NCBI GenBank assembly: GCA_023246095.1
Contig: JAHFJA010000003.1
Location: 10,782-74,781, forward strand
DNA: 64,000 nt
Direction: 5' to 3'
DNA from: a bacterium
Lineage (GTDB): Bacteria; Patescibacteriota; Patescibacteriia; JACQRZ01
A program made the translations under genes and the position numbers. Shown piece by piece: positions 1-64,000 of the stretch; the stretch's first letter is position 1, and each line of letters begins with the position of its first letter. The notes under the pieces are model-generated. The model searched no databases, had not been told where the DNA came from, and saw nothing but the letters and a program-made list of their open reading frames with translations.

Positions 1-136
1 GCAAGCGCTTTCCGGTATCGAGGATGTAATGATGGAAGATCACCTGGGTACATGCGCGATTCGTCAAATCAAAACCGGTAAAGAGGACAAAGCTAAAGAA
101 GAGATTCTTAAGGTATATCGACTTAAACGAAAATAA
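1..136 (+). CDS. 3' end of an upstream gene, C-terminal fragment (...EDHLGTCAIRQIKTGKEDKAKEEILKVYRLKRK*), function unknown
   Basis: Open frame 2 runs from the window edge to a TAA at 134-136, immediately before the copA start; no recognisable motif. Confidence 0.3.
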   Translation, partial: QALSGIEDVMMEDHLGTCAIRQIKTGKEDKAKEEILKVYRLKRK

Positions 137-139
137 TGT

Positions 140-2455
140 ATGGCAATCACCAAGACATATAACGTAAAAGGAATGCACTGCGCATCGTGTGCAGGTATGA
201 TTGAAAAAACGTTTAAAAAGATAGAAGGAGTGAAGTCTGCTGAAGTGAATTATGGGACGGAAACGGCGAAAGTCTCATTTGATGATAAACAAGTAACTCA
301 TGAACACCTTACAAAGAGTATTGAACCTCTCGGATATTCTTTGACTGATTCTGAATCAACAAAGCATACTATGACTGCGGCTGAAATGGGTATGTCGGAG
401 AGTGAACATGCAGCGCATCTAGGTCTTTCTCAAACAAAAAAAGAGAAACTTGCTGAGTTGTCGGCCATGAAGCGCACGGTTATATCTATAATCCCTCTTG
501 TGTTGTTCAGTGTATTTGTCATGGCTTGGGAGATTGGCGGGCAGTTTGGTATTTTCACTGAGGTTCCGTATTTCTGGAAGGAGTTTTTTCATCACACACT
601 TCCTTTGATGGCGACGTATGTTCTCTTCGTTGTTGGGAAACCATATTTGCTGGGGTTATACCGTTTTCTTCGTTATGGCAAAGCGAATATGGATACATTG
701 ATTGGAATTGGCACATCGGTAGCGTATCTCTATAGTGTGATCATTACTTCGTTTGAGGATACGTTTCGACCATTTCTCAATGTTGATATTACTTACTACG
801 ACGTGACGATTATTGTCATTGCATTTATTTCGCTGGGAAAATATCTTGAGGTGCGATCGAAACTCAAGACGGGGGACGCAATAGAAAAGTTACTTGGTCT
901 GCAAGCGAAAACAGCCCTGGTTATCCGTGAAGGGAAAGAAGTTGAGCTACCAATTGGTCAGGTTATAAAAGGCGATTTTATCATCGTGAAACCGGCTGGA
1001 AAAATCCCCGTTGATGGAGTACTTACCGAGGGGTCATCGTATGTGGATGAATCGATGGTGACAGGGGAATCTATTCCCACACAAAAGGAATTAGGGAGTA
1101 CTGTAGTTGGTGGAACAATTAACACTTCGGGGTCGTTTGTGTTCAGAGCTACCAACATTGGTTCAGAAACATTGCTGGCAAATATTATAAAAATGGTGGG
1201 AGAGGCACAGGGTAGCAAGGCGCCTATTCAAGCTCTTGCCGATAAAATTTCAAGTATTTTTGTCCCTGCTGTGTTGGTGATTGCGTTTGTGACATTGGGC
1301 GTATGGCTATTGATCGGGACGTCGTATCTTGGATTCTCGCAGGCTTTGTCATACGGGCTTGTGTGCTTTGTAGGTATTTTGGTTATCGCATGTCCATGCG
1401 CGCTGGGTTTAGCCACACCAACGGCGATTATTGTTGGAGTAGGAAAAGGAGCACGAGAAGGTATTCTTATTAAAGATGCCGCAACCCTTGAGACACTCCA
1501 CAAAGCTAGTGTTGTAGTAGTTGATAAGACAGGCACCATCACACAAGGAAAGCCGGAACTTACTTCTATAAAGAATTATTCAGACAAGACTGACGTTGAG
1601 CTGATTTCGATTCTTGCTTCGCTTGAAAAAAAGTCCGAACACCCTATTGCGCATGCAATTGTTTCGTATGCGGATGAAAAAAAGATTTCGCTTGCTTCGG
1701 TAAAAAGTTTTGATGCCATTAAAGGGAAGGGTTTGCAGGGGGTGATAGGAAACACTGAGTATTATGCAGGAAATCTCGCATTGATCCAAAGTCTGAAACT
1801 TGATTTTAATATTCGTGATCTAGAAAAAGATACACAGGAAGGAAAGACACCGGTTATCGTGGCGACGACAAAGAAATTGTTGGGTGTGGTAATGGTGGCC
1901 GACGCAGTAAAGCCGGAAGCTGTTGAGGCCGTGAAGAGTCTTCATAAGCAAGGTATTAAAGTGGTTATGTTGACTGGTGACAATAAAAATACTGCGAAGT
2001 ATATCGCAGAGCAGGTAGGTATCGATGAAGTGTTTGCTCAAGTAACTCCGGAACAAAAATTAAAAAAAATAAAGGAGCTTCAAGCGGGAGGAGCGATTGT
2101 AGCAATGGCGGGTGACGGAGTCAATGATGCTCCCGCACTTGCGCAGGCTGATATAGGTATTGCAATGGCCACTGGTACTGATGTTGCAATTGAATCGGCA
2201 GGGATTACGTTGCTTCATGGAGATATCTCAAAATTGGTGAAGGCAATTAATCTTTCAAAGATCACCATGCGGGGGATAAAGCAAAATCTTTTTTGGGCAT
2301 TTGCATATAATGTTATTGGTATTCCTATTGCGGCAGGAATTCTGTATCCGTTTTTTGGGGTATTGCTCTCCCCTGTCTTTGCTGGTCTTGCCATGGCGCT
2401 TTCTAGTGTATCGGTAGTGGGAAATTCTTTGCGCATTAAAACTAAGAAATTGTAA
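140..2455 (+). CDS. copA: Copper-translocating P1B-type ATPase
   Basis: N-terminal HMA domain (GMHCASCAGMIEKTF), CPC transmembrane motif (CPCALGLATP), phosphorylation site DKTGTIT, hinge GDGVNDAPAL; 771 aa. Confidence 0.92.
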   Translation: MAITKTYNVKGMHCASCAGMIEKTFKKIEGVKSAEVNYGTETAKVSFDDKQVTHEHLTKSIEPLGYSLTDSESTKHTMTAAEMGMSESEHAAHLGLSQTKKEKLAELSAMKRTVISIIPLVLFSVFVMAWEIGGQFGIFTEVPYFWKEFFHHTLPLMATYVLFVVGKPYLLGLYRFLRYGKANMDTLIGIGTSVAYLYSVIITSFEDTFRPFLNVDITYYDVTIIVIAFISLGKYLEVRSKLKTGDAIEKLLGLQAKTALVIREGKEVELPIGQVIKGDFIIVKPAGKIPVDGVLTEGSSYVDESMVTGESIPTQKELGSTVVGGTINTSGSFVFRATNIGSETLLANIIKMVGEAQGSKAPIQALADKISSIFVPAVLVIAFVTLGVWLLIGTSYLGFSQALSYGLVCFVGILVIACPCALGLATPTAIIVGVGKGAREGILIKDAATLETLHKASVVVVDKTGTITQGKPELTSIKNYSDKTDVELISILASLEKKSEHPIAHAIVSYADEKKISLASVKSFDAIKGKGLQGVIGNTEYYAGNLALIQSLKLDFNIRDLEKDTQEGKTPVIVATTKKLLGVVMVADAVKPEAVEAVKSLHKQGIKVVMLTGDNKNTAKYIAEQVGIDEVFAQVTPEQKLKKIKELQAGGAIVAMAGDGVNDAPALAQADIGIAMATGTDVAIESAGITLLHGDISKLVKAINLSKITMRGIKQNLFWAFAYNVIGIPIAAGILYPFFGVLLSPVFAGLAMALSSVSVVGNSLRIKTKKL

Positions 2456-2459
2456 CTAT

Positions 2460-3479
2460 ATGAATACATACACTTTCTATGTAAGCGGAATGCATTGCAA
2501 GTCATGTGTTAGCATGATTGACAGCGAATTATCGGAACTTCCCTATATCACTGAAGCAAAATCAAATCTTTCAACGTGTTCAGTGGATGTTGCGGGAGAA
2601 TTTGGTGATAAGTCTCCAGAGAATATTGCACAAGAGCTGACTCAAGTGATTGCAAAACATGGATATCGTTGTTCAGTAGAAAAACAAACACCACCAAAAA
2701 ATTGGTCAGATTTCAAAATGGCAATCCCTGTTGCTGTTGTATTTTTGATATTGTTCGTCGTTTTACAGAAGGTGGGTCTTGTAAATTTTGTAAATACTAG
2801 TAGTGTGTCATATGGAACATCGTTTGCAATTGGTCTTATTGCCTCACTTTCTTCTTGTCTAGCTGTGGTGGGTGGATTGCTGCTTTCGATGTCGGCTACG
2901 TTTGCAAAAGAAGGCGACAAGATGAAGCCACAGTTATTGTTCCACGCGGGTCGTCTTATATCGTTTTTCATTCTTGGCGGCGTAATCGGTGCAGTCGGGG
3001 CTGTGTTTACCTTGAGCCCTGCTGCTACGTTTACTGTGGGTATCATTGTTGGCGTAGTGATGCTCATCCTGGGTATTAATCTTCTGGATGTATTTCCATG
3101 GGCAAAGCGTTTACAGCCTTCAATGCCGAAATTTATAGCAAAACGAGCTCAAGGCGTATCGAAACTGAATCATACCTTCACGCCATTTCTCGTTGGGATT
3201 GTCACATTTTTTCTCCCGTGTGGTTTTACACAATCAATGCAATTATATACACTCACCACGGGAAGCTTTTTGAAAGGGGGATTGACTATGGGGGCGTTTG
3301 CATTGGGAACATTGCCGGTACTTGCGTTGATCAGTTTCAGCTCGTTCAGTATTCAGAATAGTTCAAAGGCGGGCGTATTTTTCAAAACAGCAGGATTGAT
3401 TGTAATTTTATTCGCTTTGTTTAATCTCATTAATAGTCTTGTGGTGATCGGTTTAATACCACCTCTCTTTAATATCTAG
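2460..3479 (+). CDS. HMA (heavy-metal-associated) domain fused to a DsbD_2/CcdA-like or TauE-like multi-TM membrane domain
   Basis: N-terminal MHCKSCVSMID metal-binding motif; about 8 predicted TM helices with conserved Cys in TM helices (SSCLAV, FLPCGF); 5 bp downstream of copA. Confidence 0.55.
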   Translation: MNTYTFYVSGMHCKSCVSMIDSELSELPYITEAKSNLSTCSVDVAGEFGDKSPENIAQELTQVIAKHGYRCSVEKQTPPKNWSDFKMAIPVAVVFLILFVVLQKVGLVNFVNTSSVSYGTSFAIGLIASLSSCLAVVGGLLLSMSATFAKEGDKMKPQLLFHAGRLISFFILGGVIGAVGAVFTLSPAATFTVGIIVGVVMLILGINLLDVFPWAKRLQPSMPKFIAKRAQGVSKLNHTFTPFLVGIVTFFLPCGFTQSMQLYTLTTGSFLKGGLTMGAFALGTLPVLALISFSSFSIQNSSKAGVFFKTAGLIVILFALFNLINSLVVIGLIPPLFNI

Positions 3480-3489
3480 TTCTATCTCT

Positions 3490-3906
3490 ATGTCTCAAGA
3501 AAAGGCGCCAAAATCTACAAAGTTATTTATCATTGCTTTTGTTTCTGTCGTGGTGGTGATGGGCGCGGGGATATTTTTTACACTGAATAAAAAAACGGAA
3601 AGTAACGCAGTGGCAGTGAATAATACCAATATAAGTGGTGATAAACAAATTATTGAAATACATGCGAAAGGTGGATACCAACCTCGCAAGAGTGTTGCAA
3701 AGGCGGGTGTGCCTACCGTCGTACGATTTGTCACCAAAGGGACATTCGATTGTTCGTCAACGATAAGTATTCCAAGTATGAAAATAAGCCGAAGTCTTCC
3801 TCCTTCAGGGTCGACCGATATTGATTTGGGTACGGTCGCAGCAGGGGTGTTGCAAGGAACATGCGGAATGGGTATGTATCCTTTTGAGATTGATTTTCAG
3901 AGTTAA
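3490..3906 (+). CDS. Membrane-anchored cupredoxin-like (Cupredoxin_1-type) copper-binding protein
   Basis: N-terminal TM helix, then AKGGYQPRK...VPTVVRFVTKG...C...C..MGMYPFE, a pattern typical of small cupredoxin-fold proteins in cop operons. Confidence 0.5.
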   Translation: MSQEKAPKSTKLFIIAFVSVVVVMGAGIFFTLNKKTESNAVAVNNTNISGDKQIIEIHAKGGYQPRKSVAKAGVPTVVRFVTKGTFDCSSTISIPSMKISRSLPPSGSTDIDLGTVAAGVLQGTCGMGMYPFEIDFQS

Positions 3907-3922
3907 TCGATTGGCAGACTAT

Positions 3923-3975
3923 TGACACGGCAATGTATATACGTATAATCAATGATTATCAATAAATAATTGATA
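3923..3975 (+). promoter_or_regulatory. Sigma70-like promoter (TTGACA-16-TATAAT) followed by the palindrome TATCAAT-aaata-ATTGATA (operator-like)
   Basis: TTGACA at 3923-3928, TATAAT at 3945-3950; perfect 7 bp inverted repeat at about 3957-3975 upstream of the 4025 gene. Confidence 0.5.
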
Positions 3976-4024
3976 GTCCTCGCCATGGGGTAGCATGGAA
4001 TTATGTACATTTTGGAGGAATAAA

Positions 4025-4282
4025 ATGGGAAAACCATTACATGAGAGTCTAGTATCGGTAATAGAGAATGCTAAACCGGAAGGACTGAAAAGTCTTGCAG
4101 CGCTTATCGTCGCTACTAACATTCCCAAAAATCATGTTGCTATATCTGAAGCCTGGCAGATCCGTGTCAGCGAACTTGAGTTGAGACCCGACGTATACGG
4201 GAATATTCCGCAGGTTCTTGTGGAAAAGGCAGAAGAAGCAAGACAAGCACACCCAAAAAATCAGGAGGTGACCACTCACTAA
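4025..4282 (+). CDS. Hypothetical small protein (85 aa)
   Basis: ORF with GGAGG Shine-Dalgarno 7 nt before the ATG at 4025; the listed ORF start at 3995 lacks an SD. Confidence 0.45.
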   Translation: MGKPLHESLVSVIENAKPEGLKSLAALIVATNIPKNHVAISEAWQIRVSELELRPDVYGNIPQVLVEKAEEARQAHPKNQEVTTH

Positions 4283-4289
4283 AAGTAAC

Positions 4290-4324
4290 AACAGTATTAA
4301 TAAGTGCACGACCTAAGGTACGGC
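4290..4324. terminator. Bidirectional intrinsic terminator between convergent genes
   Basis: AATAAGTGCacgacctaaggtacgGCACTTATT hairpin flanked by A/T runs. Confidence 0.6.
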
Positions 4325-4359
4325 ACTTATTTATTTACAGTACATACCAATTGTTTGAC

Positions 4360-5751
4360 TTACCCCCGCTTTACGCATTTTTGATACAAGTTTTTAAACA
4401 TTCCTTTTGGATCGTACTTTGTTTTTAGTGCATCATAATCCTTTTTATTATAGAGCTGCCAGAATTCGTTTTCGGGATAGTATGAGGATGAGTAAAGGGA
4501 TTTCTTTCCGCCCAGTTCTTTCACTTTGTTTTCGATGAGCCGGTTGTAATGCCCTTCTTCTTTCTCTGACGCTACCGAATCCCAAAAACCAAAGTTTATA
4601 TAGAGCTGTTTTGGTTTGACAGCAAATAAACTAAAAATATTTTCAGAAGGTGTGGTGGGACACGTCCATACTGGTTTAATGCCGATCTCGCGATGAAAGA
4701 AGTCCATGAATTCGGGAGCATGTTCAATAGGAATTTCGACATCCTGGATGATTGATTCTCTTTTTCCGTTAATCGCTGACAAAAGGTTCGTTATTTTATA
4801 CTGGGTCGCAAGTTTCTTTATTTTCCAATACGTCGTAGATCGGAGGAGACGAGGAGTTGCAAGAAAACGAATGAGGGGATTTTGTGCACCAAATACACGG
4901 GAGCACCAAAACCAGTCAGTATCCCATCTCCATATATAATCATGGGTGGTTAGATAGTCTTCTTTTTTTTGGAGGATTGATCGGTAGTATATACCCATGT
5001 AGGTATAGTTACTGACCTGAGGTGCGGTGTCGACAAATTGTCCGATACTCAAATAGTACACCCCGCGATCGAACGCTACACCGTCGATAAAATCAACAAC
5101 GTCATGAGACTTGCCAGATCGATTACATACATCTTTTATTGAATCGAAAAATAATGCCGGATCGGTGAAAGAAGAATGGGTGACGTGAACATATTTTTTT
5201 ATCGGGATGAGGGCGACAGCGAGTATTAGTGCGTATCCGAGAGTGCCGTATGAATTGGGAAAACCAAAAAATAGATCGCGATTTTCATTGTTTGGCGAAC
5301 ATGTCCGTACTATGCCGTCTCCACAGAGAATTTCCATCTCTTGTACTGTCTCATGGACAAATCCATAACGGAACGATGTTGCTTCAATACCAACCCCCGT
5401 GACCGCACCGCCGACAGTGATAGATTTTAGTTCCGGCACGACTGTCGGCATGAGATTGTAAGGCAGGGTTTGTTTCACGAGCTCTTCATAGGTGGTCATC
5501 CCTTCGACGTACGCAATTCGGTTTGTGGGATCGACAGAAACAACTCGATTCAAATTACCGAGATTGAGTTTGTGTATACTTCCTTGAGCGCGATCACGAA
5601 ATAAGTTGGATGTTTTTTTTCCGCCAATAGCAACAGAAGTCCCCGATGTCCGGTGTTTAATAATTTCAGAAAATTCTTGTACTGCTAATTCTTTTTTTGA
5701 TTCGTATTGCTGTGGCGTGTCCATCTCTTGATGAGCATTTTGTTCGTCCAT
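4360..5751 (-). CDS. FAD-linked oxidoreductase (PCMH-type FAD_binding_4 fold; TmsA/BfaA- or DHCR24-like)
   Basis: N-terminal FAD-binding region (VAIGGKKTSN...VGGAVTGVGIEATSFRYGFVHETV...EILCGDGIV...NRDLFFGFPNSYGTLG); start placed at internal Met 5751 because the longer ORF would overlap the upstream gene. Confidence 0.7.
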   Translation of the reverse strand: MDEQNAHQEMDTPQQYESKKELAVQEFSEIIKHRTSGTSVAIGGKKTSNLFRDRAQGSIHKLNLGNLNRVVSVDPTNRIAYVEGMTTYEELVKQTLPYNLMPTVVPELKSITVGGAVTGVGIEATSFRYGFVHETVQEMEILCGDGIVRTCSPNNENRDLFFGFPNSYGTLGYALILAVALIPIKKYVHVTHSSFTDPALFFDSIKDVCNRSGKSHDVVDFIDGVAFDRGVYYLSIGQFVDTAPQVSNYTYMGIYYRSILQKKEDYLTTHDYIWRWDTDWFWCSRVFGAQNPLIRFLATPRLLRSTTYWKIKKLATQYKITNLLSAINGKRESIIQDVEIPIEHAPEFMDFFHREIGIKPVWTCPTTPSENIFSLFAVKPKQLYINFGFWDSVASEKEEGHYNRLIENKVKELGGKKSLYSSSYYPENEFWQLYNKKDYDALKTKYDPKGMFKNLYQKCVKRG

Positions 5752-5758
5752 AGTGTAT

Positions 5759-6886
5759 CTATCTGATAGATTCGTAACCACTTCGTACTCCGCCTTTAGA
5801 ATAAACAATCTGCCACAATTGATTTCGTCGTGAGCGGAAACTGCCGGCGCAGCATAGTAAGTAATATTTCCACATGCGATAGAATCTATCATTAAAGTGA
5901 TCTGACTTGATGGTTGGCCAGTTGCGCTCAAAATTTTCATACCATGCCATCAGGGTTTTGTCGTAGTTGGTGCTCAGGTTATGCCAATCCTCCATCACAA
6001 ATAATCGTTCTGCTGCCTTTGAAAGTTGTGCAATCGACGGAAGCATTGAATTTGGGAAAATATATTTTTCAATCCATGGATCGGTGCCGGTGACTGACTT
6101 GCTTCCACCGATAGTGTGAAGGAAAAATATGCCATCTTGCTTGAGGCAGCGATGCGCAAGTTCCATGAATCCTCGGTAGTTGCGATATCCCACATGTTCA
6201 GCCATACCGATCGATACAACCTTATCGAATACACCGGTAGCTTCGCGGTAATCAGAAAGGATGAACTTTACATCAAGACCCTTTCCTTTTTCTTTTGCAT
6301 ACGCGACCTGCTCTTTCGAAATGTTATAGCCGGTAACTTTCACCCCATAGTTTTTGGCAGCAAAACGAGCGAATCCCCCCCAACCACAGCCGAGTTCCAA
6401 GACCGTCTCGCCGGGTTTTAACATGGCTTTTTTGCAGATCAGGTGCAGTTTATCTTCCTGGGCCTTATTGAGGTCTTTTGCTTCTTTCCAGTAGCCACAG
6501 GTATATTGCATGTTGGGATCCAACATTTTTTCATAAAAGTCATTTCCGAGGTCATAATGCTGCATCGCAACCTTGGTTGAGCGCGCTTTTGTTTGCATGT
6601 TAAGCAAATGTGCTTTGGGTACAAGGAGAAGCGTTTTTAAATCAACATTTACTTGTTTTTCGATATTAGGAACCGAAAGGACTTTATCAAAAAATTGATC
6701 GAGAGCGGGGACATCCCACCATCCATCCATATATGACTCACCAAGGGCTAGTGATCCTTGGGATAAAATACGATGGTAAAATGATTCATTGTTAATCTGA
6801 ATATCCCACGGCTTTCCTCCATTGATTGTTATCCCTGCTAAAGAGAGGATCTCTTGTGCCTTGTCTTGAAAAACACTGTTTGGCAT
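5759..6886 (-). CDS. Cyclopropane-fatty-acyl-phospholipid synthase family SAM-dependent methyltransferase (Cfa/TmsB/BfaB-like)
   Basis: CFA_synthase-family layout with SAM motif VLELGCGWGGFARFAAKNYGVKVTGYNISKEQ and downstream DVKFILSDYRE...SIGMAEHVG. Confidence 0.8.
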   Translation of the reverse strand: MPNSVFQDKAQEILSLAGITINGGKPWDIQINNESFYHRILSQGSLALGESYMDGWWDVPALDQFFDKVLSVPNIEKQVNVDLKTLLLVPKAHLLNMQTKARSTKVAMQHYDLGNDFYEKMLDPNMQYTCGYWKEAKDLNKAQEDKLHLICKKAMLKPGETVLELGCGWGGFARFAAKNYGVKVTGYNISKEQVAYAKEKGKGLDVKFILSDYREATGVFDKVVSIGMAEHVGYRNYRGFMELAHRCLKQDGIFFLHTIGGSKSVTGTDPWIEKYIFPNSMLPSIAQLSKAAERLFVMEDWHNLSTNYDKTLMAWYENFERNWPTIKSDHFNDRFYRMWKYYLLCCAGSFRSRRNQLWQIVYSKGGVRSGYESIR

Positions 6887-7007
6887 ACAGTAAATAATAT
6901 GAATCGGCTAGTACACGTAGTGTACCTTAGATTCTGTAAATATCAAGAGGGAGACAGCAAAAAAGCGGCAATCATGGTACCGCTTTTTTGTGGGGAAACG
7001 AGAGGGT

Positions 7008-7361
7008 TTATTGTGTGATTGGTTTTTGATCAACACTTCCTTTGAGTAGGGCGTTGATAATTGAGAGCACAAGACTAAATAACAGTGCCCACCAAAATCC
7101 GTTTACTGAAAAACCTGGAACGATTTGAGCGGCAAGTAAAATCATAAGTGCATTCACGACGAATGTAAATAGCCCGAGCGTGAGGATGTTGAGCGGGAGG
7201 GTGATTAGGAGGACAAGGGGACGGATCAGGGCGTTAATAAGCCCGAGAACTATCGCAAGTACCAACGCGGTAAGGAAATTATTCACATCGACGCCCGGTA
7301 AAATATAGGCGGCTACGAGGATGGCAAGCGCAGAAATAAGCCAGTTAAGGAGAATGGCCAT
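7008..7361 (-). CDS. DUF360/phage-holin-4-like small membrane protein (YvlD-type)
   Basis: 117 aa, 4 TM, internally repeated LPG..VNGFW / LINALIRP motifs. Confidence 0.5.
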   Translation of the reverse strand: MAILLNWLISALAILVAAYILPGVDVNNFLTALVLAIVLGLINALIRPLVLLITLPLNILTLGLFTFVVNALMILLAAQIVPGFSVNGFWWALLFSLVLSIINALLKGSVDQKPITQ

Positions 7362-7384
7362 AAAGAGGAAAGATATTAAGAATA

Positions 7385-8275
7385 ATGATATTGTATTACA
7401 ATAAGTATACTCTTTATTCCCCTATGTCCCCAATGAAACGTCAACCCTACTCAGGACCGCATTATACCCCCATGATTCTCGCATTGGTTGCAATGGGGAT
7501 ACTGGTAGGCGCGTATTTCTTTTTTCAAAAAACTCCGGCTAAAGAAGACGTGTCGACCGCGAACTCCGAACAAGTGGCGCCATTAATCCCTGTTCCTACT
7601 ACCGCCGTAGTACCTGTTATCGAACCGCCAAAAGAAGAACCTATCGTAATTGAGAAAAAAACGACAGAAGAGAAGAATCCTGAGTTTGGCATCACAACCG
7701 CATATCCGGCTCTCAAAAAAGGGGACGTGAGTGTTGATGACATCAATGCGACGATACGAATTTTCGTTGATGGCACCATAAAACAATTTAAAGACGATTT
7801 TAATAATGCAAAAAAAGAAGGAAGTACGGGTAACCCTGATGAGACATGGAGTTTGACGATTGGTTATGATACTCCCTACCAATCTTCAGATTATATTTCA
7901 CTTGAGTTATCGGTCGATAGTTATGAAGGTGGTGCCCATCCAAATGGAACAGTAAAAACGTTTGTCGTTGATGTGAAGAATCAGAAAATACTTTCCCTTG
8001 ATGATATCCTTATCTCAAATACGTCGCTCAAAGATCTTTCCGCACTTGCGATTGCAGATTTAAAAAAGCGGAATGTATCAGATGATGATTGGATTACAAG
8101 CGGTGCATCTGGCAAAACAGAAAATTATCAGGCGTGGTACCTCTCTTCAAACGGTTTGACGATATTATTTTCATCATATCAAGTCGCGCCGTATGCAGCG
8201 GGGGTACAAGAAGTGACGATTTCCCCATTAAAGTTATCGGATTTAATTAAGCCAGAATATATCCTGACCAAGTAG
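7385..8275 (+). CDS. Membrane-anchored DUF3298/DUF4163 (RsiV-like) domain protein
   Basis: N-terminal TM helix; C-terminal SLELSVDSYEGGAHPNGTVKTFVVD motif typical of DUF3298; exact start uncertain (Met at 7385, 7424 or 7433). Confidence 0.5.
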   Translation: MILYYNKYTLYSPMSPMKRQPYSGPHYTPMILALVAMGILVGAYFFFQKTPAKEDVSTANSEQVAPLIPVPTTAVVPVIEPPKEEPIVIEKKTTEEKNPEFGITTAYPALKKGDVSVDDINATIRIFVDGTIKQFKDDFNNAKKEGSTGNPDETWSLTIGYDTPYQSSDYISLELSVDSYEGGAHPNGTVKTFVVDVKNQKILSLDDILISNTSLKDLSALAIADLKKRNVSDDDWITSGASGKTENYQAWYLSSNGLTILFSSYQVAPYAAGVQEVTISPLKLSDLIKPEYILTK

Positions 8276-8331
8276 AGAATGTATTTTATTTAAGCGTTGC
8301 AGTACACGTGGTAAATTTTTTAATAGTTCAA

Positions 8332-8340
8332 TGCTATAAT
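8332..8340 (+). promoter_or_regulatory. Extended -10 element TGCTATAAT upstream of ABC exporter copy 1
   Basis: TGnTATAAT 10 nt upstream of the ATG at 8350; same element and flanks duplicated at 10156. Confidence 0.45.
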
Positions 8341-8349
8341 GAGCATACT

Positions 8350-10128
8350 ATGACATCTTCTTCGTCGGCTACAGATTCAAAAAGAGAATATTCTACTGTT
8401 GAACTGCTTCGTGATTTGTGGGGCCTCATGAAAGGTAAACGGTTTACCTTTGTCTTAGGATCACTAATGAAACTCTTCGCAAGAGTTTTGTCTTTGTATC
8501 CCGTCTACGCATTTGCGAAAATCGTATCATTCTTTAGTGGATTTCATGCAGGGATATCCCTCCAACCAGTATGGACGTATCTTGCTTTGTGGTTTCTCAG
8601 TATGATCGCAAGAATATTTTTTGGATACTTTTCAAATTGGCTGGTGTTCCACATTACGGTGCGAACTTGGTTGAATGGTGAAGTGGCTGCCCTGTATCAT
8701 GTACTGCTCCTCGATATTTCATGGCACGAGCACGAGAACACGGGTAACAAATTAAAGCGTATTAATCGCGGCGCAATGGCGTTTGATGGACTGCTTCGAC
8801 TTTGGCATAATCAAGTACTTACGGTGGTCGTAAGCTTTGTCGGTGTGATTACTATAATTGCAATGATTGATATTGTTGCCGCAGGAAGTATCGCTCTTTA
8901 TCTTATCGTCTACTACGTAGTGGCTTCGCGTCTCACTGTAAAAACAAGGACGGCTTCACGAGCGGTAAATATTGCAGAGGAAGAGGCGAGTGGACTCAGT
9001 TTTGAAGTGTTAAACAACGTAAGAACGGTCAAAGTACTGGGCATGACTAATGGGTTCAAATCACATATACAAAAAGCGGCTAATAATATATTTGAAAAAT
9101 TTCACGGAAGAGTATTTTGGTTTCAACTAAGAGGAGGTATCCTCGATTCGATCTCCTCGATATTTACTATCGTTACTTTGGTCTACATTGTGTATGGGAT
9201 ATCTCAAGGCCGTTATAATGTAGGCTTTCTCGTACTATTTTTTGGGTACTTTGAACAAGTGACAAACGCAATTGATCGTGTTGCGGAGCTTGCGCAGGAT
9301 TATCTGCTCATGCAACAAAATATTGTGAGGCTAAAAGAGCTGACCGACATTCCTGTCGGCATTGATGAGGATACTGGCAAGCGATCATTTCCAAAAAACT
9401 GGCAAACACTTACGCTCTCTAACGTCTCATTTCACTATCGTGACAATGAAGTTTTGAAAAATATAACGCTTGAAATTAATCGTGGAGAAAAGATCGGTAT
9501 TGTAGGTCTTTCGGGGGCAGGAAAGTCGACGTTGTTTAAATTATTGCTCAAAGAATACGAAGATTATACCGGAGATATTATGGTCAACGATGTGGCGCTC
9601 AAGAATATCCGCCGTAGTGCATACCTTGATCATATCGCTGTCGTTATGCAAGAAACAGAAGTGTTTAATTTTTCTCTCAAGGAGAATATCGTGATGGCAA
9701 ATCCTTCAGCGAGACGTGATAAGGCATTTCTTTCTCGGGCTATGCAGACTGCTCATGTGACGGATTTTATATCTAAACTGCCGGAAGGGGTTGACACTCT
9801 TATTGGTGAAAAGGGCGTGAAGCTATCTGGCGGAGAAAAACAACGCCTTGGTATTGCCCGCGCGATTTTTAAAAAGCCGGAGATACTTTTCATGGATGAG
9901 GCAACTTCACATCTCGATTTGGAGTCTGAAGAAAAGATTCGTGATTCGCTGCACAAGTTTTTCAAAGACATTACTGCTGTCGTAATTGCACACCGCCTCA
10001 CGACAGTAAAACTGATGGATCGGATTATCGTTTTGGAAGGTGGACGCATTATCGAACAAGGGACGTTCGATCAGCTCATGAAACAAGAAGGACGATTTTA
10101 CACTCTTTGGCAGAAACAGCAGTTGTAG
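8350..10128 (+). CDS. ABC transporter, fused permease/ATP-binding half-transporter (exporter type), paralog 1
   Basis: 6-TM N-terminal domain; Walker A GLSGAGKST, signature LSGGEKQRLGIARA, Walker B ILFMDEATSHLD, H-loop IAHRL. Confidence 0.88.
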   Translation: MTSSSSATDSKREYSTVELLRDLWGLMKGKRFTFVLGSLMKLFARVLSLYPVYAFAKIVSFFSGFHAGISLQPVWTYLALWFLSMIARIFFGYFSNWLVFHITVRTWLNGEVAALYHVLLLDISWHEHENTGNKLKRINRGAMAFDGLLRLWHNQVLTVVVSFVGVITIIAMIDIVAAGSIALYLIVYYVVASRLTVKTRTASRAVNIAEEEASGLSFEVLNNVRTVKVLGMTNGFKSHIQKAANNIFEKFHGRVFWFQLRGGILDSISSIFTIVTLVYIVYGISQGRYNVGFLVLFFGYFEQVTNAIDRVAELAQDYLLMQQNIVRLKELTDIPVGIDEDTGKRSFPKNWQTLTLSNVSFHYRDNEVLKNITLEINRGEKIGIVGLSGAGKSTLFKLLLKEYEDYTGDIMVNDVALKNIRRSAYLDHIAVVMQETEVFNFSLKENIVMANPSARRDKAFLSRAMQTAHVTDFISKLPEGVDTLIGEKGVKLSGGEKQRLGIARAIFKKPEILFMDEATSHLDLESEEKIRDSLHKFFKDITAVVIAHRLTTVKLMDRIIVLEGGRIIEQGTFDQLMKQEGRFYTLWQKQQL

Positions 10129-10155
10129 GTGAGTGTAGTTATCATTATAGTACGA

Positions 10156-10164
10156 TGCTATAAT
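10156..10164 (+). promoter_or_regulatory. Extended -10 element TGCTATAAT upstream of ABC exporter copy 2
   Basis: Duplicate of the 8332 element inside an approximately 60 nt nearly identical block. Confidence 0.45.
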
Positions 10165-10173
10165 GATCATACT

Positions 10174-11955
10174 ATGGCATCTTCTTCATCTGCTACAGAT
10201 TCAAAAATAGAATATCCAACACGTGCGCTTGTTCGAGATTTGTGGATTGCATTAAAAGGCAAACTCCTGTTATTTATTATTGGTTCATGTTTGCGATTGT
10301 GCGCAACCGTGTTGTGGTTATACCCCGCTTTTGCGTTTTCGCGTGTCGTTTCAGAATTAAGTCATGGCATTTCCTCATCTACGATATGGTGGGTTTGGTT
10401 TTTTTTACTATCATGGGTGGGTGTATTAACGGTGGCGAATACTCTCAACTTTATCGCAAACAATATTGTTTTTCGCATTACTAATGAGATTAAACTGAAG
10501 ACAGAAGTTTCAGCACTTGAACACTTACTTCATCTGGACTCAGCATGGCACGAAAAAGAAAATGCTGGAAATAAAATTAAAAAAATTGATCGAGGTTCGA
10601 ATTCGATGGGCGATATACTGGAGATTTGGTACAATCAAATACTACAAATTCTCGTAAGTTTTGTCGGTGCCTTGATCATTATTTCGGCGTTTGATTTTAC
10701 GGTGACAGGAATAATGCTTGGCTTTATAGCGATTTATTACTTTGTATCAATGAAACTTACGAAAGCAACCCGTGCTGCAGTGAAGGACGCAAATATTGCT
10801 GAGGAGGAGTTAGGCGGACTGGAGTACGAGGCGGTAGATAATGTACGCACCATAAAAGTGTTGGGTATGAATCGATCGATGATGCGTCTCGTTTTAAAAT
10901 CAGTTGATGTACTATACAAAAAAATAATGAGGCGCATGTTTTGCTTTACGCGTCGTACATATGTTCTCGATAGTATCTCTGTAATATTCCGTACTCTCAG
11001 CCTGGCATACATTATCATTGGTATTATTCATGGCACTAAGGACGTCGGATTCCTCGTTCTTTTTTTTGGATATTACGGTTCGATTGAATCAGCGGTTGTT
11101 CGTTTTGCTGAAATGACGCAGAATTACATGATTGGTAGACAAAGTATTACTCGCCTCAAAGAAATTACTAATACACCGATAAATATAGATGCAGAAATAG
11201 GTAAGAAGCAATTCCCTAAGCAATGGAAGCGTCTGGCGCTTTCTCATGTCACTTTTCGCTATCACGATAATATTGTGCTCAATGATATTTCTCTTGAGAT
11301 CAATCGTGGAGAAAAAATCGGCATTATAGGTCTTTCGGGTGCAGGAAAATCAACGCTTTTTAAGCTCCTTCTTAAGGAGTATGAAGATTTCGAAGGTGAC
11401 ATTTTTGTGGATAATATTTCGTTGAAGACGATACGTCGTAGTGATTATCTCCTTCACGTCGCAGCGGTAATGCAAGAGACAGAAGTATTTAACTTCACGT
11501 TGAAGGAAAATATTATGATTGCAAATCCTTCTGTTCGTCACGGTGATAAGGTATTTCTTGATCGTGCTATGAAGACGGCGCACGTAACTGATTTCATTAA
11601 AAAATTACCTGAAGGTGCAGATACTATGATTGGTGAAAAGGGAGTTAAACTTTCGGGCGGGGAAAAACAGCGTCTTGGTATTGCTCGTGCAATATTTAAA
11701 AGACCAGAGATACTGTTTTTGGACGAAGCAACGTCGCACCTTGATTTGGAGTCAGAAGAAAAGATCAGAGATTCATTGCATAAGTTTTTTAAAGATATCA
11801 CTGCGGTTGTAATAGCGCATAGGTTGACTACCATAAAAGAAATGGATCGAATCATTGTCCTTGAGGGTGGTCGTATCATAGAACAAGGAACATTTGATCA
11901 GCTTATGAAACAAGAAGGGCGATTTTACACTCTTTGGCAGAAACAGCAGTTGTAG
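10174..11955 (+). CDS. ABC transporter, fused permease/ATP-binding half-transporter, paralog 2 (tandem duplicate)
   Basis: Same motifs (GLSGAGKST, LSGGEKQRLGIARA, LDEATSHLD); N-terminal MASSSSATDSK and C-terminal ...QEGRFYTLWQKQQL identical to copy 1. Confidence 0.88.
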   Translation: MASSSSATDSKIEYPTRALVRDLWIALKGKLLLFIIGSCLRLCATVLWLYPAFAFSRVVSELSHGISSSTIWWVWFFLLSWVGVLTVANTLNFIANNIVFRITNEIKLKTEVSALEHLLHLDSAWHEKENAGNKIKKIDRGSNSMGDILEIWYNQILQILVSFVGALIIISAFDFTVTGIMLGFIAIYYFVSMKLTKATRAAVKDANIAEEELGGLEYEAVDNVRTIKVLGMNRSMMRLVLKSVDVLYKKIMRRMFCFTRRTYVLDSISVIFRTLSLAYIIIGIIHGTKDVGFLVLFFGYYGSIESAVVRFAEMTQNYMIGRQSITRLKEITNTPINIDAEIGKKQFPKQWKRLALSHVTFRYHDNIVLNDISLEINRGEKIGIIGLSGAGKSTLFKLLLKEYEDFEGDIFVDNISLKTIRRSDYLLHVAAVMQETEVFNFTLKENIMIANPSVRHGDKVFLDRAMKTAHVTDFIKKLPEGADTMIGEKGVKLSGGEKQRLGIARAIFKRPEILFLDEATSHLDLESEEKIRDSLHKFFKDITAVVIAHRLTTIKEMDRIIVLEGGRIIEQGTFDQLMKQEGRFYTLWQKQQL

Positions 11956-11996
11956 AAAAGGTCGTATTTATGAGGAAATCTGTGTCATAAGTACTA

Positions 11997-12025
11997 TTGA
12001 CAAATATTGACTTTTATGCTATACT
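11997..12025 (+). promoter_or_regulatory. Sigma70-like promoter TTGACA-17-TATACT
   Basis: TTGACA 11997-12002, TATACT 12020-12025, upstream of the lipoprotein gene. Confidence 0.5.
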
Positions 12026-12104
12026 TAAGTCATGTAAAAGGTTTGATAAGAGCATTTTATATAAAATAAATTATTACAATTGTTGGTTTCCAGGAGGAAA
12101 AAAA

Positions 12105-12560
12105 ATGAAGAGTTTGGTTATTTTTTTGATGGTTTTGGTTGGACTTATGGTAACTGGTTGTGGACACCAGTCTGCAATTACTCAAGCCGTTAGTTACCCG
12201 ACCGACAGTGGAGAGGTCAAATCATCGTCCACGTCCATATCTTCTTCCGGATTTTCACTAACTATCACAGTACCCGAACCAAAAAAGGTAGATAAGGTAG
12301 TTCCGGCTTGGGTATGGATAGCACAGGAGACGTTGCCGTTGAAGGTTGGTACTAATTTTCAATTAGACGGGAAAGTCATTTATAATGACGACACGTTTAA
12401 TGATAGAATTAAGTGGACCAGTAGCGACCAGAGTATTGTTGCGGTGAATGAAGTCACCGGCTTATTGATAGGAGTGGGAAAAGGGGAGACTACTATTACA
12501 GCATACGCAGTCGAAGATATGCGGAAATCAAAACAGCTAAAAGTTATAGTAGTAAAATAA
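12105..12560 (+). CDS. Lipoprotein with C-terminal bacterial Ig-like (Big_2) domain
   Basis: SD GGAGGAAAAAAAATG; signal peptide plus lipobox (LMVTGC); C-terminal WTSSDQSIVAVNEVTGLLIGVGKGETTITAYA is Big_2-like. Confidence 0.6.
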   Translation: MKSLVIFLMVLVGLMVTGCGHQSAITQAVSYPTDSGEVKSSSTSISSSGFSLTITVPEPKKVDKVVPAWVWIAQETLPLKVGTNFQLDGKVIYNDDTFNDRIKWTSSDQSIVAVNEVTGLLIGVGKGETTITAYAVEDMRKSKQLKVIVVK

Positions 12561-12628
12561 AATTTTCTAATATTATAAAATGGCTCCGACAAATTCGGAG
12601 TCTATTTTGTTTGAAAAAAATATCCATC

Positions 12629-12657
12629 TTGGTAAAAGCGCATATTCACGATATACT
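12629..12657 (+). promoter_or_regulatory. Sigma70-like promoter TTGGTA-17-TATACT carrying an ATATTCACGA motif in the spacer
   Basis: TTGGTA 12629-12634, TATACT 12652-12657; spacer contains ATTCACGAT, the same half-site as the Fic operator. Confidence 0.45.
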
Positions 12658-12671
12658 ATAGGTATACAAAT

Positions 12672-13118
12672 ATGTTATTCCAACGAACAAAAAAAATTGA
12701 CGCACATACGACCGACCAACAATGGTGGGCTGATGCATCGCATGCCGCAACAGAAGGGAACTCTTGGGAGGCACTTGCTGAAGGTCAGTTGATGGTGGAC
12801 GTATATGATCGACCTGATGCAGTGGTCGTAAGGTCGCTTATCGCGGGAGTCAACGCAGAGGACTTGGAGATCTCTCTCAATGGCGACATGCTGACATTGC
12901 GCGGTACTCGTGAAGAAACTGAAGAGATTGCGGATGATCAGTTTTTTGCTCGTGAATGCTATTGGGGTTCCTTTTCTCGATCGATTATTATTCCCTCACA
13001 GATACAACCCGACAAAATAAAAGCTTTTTCAAAAAATGGCGTAGTAGTGATAATCCTTCCTAAAATAATACAATCAACGGATATATCAGTACGAACAGAA
13101 GACGACTATTTGGATTAA
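12672..13118 (+). CDS. Small heat-shock protein, Hsp20/alpha-crystallin family
   Basis: ACD core: LMVDVYDRPDAVVVRSLIAGVNAEDLEISLNGDMLTLRG...FSKNGVVVIILPK. Confidence 0.8.
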   Translation: MLFQRTKKIDAHTTDQQWWADASHAATEGNSWEALAEGQLMVDVYDRPDAVVVRSLIAGVNAEDLEISLNGDMLTLRGTREETEEIADDQFFARECYWGSFSRSIIIPSQIQPDKIKAFSKNGVVVIILPKIIQSTDISVRTEDDYLD

Positions 13119-13120
13119 CA

Positions 13121-13150
13121 AAAAATACCGCCACCAAGGCGGTATTTTTA
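13121..13150 (+). terminator. Rho-independent terminator
   Basis: AAAATACCGCCaccaaGGCGGTATTTTT. Confidence 0.7.
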
Positions 13151-13363
13151 CAAAAGAAAAACGATCAATGATCTCCAGACAAGAAAATGCAATCCCCCCG
13201 CATTTCAAGCCGTAGCCCGAAATGAGGAACATTACATCCCCATGCTTGTCGTGTCTGGAGGTCGCTGACCGCTGTCAATACTCGTTCAAGCCCAACTATA
13301 TCATAATAAAAAAGATTTGTCAAGAGTATTCCTCCGATCGTCTGAATCATTCTCGTGTTCGCC

Positions 13364-14359
13364 CTATATTATCTTATGAATAGGGGATTTTCCTTCGATC
13401 GTCTCAATAATGTTTTCTGCGGCGATGCGAGACATTGCATCTCGGGCAGCGATGGTTGCGGATGCGATGTGAGGGGTCATAATGACCGTATTGAGCTCTT
13501 TTAGTTCGTAATAATCGTTGGGATTGCAATCAATAGAAGGTTCGCATTCAAGGACGTCCAAGCCATATCCACCAAGCTTATTTTCATACAATACATGAAG
13601 TACTGCTGTTTCATCGACGATAGGTCCGCGAGCTGTGTTGATCAATATTGAATCTCGCTTCATGAGCTTGAGAGTTTTTTCATTGATGAGGTGGCGAGTG
13701 GTAGGAAGGAGCGGTACATGAAGTGACACAATATCTGATTGTTTTAAAAGATCTTTTTGTGTGACATACACTGCGCCATATTCTTTTTCAAATGAAGGGT
13801 CTTGTTTCATGTCGTTGTAGAGTACTTTCATTCCGAATCCTTTGACTGCACGATGAACGACCCCTTTGCCGATATTTCCTAATCCGATGACGCCCAAGGT
13901 CAAACCGCCAAGGTCACGACCGATTAAGAGATTGGGATCCCATCCACTATATTTTTTTGCACGAGTAAAAGCATCCGCTTCAACTATTCTTCGAGAGAGT
14001 GAAAGTATAAGTGCAAATGTATGTTCGGAAACGGCATTACTGACTTCTTGGCACGGTGTATTGGCGACAATAATAGATTTATTTTTTGCCGCTTCAATAT
14101 CGATGTTGTCATACCCTACTGCATAATTTGAAATGACTTTGAGTTGTGGGCCTGCAGCATTCAGTATTTTTGCATCAAAACGGTTGGTAAGGAGACTGAG
14201 GATTGCGTCATATTCTTTGACAGCGGATGTCAGAGCACGTGATGAAATATCTATATCTTTTGGTTGGAGGTCAACTTTATATCCTTTTTTCTTTAACATT
14301 GAGATGCCGGGTCCGGGTATAGGGCGCGTAACAAAGACTCGCGGTTTTGATGATTTCAT
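13364..14359 (-). CDS. D-isomer-specific 2-hydroxyacid dehydrogenase (glycerate/hydroxypyruvate/phosphoglycerate dehydrogenase family)
   Basis: NAD-binding GVIGLGNIGKGVVHRAVKGFGMKVLYND; catalytic region ...NTARG...HIASAT. Confidence 0.8.
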   Translation of the reverse strand: MKSSKPRVFVTRPIPGPGISMLKKKGYKVDLQPKDIDISSRALTSAVKEYDAILSLLTNRFDAKILNAAGPQLKVISNYAVGYDNIDIEAAKNKSIIVANTPCQEVSNAVSEHTFALILSLSRRIVEADAFTRAKKYSGWDPNLLIGRDLGGLTLGVIGLGNIGKGVVHRAVKGFGMKVLYNDMKQDPSFEKEYGAVYVTQKDLLKQSDIVSLHVPLLPTTRHLINEKTLKLMKRDSILINTARGPIVDETAVLHVLYENKLGGYGLDVLECEPSIDCNPNDYYELKELNTVIMTPHIASATIAARDAMSRIAAENIIETIEGKSPIHKII

Positions 14360-14371
14360 AAACAGATATAG

Positions 14372-15310
14372 TTATGATTTAATGGCGCTTCCAAAGAGAG
14401 TTATCTTTTGAGCGACAACTTGTTTTACAAGGTCACGGCCTTTGCTGAGAATGTCTCGAGGGTCATATGCGTCGGGTTTGTCGAGAAGGGCATTACGCAT
14501 TCCTGCAGTAAAGGCGAGCCGGAGGTCGGAATCAATATTGATTTTGTTAATACCCAATGATATTGCTTTTTTGATTGCGCTATCAGAAACGCCATGCGCT
14601 CCCGCGACACGCTTACAGTCGTGCAACTCGGTACAACGATTATGAAGAAGGTTTGTAATCTTTGTAGAGATACCACTGGCACCGTGAAGTACAAGAGGAA
14701 GGTGGGTCAGCTCTTTGATTTTTGTTAATCGTTTGAAATCAAGCACAGTGTTTCCTTCAAATTTAAATGGTCCATGTGCAGTGCCGATGGAAATAGCGAG
14801 CGAGTCAATTTTTGTTTTTTTTACAAAGTCTACTGCTTGGATGGGGTCGGTGAACAAGACCGCACGTGCGGCAATATCAATTTTATCTTCCTTTCCTTTA
14901 ATCGCACCGAGTTCCGCTTCTACGGAAACACCTTTTGCGGCCGCCCATGAAACCACTTGCTGTGTCTTTGCTATGTTCTCTTCATATGGCAATGATGATC
15001 CATCAAACATGACTGATGTCCATCCTAGGTCAATACATCTTTTAATCGTTTTTAAATCTTTTCCGTGGTCAACATGGAGTGCGATTTTTATTGGATAGAG
15101 TTTAGCGGCGGTAGTAACTAATGCATAGAGAAAATCTACTCCTGCATATTCAATTGCGCTTTCGGTAGTTTGGATAATAACAGGTGATTTCAACGAGGTA
15201 GCGGATTCCATGATACCCTGAAGTGTTTCAAGGTTGCTGATGTTAAACGCGGGGACTGCATAATTTTGACGGTACGCTTTTTGAAGAAGTTGTTTTGCGG
15301 GGACAAGCAT
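14372..15310 (-). CDS. fba: Class II fructose/ketose-bisphosphate aldolase
   Basis: N-terminal AVPAFNISNLE, HVDHG, GxHG motifs of the F_bP_aldolase (class II) family. Confidence 0.8.
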   Translation of the reverse strand: MLVPAKQLLQKAYRQNYAVPAFNISNLETLQGIMESATSLKSPVIIQTTESAIEYAGVDFLYALVTTAAKLYPIKIALHVDHGKDLKTIKRCIDLGWTSVMFDGSSLPYEENIAKTQQVVSWAAAKGVSVEAELGAIKGKEDKIDIAARAVLFTDPIQAVDFVKKTKIDSLAISIGTAHGPFKFEGNTVLDFKRLTKIKELTHLPLVLHGASGISTKITNLLHNRCTELHDCKRVAGAHGVSDSAIKKAISLGINKINIDSDLRLAFTAGMRNALLDKPDAYDPRDILSKGRDLVKQVVAQKITLFGSAIKS

Positions 15311-15322
15311 GTTTGTGTGTGA

Positions 15323-16315
15323 TTATAATTCTATTGCACAGCACTTACCTTTTTTGATTCGTGCAAGAAGGGCGGGCGTGGTCAGTAATCCCGCTTGTGG
15401 TCCGACGTGTTCGATAACGGAGGCTGCATTCGTGGCACCCCACACTAGTCCATCGGCAATCGTTTTTCCGTGACACAATGCGGCAAGAAATGCTGTTGAA
15501 AAACTATCTCCCGCTCCTGTGCGTTCGACAACTTTCGATGCGGGAGGATGTACGCGGTATTGTTGCCTTCCGTCATATGCATACGCGCCCCGCTCACCAT
15601 CAGTGATTACTACAATTTCAGGCCCCATGAGGCGTAGTTGCTCCATGAGTTGAGGAACAGGATCTTGTGTGTGATCCCCGAGGAGTAATTGTGCCTCCTG
15701 TTTATTTACCAACAAGACTTGGCATCGTTTAAGTATCGGTGCCAATGCTTTAGTCCCTGCAAGAAGCTGGTGAGTACCAGGATTGAAGGCCAATGACGCA
15801 CCGTTGTGTTTGAGTTGCTCAAGTAGCTGTTTGTGTACAGGAGGGAACTCTTTACCTAGCGAAGTCAAATAGATCCATTTTGAAGGGGAAAGGACGGGGA
15901 GTGTATAGCGGCGTGGCTGGTGGTATACCAGAATCGTGCGTTCGGTTTTGAATCTTAGTGCAATTGAGAGATTGCTTGCGCTTCTTTTTTGTACAGTGAG
16001 ATATTTAAGGGAAACTTTTTCTTGTTTGATGAGTTTGAGTATTTTTTGTCCGACATCGTCATCTCCAATGGTACTAAAAAATGCTGCTTTTAGTCCTAAT
16101 CGTGCCGAACCAACGGCGTTGTTACACGCGTTTCCGCCAATAGTAGAAATAAGCTCTTCAATCGGAATCTTTTCAGAATAGTTGAGACACAGCCAACAGT
16201 TGTCTGCATTGATGTTGCAAAGAAGTGATGCGGTGTTCAGTTGAACAAAATGATCGAGTGTGGCGTCTCCTATGGAAATAATATCATGAACAGTTCGTCT
16301 GGTTTTTGTTGGCAT
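15323..16315 (-). CDS. PfkB-family carbohydrate kinase (ribokinase/phosphofructokinase-B type)
   Basis: N-terminal GGNACNNAVGSARLG and C-terminal TGAGDSFSTAFLAAL (PfkB signatures). Confidence 0.75.
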   Translation of the reverse strand: MPTKTRRTVHDIISIGDATLDHFVQLNTASLLCNINADNCWLCLNYSEKIPIEELISTIGGNACNNAVGSARLGLKAAFFSTIGDDDVGQKILKLIKQEKVSLKYLTVQKRSASNLSIALRFKTERTILVYHQPRRYTLPVLSPSKWIYLTSLGKEFPPVHKQLLEQLKHNGASLAFNPGTHQLLAGTKALAPILKRCQVLLVNKQEAQLLLGDHTQDPVPQLMEQLRLMGPEIVVITDGERGAYAYDGRQQYRVHPPASKVVERTGAGDSFSTAFLAALCHGKTIADGLVWGATNAASVIEHVGPQAGLLTTPALLARIKKGKCCAIEL

Positions 16316-16358
16316 ATTCTTAGAAAAACATAAGTGAATATACCATTAGTATATCACA

Positions 16359-16691
16359 CTATTGTTTTTCTTTCTTGGATGCAATGGCAATGGCGCGAGC
16401 GAGTTTCGTTACATCTTGATGTAATTTTTCGAGGCGCGCCGTTGTGCGGAAGAGAAGATAAAAAATAACTATCAATGATATGTATAACACTGCATCCGCA
16501 CCACGTCCGATATGAAGGACGTGTGCCACGATTGTACTGATGTTGGGATACCAGACAACAACCCCCATTGCGATCCACAGACTTATCCAAATGATAAACA
16601 CCGTAAGGGTGAAGGTTTTTTGGCGCAGTTTGGCGACAGCGTTAATAATTACCAGAAGCGCGACTATTGAGATGAGAAGTTGAATTACCAT
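16359..16691 (-). CDS. DUF2304 small membrane protein (GT2-associated)
   Basis: 110 aa, 3 TM, conserved IGRGADAVLYISLIVIFYLLFR...RLEKL motif; immediately downstream of GT2. Confidence 0.65.
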   Translation of the reverse strand: MVIQLLISIVALLVIINAVAKLRQKTFTLTVFIIWISLWIAMGVVVWYPNISTIVAHVLHIGRGADAVLYISLIVIFYLLFRTTARLEKLHQDVTKLARAIAIASKKEKQ

Positions 16692-16694
16692 AGG

Positions 16695-17423
16695 TTATGA
16701 AAGAAGTTTACCCCAAATTACCCTGCCGGCAATTTTTATGGCATTGAATGAATTTTGGCCTCGTGCGCGGGCAGCGGCCATCGCCTCGTCACTGTAGGTT
16801 ACGGTGACAGGCACTTCGACATAGCGAAGTTTGTGTTTCGCAATTTCATCAAGAATTTCAGACGCATGGGAGTATCGATCTTGTACAATGTGGATTTTTT
16901 CCGCTGCATATCGATTCATGGCACGAAAGCCATTGTGTGTGTCGGTCAAATCAAGACCGGAAATAATACGGGTAAACAAGATACCTCCTTTTAGTATCAT
17001 TTGGCGCAGAGGAGGGATATTGCTTTTTTGAGTTAAGAAGCGTGATCCCAGTGCAATGTCTGCTTCACCGCGAATGACAGGCTGAATCATGTGGGGAATT
17101 TGTTCTGGTTGCATTTGGCCATCTGCATCAAAGTGCACGATAATGTCAGCTCCTTGTTGGAGTGCGTAATCCATCCCCGTGCGCAGTGCAGCTCCTTGGC
17201 CGCGATTGATGGGGTGTCGGAGAACATGTGCTCCTCCTTTTAGCGCTTCATCGCTCGTATGATCTTTTGAACAGTCATCTACGACCACTACATTGGGTAT
17301 GTAACGCTGAACTTGTTGAACTGCTTCCCGAACACCACGCTGTTCGTTATATGCGGGAATAACCACCCATACGGAGGTATACATGGCGGGAACGGATGGA
17401 TTGATTGAAGTCGTTTCATTCAT
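16695..17423 (-). CDS. Family 2 glycosyltransferase (Dpm1/GtrB-like polyprenyl-phosphate sugar transferase)
   Basis: VVIPAYNE...DDCSKD...DADGQ motifs (DxD-type GT-A fold). Confidence 0.8.
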   Translation of the reverse strand: MNETTSINPSVPAMYTSVWVVIPAYNEQRGVREAVQQVQRYIPNVVVVDDCSKDHTSDEALKGGAHVLRHPINRGQGAALRTGMDYALQQGADIIVHFDADGQMQPEQIPHMIQPVIRGEADIALGSRFLTQKSNIPPLRQMILKGGILFTRIISGLDLTDTHNGFRAMNRYAAEKIHIVQDRYSHASEILDEIAKHKLRYVEVPVTVTYSDEAMAAARARGQNSFNAIKIAGRVIWGKLLS

Positions 17424-17512
17424 AATTTTTTTGTAGGTACCACCATCCTATCAGGAGAAGACGTAATTTGGCAAGAAGAGCCTGTTTTATAAGGGTTTTG
17501 TCGTTAATGGGG

Positions 17513-17541
17513 TTGACAAAATGGTATTTTTGTGCTATAGT
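17513..17541 (+). promoter_or_regulatory. Sigma70-like promoter TTGACA-17-TATAGT with extended TGc
   Basis: TTGACA 17513-17518; tgcTATAGT 17533-17541. Confidence 0.55.
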
Positions 17542-17585
17542 TGAGTTGTTATCATATAGTTAGTTTTTTGAAAGGAGGGGGCACT

Positions 17586-17891
17586 ATGGCTCTCGCAATC
17601 GGTGGTTTGTTTTTTATTGTAGGGGCAATCTCAGCCATATATGTGCGCCGTCCTTGGCGAATTTTGTTGGGGCTTGTTGTTGCTTGTCTGGTCGAATTGG
17701 TCGATTACAGGGGGTACGGATCATATCTCTTACTCTATTCCAATAAGGGACACTGGCAACCCCTGATAGTTGTAAGTTTCATTCTTTTCTTTGCTGGCGG
17801 GGTAACACTTGCGAGCACATTTCGACTCCTCTTGAACGGAGAAGAAAAAAAGTCGAAACCTCGCAGTTTTCAGGGAACACTAAAGTCTTGA
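17586..17891 (+). CDS. Small hypothetical membrane protein (3 TM)
   Basis: Strong SD GGAGGGGG 6 nt upstream of ATG 17586; hydrophobic helices. Confidence 0.5.
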   Translation: MALAIGGLFFIVGAISAIYVRRPWRILLGLVVACLVELVDYRGYGSYLLLYSNKGHWQPLIVVSFILFFAGGVTLASTFRLLLNGEEKKSKPRSFQGTLKS

Positions 17892-17910
17892 AAAACAATT
17901 GTTTACCCAG

Positions 17911-17948
17911 TAACTTTTTAGATAATTTCTAAGAGGTTATTTTTTTAT
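17911..17948 (+). terminator. Terminator-like hairpin with core TTAGATAATTTCTAAGAGG (repeat family with 21741-21779)
   Basis: Imperfect inverted repeat followed by a T7 run. Confidence 0.45.
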
Positions 17949-18031
17949 AAAACAAACGTAATTAACTCCGCTACGTACTCGGATTTGGCTCAAGTTTAAA
18001 AACAGTGGTAAGGTGATAATAAGATTATTGA

Positions 18032-18859
18032 TTGCATTATATGACCCCTACTATTGGTATTATTGGGTACGGTTTTGTCGGGAAAGCGCAGGAATACCTC
18101 TTTAAGACAAAAAACGTGCCGATTCTGTGTTATGACAAATTTATAGAAAGTTCGTCTCTTGAAGACGTCGTGAAGGGATCAGATTATATATTTGTTTGTG
18201 TACCTACTCCTTATAAGGATGAAGCTATTGACCTGACGATCATGGATGAGGTAATCGGTTCTATCGCCTCGCTGGTTTCGGGAAGCGATAAGATTATCAT
18301 TATCAAATCAACCGTCATTCCAGGCACGACCGCGAATTACGCCAAGCAATATCCCGAGTGTCATTTTGCGATGAGCCCGGAGTTTTTAAGAGAGAAACAT
18401 TACGAGGAAGATGTCATGAAACCGGATCGCATCGTCGTCGGGAGTGATGAAGTAGGTATTGCCGCTCGTGTATCGGCACTTTACAAATTTGCACTTCCTG
18501 ATGCTCTTATATTTGAATCGGGTGCAACTGCAGCGGAAATGGTGAAATATATGTCGAACTGCTTTTTGGCGACGAAGATTATTTTTGCCAATGAGATGTT
18601 TGACCTTTGCGAGGTTCTCAAAATTGATTACGATGCGGTGAAAGTAATGGTATCGGCAGACGCGCGCATCGGTGGTTACTTGGATGTAACGGCACTTCGC
18701 GGGTTTGGCGATAAATGTTTCCCAAAGGACATGATCGCGTTACGGGGCTTATTTAAAAAAATGGGAGTTGATGATGAGCTCTTAAAAACGGTATGGGAAA
18801 AGAATCTTCGGATTCGAAAGGTGCGAAATTGGGAAGATATACCGTTTGTAAAATCGTAG
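18032..18859 (+). CDS. UDP-glucose/GDP-mannose dehydrogenase family protein, short form apparently lacking the C-terminal UDP-binding domain
   Basis: Rossmann motif GIIGYGFVG, VCVPTP, NPEFLREG-like SPEFLREKH and catalytic GFGDKCFPKD; only about 272 aa. Confidence 0.6.
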   Translation: MHYMTPTIGIIGYGFVGKAQEYLFKTKNVPILCYDKFIESSSLEDVVKGSDYIFVCVPTPYKDEAIDLTIMDEVIGSIASLVSGSDKIIIIKSTVIPGTTANYAKQYPECHFAMSPEFLREKHYEEDVMKPDRIVVGSDEVGIAARVSALYKFALPDALIFESGATAAEMVKYMSNCFLATKIIFANEMFDLCEVLKIDYDAVKVMVSADARIGGYLDVTALRGFGDKCFPKDMIALRGLFKKMGVDDELLKTVWEKNLRIRKVRNWEDIPFVKS

Positions 18860-18864
18860 ACAAA

Positions 18865-18892
18865 AAATCCGCCACGTCGGCGGATTTTTAAG
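18865..18892. terminator. Bidirectional intrinsic terminator
   Basis: AAAAATCCGCCacgtcGGCGGATTTTT between convergent genes. Confidence 0.7.
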
Positions 18893-18894
18893 CG

Positions 18895-19971
18895 CTATTT
18901 TTTAAGTGTTTTGACATCGACGACGCGGTCATATCGTCGCCCATCGAACATGATCGTCGGTATCTTGATGGTTCTGATTTTTTTCTCAACAATGTCGATG
19001 TTTTTTTTGATTTGTTCGGTGACGGCATCAGAATGAGCGGATGTTTTTAATTCAGCTTGTTCATTCTCGTTATATCCAATACTGCCAAGGAGTCGCAAGA
19101 TAGTATCCTCTGCTTCTTTATCGGTATATATTGTATTGAATTTTACTTGCAACGCAGTTCCGTCGGTATCATTTTCTAAAAGAACTTTTTCAAGGAGTTG
19201 CCAGTCATCGGGGATGCCATTATGGATACCTTTTTTAATTCTCAATGCTTCAAGGTACCTTGTGATAAGGTATGACTGTTTAAATTTGTGTCCGTCTTCA
19301 TAGAGAGTGCTGGGAATAGGGTACGCAATGTAGGTCAGATTATATTTTTGATCAAACCCTGCTTCTTTTATATTTCTCAATAATTGCGCGCAAAAATGAC
19401 AACCGGGATCAATGACTTCCAGCGCGGTCGGTTTTGATTGGTCAAAAGACTGGAGATAGGTGGTGTTTTCGGAAAGGTAATTTTCTGCGCGCCATGTTTT
19501 GATTCGGTCAGGAATCCGAATGATTGTTTTCCCAAACAGGATAAAAGGATCTGATACCCAAGTGCCTAACTTGCCGTTCTGTATTGCGGCGATAAATCCA
19601 ATACTTGATTGGTCGACTCCGCATGATTCGCCTCCCAATGAACATGATTGTACATTACGAGGATTGCAGGTGTCATATACATAGAGATTAAGACCGGCGT
19701 TGAGTACTGAGAGAAGGCTCCAAATCGTTAATATTACAAAGATAGCGGCAATAACGTTGCTCCACTTATTTACAAAGCGAGCAAGAAGAGGACTGCGCTT
19801 CATGATACTTCCTAAGAGTTTCCCCTTTACTTCTTGATCAAAATTGATATCGCACGGACGAAAGGTGATTTTTCGAAAAACACAGTACCATGCTTTCTTG
19901 GCGAGTGGCCGATAGCTCGCGGAAAAAAGTCCTAAGATGGCAAAAATGATAAATGAAGCAATGCAAAACAT
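18895..19971 (-). CDS. Membrane-anchored DsbA-like thioredoxin-fold thiol:disulfide oxidoreductase with a Cys-rich 2-TM N-terminal region
   Basis: C-terminal DsbA-like domain with CxxC (DPGCHFC); N-terminal region has 2 TM helices and paired Cys (CVFRKITFRPC; CNPRNVQSC). Confidence 0.45.
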   Translation of the reverse strand: MFCIASFIIFAILGLFSASYRPLAKKAWYCVFRKITFRPCDINFDQEVKGKLLGSIMKRSPLLARFVNKWSNVIAAIFVILTIWSLLSVLNAGLNLYVYDTCNPRNVQSCSLGGESCGVDQSSIGFIAAIQNGKLGTWVSDPFILFGKTIIRIPDRIKTWRAENYLSENTTYLQSFDQSKPTALEVIDPGCHFCAQLLRNIKEAGFDQKYNLTYIAYPIPSTLYEDGHKFKQSYLITRYLEALRIKKGIHNGIPDDWQLLEKVLLENDTDGTALQVKFNTIYTDKEAEDTILRLLGSIGYNENEQAELKTSAHSDAVTEQIKKNIDIVEKKIRTIKIPTIMFDGRRYDRVVDVKTLKK

Positions 19972-19973
19972 AG

Positions 19974-21188
19974 TTAGCGTAATATAGAAAGAATTGTCTG
20001 TGTGGCCGAAATGATTTTTTCAACGTCGGCATCTGTATTGTGCGCGCCAAACGACATACGTACAAGCGGAGGAAGATTTTTTACGTGTTGCAAAAAGTAG
20101 TGACAGCAAAAATATCCGCTGCGTACCATGATGTCACTCTTGGAATACATGAGGGCAATCGCATGAGAATCAATGTTTTCGGCGTACCATGCAAACGTGG
20201 ATGAAGGAGATGGGTTGAGCATCACGACGCCCGGCATTTCTTTTAGGCCGTCGCGCGTTGCCGTTGCAAGTTTTAACGCCCCTTCATATCGATCTTCTTC
20301 TGATAACCATTTTAATGCGGCAGAAAATCCTGCAATCGCCGCCCAATCCTGAAGGCCAGGCTCAAGGCGTGTGTACAATTGGTTTTCATCTTGGATAAGA
20401 GTATATGAATCTTTCAAAACATCCGACACCATGCTACCTCCTATAAAAAAGGGAGTGCCATTCTTTAATAACGTTTTTTTGATGACGACAAACCCTAGGC
20501 TGGGCCCGTACATTTTGTGGGATGAACCGAATAGACAATCGAAATCCAGATCAGACAATAGTTTCCGTTGGCCGATCATTGCTTGTGCTGCGTCTACACA
20601 GAGTATTCCTCCTTTTTCGTGGATGTCTGATGCTAGTTCTTTTATTTTGGAAAGAGGTCGTCCGTCTATATTGGAAACGCTATTCATAATGACTAACGCT
20701 TTTTCTAACTGTTCGGGTACATATACTACAGATCCATCATCGTTTCGTGAAAGTACTATTCGTTCAAGTCCTAACCTCTGAGCCAGATTTATCGTGGGGA
20801 GCATGACTGAATTGTGTTCTATTTCGGACGTTATTATTTGTTTGTATCCTTTGAGATCAAGAAGATTCAGAACCATGTTCACTCCATAGGTAGTGTTGAC
20901 AGTAAAAGCAACTTCGTATTCGTTCGACGATTTTCCAAGGTAAGCCAACAACTGTTGTCTGGTGCCATCAACTTTCTTGTCTACTTCTTCACCCCATCGG
21001 TATTTTACGCGTCCACCGCAGGCGTTGTATTTTTGGTAATATTCCATTTCGGCATCAACGATGCTTTGCGGACGAAGTGATTGGCAGGCGGAGTCGATAT
21101 AACAATCTTCTGGGCGAAGATAGGCAAAATCTCCTTTTCGCTCTTGTTTCCCTTTTTGGAAGATATTCATATGTATACATGTAACCAA
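19974..21188 (-). CDS. Class V aminotransferase-fold PLP enzyme (cysteine desulfurase-like)
   Basis: PLP-lysine motif FGSSHKMYGP, class V fold length (404 aa). Confidence 0.65.
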   Translation of the reverse strand: MVTCIHMNIFQKGKQERKGDFAYLRPEDCYIDSACQSLRPQSIVDAEMEYYQKYNACGGRVKYRWGEEVDKKVDGTRQQLLAYLGKSSNEYEVAFTVNTTYGVNMVLNLLDLKGYKQIITSEIEHNSVMLPTINLAQRLGLERIVLSRNDDGSVVYVPEQLEKALVIMNSVSNIDGRPLSKIKELASDIHEKGGILCVDAAQAMIGQRKLLSDLDFDCLFGSSHKMYGPSLGFVVIKKTLLKNGTPFFIGGSMVSDVLKDSYTLIQDENQLYTRLEPGLQDWAAIAGFSAALKWLSEEDRYEGALKLATATRDGLKEMPGVVMLNPSPSSTFAWYAENIDSHAIALMYSKSDIMVRSGYFCCHYFLQHVKNLPPLVRMSFGAHNTDADVEKIISATQTILSILR

Positions 21189-21301
21189 GTATTGGGGGTC
21201 TTGACAAGATAGGCGATGTGCGATAGGGTGGTTTCAAGTACATTTATTGTATTTATTGATCACAATAGTAGGCTCTCGTTGGGAGCAATAGGGGAAAGAA
21301 A

Positions 21302-21721
21302 ATGAGCGAAATCTTACAATTTGCTGATCCAAAAGATCAGTGGAAGTACAATGCCGTTATCTCAGGTATTGTAAAGAAATGTTTGGATGAGAAACAGTTA
21401 TATTCTCTCCATTCTTATGAGCTTATACCTGCTCTATTGAAAGGTAAGGAATCACAGCATTATGAGATGCTGAAGAGCATTCCTGGTTTTGATGAGCAGT
21501 TTGAAATAAACAAGAAACAGCTTGCGTTCATTAAAGCAGCCGGTGGTATGACTGAAAAGATGGCAAGCCAGATGCTTGCTATCCATGAGGTTACTGCACC
21601 TGTATATGCAGCGCTGTTATTTTGCAAGACAAAGTTCATTGATCAGACAGAGAAACAAATTTTTTCTCAGTTTGATGCTTTGTTTGCCGAGGTAGCAGTT
21701 TTAATAAAAAAGACTTCCTAA
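21302..21721 (+). CDS. Hypothetical protein (139 aa)
   Basis: ORF followed by a perfect terminator. Confidence 0.4.
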   Translation: MSEILQFADPKDQWKYNAVISGIVKKCLDEKQLYSLHSYELIPALLKGKESQHYEMLKSIPGFDEQFEINKKQLAFIKAAGGMTEKMASQMLAIHEVTAPVYAALLFCKTKFIDQTEKQIFSQFDALFAEVAVLIKKTS

Positions 21722-21740
21722 CTCAGGCAATAATTTTTCA

Positions 21741-21779
21741 AATAGCCTCTTAGATAATTTTTAAGAGGCTATTTTATTA
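21741..21779 (+). terminator. Rho-independent terminator AATAGCCTCTTAgataatttttTAAGAGGCTATT
   Basis: 12 bp perfect stem plus T-run. Confidence 0.75.
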
Positions 21780-21803
21780 CCTATTTTTTTGTATGTTTGG
21801 GGG

Positions 21804-21832
21804 TTGACAATATAGATAATATGTGCTAATAT
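21804..21832 (+). promoter_or_regulatory. Sigma70-like promoter TTGACA-17-TAATAT with extended TGc
   Basis: TTGACA 21804-21809; gtgcTAATAT 21823-21832. Confidence 0.55.
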
Positions 21833-21899
21833 TTGGCCTAAATAAAGGCGAATTAATGAACCTTTATTAAATTATTGTTACGCAAGGAGACGCGAAACA

Positions 21900-22201
21900 T
21901 GCCAAAGAAATTTGTCGTGGAAACGGCAGGTTATATAGACAATTTTAGGAATGCCATCACATCAGATGATCCTTTGCTATTACATATCGCAGGAGCAGAC
22001 ATGGCTTCTATGACAGTATTATTGGGGATTTCAGAAATGAAAAAAGTTGATGTCGGCGTTCCGCAGTTCGAGATCAAAGGAGTTTTACTTGCTTTAACAA
22101 AGGGTTTGGCGTCCAGTGCGGTAAGGATTCCTGTTACAGGGTTTCTGAATTACACTGATCGTACAAAACCCGGCGTTGGAACTCTTAAAGAAAGAGCATA
22201 A
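21900..22201 (+). CDS. Hypothetical protein (100 aa)
   Basis: SD AGGAGA upstream of ATG 21900. Confidence 0.45.
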
Positions 22202-22263
22202 GAATTTTAAAAAAAGGACTCTTAATGATTCAGAGTTCTTTTTTATTTTAGCCAAATAATTAT

Positions 22264-23310
22264 TTAATACTCATTTTCGATGTCTTTATATTTTGATCCA
22301 GTATATGTATCGGCTAGTTTTCTATAACGTTCATAAATTGTTTCATCAGTATTCTCAGTTTGGGCAAAATTATTTTCAATATTGGAGATATTTTGAAAAC
22401 AGAATGGATCACCTCTTTCTTGCATTTTGTAACTGATTTGGAGTGCAAGATCCCTGGGGGAATGCGCTAAAATACTTTCTTTTGTGTATGAAGAAGAAAC
22501 GGTTCCTAGTTCAAGGAGTTTTGTATAAAAACGTGTCGCGAGCGCATCACCTTTTTGGTACGCCTTATCTAAGGCAAGTGCAAGGAAAAATAGGGGCATT
22601 CCTTTGTAGTCCCATTGCCATTCTTTGATTCCGCTCATATCCCCATGGCCGTACATCATCTTTAATTCTTCTGATAGTAATACTGCTTTCCATACTAATT
22701 TTGGGTGAAGTCCTTCTTCTTCGAATGTATAACTACGCCAACTATCAGACTCGTATTGTGTGGGTTGAACTAATTTTTTTTCTAAATCATTTAACGCCTC
22801 AGGGGTTGTAATCAGTTCATCATCCAGCAACAAAACTTCATTTAGGACAAAATCTCGCGTAGAAAAATATTCCGCCAACGATTCAATTCTAACACCATGT
22901 CCGCGCGCATAATCATCCTGCATGTATTTTTTGGCCAGCTCATCTCTAATGGCAGGGGTTGTGTCTGGGTGAGCATCTGTTATCGCAACAATATCGATGT
23001 CTCGAGGGGGCATTACATCATGACCTAGTGCTTGAAGAGCAGCATTACGAGCAACGCCCCCCGAAAACCCATAACCTTTTGGTAGTGTGGCGGGTAATTT
23101 CTCTGTGAAGGGAATATGAACAAGAGAATAGGATTCATTTGTACTGGCTTCTTTGTCAGGACTTGTACGTATTATTTTTTCTACACGAAATCCACCTCCT
23201 CTGTTCTGTAATTTTTTTAATACTTCTTCATTGAGATTCAAAGATGAAGTCGGTTCGATTTCATGGTTATCTTTTTTTACATTTTCTGACACTGCCTTGT
23301 ACTTTTCCAT
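22264..23310 (-). CDS. Hypothetical protein with a Pol-beta-superfamily nucleotidyltransferase-like motif
   Basis: YGFSGGVARNAALQALGHDVMPPRDIDIVAI fits the hG[GS]...[DE]h[DE]h NTase signature; remainder unrecognised. Confidence 0.35.
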   Translation of the reverse strand: MEKYKAVSENVKKDNHEIEPTSSLNLNEEVLKKLQNRGGGFRVEKIIRTSPDKEASTNESYSLVHIPFTEKLPATLPKGYGFSGGVARNAALQALGHDVMPPRDIDIVAITDAHPDTTPAIRDELAKKYMQDDYARGHGVRIESLAEYFSTRDFVLNEVLLLDDELITTPEALNDLEKKLVQPTQYESDSWRSYTFEEEGLHPKLVWKAVLLSEELKMMYGHGDMSGIKEWQWDYKGMPLFFLALALDKAYQKGDALATRFYTKLLELGTVSSSYTKESILAHSPRDLALQISYKMQERGDPFCFQNISNIENNFAQTENTDETIYERYRKLADTYTGSKYKDIENEY

Positions 23311-23386
23311 AGCATCTTCTTTAGAGGTATATCCTTTGCATAAATATTGATATCATCTTTTTCGAGGGAATTATTTGACGGGATAG

Positions 23387-23563
23387 TGTACAGTATTAGC
23401 CGTAGTATTTTCCGACCTTGTAGCCAGCCCAGATACCAAGTATTCCACCGATTGTTGAAAGAAGGATGGAAGAAAAAGAAAAAATACCCGCACCCCACAG
23501 GCTAGGAATCAGACTACCAATCGTTGAACCTATAAAGAGACCTATCCAAATGAATGATTTCAT
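23387..23563 (-). CDS. GlsB/YeaQ/YmgE-family small membrane protein (58 aa)
   Basis: Hand-translated MKSFIWIGLFIGSTIGSLIPSLWGAGIFSFSSILLSTIGGILGIWAGYKVGKYYG, GxxxG-rich 2 TM; not in the ORF track because it is under 60 aa. Confidence 0.5.
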
Positions 23564-23613
23564 AGTAATGCTAGTGTAGCATATATAAAATTTTTTTTTA
23601 AAGTATCATGCTA

Positions 23614-23650
23614 CAAAAAAGCCCTCACTTTCGGGAGGGCTCTATTGGAG
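23614..23650 (-). repeat. Copy A of the tRNA-Gly downstream terminator repeat (CAAAAAAGCCCTC..GAGGGCTCT.TTGGAG)
   Basis: 7 bp perfect hairpin plus A6 (a T-run on the minus strand); also present at 24840 (attached to tRNA-Gly) and 49798. Confidence 0.6.
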
Positions 23651-23788
23651 TTGATTGGTGGACGACATTGAAAGCAATTGGGCGCGAATAGGTATCCCTT
23701 GACTTTTGGTAAAAATAATATAGAGTGGGGACAAACGGCTAGCTCGTTGAGCTCGTTTACAAATTATTGTTATTGGAGGAAACGGATT

Positions 23789-24154
23789 ATGAATGCAGAC
23801 GTCAAAGAGCAGAGAGTGTTTGTATTAGATCAAAGTGAGCTATCAAATAATACATATGCCGTATGGAATGTGATAATTTCGTATACCGTGAGGCTTATGT
23901 CAGATGGTAGCTTAGTCCAGGTTATTTCTTTGGTTCAGAAAGGAATTTCCGGGCGTCTGGAAGGTGAAGATGTTTGGCGTATTGGTCAATCGACAAAAAA
24001 CTACGCAGACCTGCTTAATTTTGATAGAAATGACGCAGCGAAGTTATTTGAGATGTGGTACACATCTAGGGGGAGAAATAAAGCGGCAGTGGCCGAGTGG
24101 CTACACAGCAGGTTTAGTTCCACTAGAAGTATATTTAAAAAATTATTGTTTTAA
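23789..24154 (+). CDS. Hypothetical protein (121 aa)
   Basis: SD GGAGG before ATG 23789. Confidence 0.45.
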   Translation: MNADVKEQRVFVLDQSELSNNTYAVWNVIISYTVRLMSDGSLVQVISLVQKGISGRLEGEDVWRIGQSTKNYADLLNFDRNDAAKLFEMWYTSRGRNKAAVAEWLHSRFSSTRSIFKKLLF

Positions 24155-24165
24155 GGAGGTAAGGG

Positions 24166-24591
24166 ATGAGTGAGGTTATTCAGTATTTTATTGGGGGGCA
24201 GTATTGTGCGGCACATGGTTCCATTGGTGATACTCTAAAGCAAAGTCGTGTTTTAGAGAATTGTATAGATCATTCAATTGAGATCATTCCACCAAACGAT
24301 ATTCAGTCTATAGACAAACTCAGAAAGTGTTTGAAAGACGTGGAAAAGGAATTTTTAGACCTAGACTGTGATAATGCCCCGGCAGACTACGATCATGCAA
24401 AAAGAAATGTTGCTCGACTAAAAATGGGTATTATTACGGAAATCCTTCTGACTGGAAAGGTAAATACAGCTAATTACAAAATACATGCGAGGGAAATAAA
24501 GTTACACCACAACTATACGGATTATCAATATGATTGTGCTTGCAATGAGATTGTAGGTTTATGGGAAGAAGGGGGTAAAGAGGATGAGTAA
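24166..24591 (+). CDS. Hypothetical protein (141 aa)
   Basis: SD AAGGAGG before ATG 24166. Confidence 0.45.
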   Translation: MSEVIQYFIGGQYCAAHGSIGDTLKQSRVLENCIDHSIEIIPPNDIQSIDKLRKCLKDVEKEFLDLDCDNAPADYDHAKRNVARLKMGIITEILLTGKVNTANYKIHAREIKLHHNYTDYQYDCACNEIVGLWEEGGKEDE

Positions 24592-24839
24592 GTTTGAATA
24601 TGGGGATCTTGATATATCTGTATTGGTTAATCTTTCTGAATGCCGAAGCCTTAGTAAATAGTAGACTTTGTATTATTTCTCTTAAACCTAGTGCTAAAGA
24701 TTACGATATAGAACTTGATGGGCCGGAAATGGACGGGTTACATATAGAGTAATTTAAATTGTATGTTTGGGTTTATTTGCGAGGTAGTTAATTACTGCCT
24801 CTTTTTTTATTTTTCCTAATTTCTCATCCCTCTATTATC

Positions 24840-24871
24840 AAAAAAGCCCTCCTTTTTGGGAGAGCTCTCTT
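24840..24871 (-). terminator. Terminator of tRNA-Gly (copy B of the repeat)
   Basis: GAGAGCTCTCCCaaaaaGGAGGGCTTTTTTG on the minus strand immediately 3' of the tRNA. Confidence 0.6.
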
Positions 24872-24946
24872 GGAGCGGGTAACGGGAATCGGACCCGTAT
24901 CTCGACCTTGGCAAGGTCATATAATAACCATTATACGATACCCGCG
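24872..24946 (-). tRNA. tRNA-Gly (anticodon GCC)
   Basis: Hand-folded: acceptor GCGGGTA/TACCCGC, anticodon loop TTGCCAA, T-arm with CGATTCC, CCA encoded. Confidence 0.8.
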
Positions 24947-24948
24947 TA

Positions 24949-25419
24949 CTAGTAGTGGTACGTCTTTTTCCTCATGATGCAAAATGCACGATACAACTGT
25001 TCATGCAACAATACTCTAGCAATCTGGTGGGTAACCGTCAAGGGAGAAAGAGACCATGTAATATCAGCCTTGGAGGTGATCTCATCTGATATCCCTAAGG
25101 GGCCGCCGATTACAAAAGTTAGTGGTGAACCGATATCGACTTTGCTCTCAAGAAGGTGAGAAAATTTTTCAGAGGTATATTCTTTTCCATGAACATCGAG
25201 CGCAACAAGAACACCCTGCTGAGGGATGTGTTTCAGAATGAGGCTTGCTTCTTTTTTTAATACTTCAGGTTTTGCATTCGCGTGAGAAAACGGCACTTCT
25301 TTAATCTCTTTAACCTCAACCGACGCCCATTGAGAAAGGCGTTTAGTATATTCTTTTTCAGCATCTTTCCAATAGCTCTCTTTCAGAGATCCGACCGATA
25401 TAATAGTGATTGAATGCAT
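24949..25419 (-). CDS. rlmH: 23S rRNA (pseudouridine1915-N3)-methyltransferase RlmH (SPOUT)
   Basis: 156 aa; C-terminal VIGGPLGIS...SLSPLTVTHQIARVLLHEQLYRAF typical of RlmH/YbeA. Confidence 0.8.
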   Translation of the reverse strand: MHSITIISVGSLKESYWKDAEKEYTKRLSQWASVEVKEIKEVPFSHANAKPEVLKKEASLILKHIPQQGVLVALDVHGKEYTSEKFSHLLESKVDIGSPLTFVIGGPLGISDEITSKADITWSLSPLTVTHQIARVLLHEQLYRAFCIMRKKTYHY

Positions 25420-25421
25420 AA

Positions 25422-28400
25422 TTATTTTTTGGGTGACCTCCGGCGTATATACATACTGCTTGCGAGGAATACTATACTAAAGAGTGAGACAACGCCAATT
25501 TGAATTAAGGGAATCGGTTTGTCTGATGCAGTGAGTGTCAATGTAGAGTTGTCATTTTTTTGGGGAGTGGATGGGGTCTGGGGGTTGGCGATGTTTGTTG
25601 TTGTGAGGATGAGATCATCTTTCGTGCGGGGGAGGATTCGATAGCCTGTGGATGTTTGACTGACAATGCCCGTTGCTTGTAGAGTACTCGCTTTGTCGAT
25701 TTTCATTCTGGTGATACCAGTTGAGGTTTTGACATACACTCGCGCTTCATCTGTTCCATCATCGATGTAAATACTGGGCCATTGGGTCTTTACCACCTCT
25801 CCTTTGATTGTTACCAGACTGCCTTCGTACTCTTCACCGACATCAGTGATTGAAATGGGGTGAGCGATGGGAGGCGGGCCATGACTTATAAATCGGATTG
25901 TATTATCCTTACCAACCTTGATTCTCGCTTCATCACTGATTTGTGATCGGACACCAGTAAGCTGTACAGTATCACCGATGAGTAACTTTGGCATCTGGTT
26001 TTTTGAAACATATATTTGCATACCCGAGCCGGCCAAGTAGAAAATGTTTGCACCGAGCGAACCTGGGGTGGACGAGACTACCCCTTTTACACTTACCGAC
26101 GTGTCCAAAGGAAGGTCGCGCGCCTGAGCGAGAGTAGTTTGGATTATATCTGGCGTCGATTTTTTGCTGGTTGCCTTTGATGCGGTCGTTTTTGAGGAAG
26201 CGGTGACTGTATTCGATTTGGAAAGGGTGCTTTGTGGTCCTGAAAGTTCGATGTCCGACATTGGGGATGCATTACTTGAATTTTGCTTGCCAGAAGTAAC
26301 GCTGGTTGACCAAACAAAATCTCCTTCTTTTGTGCGCATGAGACTTTGGGCTTCGGGAGCGTCTTCATACGATACAACATCCATGAAATCACCTTGGCTG
26401 TTATACAGAGTGACAGTGTCAGCGGCATTGCGTAATTGAATTTTATTGGCCGTAGGAGTTAAAACTAACAATGCTCCGGGGTCGATGCGGGATCCGGCAG
26501 GAAAGGTATATGATTTTTTCCCAAGCTGATAGGTGACACGCCAGCCAGACACATCGATGAAAACATTGGAAATATTTGTCAGCTCGATGAATTCATTGGT
26601 GTCCTTTCCTTTGGGGTTTGGCGCGATTTCATTGATAACGACTGGTGAAATACCCGCTATGCTTTGGGGGATTTCTTCAGGGGGTAGCTTGCTCATGGGT
26701 TGTGGTGAAACTGTTTGAGAAGCTGCTTCGATAACGATCGTCTTAGTCGCTTTCTTTTCATTTGTCGGATCTTTGACGGTGAGGCTTACTTTGTATCGAC
26801 CTGCCGTCGAATAATGATGACTGAGTTGCACGCTATCTCCTTGTTGTCCGTCGCCAAAATCCCAATGATAGGTCAGCGGATCTTGTTCAGCGTCTGTCGT
26901 ATCTGACGCATCGAACATTAACTCTTCTAAAATGGCACCACTGTTGGGCATTTCCATATCAGGATCAGGTGGTTCATTGGCAAGTGTTTTGATGTTTGCC
27001 ACGCCGGGGGTGGGAGTAGTAGTCCAGCCGTTTTCTTGATCGCTGAAAAAAGCATATGAATGTCCTTGGATTGTTTTTTCTTTATACGCGAGTGTTGCAT
27101 TCGGTTTTTCACCGTTGGGTTGATAGAGCGTTACTGAATCGCCTCCTGTGTTTTTAAGTGCAAGACCAGTTACAGGGCGTTCAAAAATAAAATAGGATTT
27201 TGCTTTGATTGTTGTATCTTTAAGTTTCTTGTTATCGACGATGTATTTGCGACCCGCTGCGTTTACGATTTCCCAACCGAGAAGGTCGATATCTTTATCT
27301 CCTTTATTGTAGAGTTCAATAAATTCTGTTTTGGAATCAACGCCGATCGGGTCAGGGAGAAGCTCTGAAATGATTATATCTTTAATAAATGGCGCGGTAG
27401 CATCATCTGCTGGGATTGCGGGGTCGATAATGACATTTGAACTTCCTTTTGTCGGTTTGGTAGTGACTTGAAAATCAAATGCATTGTTGTAACTATTGTG
27501 GCCATCTTTGAGACGTGCAGTTGAAGATGGGTCAGCGGCTTTTGGTGCATTATTGAGGGTGTTGCCGTCATCCCAGTTACCAAAAGACACGTCGTCAACG
27601 GTGATGCCGTTGGGATCTTTGAGAATAATGAGATCACCCGCGTTATTCAGTTTCCCTTTCGGATTTTCAACAATAAAAAAGCGATTGTTTGCGCTGGATC
27701 CAATTTTCCCCGAAAGATTTGTTTTTGTGTTTGATCCATCTTCTATCGACCATCCCGTAAGGTCGATATCTTTTATTTGAGGATTATACAATTCTATCCA
27801 TTCGACATCGTCGTCGGTAGGGTCTGAGACAAATTCGTTTATGTACATATCCCCTCGCGCGTAATAGGTCGCTTGTGGTTGTGCGGGTACAGCGGGAGGT
27901 GTCGTTGGGGGTACGACGACAGGAGGAGGGTCTGCTGGGGGTGGATCAACGACTATGGGTGGCGATATGGGAGCACTTGCCGCATTGATCGTGCCGATGG
28001 TATTGCCGCTCGCATGTTCTTTCCAGTTGGTGGCAGTATAATCTGTTTTTGTCGCGTCGACGCGTTCCAATGAATGAGTCGGAGCCGCGATGTATGCAAA
28101 CTGTTCGATGAATGCCCCTGTGTTATCTTTCAATGCGATTGATTCTCCTGCTTCCGTGAGCGTTGTCCACGCGCTGTCGATAATGGTACCTGTGAATGAT
28201 GGATAATCAGCAGCAGTGTTTGCAGCGACATCGGCGATGATCGCATATTCACCAGGCTCAATAGTCATGTCTCCTTGGAAAGCGGAGAGTCCATGATTGG
28301 TGTCAGCTTCAAAAAATTTCCACCCGGTCATATCAACGGGTGCAGTACCTTTATTATATATTTCAAACCATTCGTGATCGGAATTTTCCGATGCACCGAT

Positions 28401-28502
28401 TTCGTTAATGACTATATCGGTTGTCGCTGCTCGGACAGGAGTAATAGTGATAGGTGAACTTATAAAAACAATGAGAAGTGCGAACGTAAAAGTTCGAGAC
28501 AT
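25422..28502 (-). CDS. Giant secreted, C-terminally membrane-anchored surface protein with 4 lamin-tail domains (LTD) and a PKD domain
   Basis: Signal peptide; four LTD signatures (INEI...EWFEIYNKG; EWIELYNPQ; EFIELYNKGD; EFIELTNIS); PKD motif WDFGDG...YSTAGRYKVSLTVKD; Pro-rich linker; C-terminal TM plus RRRSPKK. Confidence 0.7.
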   Translation of the reverse strand: MSRTFTFALLIVFISSPITITPVRAATTDIVINEIGASENSDHEWFEIYNKGTAPVDMTGWKFFEADTNHGLSAFQGDMTIEPGEYAIIADVAANTAADYPSFTGTIIDSAWTTLTEAGESIALKDNTGAFIEQFAYIAAPTHSLERVDATKTDYTATNWKEHASGNTIGTINAASAPISPPIVVDPPPADPPPVVVPPTTPPAVPAQPQATYYARGDMYINEFVSDPTDDDVEWIELYNPQIKDIDLTGWSIEDGSNTKTNLSGKIGSSANNRFFIVENPKGKLNNAGDLIILKDPNGITVDDVSFGNWDDGNTLNNAPKAADPSSTARLKDGHNSYNNAFDFQVTTKPTKGSSNVIIDPAIPADDATAPFIKDIIISELLPDPIGVDSKTEFIELYNKGDKDIDLLGWEIVNAAGRKYIVDNKKLKDTTIKAKSYFIFERPVTGLALKNTGGDSVTLYQPNGEKPNATLAYKEKTIQGHSYAFFSDQENGWTTTPTPGVANIKTLANEPPDPDMEMPNSGAILEELMFDASDTTDAEQDPLTYHWDFGDGQQGDSVQLSHHYSTAGRYKVSLTVKDPTNEKKATKTIVIEAASQTVSPQPMSKLPPEEIPQSIAGISPVVINEIAPNPKGKDTNEFIELTNISNVFIDVSGWRVTYQLGKKSYTFPAGSRIDPGALLVLTPTANKIQLRNAADTVTLYNSQGDFMDVVSYEDAPEAQSLMRTKEGDFVWSTSVTSGKQNSSNASPMSDIELSGPQSTLSKSNTVTASSKTTASKATSKKSTPDIIQTTLAQARDLPLDTSVSVKGVVSSTPGSLGANIFYLAGSGMQIYVSKNQMPKLLIGDTVQLTGVRSQISDEARIKVGKDNTIRFISHGPPPIAHPISITDVGEEYEGSLVTIKGEVVKTQWPSIYIDDGTDEARVYVKTSTGITRMKIDKASTLQATGIVSQTSTGYRILPRTKDDLILTTTNIANPQTPSTPQKNDNSTLTLTASDKPIPLIQIGVVSLFSIVFLASSMYIRRRSPKK

Positions 28503-28649
28503 AGTATAAAAAGAAAAATGAGCAAGGTAGTATTAGTATACCAAAACCGTATATTATAACGCTAATTGTCCATATTTTTGTTGACAGTATTCAAACTGTG
28601 TGCTACGGTAGTTGCGTTAGTATTATAGTTAAAATTAGGAGACGTATTA

Positions 28650-29054
28650 ATGCCGATAGTATTGAGAGATACAGATGAGTACAAAGATGGGAATACACAA
28701 AAGGTGGTTGAGAAGATTATCGTGAGACACGACATTAAAGATTTCAGCGGAGCTATTAACGTGCTCGAACCTCTCACAAGAAAATATCCAGACAATGATC
28801 TCATGAGTTATGCTTTGGCGGATCTGTATGCAAAAGAGGAACGCTATGAGGATGCGATGAAGATATTTTTTTCTTTAGCTATGAAACAGTGGGGACCTCA
28901 TAGCGATACCTTGAGAATAAAGTATCTTTTAGACGCTGCAAAGTGCTATGAAAAGTATATAGAAAATCAGGACAAGTCTGTAACACAAACAGAACTAAAG
29001 ATTGGAGAAGTACTGTTCTTTATGACGGATTATAAAAAAGACAATATTCAATAG
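28650..29054 (+). CDS. Hypothetical TPR-like helical protein (134 aa)
   Basis: SD AGGAGA; helical repeats (ALADLYAKEERYEDAMKIFF). Confidence 0.4.
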   Translation: MPIVLRDTDEYKDGNTQKVVEKIIVRHDIKDFSGAINVLEPLTRKYPDNDLMSYALADLYAKEERYEDAMKIFFSLAMKQWGPHSDTLRIKYLLDAAKCYEKYIENQDKSVTQTELKIGEVLFFMTDYKKDNIQ

Positions 29055-29126
29055 AAATAATAAGGTACCTGAATAAAACAGGTACTTTTATATTTCTGCT
29101 CATAACCTGATATACTATCTCTATCT

Positions 29127-30485
29127 ATGGCTATGAAACTTCAATTTTGCGGCGGTGCACAGACAGTGACAGGCGCGTGCTATTATTTGGAAATAAATAC
29201 CCTCCATGTTCTTGTTGATTGTGGATTGTTTCAAGGTGAACATTTTGCGGAAAGCCGTAATGAAGAAAAATTTTTATTCGATCCTCGTGAGATTGATTAT
29301 GTTTTTCTGACCCACGCTCATGCTGATCATATCGGCCGTCTTCCAAAATTGGTAGACGATGGATTCAAAGGGATTATTATTGCGACTGCCCCGACGCGTG
29401 ATCTTGTTGAAGTTATGCTTGCCGATTCTGCAAAGGTGATGATGTATGAAGCCCAGGATCATGGGACCAAGCCGCTCTATACACAAGAAGACGTTGCGGC
29501 TACCATGCGCTTGTTTCGTACAGAAAATTATAATCAACTCATCGAACTTCCCGAAGCTACCAGTGTATATTTGCGCGATTCGGCCCATATTCTTGGATCT
29601 TGTATGGTGGAAATAAATGCAGATGACACGCGCATTGTGTTTACGGGTGATTTGGGTAATCCGCCTACACCACTTCTTGCCAATCCTTATTCACTTGAAC
29701 ACACTGATTATCTCGTGATGGAATCAGTCTATGGCGATCGTGTTCATGAAGGCGGCGAAGATCGAAAACTTAAACTTGAGCGACTTATTGAAGATACTTA
29801 TACAAAGAAAGGAGTGTTGATCATTCCCGCATTTGCATTGGAGCGTACTCAAGAACTCCTCGCTGAACTCAATGAACTCGTTGAGCATAATCGTGTGCCG
29901 GCCATGCCTATCTTTATTGATAGTCCCCTCGCGTATCATACGACCGAAGTATATAAAAAACATATTTCATTTTTTAATCCTGACGCACAAGCGATTATTC
30001 GATCAGGCGATGATCTTTTTAATGTGCCGGGTTTGAAATTTACGGTTACCCGCGAAGAGTCAAAAATGATCAACGATGTTCCTTCTCCGAAAATAATCAT
30101 TACCGGCAATCCTCATGGATATGGAAGTCGCATCTCACATCATTTTTTGCGATATTTGTCTGATCCGCGCAATACCGTTTTGTTTGTGGGATACCAACAG
30201 CCTGGCAGTATCGGACGCAAACTCGTTGAAGGGGAAAAAGAAGTAAGGGTGATGGACCATCCTATTACCGTGAATGCAAGTATTAGCCATATTACTGGAT
30301 ATTCTTCCCATGCCGACCAGAATCAACTGCGTGCGTTTTTGGAAAAATTACAAAAACCGATAAAGACCATTTTTGTTGCCATGGGAGAACCTCCCGCATC
30401 CAATGCTGTTGCACAAATTATTCGCGATGAAATGGGGGTCAACGCAGTGGTGCCACAATACGGTGCTGTGGTAGAATTAGACTAA
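29127..30485 (+). CDS. MBL-fold beta-CASP ribonuclease (RNase J/CPSF-like RNA-metabolising metallo-beta-lactamase)
   Basis: HxHxDH motif (THAHADHIG), beta-CASP region, C-terminal GYSSHAD. Confidence 0.7.
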   Translation: MAMKLQFCGGAQTVTGACYYLEINTLHVLVDCGLFQGEHFAESRNEEKFLFDPREIDYVFLTHAHADHIGRLPKLVDDGFKGIIIATAPTRDLVEVMLADSAKVMMYEAQDHGTKPLYTQEDVAATMRLFRTENYNQLIELPEATSVYLRDSAHILGSCMVEINADDTRIVFTGDLGNPPTPLLANPYSLEHTDYLVMESVYGDRVHEGGEDRKLKLERLIEDTYTKKGVLIIPAFALERTQELLAELNELVEHNRVPAMPIFIDSPLAYHTTEVYKKHISFFNPDAQAIIRSGDDLFNVPGLKFTVTREESKMINDVPSPKIIITGNPHGYGSRISHHFLRYLSDPRNTVLFVGYQQPGSIGRKLVEGEKEVRVMDHPITVNASISHITGYSSHADQNQLRAFLEKLQKPIKTIFVAMGEPPASNAVAQIIRDEMGVNAVVPQYGAVVELD

Positions 30486-30497
30486 TAAGAAAAATAC

Positions 30498-31157
30498 ATG
30501 CCTATACAAAAACTCATGCAGATGGTTGGTGCCGCCCCAAAGATTCGCGATACATATTTAAAATACAAAATTTGCGTGTCAGGATCGGCGGCGACAAACG
30601 GATGCGGAACTGAATCGCTTGAAACGGCGAAAGAGATTGGCAAACAAATCGTCATGCACAATGGTGTACTGGTGACTGGTGCAACGACCGGCATTCCTTA
30701 CTGGGCAGCGATTGGGGCTAAGGAGGCAGGCGGTATTAGTATTGGTTTTTCACCGGCTGCAACGGAGCTTGCTCACGTGAAGCAATACCGTCTTCCGGTT
30801 GACTACTTTGATCTTATCGTCTACACCGGATTTGAATATTCGGGACGCAACTTGATTCTGACCCGCAGTGCTGATGCGGTTATTATCGTATGCGGGCGCA
30901 TCGGCACCCTCAATGAATTCACTATCGCCTTTGAAGACCAAAAACCGATTGGTGTTTTGATAGGACAGGGGGGTACTGCTGATATGATAAAAACCATTGT
31001 TGAAAATAGTCACCGAGGGCAAGGGAAGATTGTGTATGATACTGACCCCAAAGCACTGGTGGAGCGCCTTATCGAGTTGATTGATCGAGAGAAAGTTGTA
31101 CCTATTCCAAAAGAAGCATACGCCACTGTAAAAACGGCAAAACGTAAACGAGGGTAA
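30498..31157 (+). CDS. TIGR00725/LOG(SLOG)-family Rossmann-fold protein
   Basis: ICVSGSA...GVLVTGATTGIPYWAA...ADAVIIVCGRIGTLNEF pattern of LOG-like nucleotide-binding proteins. Confidence 0.55.
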   Translation: MPIQKLMQMVGAAPKIRDTYLKYKICVSGSAATNGCGTESLETAKEIGKQIVMHNGVLVTGATTGIPYWAAIGAKEAGGISIGFSPAATELAHVKQYRLPVDYFDLIVYTGFEYSGRNLILTRSADAVIIVCGRIGTLNEFTIAFEDQKPIGVLIGQGGTADMIKTIVENSHRGQGKIVYDTDPKALVERLIELIDREKVVPIPKEAYATVKTAKRKRG

Positions 31158-31179
31158 GTGTTGTGTCTATAAGGATATT

Positions 31180-31629
31180 ATGAAAAAAGACATTATTGCC
31201 ATCGCCTCTGATCATGGAGGATTTCTCAGAAAGGAAATGTTGAAACGATACGTTGAATCGTTGGGTTTTATTGTTCATGATCTTGGCGCAACTATATATA
31301 ATGGAAAAGATGATTATCCTCAGTACGCATTTGCAGTGGCGGAAGAAGTGTCATCGAAACGTAATGTGCGAGGCATTTTGATATGTGGAAGCGGACAGGG
31401 TGTGTGTATTGCCGCCAATCGCGTAAAAGGCGTACGCGCTGCACTCGCTTGGAACATCGCTTCGGCGCAGGCAGGTCGTAATGATGATGATGTGAATATA
31501 CTGTGTCTCGGTGAACGATTGATTTCAGCAAAACAATCAAAAGATATCGTGAAAGTATGGTTGGAAACGCCGTTTTCAAAAGAGGCGAGATTTAAACGAA
31601 GGATAAAGAAAATTGATGAGAGGAGGTAG
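31180..31629 (+). CDS. rpiB: Ribose-5-phosphate isomerase B
   Basis: IAIASDHGGF...ILICGSGQGVCIAANRVKGVRAAL...LCLGERLI (RpiB/LacAB). Confidence 0.85.
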   Translation: MKKDIIAIASDHGGFLRKEMLKRYVESLGFIVHDLGATIYNGKDDYPQYAFAVAEEVSSKRNVRGILICGSGQGVCIAANRVKGVRAALAWNIASAQAGRNDDDVNILCLGERLISAKQSKDIVKVWLETPFSKEARFKRRIKKIDERR

Positions 31630-31716
31630 AAGACGGACCGAGACAGGTCTGTTTTTTGAAAAGAAAAAGACCCATCGACATCCATGTCTTTGGGTCTGGA
31701 GATTTGATCACCTCCT

Positions 31717-31839
31717 TTAAGCTTTAATTGCAACGAACTGGCCATCCTTGGCCGGTCTGTTTTGTTCGATGTAGATCATTACGTGATCTACAATCTGTTT
31801 TGTTTCTTTTTGTGGCCAATTCATTTTAATTTTTTTCAT
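31717..31839 (-). CDS. Small hypothetical protein, 40 aa (MKKIKMNWPQKETKQIVDHVMIYIEQNRPAKDGQFVAIKA)
   Basis: Strong SD AAAGGAGAG 6 nt upstream; followed on the minus strand by an AGACCCA...TGGGTCT hairpin plus T-run terminator (31650-31700). Confidence 0.4.
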   Translation of the reverse strand: MKKIKMNWPQKETKQIVDHVMIYIEQNRPAKDGQFVAIKA

Positions 31840-31959
31840 TTTTCTCTCCTTTAATGAAAAAATAATTGTAATTTTTTTATTCTATTCTTTCGAACCATCT
31901 GGCGACGGTACCGTACGTGACGATGTATCGCCAAATGGCTTGGAAGAATACATTCTTCT

Positions 31960-32125
31960 CTCGACTATGATGAAGGTAATAAGCGTGGAAGATAGGGAAA
32001 TACATGGATGGATTTTAACCCTTCATTCCACAAGATATGCCAGATAACCCCCGATACGGCGGTCGTAACCAACGTGTCAGGAATAGGGCATGGTTTTGTA
32101 CTCACTCCTCCTTCATCATGCTCGA
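31960..32125. ncRNA. Candidate structured RNA, about 166 nt, closed by a 15-17 bp long-range helix (strand and family unknown)
   Basis: CTCGActATGATGAAGG (31960-31976) pairs with CCTTCATCATgCTCGAG (32109-32125); internal hairpins; lies in a 420 bp non-coding gap. Confidence 0.35.
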
Positions 32126-32281
32126 GATAAGTTATTTGTCAATTTGTTTTCTGACCATCATATTGTTCACTTACAAAGGAAGTATATCACGTATTGATAT
32201 GGATGTCAATAGTATTTATGACATAAAAGGCCATAATATTGCTGTTTCCCTATAAATATAGGGTATAATGAAGGTACACAT

Positions 32282-32905
32282 ATGAAATCATTGCCAAAAA
32301 GCATTACAAAACACATCATCCCTGCCCTTTTGACGCACTCAAAAGCAGAGTTTTTGAAGGAAATAGATATTGTGAAAAACGCTCATCCGAAGGCAAAACT
32401 CGTCCAATTGGACGTTGCGGATGGTAAATTTGTCCATAATACGACATGGGGAACACCTGCTCAAGTGAAATCGCTCCATCTAACGGTACCTTTTGAAGCT
32501 CATTTGATGGTTCAAAACCCCGAAAAAGCGTATAAATACTGGGTTCATGCGGGTGCTTCACGAATCGTTTTTCATTGTGAAACAACAAAAGACCCTATTT
32601 TCCTTGCAAAAGCGATAAAAACAGCAGGCGTAAAGCCTATAATGGCGATCGATCCAGAGACAAAAATTGACCTTGAACCATTGATTTTAAAGGAAATCTA
32701 TGGTATACTGGTCATGGGTGTACATCCGGGATTTGGTGGCCAGACGATGGTTGCAGGCACCATGAAAAGGATCCGTACATTACGAAAAAAATACCCCCGA
32801 CTCCGTATTGGTGTTGATGGAGGGGTGAATATAAAAAATGCACAAAAACTTCTCGATGCTGGCGCAACTGAGCTGGTTATGGGAAGTGCATATTTCAAAC
32901 TATGA
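32282..32905 (+). CDS. rpe: Ribulose-phosphate 3-epimerase
   Basis: VQLDVADGKFVHN, HLMV, VMGVHPGFGGQ, VDGGV motifs; TATAAT at 32260-32265 upstream. Confidence 0.8.
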   Translation: MKSLPKSITKHIIPALLTHSKAEFLKEIDIVKNAHPKAKLVQLDVADGKFVHNTTWGTPAQVKSLHLTVPFEAHLMVQNPEKAYKYWVHAGASRIVFHCETTKDPIFLAKAIKTAGVKPIMAIDPETKIDLEPLILKEIYGILVMGVHPGFGGQTMVAGTMKRIRTLRKKYPRLRIGVDGGVNIKNAQKLLDAGATELVMGSAYFKL

Positions 32906-33609
32906 AGAAAATTTCTGTTGTTATTCCTGCATATAATGAAGAGCGCTATATTGGCGCGACTCTTGATGCTCTTTTGCGTCAGGATTTTAACCGTGAAGAT
33001 TTTGAAATTATTGTCGTCGATAACGCGAGTGACGATTTGACTGCTAGTGTTGCCAATGTGCATGGCGCTGATCGTGTGCTTAGCGAGATGCGACGAGGAA
33101 CCAATCGAGCACGACAAACTGGTGTAGAAGCCAGCGAGGGAGAGATTATCGCATTTTTGGACGCTGATTGTTCGCCGGGTCCGCAGTGGCTCTCTCGTAT
33201 TTGGGAATATTTTCAACAAGATCGTACTCGCATGGTCGCGGTGGCAGGGCCGTATGAATATACCGATGATCCTCGTTTACACTTTATGATATTTCAACGC
33301 ATCGCATGGCGTGTCGTGTTTCCGTTGGTAAGCGTTGTTATGGGCCGTATGTTCGGTCGCGGGGGAGTTATGCTTGGGGGCAATTTTGCTACTCCTCGCA
33401 AACACCTTGATTCGCTTCACGGTCTTGATACAACCTATGAATTTTTTGGCGATGATGCCAGTATCGCGCGAAGTTTTGGAAAGATCGGGTATGTAAAACT
33501 TGATTCGAGCCTTACCGTGGAAAGCTCAGCGCGTCGATATCAGAGAGAAGGTTTGATTCACACCAACTGGAACTACATTACGAACTATTTCAAAGTGATG
33601 ATGCGATAG
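32902..33609 (+). CDS. Family 2 glycosyltransferase
   Basis: ISVVIPAYNEE...VVDNASDD...FLDADC; 4 nt ATGA overlap with rpe. Confidence 0.75.
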   Translation: MKKISVVIPAYNEERYIGATLDALLRQDFNREDFEIIVVDNASDDLTASVANVHGADRVLSEMRRGTNRARQTGVEASEGEIIAFLDADCSPGPQWLSRIWEYFQQDRTRMVAVAGPYEYTDDPRLHFMIFQRIAWRVVFPLVSVVMGRMFGRGGVMLGGNFATPRKHLDSLHGLDTTYEFFGDDASIARSFGKIGYVKLDSSLTVESSARRYQREGLIHTNWNYITNYFKVMMR

Positions 33610-33624
33610 TGATTTGATACTAAA

Positions 33625-33716
33625 AACCGTGAATATTGAGCCAAATCTGGCATATATTCACGATTTATTGACAAAATACCGTGAATGTGCTATAGTATAG
33701 CTATATCATTCACGAT
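33625..33716 (+). promoter_or_regulatory. Promoter (TTGACA-17-tgcTATAGT) overlapped by two nested inverted repeats CCGTGAAT(A/G)...(C/T)ATTCACG (operator)
   Basis: IR1 33627-33636/33653-33661; IR2 33679-33687/33708-33715; -35 at 33668-33673, -10 at 33691-33696; central GCTATAgTATAGC palindrome. Confidence 0.6.
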
Positions 33717-33719
33717 TTT

Positions 33720-34610
33720 ATGGCTCTTTCCTTAGCGTTTCAGAAGAAAATCGATACACTAAAAAAAGAATATGACACCCTGCGCATCGGCAAGGGTGAT
33801 CTTTTGCGTTTGCTGGATGAGTCGGAATTGCCCGAAAGCGTGTTTAACTCCAACGCGATTGAAAACTCGACGTTGACGTTGCGCGAAACAGAAAAGATCT
33901 TGCTTGAAATGGAAGTGTCTCGTGATGTATCGGTGCGAGAAGTGTTTGAAGCAAAAAATCTTGCCCGTATTATGGGGTATATTCAAAAGAAAACAGCAGA
34001 AAAAGATGTCGATAAGGAACTCATTTTGTTTTTGCACCAGATGCTTATCGGCGGAATCAACGATGACATTGCAGGGCGGTTTCGCGCGAAAGGAGAATAC
34101 GTGCGCGTGGGGACATACATCGCTCCTGCTCCGGAAAAGATTGACGGTATGATCGATGATTTACTGACAACGTGGCGCACAAGCACTGGATATGTGGTCG
34201 ATCGCATTGCGCAATTTCATCTGGAGTTTGAAACAATCCACCCATTCATAGACGGTAACGGTCGCATGGGGCGCATACTGATGAATTACCAGCTCACGCG
34301 ATTGGGATTTCCCAATATTATTATCCGCGATAAAGAGAAGCGCGAGTATTACGCTATTTTTGCGCCGTATCGCACACGAAAAAACACGGCATATTTGGAA
34401 CGTATCCTCGCACTTGCGTTGATGGAATCATTTCATCGTCGGCTTGCATATCTCAAAGGATTTTCGATCGTTACGTTAGCCGAACATGCAAAAGAAAAGC
34501 GAATGTCTTTGTCTGCACTGCTTAACATGGCAAAACGGCAGACCACGCCGGCATTTCGTGAGCGCGGGGTGTGGAAGATCGGGGTGAAGACGGGAAAGAG
34601 GGGGAAATAA
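33720..34610 (+). CDS. Fic/Doc-family protein (AMPylase-type), class II with N-terminal autoinhibitory [S/T]xxxE[G/N] motif
   Basis: Canonical Fic motif HPFIDGNGRMGR; upstream SNAIEN matches the inhibitory-helix motif; C-terminal about 60 aa basic helical tail. Confidence 0.85.
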   Translation: MALSLAFQKKIDTLKKEYDTLRIGKGDLLRLLDESELPESVFNSNAIENSTLTLRETEKILLEMEVSRDVSVREVFEAKNLARIMGYIQKKTAEKDVDKELILFLHQMLIGGINDDIAGRFRAKGEYVRVGTYIAPAPEKIDGMIDDLLTTWRTSTGYVVDRIAQFHLEFETIHPFIDGNGRMGRILMNYQLTRLGFPNIIIRDKEKREYYAIFAPYRTRKNTAYLERILALALMESFHRRLAYLKGFSIVTLAEHAKEKRMSLSALLNMAKRQTTPAFRERGVWKIGVKTGKRGK

Positions 34611-34617
34611 TAAAAGT

Positions 34618-34655
34618 GAGAAACATTGTTTTTGTTTCTCACTTTTATTATTTAC
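34618..34655. terminator. Bidirectional terminator AAAAGTGAGAAACattgtttttGTTTCTCACTTTT
   Basis: 13 bp perfect stem with A/T flanks between convergent genes. Confidence 0.75.
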
Positions 34656-34659
34656 TTAA

Positions 34660-35259
34660 TTAATCGTCTGCCCAATCAACTGTTACATTTTTAAATGCGG
34701 AGAAATCTCTTGCTGCCAATTTTCCGCTTTCGCCGTGGTTTCCCCACCATGTTGTGTATGTTCCAACAGGTGCATGCTCTACAAACACTAGACCTTTACA
34801 TGGGAAATCTTGATTTAAACCTTCTTCGTTTGTTACTCCTTCTACACTTGCAACACTGAGGTCTCCTCTGTATCCATCTTCTGTATATGAGGCGGCAACC
34901 GTTTTTGGTACTGTGAAGTACTGAAGATAGTTTTGGGCGTCACTAATCCATTTAGGGTCTGTGATTTCAAGAAACCTTTGGGTTAATAAATTATCTTTGA
35001 TAATGAATTCTTCATTAAAGTATAATCCATCAGGCATTAATGAAAAATTTTCTTTGATCCAAGGGGTCAATATTTTTTCGTATGGATCCTCAGTATATGA
35101 ATCCTGGTCACTTAGTTGAATTCCTTCAAACCAAAATCCATACAATTCGCCTTTTTCAGGACAGCCCCATATTACTTTAGGTTTATTGTAATGATACTTG
35201 ACTTCATTCAATAAGGCCTTAACAATTTCAGGGGTAATTAAAGTAGCTGTTTTATTCAT
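34660..35259 (-). CDS. Hypothetical protein (about 199 aa)
   Basis: Start at Met 35259 with SD GGAGAAAG; the longer ORF to 35361 lacks an SD. Confidence 0.45.
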   Translation of the reverse strand: MNKTATLITPEIVKALLNEVKYHYNKPKVIWGCPEKGELYGFWFEGIQLSDQDSYTEDPYEKILTPWIKENFSLMPDGLYFNEEFIIKDNLLTQRFLEITDPKWISDAQNYLQYFTVPKTVAASYTEDGYRGDLSVASVEGVTNEEGLNQDFPCKGLVFVEHAPVGTYTTWWGNHGESGKLAARDFSAFKNVTVDWADD

Positions 35260-35536
35260 TTTTCTTTCTCCTCGGTTCACGATCCGAAAACGCTTAAAAT
35301 TGTAATTAACTAATATAAGTATAGCATAAAACTCAAGATAAGTCAAGCGTTTTATGGACATTTATATCCTTATAAATATAAGCTTTTTAGACGTATACTG
35401 GGTTTACTTGTAAATATAAGGAGAAACAGTATTTTATGGCTATTTTTGTCGAAAATAGGGGTAAAACAGGTAATTCAATAAAATAGCCCTTTTCTCTGTT
35501 TTTGCGTATACTATAAAGATCAATACCCTTACTCCC

Positions 35537-36394
35537 ATGCTCCTCCATGATAAAAAACTAAAAATCCTCGAAGAAAAGGCAAACGAGATCCGCAAAGATA
35601 TCATCAAAATGCTTGAGCATGCTGGTTCGGGGCATTCTGCCGGACCTTTAGGTATGGCGGATATTTTTACCGCGTTATATTTCCATGTTTTGCATCATAA
35701 TCCCAAAAAGCCCAATTGGCCGGAACGTGATCGCTTGGTGCTTTCAAACGGACATATTTGTCCAGTGCGGTATGTGACAATGGCGCATGCGGGGTATTTT
35801 CCTAAAAAAGAATTGATGACGTTGCGCCAGCTCGGGTCGCGTTTGCAGGGGCATCCGGAGAGGTCAATGCTTCCAGGACTTGAGACGAGCAATGGTCCTC
35901 TTGGTCAAGGACTTTCACAGGCAGTCGGTATGGCATTAGCAGGGCGCATGGACAAGAAAAAATATCACGTGTATTGCGCGATGAGTGATGGTGAACATCA
36001 GGAGGGACAAACGTGGGAGGCGGTCATGGCGGCGGGGAAGTACAAACTACGCAATCTTACGGGAATTCTTGATCGCAATAATATCCAGATTGATGGATAT
36101 ACAGAAGATGTGATGCCGTTGGAGTCATTGGCTGATAAGTACAAGGCATTTGGGTGGCATGTGCTTGAGATCGATGGGCACAATATGCGAGCATTTGTTG
36201 ACGCATGCGAAGAGGCAAAAACAATTTATGAAAAACCAACGATCATCATCGCGCACACCATTCCGGGACGCGGGGTGAGCTATATGGAAAATGATTATCT
36301 CTGGCATGGCAATCCGCCCAACGCAGAACAAGCGAGGCAAGCGCTTTCTGAATTACGGACATTGGGAGGGAAGATTGAAAGTGAACATCAATAA
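35537..36394 (+). CDS. tktA_N: Transketolase, N-terminal (TPP-binding) subunit
   Basis: GHSAGPLGMADIF...SNGH...GPLGQG motifs; split-gene arrangement. Confidence 0.85.
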   Translation: MLLHDKKLKILEEKANEIRKDIIKMLEHAGSGHSAGPLGMADIFTALYFHVLHHNPKKPNWPERDRLVLSNGHICPVRYVTMAHAGYFPKKELMTLRQLGSRLQGHPERSMLPGLETSNGPLGQGLSQAVGMALAGRMDKKKYHVYCAMSDGEHQEGQTWEAVMAAGKYKLRNLTGILDRNNIQIDGYTEDVMPLESLADKYKAFGWHVLEIDGHNMRAFVDACEEAKTIYEKPTIIIAHTIPGRGVSYMENDYLWHGNPPNAEQARQALSELRTLGGKIESEHQ

Positions 36395-36395
36395 T

Positions 36396-37382
36396 ATGTT
36401 CAACAAAGATCTTCATCTCAATCCTCACCTTTTCGACGCCGATGTCGAACAAATCCCTACGCGCAATGGGTATGGCGATGGGCTTTTAATACTGGGCGAG
36501 AAAAATAAAAACGTTGTCGTCTTGACAGCAGACTTAGCAGAATCCACTCGTGTTTTAAAATTTGGAGAAAAATATCCTGAACGTTTTATCGAATGCGGCG
36601 TGGCAGAACAAAACATGATGAGTATGGCGTCTGGTTTGGCGCTATCGGGAAAAATTCCATTTGTGTCTAGCTACGCAGTATTTAATCCGGGACGCAATTG
36701 GGATCAGTTGCGTGTCAGTGTTTGTGTTAATAATGCAAACGTAAAAGTTGTCGGTGCACATGCGGGGATTTCGGTGGGTCCCGATGGGATGACACATCAA
36801 GCGCTGGAAGACATTGCAATTACACGCGTACTACCACGCATGATTGTTGTCGTTCCTTGTGACTACGAAGAAACAAAAAAAGCAACGATTGCTCTCGGAG
36901 AGTTGGTCGGTCCTACGTACTTCCGTTTTGCTCGTGAAAAAACTCCTGTGATTACGACATCCGAAACGTCGTTCAATATCGGCCAAGCGGAAGTTTTGAT
37001 AAAAGGAAAAGATGTTTCAATTTTTGCATCAGGGCCTTTGCTATATCAAGCTCTTGTGGCGGCAAAGATGCTCAAATCAAAAGGTATCTCTGTTGAGGTC
37101 ATCAACAATCACACCATAAAACCACTGGATGAAAAGACACTTATTGCATCCGCAAAGAAGACTCGCGCGGTCGTGACCGTGGAAGAACATCAAATCATGG
37201 GCGGAGCAGGAAGTGCGGTTGCCGAGCTCCTAGCGCAAAAGTATCCTGTTCCTGTTGAAATGATCGGAATGCCTAATTCATTTGGTGAATCCGGAAAACC
37301 ACTTGAACTTATTGCCAAATATGGTATGGATACCCCTGCTATTATCAAAGCTATTACTCGCGTACTGAAACGCAAAGCATAA
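36396..37382 (+). CDS. tktA_C: Transketolase, C-terminal (pyrimidine-binding) subunit
   Basis: Transket_pyr region (ECGVAEQNMMSMASGLA), C-terminal domain; starts 2 nt after the N-subunit stop. Confidence 0.85.
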   Translation: MFNKDLHLNPHLFDADVEQIPTRNGYGDGLLILGEKNKNVVVLTADLAESTRVLKFGEKYPERFIECGVAEQNMMSMASGLALSGKIPFVSSYAVFNPGRNWDQLRVSVCVNNANVKVVGAHAGISVGPDGMTHQALEDIAITRVLPRMIVVVPCDYEETKKATIALGELVGPTYFRFAREKTPVITTSETSFNIGQAEVLIKGKDVSIFASGPLLYQALVAAKMLKSKGISVEVINNHTIKPLDEKTLIASAKKTRAVVTVEEHQIMGGAGSAVAELLAQKYPVPVEMIGMPNSFGESGKPLELIAKYGMDTPAIIKAITRVLKRKA

Positions 37383-37400
37383 TTTTAAGTTATCGGTTGT

Positions 37401-38138
37401 ATGTCACATCTTCATTTCCCTGATGGAATTTTGCCTATTTGGCTATGGGTGAGCGCGTATGCGGTAGTCGCGGTGTTGTTGGCTCTTTCTTTGTGGTATC
37501 TTTCGCGTAAAGACATTGCTCGAAAAATTCCCTTGATCGGCGTGTTGTCTGCAATGATGATTGTGGGGATGTCGTTTGAAATCATTGCTTTGGCGTATCA
37601 CATCAATCTTGCTGTTCCTACTGCCATTCTGTTAGGACCTGCGGGGACGTTGGTAGCCGCGTTTGTTACCAATTTTTTTCTCGCACTATTTGGTCACGGG
37701 GGAATAACAGTTGTAGGTCTCAATACTCTCATGCTGGCTATAGAAGGAATACTTGGATACTTTCTATTTTATTACGTCATTCGTGTGTCATCGTTGTTTT
37801 GGCGCGCAGCGAGTGCGACATTTATAGCATTAATGATATCGAGTGTGCTGGCAATTGGTATAACTGTCTGGGTGGCGCCCCAAGAATTGTCCAAACATGA
37901 GACAGGAGGCAACGGTATCCTTCGTCTAGAATTATTCATTCCTCAGTCGTCCGAAGGAGTGACATCGGAAATAGTTCCATCAACACAAGAGCAAAAAAAG
38001 GCAGACATAAAGCGGTTTATTGAAATATCTTTGACGCTTGGTGCGATTGGTTGGGTATTGGAAAGTTTGTTATCGGGATTTGTAGTTTCTTATATTGGTC
38101 GAGTCAAACCGGATCTTATTACTATGAAACGACGATAG
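37401..38138 (+). CDS. cbiM: ECF transporter substrate-capture component, CbiM/NikM family (Co/Ni)
   Basis: N-terminal MSHLHFPDGILP resembles the CbiM MHIxEGxLP start; polytopic membrane protein. Confidence 0.6.
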   Translation: MSHLHFPDGILPIWLWVSAYAVVAVLLALSLWYLSRKDIARKIPLIGVLSAMMIVGMSFEIIALAYHINLAVPTAILLGPAGTLVAAFVTNFFLALFGHGGITVVGLNTLMLAIEGILGYFLFYYVIRVSSLFWRAASATFIALMISSVLAIGITVWVAPQELSKHETGGNGILRLELFIPQSSEGVTSEIVPSTQEQKKADIKRFIEISLTLGAIGWVLESLLSGFVVSYIGRVKPDLITMKRR

Positions 38139-38140
38139 TT

Positions 38141-38851
38141 ATGTCTGTTGCATCACTTGATTATTATGCATACCACTCAGATAGCACGTTTTCGCGTGCG
38201 AGTGTTTGGGTAAAGTTATTACTTATTGTCGTTGTCGTGACGGGTATAGTCACGGGCAACGATATTCGTTTTTTGTTGTCGCTGTATGTGCTAACGCTGG
38301 CGGCACTGGTTGTCGCGAGTGAACAATCTTTTTTTGAACTATTTGCCACTTCGCTGTACCCGCTGATTTTTGCCGTCATTCTTGTTGTGGGGTTTTATGG
38401 ATTTAATCTCTCAATATTTTTTATTATTGCGTGTAAGGTGCTTGCGGCAAGTACGATTATGCTTGCTGTTCTTTCGACAACACCCTATCCGGCATTGTTT
38501 CGAGCGCTTGGATTTGTTATCACGCCGTTGTTGTCATCAATCATGATGCTCACCTATCGTTCATTTTTTCTTCTCATCAATGTGTTTACTGAAAGCTACG
38601 CGATGGTGCGTTTGCGAGGAGGTATAATGGCAACTCGTCCTATTCGGAGTTTGAAAAATCTTGCTTCGATAGTTGCGTTGACATTGGTTCGCGCTATCGA
38701 GCTGTCGGAAGTGCAATATGAATCCATGCGATTGCGCGGATTTTCAGGCTGTATGTACTATACTCCCCGAAAAAAGGCTTTACCAAGAGCGACGTTCGCG
38801 CTATTGTGTCTGTCAGCAGTTATCGCTATTATAGCTGTTCTTGCTTATTAG
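38141..38851 (+). CDS. cbiQ: ECF transporter transmembrane (T) component, CbiQ/EcfT family
   Basis: Polytopic membrane protein between the S and A components; starts 3 nt after the cbiM stop. Confidence 0.55.
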   Translation: MSVASLDYYAYHSDSTFSRASVWVKLLLIVVVVTGIVTGNDIRFLLSLYVLTLAALVVASEQSFFELFATSLYPLIFAVILVVGFYGFNLSIFFIIACKVLAASTIMLAVLSTTPYPALFRALGFVITPLLSSIMMLTYRSFFLLINVFTESYAMVRLRGGIMATRPIRSLKNLASIVALTLVRAIELSEVQYESMRLRGFSGCMYYTPRKKALPRATFALLCLSAVIAIIAVLAY

Positions 38852-38857
38852 TATTGT

Positions 38858-39682
38858 ATGGAAACAATCATCCACGCATCGTGTCTTAAACACGTATATC
38901 CTGATAAAACCGAAGTTGATCTTTGTGGTCTTGATTTTATTGTAAAAGAAAATGAACGTGTCGCGATTCTTGGGCCAAGCGGTTCGGGTAAGACGACGTT
39001 GCTTCGCCATATTTTGGGTTTGTTGACGCCTGCTGAAGGAAGCATCGAAGTATTCGGTTTTTCACCAACAAAGGAATTTGCAAAGATTCGCCATCGTATC
39101 GGATTTGTCATGCAAAATGTCGACGAACAGCTGACCCAGCCGACCGTGTTTGATGAGATTGCATTTAGTCCGCGTAACTTTGGACACAAAGAAGATGAGG
39201 TTATCGCTTTAACGGAAAGCATCATGACAAAGACAGGTATCATGGATTTGCGAGATAAGGTTCCGCATTATCTTTCAGGTGGGCAAAAGCGTAAAGTGGC
39301 GCTTGCGTCGGCTTTGGTGCTTTCACCGGAATTATTGATTTTTGATGAACCGTTTCAAGGTCTTGATCCGCAATCACGTAATGAATATATCGAGCTTCTC
39401 AATCATTTGACGAAAAACGAAAAAATTTCGACGGTAATGACCTTGCACGAAGTCGACCTCGTACCATTGCTTGCTGATGCGGTGTACTTGCTCAAACCGG
39501 GCGGTATGATCAGCAAAAAAGGGACACCGGAACAGGTATTTACGGATTATGAAAGCCTTAAAGAGTATCATTTAGAGCCGCCGGTACTGTTTCGGTTGTT
39601 TGCAGAGTTGAAAAAGAAACATCCTTCCATTACAATTCCTTTGACCGTAGAAGAAGCGGTTAAGGAGATTGGGGAGATATAG
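38858..39682 (+). CDS. cbiO: ECF transporter ATPase component (CbiO/EcfA)
   Basis: Walker A GPSGSGKTT, signature LSGGQKRKVALA, Walker B LIFDEP. Confidence 0.85.
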   Translation: METIIHASCLKHVYPDKTEVDLCGLDFIVKENERVAILGPSGSGKTTLLRHILGLLTPAEGSIEVFGFSPTKEFAKIRHRIGFVMQNVDEQLTQPTVFDEIAFSPRNFGHKEDEVIALTESIMTKTGIMDLRDKVPHYLSGGQKRKVALASALVLSPELLIFDEPFQGLDPQSRNEYIELLNHLTKNEKISTVMTLHEVDLVPLLADAVYLLKPGGMISKKGTPEQVFTDYESLKEYHLEPPVLFRLFAELKKKHPSITIPLTVEEAVKEIGEI

Positions 39683-39720
39683 TCCCGAAAGGACCCCTTT
39701 GGGGTGTGAATATTTGCATG

Positions 39721-39807
39721 CCGCGGTGGCGGAACTGGTATACGCACAGGACTTAAAATCCTGGGCTCGTAAGAGATTGAGGGTTCGATTCCCTCCCGCG
39801 GCACCAA
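39721..39807 (+). tRNA. tRNA-Leu (anticodon TAA), class II with long variable arm
   Basis: Hand-folded: acceptor GCCGCGG/CCGCGGC, anticodon loop CTTAAAA, T-arm GAGGGTTCGATTCCCTC, CCA encoded; 87 nt. Confidence 0.85.
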
Positions 39808-39843
39808 GGGTGTCTCTTTGAGACAGTTTGTGAATTTTTTATT

Positions 39844-40863
39844 ATGGAAGACGATTTTCTTACCAATGCTCAAGAGCAGCCCGATGAGCAGACGCTCGAT
39901 GTGCAGTTGCGCCCGCAGACGCTCGGACAATACATTGGTCAGGATACGATCAAGGAGAGTCTTTTGATATTTATAAACGCGGCAAAGCAACGTGATGAAG
40001 CAATGGAGCATGTGCTGCTCTCCGGGCCACCGGGGCTGGGAAAGACCACACTGGCCCACATCATCGCAAAAGAGCGGGGAGTCAACGTGCGTGTCACTTC
40101 AGGGCCTGCTATTGAGCGTGTGGGCGACCTGGCCGCGATTTTAACAAATCTTGCTCCTGGCGATGTTCTTTTTATTGATGAGATACATCGCCTCGGTAAA
40201 GTCATTGCTGAATGTCTCTATCCAGCCATGGAGGATTACGCACTTGATATTATTTTAGGCAAAGGACCAACCGCAAAAACAATTCGTCTTGATCTGCCAA
40301 AGTTTACGTTGATCGGTGCAACGACGCGCATGAGCCTGTTGGCGGCACCGCTTCGTGATCGCTTTGGTAATCACTATCATTTAGAGTTTTATACTCCTGA
40401 CCACATTTCACAAATCATAAAACGATCAGCATCTTTGTTGAGCGTGATTTTACCCGAGACCGCTGCATATGAAATTGCCACCCGTGCTCGTGCAACGCCA
40501 CGTATCGCAAACAGACTTTTGAAACGAGTTCGTGATTACGCACAAGTAAAAAATGCCGGCACTATTACAGAAGAAAATGCCATCGAGGCACTTCATGCAC
40601 TCGGGATTGACGATCTTGGCCTCGATAATCTTGATCGAAAAATTCTGGAAACAATTATTCAAAAATTTAATGGGGGGCCTGTTGGTCTGGGCACGATCGC
40701 TGCTTCACTTTCAGAAGACACGGAAACGATCGAAGAAGTGTATGAACCGTTTCTCATGCAAAAGGGATTTTTACAACGAACACCGCGAGGACGTATCGCT
40801 ACGGAACAAGCATATCTTCATTTAGGTCTTGAAGTGCCTGTCATGCAAAAACCGATGTGGTAG
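39844..40863 (+). CDS. ruvB: Holliday junction branch-migration helicase RuvB
   Basis: Walker [18 protein letters not shown], sensor and arginine-finger regions. Confidence 0.92.
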
Positions 40864-40874
40864 GTCTAAGTTTG

Positions 40875-40907
40875 GAATGTAAAAAAGGAAGTATTGTAAA
40901 CTTCCTT
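40875..40907. terminator. Bidirectional terminator AAAAAGGAAGTattgtaaaACTTCCTTTTTT
   Basis: Perfect 11 bp stem with A/T flanks. Confidence 0.75.
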
Positions 40908-40921
40908 TTTTGTTTTTTTAT

Positions 40922-41506
40922 CTATAGAAACATCAACAGTTGAAACGTTGGTGTCTGTGAAAATCCGTCGGTCATACCTATTTGGTGCAAGTACTCAATT
41001 CCGATAGATCCGAACTGTGTGTTGAATATATAACGCAGAGTAGGACCTATTGCTGGGTGCAGATTTTCTCCTAATACGAATGAACCCGCAAACAGATTAG
41101 GCAATATTTCATAACGTATGCTGCCACTGTAAAAATATGTAGGTTTTGAGATGCCGATTACATCCATTTCTAACGAGTAAGATATCTTGTCTGTTAGGGC
41201 ACCCCACGTAGAAATACTTACCATCGGCTGGTGTTCACCGACGGGGTAGTTCATTGAAATTCCTGGTTGGATAGCAATTTTTTGTCCTTTTAAGTACTCA
41301 TAAGAAATTCCTCCATAAATGAAAAATTGATTTACGCTTTTTGTAGTTTCCAGTGAGTTGAACACATTAAATTCCAAGGAAAAGTTTGAATCACCCAATT
41401 TTTTTTCTACATTCAGTACATTAAAGAGCCAAACGTCTGCCTGGGCTGGGCTTGCCAGCAATAATACCAGCACTCCTACTGACAACACACTGATTAATTT
41501 TTTCAT
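40922..41506 (-). CDS. Secreted beta-rich hypothetical protein (signal peptide, ends in aromatic residue)
   Basis: Start at Met 41506 with SD AAGGAGA; signal peptide MKKLISVLSVGVLVLLLASPAQA; alternating hydrophobic pattern. Confidence 0.45.
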   Translation of the reverse strand: MKKLISVLSVGVLVLLLASPAQADVWLFNVLNVEKKLGDSNFSLEFNVFNSLETTKSVNQFFIYGGISYEYLKGQKIAIQPGISMNYPVGEHQPMVSISTWGALTDKISYSLEMDVIGISKPTYFYSGSIRYEILPNLFAGSFVLGENLHPAIGPTLRYIFNTQFGSIGIEYLHQIGMTDGFSQTPTFQLLMFL

Positions 41507-41704
41507 TTTAATGATCTCCTTTTTTACAATATATATTTTTGAAATGGTTTTGTTGTAGGACATCAAATTTCCATTTCGAAGGGAGTATATCAGTTTCAGA
41601 AGATTTTGTCAATAGTTTGTTTACTAATATATAAATAGTCTCAAAACTTGATACTTTCTTGGAAATGTGTTATCCTATATATATCGTAATCTAGCGCTGT
41701 CACT

Positions 41705-42538
41705 ATGCTCTCCTACGACCCCTTACACCCTATACAAAGCGGAATCATACAATTGGTTGGAAAAGAGCCGGGGATTGAGGTACCTACTATTTTGGCTAAA
41801 TTAAAGACAGAATTCGGCGTTATGGTTTCAAAACAGAATCTTTATAAAATAATCGGGAAGCTTATTGATCATCAAGTGCTCGTTAAAAATAGACAGGCAG
41901 TTACTCTCCATCAGCCGTGGCTTGAAAACATGTATACTTTTATATCTAATGCCAAAGAGGTGTATCAAAATAAGGAATACATACAGGATTTTCAACTCGA
42001 AGAAGGTGAACAAAAGGTGTTTATGGCAGATTCGCTTGCTTTGTTGGATGGGACATGGGGGCACATCATGGGAAGTGTGTGTGATATAGCGCATTCTCAT
42101 CATTATTTTGTCTATCATCCGCACCCCTACTATCGGTTTGGTATGGCCGATATAGAACGGCGATACTGGCAGAGCATCTCCGACAAAGGCATTGCAATAC
42201 ATTTGTTGTATGGTAACAAAACATATCTTGATATGTATTCAAGTCAGGCAACGCCGATGCCGGGAACTCAGGATGTGTTGACCGACACACCACCGTTTCC
42301 TAAGGAGGGGTATTTTTTAAATGTGTATGATGATTATATAACAGAGGTGTATATCACTGACGAGATCGCGAGCAGATTTAAGTATTTTTATGATCAAGTT
42401 ACCGATATTTCACAGTTTGATATAGAACATTTTAATGATATTTTTCGAATGAAGGCACAAACGAAGTTTATTTTTAGACGATCAAAAAAAGATGCAGAAT
42501 TGTTAAAAGAAAAGTTTAGGAAGTATTTTTCAATATAG
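41705..42538 (+). CDS. Hypothetical protein with N-terminal winged-helix-like region
   Basis: N-terminal about 70 aa resemble a wHTH (LAKLKTEFGVMVSKQNLYKIIGKLIDHQVLV). Confidence 0.4.
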   Translation: MLSYDPLHPIQSGIIQLVGKEPGIEVPTILAKLKTEFGVMVSKQNLYKIIGKLIDHQVLVKNRQAVTLHQPWLENMYTFISNAKEVYQNKEYIQDFQLEEGEQKVFMADSLALLDGTWGHIMGSVCDIAHSHHYFVYHPHPYYRFGMADIERRYWQSISDKGIAIHLLYGNKTYLDMYSSQATPMPGTQDVLTDTPPFPKEGYFLNVYDDYITEVYITDEIASRFKYFYDQVTDISQFDIEHFNDIFRMKAQTKFIFRRSKKDAELLKEKFRKYFSI

Positions 42539-42613
42539 TATTAGACTATTTCTGCCCAGGGTGTACGCTATAATTACGTAATATGGAATTGAAAATCAAA
42601 AAAGGAGGATGTT

Positions 42614-42874
42614 ATGGACATTGATTATTCAAAAATCATGATTATTGCAGGAGATCAACAAGTACTATCGCATGCTACTGATAAAGATATTACATGGGTC
42701 AAACGATCAGAATGTGATCTTGCGGATGAAATTGCGATGAGTAAATTGTTGGCTCGACACACACCAACGTTGCTGATAGTGATAGGTTTGGAGACGCTTC
42801 CCTATAAAGCGGGTGGATTATTGGGAATCGAAAGACTTTGCAAAGAACGCAAAACCACGTATTTGATTCATTAA
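42614..42874 (+). CDS. Hypothetical protein (86 aa)
   Basis: SD AAAGGAGG before ATG. Confidence 0.4.
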   Translation: MDIDYSKIMIIAGDQQVLSHATDKDITWVKRSECDLADEIAMSKLLARHTPTLLIVIGLETLPYKAGGLLGIERLCKERKTTYLIH

Positions 42875-43019
42875 AGGTTATCGTACCTAATAATGAGTAT
42901 TGTCTTACATAATGTAAGACTTTTATTTTTTTGCCATATTCGGCAGTAAAACCATTGACAAGGAGTGGAAATACGGTATAGTCGGAAGTGTTATATAGTA
43001 GTCACAAGGAGTTCTTTTT

Positions 43020-43883
43020 ATGAAGAAAGGTTTGTTTGATAAAGTTGTAGTCATTGGCGAAAATGGTCAACTTGGCCAAGAGCTTATGAAGGTGTTTTCT
43101 GACGTAAAGCCGAGAGGTTTTTCGAGAGAAGAGATTGACTTAAGTAAACCAATGGATATTGGTGCGGTTTTGGCTAATTTCAGTCCAACACTCGTGATAA
43201 ATGCGGCAGCGATGACTAATGTTGATGCGTGTCAGATTAAGGCCAATCAGGAACCAGCAATGATAATCAATGCGATTGCACCTACTCTTATGGCTAGATA
43301 TTGTGAAGATCATCATATTCCTTTTGTTACGTATTCGTCTGATTATGCGGTCGCAGGGGCGAACAAACGAAAAGGATTATATTTTGAGACTGATGAGCCG
43401 TTGCCGCTAGAAAACAATTACTACGCAAGGACAAAAGCATCCATGGAAGAAATGGTTAATCGCAAAGGAGTATACACCGTCAGAACTTCATTTGTCTTTG
43501 GCAACGGAAAAAACTTTTTTAAAGCTGTATTAGAAAACGCGAAACATGGTAAGTCGATTCGTGTTGTTAATGATCAATTCCAATGTGCGACGTACGCAGT
43601 CGATCTGGCACGTCAGACACGATTGATGCTTGAAAAGGATATGCCTTCTGGTGTTTATCACGTCGTCAATGTAGGTGCATACACTCTCTCAGATATTGCT
43701 CGCAGAGTCATAGAGATAGCCGGTATTAAATGCGAAGTTATTCCGGTCACTACCAAGGAATATTACAAAGAAGCAACAACCGCTTTTGCATCTCGTCCTC
43801 GTCGGTCAGTATTGGTAAATACAAAATTACCGCCACTGCGCCATCTCGTAGAGGCACTCATGGAATATGTCGGTACACTATAA
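43020..43883 (+). CDS. rmlD: dTDP-4-dehydrorhamnose reductase
   Basis: RmlD_sub_bind pattern: VVVIGENGQLGQEL, VINAAAMTNVD, YARTK. Confidence 0.75.
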   Translation: MKKGLFDKVVVIGENGQLGQELMKVFSDVKPRGFSREEIDLSKPMDIGAVLANFSPTLVINAAAMTNVDACQIKANQEPAMIINAIAPTLMARYCEDHHIPFVTYSSDYAVAGANKRKGLYFETDEPLPLENNYYARTKASMEEMVNRKGVYTVRTSFVFGNGKNFFKAVLENAKHGKSIRVVNDQFQCATYAVDLARQTRLMLEKDMPSGVYHVVNVGAYTLSDIARRVIEIAGIKCEVIPVTTKEYYKEATTAFASRPRRSVLVNTKLPPLRHLVEALMEYVGTL

Positions 43884-43930
43884 AATAATCAGAATGATAT
43901 TGTCGTCGGCCCTACTTACCTGTAGGGCTT

Positions 43931-44719
43931 TTATTTTTGCTTACCAACTGAGATCACTACTTTAGCGCCATGTTCCATATCGTCGCCATTCCAATCATGT
44001 ATGGCGTTCATTATCGTCGCAAATTTGTATGTATAATTTTCACCCTTTGTATTGGTGCCCGGATCTTCTGTGATGAAATATCCACTAGGTGTGTATCCTT
44101 TTATTACCAGCATATGATACAGCGGTCCTGGAGCATGGAAATAGGGGTTACCGAGCATTCGTCCTGCGGAAGGCACCATGATGACCTTTTCCTGTGCTAG
44201 TTGCATTTTTATATCATCGATTGTTGGGTTCTGTATAAGCGTAACGTCAGTGAGACCGTAAAATTCTTTCAGAATACGTGTGGTTTCCAATGCGGTGGTA
44301 TCTTCGTAATGTCCAATGTTTTTATCTTCAAAGTCTTTTATTCGTAGCAGTTCGGTACTGATCCCTTCTGGTGAAGGAACTTTTTTCCCTAGAGCATAAA
44401 AAGCCGCGATTAATGACGATGCTTCTTCACAAAAATCTTGAAAAGGAAGATCCCAATTTCGCAAAGGCGCTTGAGAAGCAAACTGAACATCTTTCAGTAT
44501 AATACTTGATGGAAGTGTCGATAGCGGGATTGTCTTGGTGGGGGTTTGTGTTTTAGTTGGTTGAACTTTTTGCGGAAGCGTAAACGTGGGAATACTGGTA
44601 TTAAACGGTGTGGCTGACGTTTGTGTAGCCCCTGAATCGTAGGAGGTAGTATTTGATAATACAATAAATGCACCAACACCAATGAGAGTAACGACGATTA
44701 TGGGGATGTAAGGTTTCAT
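43931..44719 (-). CDS. Secreted peptidase_C39-like (papain-fold) domain protein
   Basis: N-terminal TM/signal, Pro/Thr-rich linker, C-terminal domain with candidate catalytic Cys (QDFCEEAS) and His (PLYHMLVIKGY). Confidence 0.45.
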   Translation of the reverse strand: MKPYIPIIVVTLIGVGAFIVLSNTTSYDSGATQTSATPFNTSIPTFTLPQKVQPTKTQTPTKTIPLSTLPSSIILKDVQFASQAPLRNWDLPFQDFCEEASSLIAAFYALGKKVPSPEGISTELLRIKDFEDKNIGHYEDTTALETTRILKEFYGLTDVTLIQNPTIDDIKMQLAQEKVIMVPSAGRMLGNPYFHAPGPLYHMLVIKGYTPSGYFITEDPGTNTKGENYTYKFATIMNAIHDWNGDDMEHGAKVVISVGKQK

Positions 44720-44842
44720 ATGCGTTCAATGATATCAAAAATGCGTACAAAAATCAAGGTTTATATAAAAAAGAAGAACATTGACGTTGGTGTCGGATAG
44801 GATACACTACACGTAGTTCATTTTAATGGAGAGGAACAGGTC

Positions 44843-45328
44843 ATGAAAAAATTTGTTCAATGGTTCTTGCGAACTTGGATAGGAAGAAAAATAGCTGAAA
44901 AGATAAACAGAGGCGCCCTGAACGAACAGAGAAAGAATTGGATGTTTTTTTATAGCGCAATTCTAGGAAGGGAAATTGAAATATCGATAGAAGAAATTCC
45001 TTCGCGTCCTGAATGTCCTCATGAGATATGTACGCTTTTTATCGGGATGTCATCAATACCGAGTACGGAGATTTTAGAAAATATTATTGAGTGGTTGCAA
45101 CTCGATGAATTTAAAGGGTTAGACGTCAGTTCTATACAGAACGATTTGAATGGAGATAGGAGTATCTACGCTGTATGGGTATGTAACATAGAAGAACTTT
45201 CTATACAGGAGCGTTTGTTGTATGAGTTTATGATGGTAACAGAAACTGATTTTGCCTCACCCTGGTTTTTTGAATTTTGTACAAAACTATCTCAAACAAC
45301 CCACTCTTCCTCTATCGTGGAGAAATAA
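44843..45328 (+). CDS. Hypothetical protein (161 aa)
   Basis: ORF only. Confidence 0.35.
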   Translation: MKKFVQWFLRTWIGRKIAEKINRGALNEQRKNWMFFYSAILGREIEISIEEIPSRPECPHEICTLFIGMSSIPSTEILENIIEWLQLDEFKGLDVSSIQNDLNGDRSIYAVWVCNIEELSIQERLLYEFMMVTETDFASPWFFEFCTKLSQTTHSSSIVEK

Positions 45329-45455
45329 ATATATACTAACAATGTAGTAACGAGGGAATCAACCTCGTTATTTTAATTTGTTGACTCTTGACGGAAAGCG
45401 AAATGTAGCGTAGTATCCAGTGGTTGTTATTTTGGGCCAATGGAGGTACCACACA

Positions 45456-45992
45456 ATGCAGAAAATAATACTGTTGTTTGTTCTTTTATTAATTACCTTA
45501 TATCCTCGTCATGCGTTTGCGAGGGTCGTTTCAGTGCCGACATATCATGCTCAAGTAGTATTCACTCGATACGACCCATTCGATATCCGACAAGCACCGG
45601 GAAATGGAATTACGCGTTCAGGGTTGCGCGCAACGATTCCCGCTGTCAATTCCAATACTCCGATGTATGTGGCGGCTGCTCGCTCTACGAGTAAATATTT
45701 TGGCAAACTATATTATGCAAATTTGCGCCACGGGAAAGCACGTCTTACGTGTTTTTTATATGTCATAGACACAGGTAATTTGTCTCCGAACCAAATTGAT
45801 ATTGCGGTAAACGGTAAGCACATAAAGCGTGTTTCACCGTTTATGAGTTGGAAAGGGAATTTACGTTATTTTAAGCTCAAAGAAATAGCATCTTTTGTCC
45901 GACCGGGAAAAAAGTATAGAGAAGGATCGTTGCCTGATCCACGAAAGGTTGAAAAAAGAATTAAGAAGGGGGAATTTAATTATATGATTTAA
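45456..45992 (+). CDS. Secreted hypothetical protein
   Basis: Signal peptide MQKIILLFVLLLITLYPRHAFA. Confidence 0.4.
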   Translation: MQKIILLFVLLLITLYPRHAFARVVSVPTYHAQVVFTRYDPFDIRQAPGNGITRSGLRATIPAVNSNTPMYVAAARSTSKYFGKLYYANLRHGKARLTCFLYVIDTGNLSPNQIDIAVNGKHIKRVSPFMSWKGNLRYFKLKEIASFVRPGKKYREGSLPDPRKVEKRIKKGEFNYMI

Positions 45993-46002
45993 ACCAATTT
46001 CT

Positions 46003-46033
46003 ATAGCTCTGCTTCTTAATGAGGCAGAGCTAT
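46003..46033. terminator. Bidirectional terminator ATAGCTCTGCttcttaatgagGCAGAGCTAT
   Basis: 10 bp perfect stem. Confidence 0.7.
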
Positions 46034-46052
46034 TTAATATCAAGATTATAAA

Positions 46053-46994
46053 TTATTTAATGGGACACACAAATTTTCTGACGATGTACTTAAACGGCAA
46101 TAACATCAGCGCCCATGGGAATATTATTAAAACCGACATTGTTAGCACGTTCGGATCTGAGAAAAATGCATTAGCGAGATATATCGCTAATGTGAAATTA
46201 AGAAACGTCAGACATACGGCTATCGTTAGACGGTCAGAGCAATTTCTCCAAAAGGAAACGTGGTATCCCGCAATGAGCAAAAGAGCGACAAAAATAAACA
46301 GTACGACTATTTGAATCAGCATCGCAGGGCCAATACTTTGGAAAATAATCGATGACTGTTTTGCGACGGCGCCCGCAATAAGTAAGCCGAGTAACAGCAA
46401 CGATATTGGTTTGAATGTAAAAAAAGTAATCTTTAGCTGTCGATGCCAGAAGTGACGTATTATTTGAGCAATGGCAAAAGGAATGACGATGACGGTGAAT
46501 AATGAGGTGAACATAGTCATGGCACTGACAGTGACAGCGGTTCCGGCAAATACGTTAATGACAAGAGGTATAGTAAAAGGAGCAAGTAGTGATGTTGTGA
46601 TAGTGAGTACCAATGCGAGGCTCTGTTTACCCCCCACGACCTCTGCAAGAAGCGGTGATGTCATACCACTAGGCATTGCAGCAAGAAGCATTAGTGGTAT
46701 AGCAAGCGATGGTGAAATTTGGTTGGCGATGATAAAGGTGATTGCGGGTAAAATGAGCAACATGAATAGTGTGGAGAGTACTACCATTTTTATATCTTTT
46801 GCTTCTTTCATTACTTCTTTTAGGTCCAGTTTTAGGCTGGTAAGTAAGAAGATAATTTGCAGGAAAAGAGTAGTGTAAGGATTGAGAGCAACAAATGTAT
46901 CTGCAAAAAATAACCCTGCCATGAGAGCTGCAAGGACGATAAACAAGTATGACTCTAGTAATGTAAGAAAAAGACGGGTGACGCGGTTTATCAT
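46053..46994 (-). CDS. Bile acid:sodium symporter (BASS/SBF) family transporter
   Basis: About 9-10 TM; SBF-like motifs (LLAAMPSGMTSPLLAEVVGG). Confidence 0.6.
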   Translation of the reverse strand: MINRVTRLFLTLLESYLFIVLAALMAGLFFADTFVALNPYTTLFLQIIFLLTSLKLDLKEVMKEAKDIKMVVLSTLFMLLILPAITFIIANQISPSLAIPLMLLAAMPSGMTSPLLAEVVGGKQSLALVLTITTSLLAPFTIPLVINVFAGTAVTVSAMTMFTSLFTVIVIPFAIAQIIRHFWHRQLKITFFTFKPISLLLLGLLIAGAVAKQSSIIFQSIGPAMLIQIVVLFIFVALLLIAGYHVSFWRNCSDRLTIAVCLTFLNFTLAIYLANAFFSDPNVLTMSVLIIFPWALMLLPFKYIVRKFVCPIK

Positions 46995-47143
46995 ATTTCA
47001 GATCAATAAGATTTGTATGAGGACTATCGTACCATTTTCTTTGAACAAAAACACGTTTATGTCTATTTTCTCTAGTTGACATATTGTTGTATAGGGTATA
47101 TATATTTGGTGGGTATATGAAGTAATGAAGAAGGAGATCGATA

Positions 47144-47734
47144 ATGAGTATAGTAAAAAATATTTTTGATGGTATAGAGGTGGAAGTTACAAATCTTACT
47201 TCAGTTATTGGGGGAAAGTATAGTCAACTTAGTCGGTGGGTGACCTATGATTTGTATGACGACCAAGTGAATCTCAGATTTGATTTTCAATGGTACAAGA
47301 ATCATAACTATGAGGCGTGTTCTGACTATCTTTTGGTAAGGTTGATATGTTCATTGGCACACAAGGGAGATCATTGTTGCCGCAGAGAGTATTTGAGTAG
47401 GAAAATGATTGTTCAGAGAACATATGACAATATACTCGATATTATATTGTCGGAACAAAAGCTGGTTTACAGAGAGAAAAAGTATTATTCGTTTGATTTC
47501 AAATCAAGTAGGGAGGGTTTTTGGTTTTATTTTTCATTGGGTAGTACAGCAAAAGTTGGTATCCCTGGCAGTTTATTTTCCGATGAATTCAAACTTAATA
47601 GGGATCAGTTCCGAGAGAAACCATCGCAGGAATTACGAGAAAAACTTATAGAGCTGTTATCTGAAGAAGTAGGGGAAAAAGTATTGGGTATTTATTACAA
47701 AGGAGAGAATGTAAAAAACAAGTTCAATCAATGA
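47144..47734 (+). CDS. Hypothetical protein (196 aa)
   Basis: SD GAAGGAGA before ATG. Confidence 0.4.
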   Translation: MSIVKNIFDGIEVEVTNLTSVIGGKYSQLSRWVTYDLYDDQVNLRFDFQWYKNHNYEACSDYLLVRLICSLAHKGDHCCRREYLSRKMIVQRTYDNILDIILSEQKLVYREKKYYSFDFKSSREGFWFYFSLGSTAKVGIPGSLFSDEFKLNRDQFREKPSQELREKLIELLSEEVGEKVLGIYYKGENVKNKFNQ

Positions 47735-47857
47735 TCGTATTAAATTTCGCCCCTGGATGTTTTTCATCCCGGGGTATTGATTTTTTATAGTCCTTCATAT
47801 TAATGGTTTGTGGCTGAGGGTAAACAGAAACGCCTCCGTAAGGGAGATGTCTTTGTA

Positions 47858-47883
47858 GGGTCACGTGGCGGAGGAAGTAGGAG
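47858..47883 (+). repeat. Short repeat GGGTCACGTGGCGGAGGAAGTAGGAG (copy of the degenerate tRNA-His 3'-end-like segment also at 48287-48312)
   Basis: About 24 of 27 identity with 48287-48313. Confidence 0.5.
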
Positions 47884-47929
47884 TTTTGAACGATAGCAAG
47901 GAAGTAATTAACCATCTATAATAGTTACT

Positions 47930-48145
47930 ATGAAATTTCCGCTTCACGAAACCTGGAAACGATCTCTTGTTAAGGCAATTACCTACAGGGTGTTCATTAT
48001 TATTCTGGATTTTTTAACTATATGGTTGATTACCAAAAGAGCTGAGTTCGCAATTGGATTTGTCGTTATAAGTAACATTTATACTACCATCGCATATTTT
48101 TTTCATGAAAGGTTCTGGAACCGAGTTCCTTGGGGGAAAAAATAA
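47930..48145 (+). CDS. DUF2061-family small membrane protein
   Basis: 71 aa; SLVKAITYRV...YFFHERFWNRVPWG pattern. Confidence 0.55.
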   Translation: MKFPLHETWKRSLVKAITYRVFIIILDFLTIWLITKRAEFAIGFVVISNIYTTIAYFFHERFWNRVPWGKK

Positions 48146-48223
48146 TCTGTTTATGCGTACCCAAACCTAAATACACCGTTTCTCTTTTTATCAGTATTCT
48201 CATTTGGTTCAAAGTTTATGGAT

Positions 48224-48315
48224 GTTAGAACTAAAATTAATATCTAGCCAAAACAAAAATTGAACTGTTTCCAATTCAATTCCTGTTGGGGTCACGTGGT
48301 GAAGGAAGTGGGGAC
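48224..48315 (+). repeat. Direct repeat copy R2: GTTAGAAC...AAAATTGAACTGTTTCCAATTCAATTC..GTTGGGGTCACG plus a decayed tRNA-His 3'-end-like tail
   Basis: Aligns over about 78 bp with 49862-49935 (the flank plus 3' end of tRNA-His). Confidence 0.6.
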
Positions 48316-48336
48316 TTTAGTTATTTCTAATTGCTG

Positions 48337-49134
48337 TTACAACGTTTCCAAAAAAGCATCTTTGATCGGTGGTTTGTAAGTACTTACTTTAGAAATATTC
48401 CATACCACTTCAAATTGTGCGCGCATCAGTTCTGCAAAGTCTTTGCTTTGGACAATGAATCCAAATGTTTCTTTTCTCGATGAGATGAACGCGACCTTAT
48501 TTTCATAGATTGTGTGTCCCATGTTCCAGGTCATGTTCAGCGGTGCAATACGAAGGTCTCGCAGGTGTTTCTTCCCAATCCCGAGAAAAGGAAATTGGTC
48601 TATGTTCACTGTTTTGTCTTTTGGCCAGATGACGCGCAAATGATTTTTGTTTTTGATCCGTTTGCGATTAAAGTTTTCTAGGTAGTGCGTTCCTAACACT
48701 GCGATCATTTCTTCCATCGGCCAAATCGAGAGGATCTGTGTATGATCGTACCAATACAGGTCATTCAAAATTTTGCGCACTTGTTCGGTCCCTCTGAAAT
48801 GTCTAATCTTTGGTTCATTATTTTTTTCCTGCTGGATGGGATGGTATCTGTCTATGTTTTTACTCTGTATTTCAAGGCTCTCAATCTTATTTTTCATGAG
48901 TTGTTTTAATTGTCCTATGTCATTGATTTGAAATAGTTTTTTGCTGTCTTCATCCTGTTCGATGATGAGGCCATTTTCAAGAAGAATATTCAGATGGTCA
49001 TAAATCGAAGAGCGTGGCATGCTGATTGTTTCGGCAAGTTGGCGCGCTGAACTGCTTCCTCGCTCAAGAAGGCGAGTATATACGAGGGTCGTATTTTCAG
49101 AAAAGCCTAATTCTTTGAGGATTGCTTCTATCAT
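48337..49134 (-). CDS. TrmB-family transcriptional regulator
   Basis: N-terminal wHTH (TRLLERGSSSARQLAETISMPRSSIYDHLNILLENGLI) plus TrmB-like C-terminal domain. Confidence 0.55.
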   Translation of the reverse strand: MIEAILKELGFSENTTLVYTRLLERGSSSARQLAETISMPRSSIYDHLNILLENGLIIEQDEDSKKLFQINDIGQLKQLMKNKIESLEIQSKNIDRYHPIQQEKNNEPKIRHFRGTEQVRKILNDLYWYDHTQILSIWPMEEMIAVLGTHYLENFNRKRIKNKNHLRVIWPKDKTVNIDQFPFLGIGKKHLRDLRIAPLNMTWNMGHTIYENKVAFISSRKETFGFIVQSKDFAELMRAQFEVVWNISKVSTYKPPIKDAFLETL

Positions 49135-49232
49135 AGATATTTGTCGATATTCGACGACATATTGACATAATAGGGTTTTCGTACCATGATGTCAAACGGT
49201 AATATGAATGATTAAGTAAAGGAGGAATAGAA

Positions 49233-49748
49233 ATGGTTATTGTGAATGTATTGATTAATAACCCTGCATTTTGGCTGTTAATTGGTGTATTGGTACATTT
49301 TCACGTGCGCAAAATTCCTCGTGTGAAAAATCTTAGGAAATATATTAGAACGGCAGACTTTGTATATTGGCCAGGTATCGAGAGGCACAGAATGGAATAC
49401 TTTCAACTACTTGTAAGTGCCATATGCGCTGTTATGTTATCTGCTTCTCTGGGGGCGATTATGGATGATACTCGTTTTATGTATCTTGAAAATTGGAATG
49501 ATATACTTCATGTGGCAAGGGCTTTGTATTTACTGTGCATATTTCCGGGACTTACAATTCCTATATTTGCATCCCTTGCTTCGATAGTGCAGACTATTGA
49601 GTATATTTTTAAAATATACCGCCATATCAAAATGGAGGATTATGATCACGAAAGTTATATTTTTGAAGGTGGGCTGATTGTACGATTCTTGGAAATGATC
49701 CCGATACTATCATTTATTGTCATATTGGTGAGTGGAAGAAAATTATAA
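49233..49748 (+). CDS. Hypothetical membrane protein (171 aa)
   Basis: SD AAGGAGG; 4-5 TM. Confidence 0.4.
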   Translation: MVIVNVLINNPAFWLLIGVLVHFHVRKIPRVKNLRKYIRTADFVYWPGIERHRMEYFQLLVSAICAVMLSASLGAIMDDTRFMYLENWNDILHVARALYLLCIFPGLTIPIFASLASIVQTIEYIFKIYRHIKMEDYDHESYIFEGGLIVRFLEMIPILSFIVILVSGRKL

Positions 49749-49797
49749 CTATAAACATTGGACTAAGATAACATCAAGGTCCTTTTATTTTTGTGTA

Positions 49798-49835
49798 TCA
49801 AAAAATCCCTCTTTCGAGAGACTCTTTGGAGCGAG
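49798..49835 (-). repeat. Copy C (decayed) of the tRNA-Gly downstream terminator repeat
   Basis: CAAAAAATCCCTCTTTCGAGAGACTCTTTGGAGCGAG versus 24840 CAAAAAAGCCCTCCTTTTTGGGAGAGCTCTCTTGGAGCGGG. Confidence 0.5.
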
Positions 49836-49861
49836 ATATGAATATATAAAAATTTTATCTA

Positions 49862-49924
49862 GTTAGAACCGCTTTTGATATTTAACCAAAATAAAAATCG
49901 AACTGTTTCCAGTTCAATTCGCGT
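49862..49924 (+). repeat. Direct repeat copy R3 (flank immediately 3' of tRNA-His)
   Basis: Matches 48224-48290. Confidence 0.6.
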
Positions 49925-49999
49925 TGGGGTGACCGACGAGGATCGAACTCGCGATGGGAGGACCACAACCTCCTGTGTTACCACTACACCACGGCCACC
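49925..49999 (-). tRNA. tRNA-His (anticodon GTG) with encoded G-1
   Basis: Hand-folded: G-1 plus acceptor GTGGCCG, anticodon arm GGAGG-TTGTGGT-CCTCC, T-loop TTCGATC, discriminator C plus CCA. Confidence 0.8.
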
Positions 50000-50006
50000 A
50001 TGCTTA

Positions 50007-50366
50007 TTATTTGTACGACAACAATACAAGCCCGATAATGACCACCAGCATACCAACAACATTCAAGAGTGTCAATGTCTCATGGAGAAAGAAGTACGAG
50101 GCGATATCAACCAGGACAAAGGTACTTCCGGCGATGACCGGCATCGCAATATGCAGCGGCATGCGTACGAATACTTCAGTATAAAATGGGAAGCTGCCAA
50201 CAAGCAGCAATACTCCTACAATAATATACGGATTTCGCACTGCGGAAAGTAAAAATGCAAGGTCAATGCTCTTTGAAGTGATTCGCTGAGTGCCGAGTTT
50301 GATAAGCACGTTTCCCATCGCACCCGCAATGATCGTGATTGCAAGAAAAATATAGGTCTGTAGCAT
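50007..50366 (-). CDS. Small 4-TM DMT-superfamily (EamA/ArnE-like) membrane protein
   Basis: 119 aa, 4 TM. Confidence 0.45.
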   Translation of the reverse strand: MLQTYIFLAITIIAGAMGNVLIKLGTQRITSKSIDLAFLLSAVRNPYIIVGVLLLVGSFPFYTEVFVRMPLHIAMPVIAGSTFVLVDIASYFFLHETLTLLNVVGMLVVIIGLVLLSYK

Positions 50367-50483
50367 ATATTATTAGTGTACTGCATCAAGGCGGGGCTCG
50401 TCAAAATTAATGAACTCTGTTAACATTAAAGCCCTCATGTAATACTCTATAATGAAGATATTATTACTATAACGACCATTCTT

Positions 50484-51101
50484 ATGGATTACACCACGTT
50501 GGCTGCTAGTCAAGTCGTAAAAGAGACTATTGGGTCATTGGGGAAAAGACATATTGAGGTACTAAGTGTAGAAAATGGGGCCCAGGCGCTAGACAAAATA
50601 AAGGAGCTCATTCCGACCGGCGCTTCAGTAATGAATGGTTCTTCACGAACCCTTGAACAAATTGGTTTCGTTGATTACCTCAAAGCAGGCACTCATGGCT
50701 GGAATAATCTTCATGAAGGAATTTTGGCCGAAAAAGATTCTGCTAAACAAGCACTACTTCGCAAGCAAGCAGTACTTTCTGATTATTACTTGGGTAGCGT
50801 TCATGGTCTTGCCCAAACAGGAGAGTTTGTTATCGCTTCAAATACTGGTAGCCAGCTACCTCACATTGTTTTTACTTCACCAAATCTTATCTTTGTCGTA
50901 AGTACTAAAAAAATCGTACCCACCCTCGCGGATGCAATGGCACGCCTACAAGAACATGTAATTCCTCTAGAAGAAAAACATATGCAAGAGCTATATGGTG
51001 TCCATACTGCACCAAATAAAGTTCTTATTTTTCAAGGTGAGAATCCAATGCTGGAAAGAAAAGTACGCGTAATTCTTGTAAACGAAGATCTTGGGTTTTA
51101 A
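50484..51101 (+). CDS. LUD-domain (LutC/YkgG-like, DUF162) protein
   Basis: 205 aa; ...YYLGSVHGLAQTGEFVIASNTGS... pattern. Confidence 0.5.
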   Translation: MDYTTLAASQVVKETIGSLGKRHIEVLSVENGAQALDKIKELIPTGASVMNGSSRTLEQIGFVDYLKAGTHGWNNLHEGILAEKDSAKQALLRKQAVLSDYYLGSVHGLAQTGEFVIASNTGSQLPHIVFTSPNLIFVVSTKKIVPTLADAMARLQEHVIPLEEKHMQELYGVHTAPNKVLIFQGENPMLERKVRVILVNEDLGF

Positions 51102-51102
51102 T

Positions 51103-52827
51103 ATGCAACAAAAGAATCAGCCGAACTTATTTGGACTATTAAAACCATATTGGAAGCTGGTCGCTTCGTTGGTTGTTTTGGCGTTGCTCAGTAATGGTTT
51201 GACGTTATGGCTGCCTCGATTACTATCTCATGGTATTGATGGTTTTTTGATGGGCACATCGCTCCATCCTATATTGTGGAAATTTTCTATTGCTTCGGTT
51301 TTGATATTTGTCCTTACTTATCTGCAAAGTATTGTCCAGACATATGCGTCAGAGCGAGTGGCGCGGGACCTGCGCGCTGATCTTTCCAGAAAAATATCGA
51401 CCCAGAGCTTTGCCCAAGTGCAAGCAGTAACGCCGTCAAGATTACTGACCAATCTCACGTCTGACATTGATTCGATTAAAAGTTTTGTTTCCCAAGCGAT
51501 CGTGAATATTGTGTCATCCGCCTTTATTATATTAGGGGGAAGTGTGCTGCTTCTTTCTATTGATTGGAAACTTGGTTTGGCTGTATTAACGATTTTGCCG
51601 ATTATTGCTGTTACGTTCTTTTTGATATTGGGCAAAGTAAGGAAGTTGTTTCTCGAAACGCGAGAGATAATTGACTGGTTAAACAAAGTTATTAACGAAA
51701 GCATCCTCGGCGCGGCGTTGATTCGCGTGTTGCATTCTCAACGATGGGAACACCAAAAGTTTATTGATGCCAACGGCAAGGCTCGAGATGTTGGAGTGAA
51801 GATTTTGAAATTGTTTTCGGCAATGATTCCCATCATTACGTTTGCTTCAAATCTTGCTATTGTCATCATCCTTGTGTTGGGAGGAAAATTTATCATTGAG
51901 GGAAGCATGAGCTTGGGGGATTTTGCTTCATTCAACAGTTATCTGGCGATCCTGATATTCCCCATCATGATTATCGGTTTCATGAGTAATATTATTGCAC
52001 AGGCCCAGGCGTCCTATGGCAGAATTGTCGACGTATTATCGTCACCGGAAACAAAAGACGAGGGTACTACTATAACACCACTCGACGGTAGTATTCAAAT
52101 AGAAAAGGTCACATTGATATACGGGCAAAGGGCAGTCTTAAAGGATGTTTCCTTCTCGATTGAACCCCACAGCAAAGTAGCCATCATTGGTCCGACCGCC
52201 GCCGGTAAAACGCAGTTGCTCAATCTCCTTATTGGACTGATCCAACCGACAAAAGGAGAAGTAAAATATGACCACCGCAATCTGGGTGAGTATCAGCGGG
52301 AAAATCTTTATAAGCAGGTTGGTATCGTTTTCCAGGACAGCAATATTTTTAATATTAGCGTGCGGGAAAATATTGCATTTAACACTGATGTTACCAAAGA
52401 AGATATGGAAAAGGCTATTGAAACTGCAGAGTTGTCTGAGTTCATTAGTGGCTTGCCTTTGGGGCTTGAGACGGTTGCCTCTGAACGGGGTATGAGCTTA
52501 TCGGGCGGGCAAAAACAACGTATTATGCTTGCTCGCGCGCTTGCCATCAATCCAAAAATTTTATTACTTGATGACTTCACTGCGCGTGTCGATGCGAATA
52601 CTGAGAAAAAAATTCTTGAAAATGTTGCAAAAAATTATCCTGAATTAACATTGGTATCGGTAACACAAAAGATCGCTTCCGTTGAGCATTATGACCAGAT
52701 TATTGTATTGATGGAGGGTGAAGTGATCGCGACGGGAAAACATGAAGACTTGATTCACACATCGCCGGAATATGTACAGATATATAATTCACAGCAAAGT
52801 ACCAGTACGTATGAACTACAATCTTAG
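51103..52827 (+). CDS. ABC transporter, fused permease/ATP-binding (exporter) subunit A
   Basis: 6 TM plus Walker A GPTAAGKTQ, signature LSGGQKQRIMLARA, Walker B LLLDD. Confidence 0.85.
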   Translation: MQQKNQPNLFGLLKPYWKLVASLVVLALLSNGLTLWLPRLLSHGIDGFLMGTSLHPILWKFSIASVLIFVLTYLQSIVQTYASERVARDLRADLSRKISTQSFAQVQAVTPSRLLTNLTSDIDSIKSFVSQAIVNIVSSAFIILGGSVLLLSIDWKLGLAVLTILPIIAVTFFLILGKVRKLFLETREIIDWLNKVINESILGAALIRVLHSQRWEHQKFIDANGKARDVGVKILKLFSAMIPIITFASNLAIVIILVLGGKFIIEGSMSLGDFASFNSYLAILIFPIMIIGFMSNIIAQAQASYGRIVDVLSSPETKDEGTTITPLDGSIQIEKVTLIYGQRAVLKDVSFSIEPHSKVAIIGPTAAGKTQLLNLLIGLIQPTKGEVKYDHRNLGEYQRENLYKQVGIVFQDSNIFNISVRENIAFNTDVTKEDMEKAIETAELSEFISGLPLGLETVASERGMSLSGGQKQRIMLARALAINPKILLLDDFTARVDANTEKKILENVAKNYPELTLVSVTQKIASVEHYDQIIVLMEGEVIATGKHEDLIHTSPEYVQIYNSQQSTSTYELQS

Positions 52828-54568
52828 TACAATAGATCCGGGTAAAAAAACATCCCTTTTGCAGGCGATCAAAACACTTTGGCCTTTGATTGTCCAAGAA
52901 AAGACGATAATGGTTTTCGCCTTGGTTGCTGTAGTCATCAACTCCCTTTTGAACCTCATCGCTCCTCGACTGATCGCCCATGCGGTCGATACCTATATTA
53001 TTGCACGCGATTACCATGGAGTTCTGATGTATGCGGGAATCATTTTGGCAATGTATGTGTGTGGTTTGTTAACCAGCTACATGCAAATTCGCCTTATGGG
53101 GGGTGTGGGACAGCGGGTACTGTATCGTTTGCGCAATCAAGTATTTAATAAACTTCAGGCGCTTCCTATTGCATTTTTTAATCAAAACAAAGCAGGTGAT
53201 TTGATTTCTCGCATCAATAATGACACTGATAAGATCAATCAGTTTTTTTCCCAGGCTTTAGTCCAGTTTATCGGAAATATTTTTCTCATGACCGGCGCGG
53301 CGATATTTTTACTTAGTCTCAATATTCGCTTGGGCGCTGCTACATTGGCACCTGCCGCGGGGCTGCTTATTATTACCAGTCTCCTCTCAGCGTGGGTAAA
53401 GAAGAAAAATCTGGTGAGTTCCAGAACGTTGGGGGGAATGAGCGCTGAGATCCAGGAAAGCCTTAATAATTTTAAAGTGATTATCGCCTTTAACCGAAGA
53501 GACTTTTTTAAAAAGCGATTTCAAGAAGTGAATGATGAAAATTATACTGCGTCGGTGGGGGCAGGAATTGCTAATAACACATTTACACCGATGTACGGTC
53601 TTGCTTCAAACATTGGACAAATGATTGTGTTAGCATACGGTATCTCGTTGATTTTGTCTGGTCATTTTACGGTGGGTTTGCTGATTAGTTTTCTTTCATA
53701 TGCCAATAGTTTCTACAGCCCCTTGCGCCAACTTGCGGCGCTTTGGGCAAGCCTCCAGGCGGCGATGGCAAGTTGGGATCGAGTGCACGACATATTGATG
53801 TTGGAAAGTGATTTGCCGGTACTTACCGAGTCCGCTGAAGCAAATTATCAGACAGCACTAGAACTTAGGAATGTACATTTCACGTACCCTGACGGCAAAG
53901 AGGTTCTGCATAATATCAATATACAATTGGAAAAAGGAAAAACATATGCACTGGTGGGACCTACTGGAGGAGGGAAGACAACAACTGCGTCGTTGATGGC
54001 GCGTTTGTATGATCCGACTATAGGAACAATATTTTTAAATGGTAAAGACATTCGCAGTTACTCTCCCCAAGAACGCACACAAAAAATTGGTTTCATTTTG
54101 CAGGAGCCTGTGCTGTTTACGGGAAGCGTACGGGAAAACATTTTGTATGGAAATGAGGAGTACCAATCTCATAGCAATGAACAACTAGAAGCGCTTATTC
54201 ATGACGCCGGTTTGGAAAAATTATTGAAACGATTTGATCAAGGACTGGAAACGAAACTAACTGCCAGTGGAGATGCGGTAAGTCTTGGTCAAAAACAGCT
54301 CATCGCGTTTATTCGTGCTGTGCTTCGTAACCCAGACGTATTGATTCTGGACGAAGCGACGGCGAATATTGACACGGTAACCGAAGAATTGCTCGAAGAG
54401 ATTTTGCGCAATCTTCCCTCAAGCACAACAAAGGTGATTATCGCCCATCGCCTTAACACGATTGAAAACGCTGATGAAATATTCTTTGTAAATGCCGGTG
54501 AAGTGATCAAAGCAGGTTCGATGGAAAACGCATTGGAGATGCTGTTGCACCAGGATATGAGGAGTTAG
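52814..54568 (+). CDS. ABC transporter, fused permease/ATP-binding (exporter) subunit B
   Basis: 6 TM plus Walker A GPTGGGKTT, signature-like VSLGQKQLIAFIRA, Walker B LILDEATANID; overlaps subunit A by 14 nt. Confidence 0.85.
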   Translation, partial: NYNLSTIDPGKKTSLLQAIKTLWPLIVQEKTIMVFALVAVVINSLLNLIAPRLIAHAVDTYIIARDYHGVLMYAGIILAMYVCGLLTSYMQIRLMGGVGQRVLYRLRNQVFNKLQALPIAFFNQNKAGDLISRINNDTDKINQFFSQALVQFIGNIFLMTGAAIFLLSLNIRLGAATLAPAAGLLIITSLLSAWVKKKNLVSSRTLGGMSAEIQESLNNFKVIIAFNRRDFFKKRFQEVNDENYTASVGAGIANNTFTPMYGLASNIGQMIVLAYGISLILSGHFTVGLLISFLSYANSFYSPLRQLAALWASLQAAMASWDRVHDILMLESDLPVLTESAEANYQTALELRNVHFTYPDGKEVLHNINIQLEKGKTYALVGPTGGGKTTTASLMARLYDPTIGTIFLNGKDIRSYSPQERTQKIGFILQEPVLFTGSVRENILYGNEEYQSHSNEQLEALIHDAGLEKLLKRFDQGLETKLTASGDAVSLGQKQLIAFIRAVLRNPDVLILDEATANIDTVTEELLEEILRNLPSSTTKVIIAHRLNTIENADEIFFVNAGEVIKAGSMENALEMLLHQDMRS

Positions 54569-54591
54569 GGTAATTTGGTATAATCCGGAGT

Positions 54592-55221
54592 ATGAAAGCC
54601 TTCTTTCCACAAGACAGATCTTCACTCTTCTCTCTTGTCCCGCTTGTTATCGTAAATATCATCCCTCTTGTTGGGGTGTTGTTTCTTGATTGGAGCTTGT
54701 TCCAAGTACTTTTTTTGTATTGGGTCGAAAGCGGTGTTATTGGTGTTTATAATATATTCAAACTCATTATAGTAGCTCGTTTATCAAGCATTATAGCGGT
54801 GCCTTTTTTTATCATCCACTATAGTCTGTTCATGCTTATCCATTTGCTATTTATTATTGTTCTTTTTGCTCCTGACCTACGTTCTGATTCCCTCTTTCCT
54901 TCTGGCGCTGTTATTGTCACACTGCTTGGTAGGAATGTAGTACCTGTTTTACTGTTGTTTATAAGTCATGGCGTGTCATTTTTTTGGAATTTCATTAAAG
55001 GTCGAGAGTATGAAAATACCGACGTTCGCAAACAAATGAATGCACCCTATGAAAGAGTTTTAATAATGCACTTTACGATTATATTTGGAAGCTGGCTGGT
55101 ATTTTCCTTTGGTAAGCCGGTATTAGGAGTAGTATTTTTGATTGTTTTCAAAACCTTTATCGATGTGTTTTCTCATCTGCGGGTACACGGATTTATAAAA
55201 AGCCAATATAGCAAATATTAG
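54592..55221 (+). CDS. Hypothetical polytopic membrane protein
   Basis: 6 TM, 209 aa. Confidence 0.4.
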   Translation: MKAFFPQDRSSLFSLVPLVIVNIIPLVGVLFLDWSLFQVLFLYWVESGVIGVYNIFKLIIVARLSSIIAVPFFIIHYSLFMLIHLLFIIVLFAPDLRSDSLFPSGAVIVTLLGRNVVPVLLLFISHGVSFFWNFIKGREYENTDVRKQMNAPYERVLIMHFTIIFGSWLVFSFGKPVLGVVFLIVFKTFIDVFSHLRVHGFIKSQYSKY

Positions 55222-55262
55222 TTTTCGAATGTAAACGAATTATTTTTTTCTTAGTGTAATTC

Positions 55263-55337
55263 TGGTGCGCCCTGCAGGAATCGAACCTACATAACAGGCT
55301 TAGAAGTCCTGTGTTCTATCCATTGAACTAAGGGCGC
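55263..55337 (-). tRNA. tRNA-Arg (anticodon TCT)
   Basis: Hand-folded: acceptor GCGCCCT/AGGGCGC, anticodon loop CTTCTAA, T-loop TTCGATT, CCA encoded. Confidence 0.75.
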
Positions 55338-55380
55338 ATGTCATGGATACAGTACGAAATTCGAGAATGATTGTCAATCA

Positions 55381-56364
55381 CTACTTCTTTCTTTTCTTCC
55401 CATGAAACGCTTTGTGAACGTCGCGCAATTGCTGGTTGGTAATATGAGTGTAGATTTGCGTGGTGGTGATACTAGAGTGCCCCAAGAGTGCTTGTACTGA
55501 TCGGATGTCAGCTCCGTTGATCAAAAGATCAGTCGCAAAGGTGTGGCGCATGACATGGGGGGTAATATGTTTTGTAATCCCGGCGGCGTGGGAATATTTT
55601 TGTACGAGACGCTGCATGCTGCGAGGAGTGAGGTGAAGATTGTCATCATCTTCATCGAGAGCTTTGCCGGTAAACGCGCGATCATGGCGGATGAAAAGTG
55701 GGTTGAATACGTCAGTGCGCAATGCAAGATAGTCTCGGATACGATCTTTTGCATTTTTTGAAAGAAATACGATGCGATATTTGTCGCCTTTTCCTTTTAC
55801 GGTGAATTCATCCTTGGCTAAATTGATGCTACCACGACGCAAGGCGGCTAACTCGGACACGCGAAGCCCCGATGAAAAAAATAACTCTAAGATTGCCGCA
55901 TCACGCTGTTTGGTAATCTCTGGTTCATGCGTACGAGCGGGTGCTTGAAGAAACCGTTCAAGGTCGTCTCCTTCCATGAAGTCAACCGTTCGCTGAGGCA
56001 TTTTTGCGAGTTCTATTTTTTCTGGAGCCAGGGTGCGAATGTCGCGCTTTGCGAGATACTTTAAAAATGACCGCACTGCGATGAGGTGATAATTTTGCGT
56101 ATTCTTTTTCAGTGGTGTATCCCCGTTGAGTCGATTGAGCCAGAGGCGAAATGCGCGAACAGTATCTAAACTAATTTGTGCCGGTGCGGTAACTTTATTT
56201 TCTCGCGCCCACTTTTCAAAACGGTTGAGATAAAACGCGTAATTCTCAATCGTGTTTGGTGAGCGGTTTTTTTCAATCTCAATATGTTCGAGATAATCGC
56301 GGATCAATTTTTTGAGAAGTGATGGGGGAGGCATAGTCCTTTTATTGTACGACACTATTGACAA
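55381..56364 (-). CDS. Tyrosine site-specific recombinase, XerC/XerD family
   Basis: N-terminal SAM-like core-binding domain; C-terminal catalytic region ...HVMRHTFATDLLINGADIRSVQALLGHSSITTTQIYTHI (R..H..R..Y). Confidence 0.85.
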   Translation of the reverse strand: MSIVSYNKRTMPPPSLLKKLIRDYLEHIEIEKNRSPNTIENYAFYLNRFEKWARENKVTAPAQISLDTVRAFRLWLNRLNGDTPLKKNTQNYHLIAVRSFLKYLAKRDIRTLAPEKIELAKMPQRTVDFMEGDDLERFLQAPARTHEPEITKQRDAAILELFFSSGLRVSELAALRRGSINLAKDEFTVKGKGDKYRIVFLSKNAKDRIRDYLALRTDVFNPLFIRHDRAFTGKALDEDDDNLHLTPRSMQRLVQKYSHAAGITKHITPHVMRHTFATDLLINGADIRSVQALLGHSSITTTQIYTHITNQQLRDVHKAFHGKKRKK

Positions 56365-56444
56365 AAAGGGAAAAATGTGATATGGTAGCGATTGTAATAA
56401 TTATGGATGTACTGGTGAGAAGTCAGTGAAAAAAGGAGAATATA

Positions 56445-56735
56445 ATGTCGAAAAAAGAGTTTTTCTATTCTGAAACCGAAAAATTAGCATTCTACATAAC
56501 GGGTGAAGATAATTCTTTCAATGTAGTAAAGATAATCGACATGTTGAATGCAGGTGCTGATGCTTTAGTTTCTGCTGCACCATCTATTGACCGAGCAACA
56601 GTAGGGACTGCGTTCATTAGAAAGTCATTCCGTTATCAGAATCGACGATATTTCTATGCTACGGCAGCGGAAGTACCTGATACTTTTTTTAAGCTTGGTG
56701 AAGATTGGACAATGCAAAAGTGGATAGAAAGGTAA
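56445..56735 (+). CDS. Hypothetical protein (96 aa)
   Basis: SD AAAGGAGAA; TTGACA-17-TATGGT-like promoter at 56361-56389. Confidence 0.4.
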   Translation: MSKKEFFYSETEKLAFYITGEDNSFNVVKIIDMLNAGADALVSAAPSIDRATVGTAFIRKSFRYQNRRYFYATAAEVPDTFFKLGEDWTMQKWIER

Positions 56736-56918
56736 CATCCTTCAAAAGGAAATAAAATGTATGAAGCCAACCTAATTTAGGAAGGCTTTTGTTTTACTGT
56801 TATTGACAGAACAGTGGACTCGGGATAGTTTCTGTTACAGAATATTCCTTTGAAGGAATGTTCGTCGCTGTATCGTTATTTTAAAATTATTATTTTGTAG
56901 AATAAGGGGTCGTTAAGA

Positions 56919-58121
56919 ATGAATGAGAAACCACGAGTATTATTTGTTACAGGAACATTAGTAAAGAGAGGGGGTCCTTATGTTATTTCTCGCATTATGG
57001 AGAAACTACACAAGGAAGGTATCGAAACAAAACTTGCTGCTTGTTATCTGCAAGGAAGTTCAGCTTCTGAGGCAGAGGAATGGTGGCCAGAAAAAAATAT
57101 CGATTGGATCACCGTTGTCACAACAGGTGATTCAACAATGCGACAGATTGCGGGTATCGAAGAAGTGAAAAAATACCTGAGAATACATGCTCATGAATAT
57201 ACCCATATCATTTTAGACAGTTGGAATGTATTTCATGCATGGATTACATCAGGGGTTTCACACTCAAATGTATTTCATCTCATGCAGTCAGAAGGACCAT
57301 TTGAAGCAGAAGACCCGTCAGTAGTTTGGAAGGCAGAATTATATAATGTGCTCGCAACACTCCCTGCATCACGCATTGTTGTGTCTCGGTATTTGGCAGC
57401 AGTTCAGAAACGTAGGTCCGAAGCGTCGGTGTACTATATGCCCCTTTTCATTGATAAAGCATTTTTTGAGGCAGAATATTTTGTAAAAGACCGGGAACAT
57501 CTTACGGTGGTAAGTACCTCCGGAGACTTCCTTGGGCGAGAAAAAGGACTGGATGTTTTGATTGAAACATTAACAGAATGGCATGCGCATTTTCCCCGTT
57601 TCAGCCTAACTTTGGTGTCGTCAAGAGAGATCCCGGAAGATCGGCTAAAAGCACCGTTTCCGATAACAGTATGCTCTGCGAAAGATCCGGCCGACTCAAT
57701 ACGAATCTTGCAGACTGCTGATGTGGCGGTGTTTACCTCTACTAATGAAGGGTGGGGATTATGTAATGCAGAGGCAATCGCATTAGGCATCCCAACTATT
57801 GCTCTGTATGCAGGAGGAAACCAAGATTTTATGCTCGGTTCAAATGCTGTACTTGTCTCAAACGGCACTGGTTCATTACTGAGTACACTGATTTCCATGC
57901 AGGATTATGCGACTCGCCAAATGATTCATATGAATGCGCGGGAAAGCATGAGGCATTATCAAATCGACGAAACAGTACGAATATTTAAAGAGATATTACA
58001 GATTAAGCAATTAGGAGGAAATTCTGTGTCTGTAGAAGATGAAAATTTTGTTAAAACTTTTGGAGAAAATGACAACCAAGAAGATGAGGAGGATGAAACA
58101 GGAAGGTCTGCACTTGACTAA
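56919..58121 (+). CDS. GT-B fold glycosyltransferase, family 4 (group 1)
   Basis: C-terminal EGWGLCNAEAIALGIPTIA motif (the E-x7-E region of GT4). Confidence 0.7.
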   Translation: MNEKPRVLFVTGTLVKRGGPYVISRIMEKLHKEGIETKLAACYLQGSSASEAEEWWPEKNIDWITVVTTGDSTMRQIAGIEEVKKYLRIHAHEYTHIILDSWNVFHAWITSGVSHSNVFHLMQSEGPFEAEDPSVVWKAELYNVLATLPASRIVVSRYLAAVQKRRSEASVYYMPLFIDKAFFEAEYFVKDREHLTVVSTSGDFLGREKGLDVLIETLTEWHAHFPRFSLTLVSSREIPEDRLKAPFPITVCSAKDPADSIRILQTADVAVFTSTNEGWGLCNAEAIALGIPTIALYAGGNQDFMLGSNAVLVSNGTGSLLSTLISMQDYATRQMIHMNARESMRHYQIDETVRIFKEILQIKQLGGNSVSVEDENFVKTFGENDNQEDEEDETGRSALD

Positions 58122-58353
58122 CTAGTTTTTGTTCGTTTTTTCGTAAAGAATCTGATAATCAGCGAGGAATATAGTGGTTGAACTTAATATGTTTTACCAC
58201 TTTTTTATTACTTCTTACCTCCCTTGCCTTTTCCCTCAATCCATGGTACTATTGGATCGCTTTAATTATTAAATGACGATGACTCGGTATTTCCTTTTGA
58301 ACAGCAGCTTGTTCGGGATTAAGGACTACTGGCGTTGTAAGTCACTACACTCT

Positions 58354-58689
58354 ATGTTGGACAAGAAGGCAAAAGAGAAGTTGATCGCGAAATTCGCGAC
58401 TCACAAGGGCGACACGGGTTCGACCCAGGTCCAATCGGCTATCCTCACTGAGGAAATCAACCGTTTGGCAGAACATTTGCAGATGCACAAGAAGGACCAT
58501 TCTTCACGCCGCGGTCTTATTAAAAAAGTCGGCGAACGACGCAGACTCCTTCGCTACCTTGCTTCAGAGGATGCAAAAGCCTATGAAGAACTGTCAAAGA
58601 AGCTTAAGATAAAGAAGCGACAGTTCGCGCAAGAGAAAAATGAGTTGGATATGGATGATATGCCAATGCCAGCCGTTATCGAAGAGTAA
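58354..58689 (+). CDS. rpsO: 30S ribosomal protein S15 with an about 23 aa C-terminal extension
   Basis: [51 protein letters not shown]; start chosen at Met 58354. Confidence 0.8.
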
Positions 58690-58760
58690 GCGTTATTTTT
58701 TAAAAGAGGAGGAGCCCCAAGAGGGGTCCCTTCGGGAAGTCTCAAAGAAGTGTACATTAT

Positions 58761-59303
58761 ATGATTAAACATAAAGATCAGAGAGTAGGGGTGTTTGTCG
58801 ATGTGGGCAATATGTATCATTCGGCAAAAAATCTTTACAAAGCACGCGTGAATTTCCAGGAAGTGCTCAAAGCCGCAGTCGCGGGGCGCAAACTCATTCG
58901 TGCATCGGCGTATGTGATCAAATCACAGACGCAAGAAGAGCAAAGTTTTTTTGAAGCACTATCAAAGCAAGGGTTTGACCTTCGAATGAAGGATTTGCAA
59001 GTTTTTGCGGGCGGTGCAAAAAAAGGAGATTGGGATGTCGGTATGTCAGTTGATGCGATTAAATCCGCTGACAAACTCGATGTCGTTATCTTGGTCACTG
59101 GTGACGGTGATTACGTCCCTCTTGTGACGTATTTGAACGAAAACAAAGGATGCCAAGTAGAAGTATTGGGTTTTGGTGAGACGACCTCACTCAAACTCAA
59201 AGAAGCAGTTGATGATTTTATCGATTTGAGTGAAGATCTTGGTACATACTTGCTGCGTGAGAATCGCAGTGGGGGTACAAGACGTCGTTCAAGCAGTAAA
59301 TAA
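58761..59303 (+). CDS. NYN-domain (LabA-like) protein
   Basis: VGVFVDVGNMYHSAKN...VILVTGDGDYVPLV pattern of NYN/LabA nucleases. Confidence 0.7.
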   Translation: MIKHKDQRVGVFVDVGNMYHSAKNLYKARVNFQEVLKAAVAGRKLIRASAYVIKSQTQEEQSFFEALSKQGFDLRMKDLQVFAGGAKKGDWDVGMSVDAIKSADKLDVVILVTGDGDYVPLVTYLNENKGCQVEVLGFGETTSLKLKEAVDDFIDLSEDLGTYLLRENRSGGTRRRSSSK

Positions 59304-59453
59304 CACCACAGGGAGGGTGTAAAAGCCCTCCTATCGAGTGTGTTCCTAAACAATAATTATTATTTTTTGCTGATCCGCAGATAGGTAGATTCCACATACG
59401 GTGCATGGGCACAGTGGGGGACCTAAAATCTTCGGGTCAGCACCCGTTATACT

Positions 59454-61586
59454 ATGATCAAACGATATGAGACCGAGATAGGAGGACGAACTCTTGTTAT
59501 CGAAACAGGAAAATTAGCAAAGCAAGCAGGGGCCGCTGTTGTGTGTCAATATGGAGAAACAACCGTTCTTGCAACAGTGGTAATCGGCAACGAACCACGT
59601 GCAGGTATTGATTACTTTCCTCTCATGGTTGATTACGAGGAAAAGCTTTACGCAGCAGGAAAAATCAAGAGCTCACGTTTTATCAAACGAGAAGGACGTG
59701 CTACCGATGAGGCTATTTTGACCTCGCGACTTATCGATCGCGCGATTCGTCCTCTGTTTGATGACAGCATTAAAAATGACGTACAAGTGATTCTTACCGT
59801 ATTGTCGATGGATGGTGAAAATGATCCGGATGTTCCTGCGATGATTGCTGCATCAGCTGCTTTAAGTATTTCAAATATTCCATGGGATGGTCCTATTGGG
59901 GGCATCCGTATTGGCCAGATCAATGGTGAATGGACGATCAATACAACATATACTGCGAGAGAAAAGAGTACACTCGATTTGTACGTGGCAGGTACGGGCG
60001 ATAAGGTTATTATGATTGAGGCAGGTGCTCAAGAAGTACCCGAACAGGTGTGTTATGACGCAATTCAATTTGCCTTAAAACATTTGGGTCCCATTTGTAC
60101 GTTTATTAAAGGGATTCAAGATGAAATCGGCCAGCCAAAACGTATAGTGAGCCCCGTTGAAAAGAAGGAAGAAGAGGCGGAAGATGAATTGACTGAAGAT
60201 GTCGTCACAAAAACAGACAGTTGGCTTAAAGAGCATCTTCCTCGGTACATTAACGGAGCGCCGAAAGAAACAAAATCTGAACGTAAGGCTTTGCTTGTGC
60301 AACTTAAACGCGAGCTTGATGAATATTTGAAGGCAGAACAAGTTGGTAAAGAAAAACGTCGCAAGGCTCTCGATATTTTGGAAGAGGAAGCAGAAGCAGA
60401 GGTATCGCGTACGATTATTCGTGATGGATGGCGTGTTGATGGTCGCGGTTTGACTGATATTCGTACACTTTCTTGTGATGTTGCGGTGTTGCCTCGTATT
60501 CATGGGTCTGGACTTTTTTCACGCGGTGAAACGCAAGTACTTTCTATCGTGACTCTGGGGTCTCCTGGAGATGAGCAGACGCTCGATGGTATGGAAGAAG
60601 TGGGGAAGAAACGTTATATGCATCATTATAATTTCCCTCCATTTTCTGTTGGTGAGGCAAAGCCGATGCGTGGTCCGGGCCGTCGTGAAATTGGCCACGG
60701 TGCGTTAGCAGAAAAGGCGTTGGTGCCAGTGCTACCTTCAAAAGAGGAGTTTCCTTACACTATTCGTGTTGTTTCTGAAGTTCTTGGGTCAAATGGTTCC
60801 AGCTCTATGGCATCGACGTGCGGTTCGACATTGGCACTTATGGATGCCGGTGTGCCGATCAAAAAGCCTGTTGCGGGCATTGCTATGGGTCTTGCGTCAA
60901 ATGATAAGGGTGAATATCGCATTCTTACAGACCTTCAGGATTTAGAAGACGGGCAAGGGGGAATGGATTTCAAAATTGCCGGTACCGCCGACGGCATTAC
61001 CGCGATTCAGCTTGATACTAAAACAAAAGGTTTGACCCTCGAAATGGTGCAATTGACTCTCACACAAGGAAAAGAAGCTCGAATTCGCATTCTCGCGGAG
61101 ATGACAGCGGTCATTGCAGCACCCCGCGACAATCTCTCACCATATGCTCCTCGAATAATTACCCTCCACATCAATCCGGAAAAAATTCGAGATGTTATTG
61201 GGCCTGGTGGCAAGATGATTAATCAGATTATTGATGAAACAGGGGTCCAGATCGATATTGAACAGGATGGAACAGTATTAATTACCTCAAACAATGAAGA
61301 AGGTTCTGCTCGTGCAGTAGAATGGGTGAAGCGCATTACCAAAGAGGTAGTAGTAGGAGAAGTGTTTGTCGGCAAGGTTACTCGGATTATGAACTTTGGT
61401 GCTTTCGTTGAAATAGCCCCACGCCAGGAAGGTTTAGTTCATATTTCTGAAATAGCTCCACAGCGCATCGATAAGGTTGAAGATGTTCTTAAACTGGGAC
61501 AAGAAGTGAAAGTAAAAGTGATAGAAATTGATGATATGGGGCGAGTAAATCTCTCTATAAAGCGCGTTATTCCAGCGCAGGAATAA
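59454..61586 (+). CDS. pnp: Polynucleotide phosphorylase
   Basis: Two RNase PH domains, KH (GPGGKMINQII), S1 domain (GEVFVGKVTRIMNFGAFVEI); 710 aa. Confidence 0.95.
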   Translation: MIKRYETEIGGRTLVIETGKLAKQAGAAVVCQYGETTVLATVVIGNEPRAGIDYFPLMVDYEEKLYAAGKIKSSRFIKREGRATDEAILTSRLIDRAIRPLFDDSIKNDVQVILTVLSMDGENDPDVPAMIAASAALSISNIPWDGPIGGIRIGQINGEWTINTTYTAREKSTLDLYVAGTGDKVIMIEAGAQEVPEQVCYDAIQFALKHLGPICTFIKGIQDEIGQPKRIVSPVEKKEEEAEDELTEDVVTKTDSWLKEHLPRYINGAPKETKSERKALLVQLKRELDEYLKAEQVGKEKRRKALDILEEEAEAEVSRTIIRDGWRVDGRGLTDIRTLSCDVAVLPRIHGSGLFSRGETQVLSIVTLGSPGDEQTLDGMEEVGKKRYMHHYNFPPFSVGEAKPMRGPGRREIGHGALAEKALVPVLPSKEEFPYTIRVVSEVLGSNGSSSMASTCGSTLALMDAGVPIKKPVAGIAMGLASNDKGEYRILTDLQDLEDGQGGMDFKIAGTADGITAIQLDTKTKGLTLEMVQLTLTQGKEARIRILAEMTAVIAAPRDNLSPYAPRIITLHINPEKIRDVIGPGGKMINQIIDETGVQIDIEQDGTVLITSNNEEGSARAVEWVKRITKEVVVGEVFVGKVTRIMNFGAFVEIAPRQEGLVHISEIAPQRIDKVEDVLKLGQEVKVKVIEIDDMGRVNLSIKRVIPAQE

Positions 61587-62445
61587 GCAAACAAGTTGTA
61601 CCGTTTTGTGAAAAGTATCCTATGATTGGGTACTTTTCTGTTAGTGGGCTGTGCATAACTCTTGTGTTCACTGAAAACGATTGGTGATTGCTGGGCGAAG
61701 TTAAAATTCACTGTTCTTTCTTTAAAAAGAAAAGGAATAATTATGTAAATAAGCTACAGAGTACCATACCGGGAGCGTTGACCAAGGGCCCAAATAATGG
61801 TATTATTAGTGATGTAAGTTATTTTACAACAGCACACATTTCGACGGAGCTACCAGTGGGAAATTTCAAATACAAAACAAAACCCGTTCTTTATAAAATC
61901 GTCACGCCTTGCCAAACAGGCAGTGACACCCACCAGTAGTACGAAGTCAATCTGGCATACAACACAAAAATAAAATGATTCCGGCCAGATCATTCATCCT
62001 AATCAGAGGATAATACGATTTCATCTTGAGAAACACGTGCAAATAAAAAAGTGGCTTTGCTTCTCCTCTTAATTGCAGGACAAAAACCGACTGTCCTTGC
62101 GTCAAAATAAAAACAAAATGAAATATCCAGGTTGGAATTTGGTGATGGGTAATCCTTGGCGGGTAGCTATACTAGCTAACCTTTGAAGATTACCCATTGC
62201 CCTAGGAAGACCGATGAGGGGTTTTAAAGCCAGCGAATCCTGTCGGGAATTCGCGCCCTGTCTTTTGATAAAATCTTTATACTCATTTTTTAAATGGGTA
62301 CATAGTGGTCATACAGACAGCAAAGGCGCATGAGCGAAATTAAATTTATTACTTTTACCAAGTAAAAGTAGCGCTTTATGCGCCTCTTTTAGTATATGAG
62401 TTAAGATGAGTATACACATTCAGATTTATATTTTATACTGTAAGT

Positions 62446-62814
62446 ATGTTAGACAAAGCAACAATTGAAGAGATGCGAGCATATATTCTTGGCGAGAAGG
62501 ATCGTCTTGAAAGTGAGCTAGGAAGTTTTGCAAAGGAAAACCCTCAAGCGGAGGGTGGTTTTGAGTCGAAATGGGAAAATTTGGGCAATAGTGAGGAAGA
62601 CAATGCGGTTGAAGTTGCAGAATACATTAATACGATTGGTGTTGAGCGAGAGCTTGAAGCCCGTCTTGGTGAAATGCGTCAGGCATTAGAACGCGTTGAT
62701 AACGGTACATATGGTGTATGTGCAAATTGTGGTCAAGATATTCCCCCAGCACGGTTGAAAATCAAACCTGAAGCGATTTATTGCATCCCTTGTTCGGAAA
62801 AATTACAGCGGTAG
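62446..62814 (+). CDS. DksA/TraR-family C4 zinc-finger protein
   Basis: Coiled-coil N-terminus plus CANCGQDIPPARLKIKPEAIYCIPC. Confidence 0.75.
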   Translation: MLDKATIEEMRAYILGEKDRLESELGSFAKENPQAEGGFESKWENLGNSEEDNAVEVAEYINTIGVERELEARLGEMRQALERVDNGTYGVCANCGQDIPPARLKIKPEAIYCIPCSEKLQR

Positions 62815-63137
62815 TGTTTATGTATCCGGGCTTAGCTGAGTTGCCTCTTTATCTGGTAATTTGTATGTTTTTGATAGCGTGCGTAAGCGCGCTATTTATT
62901 TTACTTAAAAATCATCGAGTTGGTACGGTGGTGGGTGTTTGTATGGTGCTTGGAGGCGGTGTCAGCAACCTCACAGAGCGTCTCATTTACGGACACGTTG
63001 TCGATTGGATACCGGTTGGTGAGGTATTCGTTACTAACGTAGCAGATGCTATCATTGTTATAGGCATACTTATTTGTGTGTATTATTTCTATGATAGCTC
63101 GCGTACTATCAACCGCGCTCATCGGACTAGAAAGTGA
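62781..63137 (+). CDS. lspA: Lipoprotein signal peptidase-like protein, N-terminally short (possible truncated LspA)
   Basis: LGGGVSNLTERLIYGHVVDWI and FVTNVADAIIVIG match LspA C-terminal motifs, but the NxGxAFG region is absent; overlaps the DksA-like gene 3' end and the comM start. Confidence 0.4.
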   Translation: MHPLFGKITAVVFMYPGLAELPLYLVICMFLIACVSALFILLKNHRVGTVVGVCMVLGGGVSNLTERLIYGHVVDWIPVGEVFVTNVADAIIVIGILICVYYFYDSSRTINRAHRTRK

Positions 63138-64000
63138 GTTAGTGGAAGTCGAATGTGATGCCGGATTCGGTCAAGCACTGTTTATTATTGTGGGACTGCC
63201 TGATACCTCGGTTCAAGAGTCTCGAGAACGAGTGCGCGCAGCATTTCGGAATAGTGATGTTCCGTTTCCACGAGGGCGGGTTACCGTCAATCTTGCGCCG
63301 GCGGATATAAAAAAAGAAGGTCCGTCATATGATATACCGATTGCACTGAGTATAATTCTTGCCCATGAAGATATTGGCCCTACTATTGCACCAGGAATAA
63401 GAGATGAACTCTCAAAAAGTGTTTTTTTGGGCGAACTTGCACTTGACGGGGGTGTCCGTCCTGTCCGTGGTGTATTATCAAGTGTATGGTCCGCAAAACA
63501 AAGGGGTGTTTTGGAAATATTTGTTCCTGCCGCTAATGCAGCCGAGGCGGCGTTGGTAAAAGACATTATTATTTACCCCGTTCGTCATTTGAAAGAGTTG
63601 ATATCTCATGTAACACAAAAGGTACAATTGAGGCCTGTCGTTCGTGAATCGTCTTCTGTAGTACAGGAAAGTTTTTATCCTACTGATATGTCTCATGTAC
63701 AGGGTCAGTCTCACGTAAAGCGTGCACTCGAAATTGCTGCTGCGGGAGGTCACAATGTTATTTTGTCGGGTTCTCCTGGTGCAGGAAAAACTCTTTTGGC
63801 TCGGGCGATCCCGAGTATTTTACCTACAATGAGTGAAGAAGAAATGTTTGATGTCACCCGTCTTTATAGTGTTGCAGGGTTGATCACCGTTGATGCACCA
63901 ATGATCACCCAGCGTCCTTTTCGAAGTCCGCATCATAGTTCGTCGGTACCCTCAATGGTGGGTGGGGGGAGCGTTCCTCGGCCTGGCGAGATTAGTCTTG
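63091..64000 (+). CDS. comM: Mg-chelatase-family AAA+ ATPase ComM/YifB (5' partial, runs off the window end)
   Basis: Hand-translated MIARVLSTALIGLESELVEVECDAGFG...PDTSVQESRERVRAAFRNS...GSPGAGKTLLARAIPSILP; no stop before 64000. Confidence 0.8.
   Translation, partial: MIARVLSTALIGLESELVEVECDAGFGQALFIIVGLPDTSVQESRERVRAAFRNSDVPFPRGRVTVNLAPADIKKEGPSYDIPIALSIILAHEDIGPTIAPGIRDELSKSVFLGELALDGGVRPVRGVLSSVWSAKQRGVLEIFVPAANAAEAALVKDIIIYPVRHLKELISHVTQKVQLRPVVRESSSVVQESFYPTDMSHVQGQSHVKRALEIAAAGGHNVILSGSPGAGKTLLARAIPSILPTMSEEEMFDVTRLYSVAGLITVDAPMITQRPFRSPHHSSSVPSMVGGGSVPRPGEISL

Follow-up and report, generated by a model that had tools for sequence, protein, structure and literature searches.

The closest known systems to the locus described here are tandem tDNA islands and cis-mobilizable elements (CIMEs). 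Displaced tDNA fragments mark the ends of islands (PMC4383910), and the asymmetric 3′ end is among the known sublocations at which integration into tDNAs takes place (10.1101/2020.11.02.365908). In tandem tRNA/tmRNA islands, as covered by the Islander principle and exemplified by the ssrA islands of Dehalococcoides, the target is regenerated at one end and a displaced 3′ fragment stands in direct orientation at the other (PMC4383910, PMC3146451). In the ssrA islands, each direct repeat is immediately preceded by a conserved non-ssrA motif, and some islands are integrase-less (PMC3146451). CIMEs belong with site-specific accretion, as in the ICESt1/ICESt3 family of Streptococcus: they have attL/attR bounds, lack integration and transfer genes and lie in tandem at the 3′ end of the target (definition in PMC5704250). 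They are regarded as ICEs or IMEs that have decayed and that a known cognate ICE can mobilise. Integron cassettes are short, mostly one-gene and recombinase-less, carry a conserved site-like end and are stacked at a fixed chromosomal site with the newest nearest. Phages and islands at the asymmetric tRNA 3′ end, such as phage mv4 at tRNA-Ser, have their crossover at the outermost 3′ end of the tDNA, where the gene end is restored by the element (10.1101/2023.11.06.565760; 10.1101/2020.11.02.365908).

The locus lies downstream of tRNA-His in a 64-kb stretch of Patescibacteria DNA, which is referred to as the window. It probably consists (at a probability of about 0.68) of two small, related, integrase-less islets that entered serially, through site-specific recombination, at the outermost 3′ nucleotides (discriminator/CCA) of tRNA-His. 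Islet E1 has a length of approximately 0.43 kb and carries a DUF2061 gene; E2 has a length of approximately 1.64 kb and carries a TrmB-like regulator and an ORFan membrane protein. The features of the region are, in window coordinates:

55381..56334, minus strand: Xer-type tyrosine recombinase (Pfam and NCBIfam matches to XerC/XerD/XerA, below cut-offs).
49925-49998, with G-1 at 49999, minus strand: intact tRNA-His(GTG), the putative insertion target (attB side of the attL-like junction; ARAGORN; Rfam tRNA, 54.3 bits; CCA encoded).
49862..49933, minus strand: R3, attL-like junction, with the tRNA 3′-terminal core GTCACCCCA (49925-49933) and the putatively islet-borne arm P′a (49862-49924), based on the 72-nt repeat, a terminator scan and the DNA fold.
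49233-49748, plus strand: predicted membrane protein of 171 aa, an ORFan and cargo of E2, divergent from the TrmB-like gene (ORF call).
48337-49134, minus strand: TrmB-family winged-helix regulator of 265 aa, cargo of E2 (Pfam PF01978, E=4.9e-13).
48224..48315, minus strand: R2, hybrid junction E2/E1, with arm Pa (48296-48315), core GTGACCCCA (48287-48295) and arm P′b with a terminator copy (48224-48286), based on the overlap of both repeats here, alignment and fold.
47930-48145, plus strand: DUF2061 mini membrane protein of 71 aa, cargo of E1 (Pfam PF09834, E=6.8e-11).
47822..47883, minus strand: R1, attR-like junction, with arm Pb (47865-47883), core GTGACCC (47858-47864) and the putatively displaced older tRNA-His flank, based on the 24-nt repeat, a terminator scan and alignments.
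44720..47857, no strand assigned: remainder of the variable region, which extends from tRNA-His to the syntenic C39 peptidase and RuvB, with a 196-aa ORF, an SBF transporter and ORFs of 190 and 161 aa; non-syntenic with relatives (tblastn).

Two direct repeats were found by repeat search. The 72-nt repeat (48224-48295 and 49862-49933, 81% identity) comprises the last 9 nt of tRNA-His and its terminator flank, in agreement with the first-pass annotation, according to which approximately 63 bp of the tRNA-His 3′ flank recur at 48224-48290. The 24-nt repeat (47858-47881 and 48289-48312, 88% identity) includes the third copy, reduced to the tail alone, that had been noticed near 47858. Degenerate patterns of both repeats match only at the known sites in the 64-kb window and have 0 matches in 100 shuffles; repeats of this kind are not expected by chance. 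The homology of the junctions is staggered: R3 reads tRNA-core-P′a, R2 reads Pa-core-P′b, and R1 reads Pb-core-native terminator. R3 and R2 have in common the core and 63 nt on its 3′ side (81% over 72 nt), R2 and R1 the core and approximately 17 nt on its 5′ side (88% over 24 nt), and all three junctions the core alone. P′a, in the 3′ flank of tRNA-His, features an intrinsic terminator hairpin (49920-49895, minus strand) that now ends the tRNA transcript, and the terminator copy of P′b in R2 now stands after the TrmB stop codon. The older flank in R1 carries a terminator-like hairpin (47847-47833) and a T-run and is of the same type as the direct tRNA-His flank in relatives. An independent Logan assembly of the same sample (contig L002) reproduces 47100-49954 at 100% identity, hence the arrangement is not assembler-specific. 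The Logan contigs L001 and L002 each have a break within tRNA-His; taking these breaks as polymorphism was rejected because tRNA sequence common to co-occurring species suffices to break the de Bruijn graph.

The tail GGGGTCACGTGGTGAAGGAAGTGGGGA had been described as a decayed tRNA 3′ end, a description that applies to the 7-9-nt core only. Beyond its first 8-9 nt the tail has no resemblance to tRNA; the tRNA-derived part is GTSACCC(CA). The remainder is arm P, YCYACTTCCTYCRCCAC, a conserved stretch of approximately 20 nt. Across the four motif copies, which come from two genomes, these 20 nt on the 5′ side of the core agree at 14-16/20 positions; with tRNA-His they agree at only 1-4/20, and a gapped alignment to it does no better than shuffles. 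Neither ARAGORN nor Rfam, even at E<=10, detects a tRNA-like feature at the tails. As judged by these alignments, the tail is a conserved non-tRNA arm rather than a product of decay. The core reads GTGAC in all four copies, irrespective of the host tRNA, whose sequence is GTCAC in the window and CTCAC in the Patescibacteria contig L099; this indicates that the unit of arm and core, P-core, travels with the islets and that the crossover is confined to ACC(CCA). The core shared with tRNA is very short, at 3-9 nt. Only the terminator hairpins fold (z-scores -0.4 to -2.4), and no fold, dyad symmetry or attC-like hairpin was detected in P-core. Rfam at gathering and E<=10 thresholds returns nothing but tRNA, so that the motif upstream of DUF2061 is not to be read as a riboswitch or sRNA.

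P-core, sought with an nhmmer profile of 36 nt, occurs in two genomes, at four sites in total, and solely downstream of tRNA-His; the profile finds no further copies in 1.6 Mb of fetched loci. The second genome is represented by L099, an unrelated groundwater contig with P-core downstream of its own tRNA-His. The L099 motif directly behind a glyoxalase gene matches R2 over 25 nt at 96% identity and R1, including its flank, over 34 nt (L099 1824-1857) at 91%; a second, weaker copy with 3 mismatches follows a Fic gene. P-core closes the glyoxalase islet and, more weakly, the Fic islet. The neighbouring EamA proteins of L099 and the window are only 70% identical and the tRNA-His genes 73%, and the P-core copies are the only alignable non-coding, non-tRNA segments between both loci. 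Of the two arms, P is conserved between them and P′ is not.

At three further loci, in relatives L097, L103, and L107, CCA-CAA-A/GAACA..GGTGTTTTTGTTTT comes immediately behind tRNA-His, a flank of the type that R1 and the L099 motif also have behind them. The P motif is absent from these three tRNA-His loci. They look like empty-type sites, at genus or family distance. The nearest EamA in the protein database is 70% identical, and no close relative of the organism is present there. The backbone S15..Xer-tRNA-Arg-EamA-tRNA-His...C39 peptidase-RuvB is conserved among relatives, and the 5-8 kb after tRNA-His are different in every lineage (tblastn synteny). The segment 44720..47857 may derive from older insertions; no boundary was recognised in it. 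The first-pass annotation had proposed accessory DNA at tRNA-His, to be given up if relatives lacked polymorphism and the repeat occurred at unrelated loci. The locus differs in relatives, the motif occurs only downstream of tRNA-His, and the staggered homology, the motif in L099 and the direct tRNA-terminator flank of relatives all support the proposal.

The gene content named earlier (TrmB-family regulator, membrane protein, and DUF2061) is confirmed by ORFs and Pfam, the membrane ORF having no Pfam match. This 171-aa ORF likewise has no NCBIfam or PHROG match, and a search of 1.84 billion representatives returned only the protein itself. Sigma-70-like promoters face in both directions at 49162-49195, between this ORF and the TrmB-like gene. 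The TrmB-like protein has 118 homologues (best non-self 77%) and is a member of a widespread Patescibacteria family of approximately 267 aa, whose copies in relatives stand in other, non-tRNA contexts that are unrelated and conserved. None of the homologue contexts examined adjoins tRNA-His or carries the P-core motif, so the regulator family is not intrinsically tied to the site. The islets encode no recombinase, in or beside them: the ORFs of 47858-49924 are the TrmB-like gene, the 171-aa ORFan and DUF2061 (Pfam, NCBIfam, and PHROG). Transfer genes were not found in E1 or E2 (Pfam and NCBIfam), nor were viral relatives of the 171-aa, TrmB-like and 196-aa proteins in viral scans. The G+C content of 47144-49924 is 36.6% versus 41.6% for the whole stretch, within the lowest 0.3% of 2.8-kb windows.

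Insertions of similar build occur at other tRNA genes. A survey of 91 tRNAs in fetched Patescibacteria loci, part of them from a scan for a LUD protein, yielded six strong repeats of tRNA 3′ end and flank downstream of the gene and none upstream; four of the downstream repeats bracket integrase-less segments of 1.15-1.7 kb. In the window, tRNA-Gly has a similar repeat-bounded integrase-less insertion, as do tRNA-Asp and tRNA-Ser of other Patescibacteria. Seven repeat-bounded insertions were seen, four of which have cargo of at least a gene, and an integrase is present in 0/7. The repeats in the other Patescibacteria are mainly terminator flank (86-97% identity), and on the 5′ side the homology always ends inside the final 4-9 nt of the tRNA.

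In the site-specific mechanism proposed here, each islet would form a circle carrying the site P-core-P′, in which the core GTGACCC(CA) would mimic the last tRNA bases and P′ would be a terminator-bearing arm. E1 would have gone in first, and E2 then into the regenerated tRNA end, giving tRNA-core-P′a at R3, Pa-core-P′b at R2 and Pb-core-old flank at R1. The P′ arms of the islets would restore the last tRNA bases and supply terminators for the tRNA (R3) and the TrmB gene (R2). The recombinase presumably acts in trans and may come from a related autonomous element or be the host Xer. The window has a single Xer-type recombinase, the one listed above, which lies 5.4 kb upstream of tRNA-His with tRNA-Arg and five genes in between; a tblastn search with its sequence detects neither a paralogue nor another tyrosine recombinase in the window. 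All relatives have it in a syntenic position, and it has 7975 homologues. Its role as the trans-acting enzyme of the islets is speculation. Predicted junctions are tRNA-His ...GGTCACCC + TACAAAGACATCTCCC for the empty site, tRNA ...GGTCACCCCAACAGGAATTGAATTGG for the E1-only state, and ...CTTCACCACGTSACCCCAACGCGAATTGAACTGG (E2) and ...CTCCGCCACGTGACCCCAACAGGAATTG (E1) for the circles. A metagenome scan for the predicted empty site, GGTCACCCN{1,8}AAGACATCTCCC, was set aside: its 6 matches are all chance, on GC-rich contigs without tRNA, the pattern being too short for the collection size. In viral contigs, the P and P′ patterns have 0 matches, and a 24-mer of the tRNA-His 3′ end matched only unrelated GC-rich phage tRNA clusters. 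The analysis detected neither an empty site at strain level nor a circular junction nor an autonomous parent element with P-core-P′.

A different route to the same repeats is Campbell-type homologous integration via RecA, by which circular or transformed DNA with a copy of approximately 40-70 nt of the tRNA-His terminator flank would duplicate this homology without a site-specific recombinase. The composition of the repeats, 63/72 nt of which are flank and not tRNA, the lack of a recombinase in the islets and the predominance of terminator flank (86-97% identity) in the other Patescibacteria cases all suit such an event. It is nevertheless unlikely, since it leaves unexplained why the 5′ homology stops within the last 4-9 nt of the tRNA every time and why a non-homologous 20-nt P (14-16/20) lies beside that limit, next to unrelated cargo, in two genomes; moreover, R1 and the L099 sites have the P of R2/R3 but not their P′ flank type. 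The earlier proposal of serial insertion or excision, or else duplication of the downstream region, stands in its serial-insertion part, which is favoured by the staggered homology, L099 and the relatives. Local copying of the tRNA-His terminator region by slippage or unequal exchange, with unrelated genes gathered later and mobile DNA playing no part, is improbable. Tandem duplication could in principle give direct flank repeats, and 81% identity suggests some age, but duplication alone fails on the unrelated cargo and the cross-genome arm: the intervals are not copies of each other, P-core is matched at 96% identity in L099, against only 73% for tRNA-His, and relatives lack the copies.

Two further readings concern the motif itself. 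On the tRNA strand it always has a gene end on one side and a terminator hairpin on the other, and it includes a CACGTG palindrome, as might a protein-binding or RNA 3′-end element before terminators whose link to the boundaries is coincidental. This is improbable too: the motif has four sites in 1.6 Mb, all downstream of tRNA-His despite many other terminators, its 3′ end copies terminal tRNA bases, it has neither an Rfam family nor a significant fold of its own, and the gene upstream of R1 lies on the opposite strand. That R1 and R2 are decayed pseudogene ends from a tandem duplication of tRNA-His is suggested by the likeness of core GTGACCCCA to the tRNA 3′ end and is close to refuted, in that ARAGORN and Rfam (E<=10) give no tRNA signal, no residual tRNA is found beyond the terminal bases, and the 20 nt on the 5′ side of the core match tRNA at 1-4/20, no better than shuffles, but one another across genomes at 14-16/20.

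Read as site-specific insertions, the islets resemble tandem tRNA/tmRNA islands in the intact regenerated tRNA at one end (54.3 bits, G-1, CCA) and the displaced 3′ fragment in direct orientation at the other. The cores of this fragment, GTGACCCCA in R2 and GTGACCC in R1, have only 7-9 nt, and the repeat runs on into the flank. The islets are absent from L097, L103, and L107, at genus or family distance only. Serial accretion with the newest element beside the gene, an element-derived conserved motif upstream of each repeat and an integration module missing in some members would also be common to both. The islets differ from such islands in size (one or two genes on 0.43 and 1.64 kb), in the Patescibacteria host, in the absence of an integrase from the islets and from all seven insertions, and in the short tRNA core of a repeat that is mostly terminator flank. 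Like CIMEs, E2 and E1 are bounded by attL/attR-like junctions (R3/R2 and R2/R1), lack integration and transfer genes and lie in tandem at the target 3′ end. CIMEs have a known cognate ICE; for the islets, a search of viral contigs gave no parent element or cognate integrase. Their tiny size and the arm conserved across genera are more suggestive of purpose-built cassettes than of remnants left by deletion.

Integron cassettes share with the islets the short recombinase-less format, the conserved site-like end and the stacking described above. However, the anchor here is the tRNA 3′ end and not attI, and the islets lie in either orientation with their own promoters. No intI lies beside the array: the Xer-type protein scores 131 bits with TIGR02249 against a cut-off of 265, its best matches being XerC/XerD/XerA. 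An attC hairpin at each cassette end is likewise lacking, P-core being unfolded and having no Rfam or attC-like match. Elements of the phage mv4 type share the crossover at the very tDNA 3′ end and the restored gene end but bring their own integrase and measure tens of kb. IMEX elements use host Xer and the chromosomal dif, whereas the site here is the tRNA-His 3′ end.

The genomes of Patescibacteria (CPR) are tiny, and to our knowledge their gain of accessory genes is little described. The locus and the parallel cases suggest that one- or two-gene recombinase-less units are repeatedly placed exactly at tRNA 3′ ends, bringing their own terminator and, at tRNA-His, also a boundary motif conserved across genera. 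That a distant relative has the 25-base boundary motif as well suggests targeted gene uptake by these reduced genomes. A tentative extension, possible although rather unlikely, is a cassette-capture system at tRNA 3′ ends of Patescibacteria, in which tiny recombinase-less cassettes with a short conserved site would be stacked by a chromosomal recombinase in trans. At tRNA-His this site would be P-core and terminator, and tRNA-Gly, tRNA-Asp, and tRNA-Ser would have sites analogous to it; one candidate enzyme would be the single conserved Xer-type recombinase just upstream of tRNA-Arg-EamA-tRNA-His. This would amount to an integron-like acquisition platform with tRNA ends in place of attI and attC. 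If a trans-acting recombinase is responsible, the islets represent a compact, targetable route of gene capture in a major uncultured lineage and provide a simple sequence signature for accessory genes in CPR MAGs; island finders that require an integrase, e.g. Islander, would miss such units. If the islets are only decayed remnants, the locus is an ordinary tRNA hot spot.

The P arm of tRNA-His and the repeat arm of tRNA-Gly both carry TCCACCA 10 nt from the CCA end (14/21 identity, p~0.01-0.02). A motif common to both arms is suggestive only and is not relied on here; the TCCACCA-type motif is absent at the tRNA-Asp site and has a different offset at the tRNA-Ser site. The neighbouring LUD protein was tried as a synteny anchor and discarded, as none of the 80 Patescibacteria loci returned has LUD syntenic to tRNA-His. 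LUD is mobile cargo itself (L075).

Two integrase-less mini-islets, stacked in tandem on the 3' end of tRNA-His, are the best reading of this locus, which belongs to a Patescibacteria (CPR) genome. The tRNA-His(GTG) gene occupies 49925-49998 of the minus strand; its G-1 is at 49999, and the CCA is encoded. A 72-nt direct repeat (49862-49933 and 48224-48295, 81% identity) and a 24-nt repeat (48289-48312 and 47858-47881, 88% identity) were found by repeat search; their degenerate patterns have no further sites in the 64 kb window and 0 matches in 100 shuffles, and the stretch 47100-49954 is reproduced exactly in the Logan assembly of the same sample. The repeats proposed for the tRNA-His flank in the first-pass annotation are real. 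The gene content given there (a TrmB-family regulator, a membrane protein and DUF2061) is borne out by ORF and domain searches. Three sites bound the islets E2 (R3 to R2) and E1 (R2 to R1); their anatomy is read along the minus strand, the direction of the tRNA:

R3, minus strand, site nearest tRNA-His: ...CGTCG-GTCACCCCA-ACGCGAATTGAACTGGAAACAGTTCGATTTTTATTTTGG...
R2, minus strand, middle site: ...CACTTCCTTCACCAC-GTGACCCCA-ACAGGAATTGAATTGGAAACAGTTCAATTTTTGTTTTGG...
R1, minus strand, farthest site: ...TACTTCCTCCGCCAC-GTGACCC-TACAAAGACATCTCCCTTACGGAGGCGTTTCTGTTT

In alignment, R3 and R2 share the core GTSACCC(CA) and all sequence 3' of it—a flank with an intrinsic terminator, the hairpin of which is retained in both copies as judged by terminator scan and folding. 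Between R2 and R1, the common part is the core together with the arm P, ~17-20 nt on the 5' side of the core. The core, corresponding to the acceptor-stem 3' strand, discriminator and CCA of the tRNA, is the sole part common to all three sites. At R2, the terminator copy comes just behind the TrmB-like gene's stop codon, and a different terminator-like hairpin (47847-47833) lies 3' of R1.

The tails 5' of the core had been taken for a degraded tRNA 3' end, a reading on which R1 and R2 would be tRNA pseudogene ends. It fails: beyond the core, the 20 nt are identical at 14-16/20 positions among the motif copies and at 1-4/20 compared with the matching tRNA positions, gapped scores do not exceed those of shuffles, and neither ARAGORN nor Rfam, even at E<=10, detects a tRNA-like feature in the tail. 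The tail is a conserved arm and not tRNA decay. That the P-core motif is instead a regulatory or RNA element is unlikely, since within 1.6 Mb of Patescibacteria loci it occurs only downstream of tRNA-His, does not fold by itself and is without a match in Rfam.

No close relative of the organism is on record, and the search with the neighboring EamA-like protein gave just three homologues (70%, 65% and 50% identity); comparison with more distant relatives is nonetheless informative. Six lineages feature a conserved backbone of S15, Xer-type recombinase, tRNA-Arg, zero to four genes, EamA and tRNA-His, which is resumed 5-8 kb beyond tRNA-His by RuvB and, in contig L097, also by a C39 peptidase. 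The DNA in between differs in each lineage, which fits the earlier description of this region as accessory. In L097, L103 and L107, tRNA-His is directly followed by CCA-CAA-(A/G)AACA...GGTGTTTTTGTTTT, the flank type that follows the R1 core, and the P motif is absent from these loci. In the Hainich groundwater contig L099, a flank with a terminator comes after tRNA-His, then a 140-aa glyoxalase/VOC gene and then TTCCACTTCCTCCACCAC-GTGACCCCA-CGAAGACATCTTCTCAAAAAGAAGGTGTTTTTGTTTT, a motif matching R2 at 96% over 25 nt and R1 at 91% over 34 nt, flank included; a weaker second copy (3 mismatches) ends the next gene, encoding a Fic protein. The tRNA-His genes of window and L099 are 73% identical, with acceptor stems GTCAC and CTCAC, respectively. 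GTGAC stands in 4/4 motif copies, unlike either resident tRNA, and hence the P-core was not copied from the resident tRNA but moves along with the inserted DNA, a possible crossover being limited to ACC(CCA). The motif is seen in these two genomes only; searched with an nhmmer profile built from its four sites, 1.6 Mb of Patescibacteria loci yielded no others. A metagenome scan for a predicted empty site returned chance matches only, and neither polymorphism at strain level nor a circular junction nor a parent element turned up. An HNH nuclease gene lies between EamA and tRNA-His in L099 (730-1221) and in L102 (about 8185-8650, unannotated but with a visible CHNCHFLIHH motif) and is absent from the window.

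The stagger of the sites is what would be expected if two related circular elements, each carrying P-core-P' (P' being the terminator-bearing 3' arm), integrated successively into the same tDNA end: tRNA-core-P'a / Pa-core-P'b / Pb-core-B', where a and b denote the arms of E2 and E1 and B' the older tRNA-His flank. The first to enter would have been E1 (DUF2061; 431 bp between its sites), followed by E2 (TrmB-like regulator and ORFan membrane protein; 1638 bp). Each element would substitute the gene end and terminator, the displaced end marking the far boundary; such replacement of a tDNA end, with the displaced end at the far island boundary, has been described (PMC4383910), and the integration sublocations recognized for tDNAs include their asymmetric 3' end (10.1101/2020.11.02.365908). 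Anatomy, conservation between genomes and a variable locus are what the data show; recombination itself, the insertion order and a recombinase acting in trans are what we infer. Campbell-type homologous integration via the flank accounts for the long flank repeat but leaves both the fixed 5' limit within the last tRNA bases and the conserved P arm unexplained. Of the two origins considered earlier, serial insertion or excision and duplication of the downstream region, serial insertion is favored by the staggered sites, the L099 motif and the variable locus; in-place duplication explains neither the unrelated cargo nor the L099 motif.

Among 91 tRNAs in the fetched loci, tRNA-3'-end and flank repeats are strong (E<1e-4) in six cases downstream and none upstream. 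Four of the six enclose cargo without a recombinase, namely tRNA-His and the first three listed here:

tRNA-Gly(GCC), window 24871-24945, minus strand: repeat bracketing 1.2 kb
tRNA-Asp, L054 6980-8760 (Minisyncoccia MAG): 3' end and terminator flank repeated 1.7 kb downstream, 97%
tRNA-Ser, L075 9399-10640 (Patescibacteria FW602_bin.41): 3' end and flank repeats, 97%, around 1.15 kb
tRNA-Met, L014 5680-5900: perfect 3'-end copy (16-17 nt) 138 nt downstream, no gene enclosed
tRNA-Phe, L062 12061-12260: perfect 3'-end copy (16-17 nt) 111 nt downstream, no gene enclosed

At tRNA-Gly, the last 5 nt (CTCCA) and the terminator flank (24839-24875) recur 1225 bp downstream at 23614-23650 (86%), enclosing two uncharacterized ORFs on the strand opposite to the tRNA (23678-24154 and 24166-24591) with 0 Pfam matches. 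Before the distal copy stands GTCGTCCACCAATCAA; this sequence has TCCACCA in common with the tRNA-His P arm at equal distance from the CCA end. Identity of the two arms is 14/21, which is only weakly significant, and the P motif as such is not shared by the upstream arms at the repeats of tRNAs other than tRNA-His. The tRNA-Asp cargo comprises an uncharacterized 189-aa ORF and a class-I methyltransferase, and that of tRNA-Ser an ArsR regulator and a homologue of the LUD-domain gene neighboring EamA in the window (50484-51101). LUD, with closest relatives in Nomurabacteria or Paceibacteria-type MAGs, appears to be mobile cargo in Patescibacteria, hence its lack of synteny across 80 genomes. The tRNA-Met and tRNA-Phe copies may have been left behind by earlier insertions or excisions. 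The parallel tRNA cases hint at a possible trans-acting cassette system.

A close precedent is provided by the ssrA islands of Dehalococcoides, which are arranged in tandem, carry a conserved non-ssrA motif just 5' of each direct repeat and in many cases have no integration module (PMC3146451). The term CIMEs denotes att-bounded elements that have no integrase, and accretion their stacking (PMC5704250). The mini-islets would be a variation on this tDNA-island/CIME theme, which is not known to have been described in Patescibacteria. Further signs of foreign origin are the G+C content of 47144-49924 (36.6% compared with 41.6% for the window, lowest 0.3% of equal-size windows), the 171-aa membrane protein without a relative among 1.84 billion representatives, and the TrmB-like protein, one of a widespread ~267-aa family of Patescibacteria proteins; the other members of this family occupy conserved, unrelated gene contexts. 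Another TrmB, paralogue or orthologue at 77% identity, occurs in sample SRR14366756 with other surroundings (L083). Both Logan contigs of this sample, L001 and L002, stop within tRNA-His (49950-49954); rather than polymorphism, this is probably a graph break at tRNA sequence common to co-occurring species.

The only tyrosine recombinase of the window (55381-56334) is Xer-type, highly conserved and syntenic; its involvement in islet insertion is speculative. It is directly followed (55263-56334) by tRNA-Arg(TCT), and then by EamA and tRNA-His, an order that is conserved in this family of Patescibacteria (L097, L102, L103 and L107); identity to L097 is 88% for the recombinase and only 65% for EamA. 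Between tRNA-Arg and EamA, the window carries a block of DUF6498, two ABC transporter genes and LUD (50484-55221) that is absent from relatives—tRNA-Arg adjoins EamA in L103 and L107, and only MscS intervenes in L097—and was probably likewise inserted behind a tRNA; the tRNA-repeat scan detected no copy of the tRNA-Arg flank. Elsewhere, two direct repeats spaced about 1.83 kb apart (8323-8421 and 10147-10245, 83%; 9716-10015 and 11543-11842, 76%) point to two putative tandem paralogous genes with a common promoter-like leader (GCTATAATGA...).
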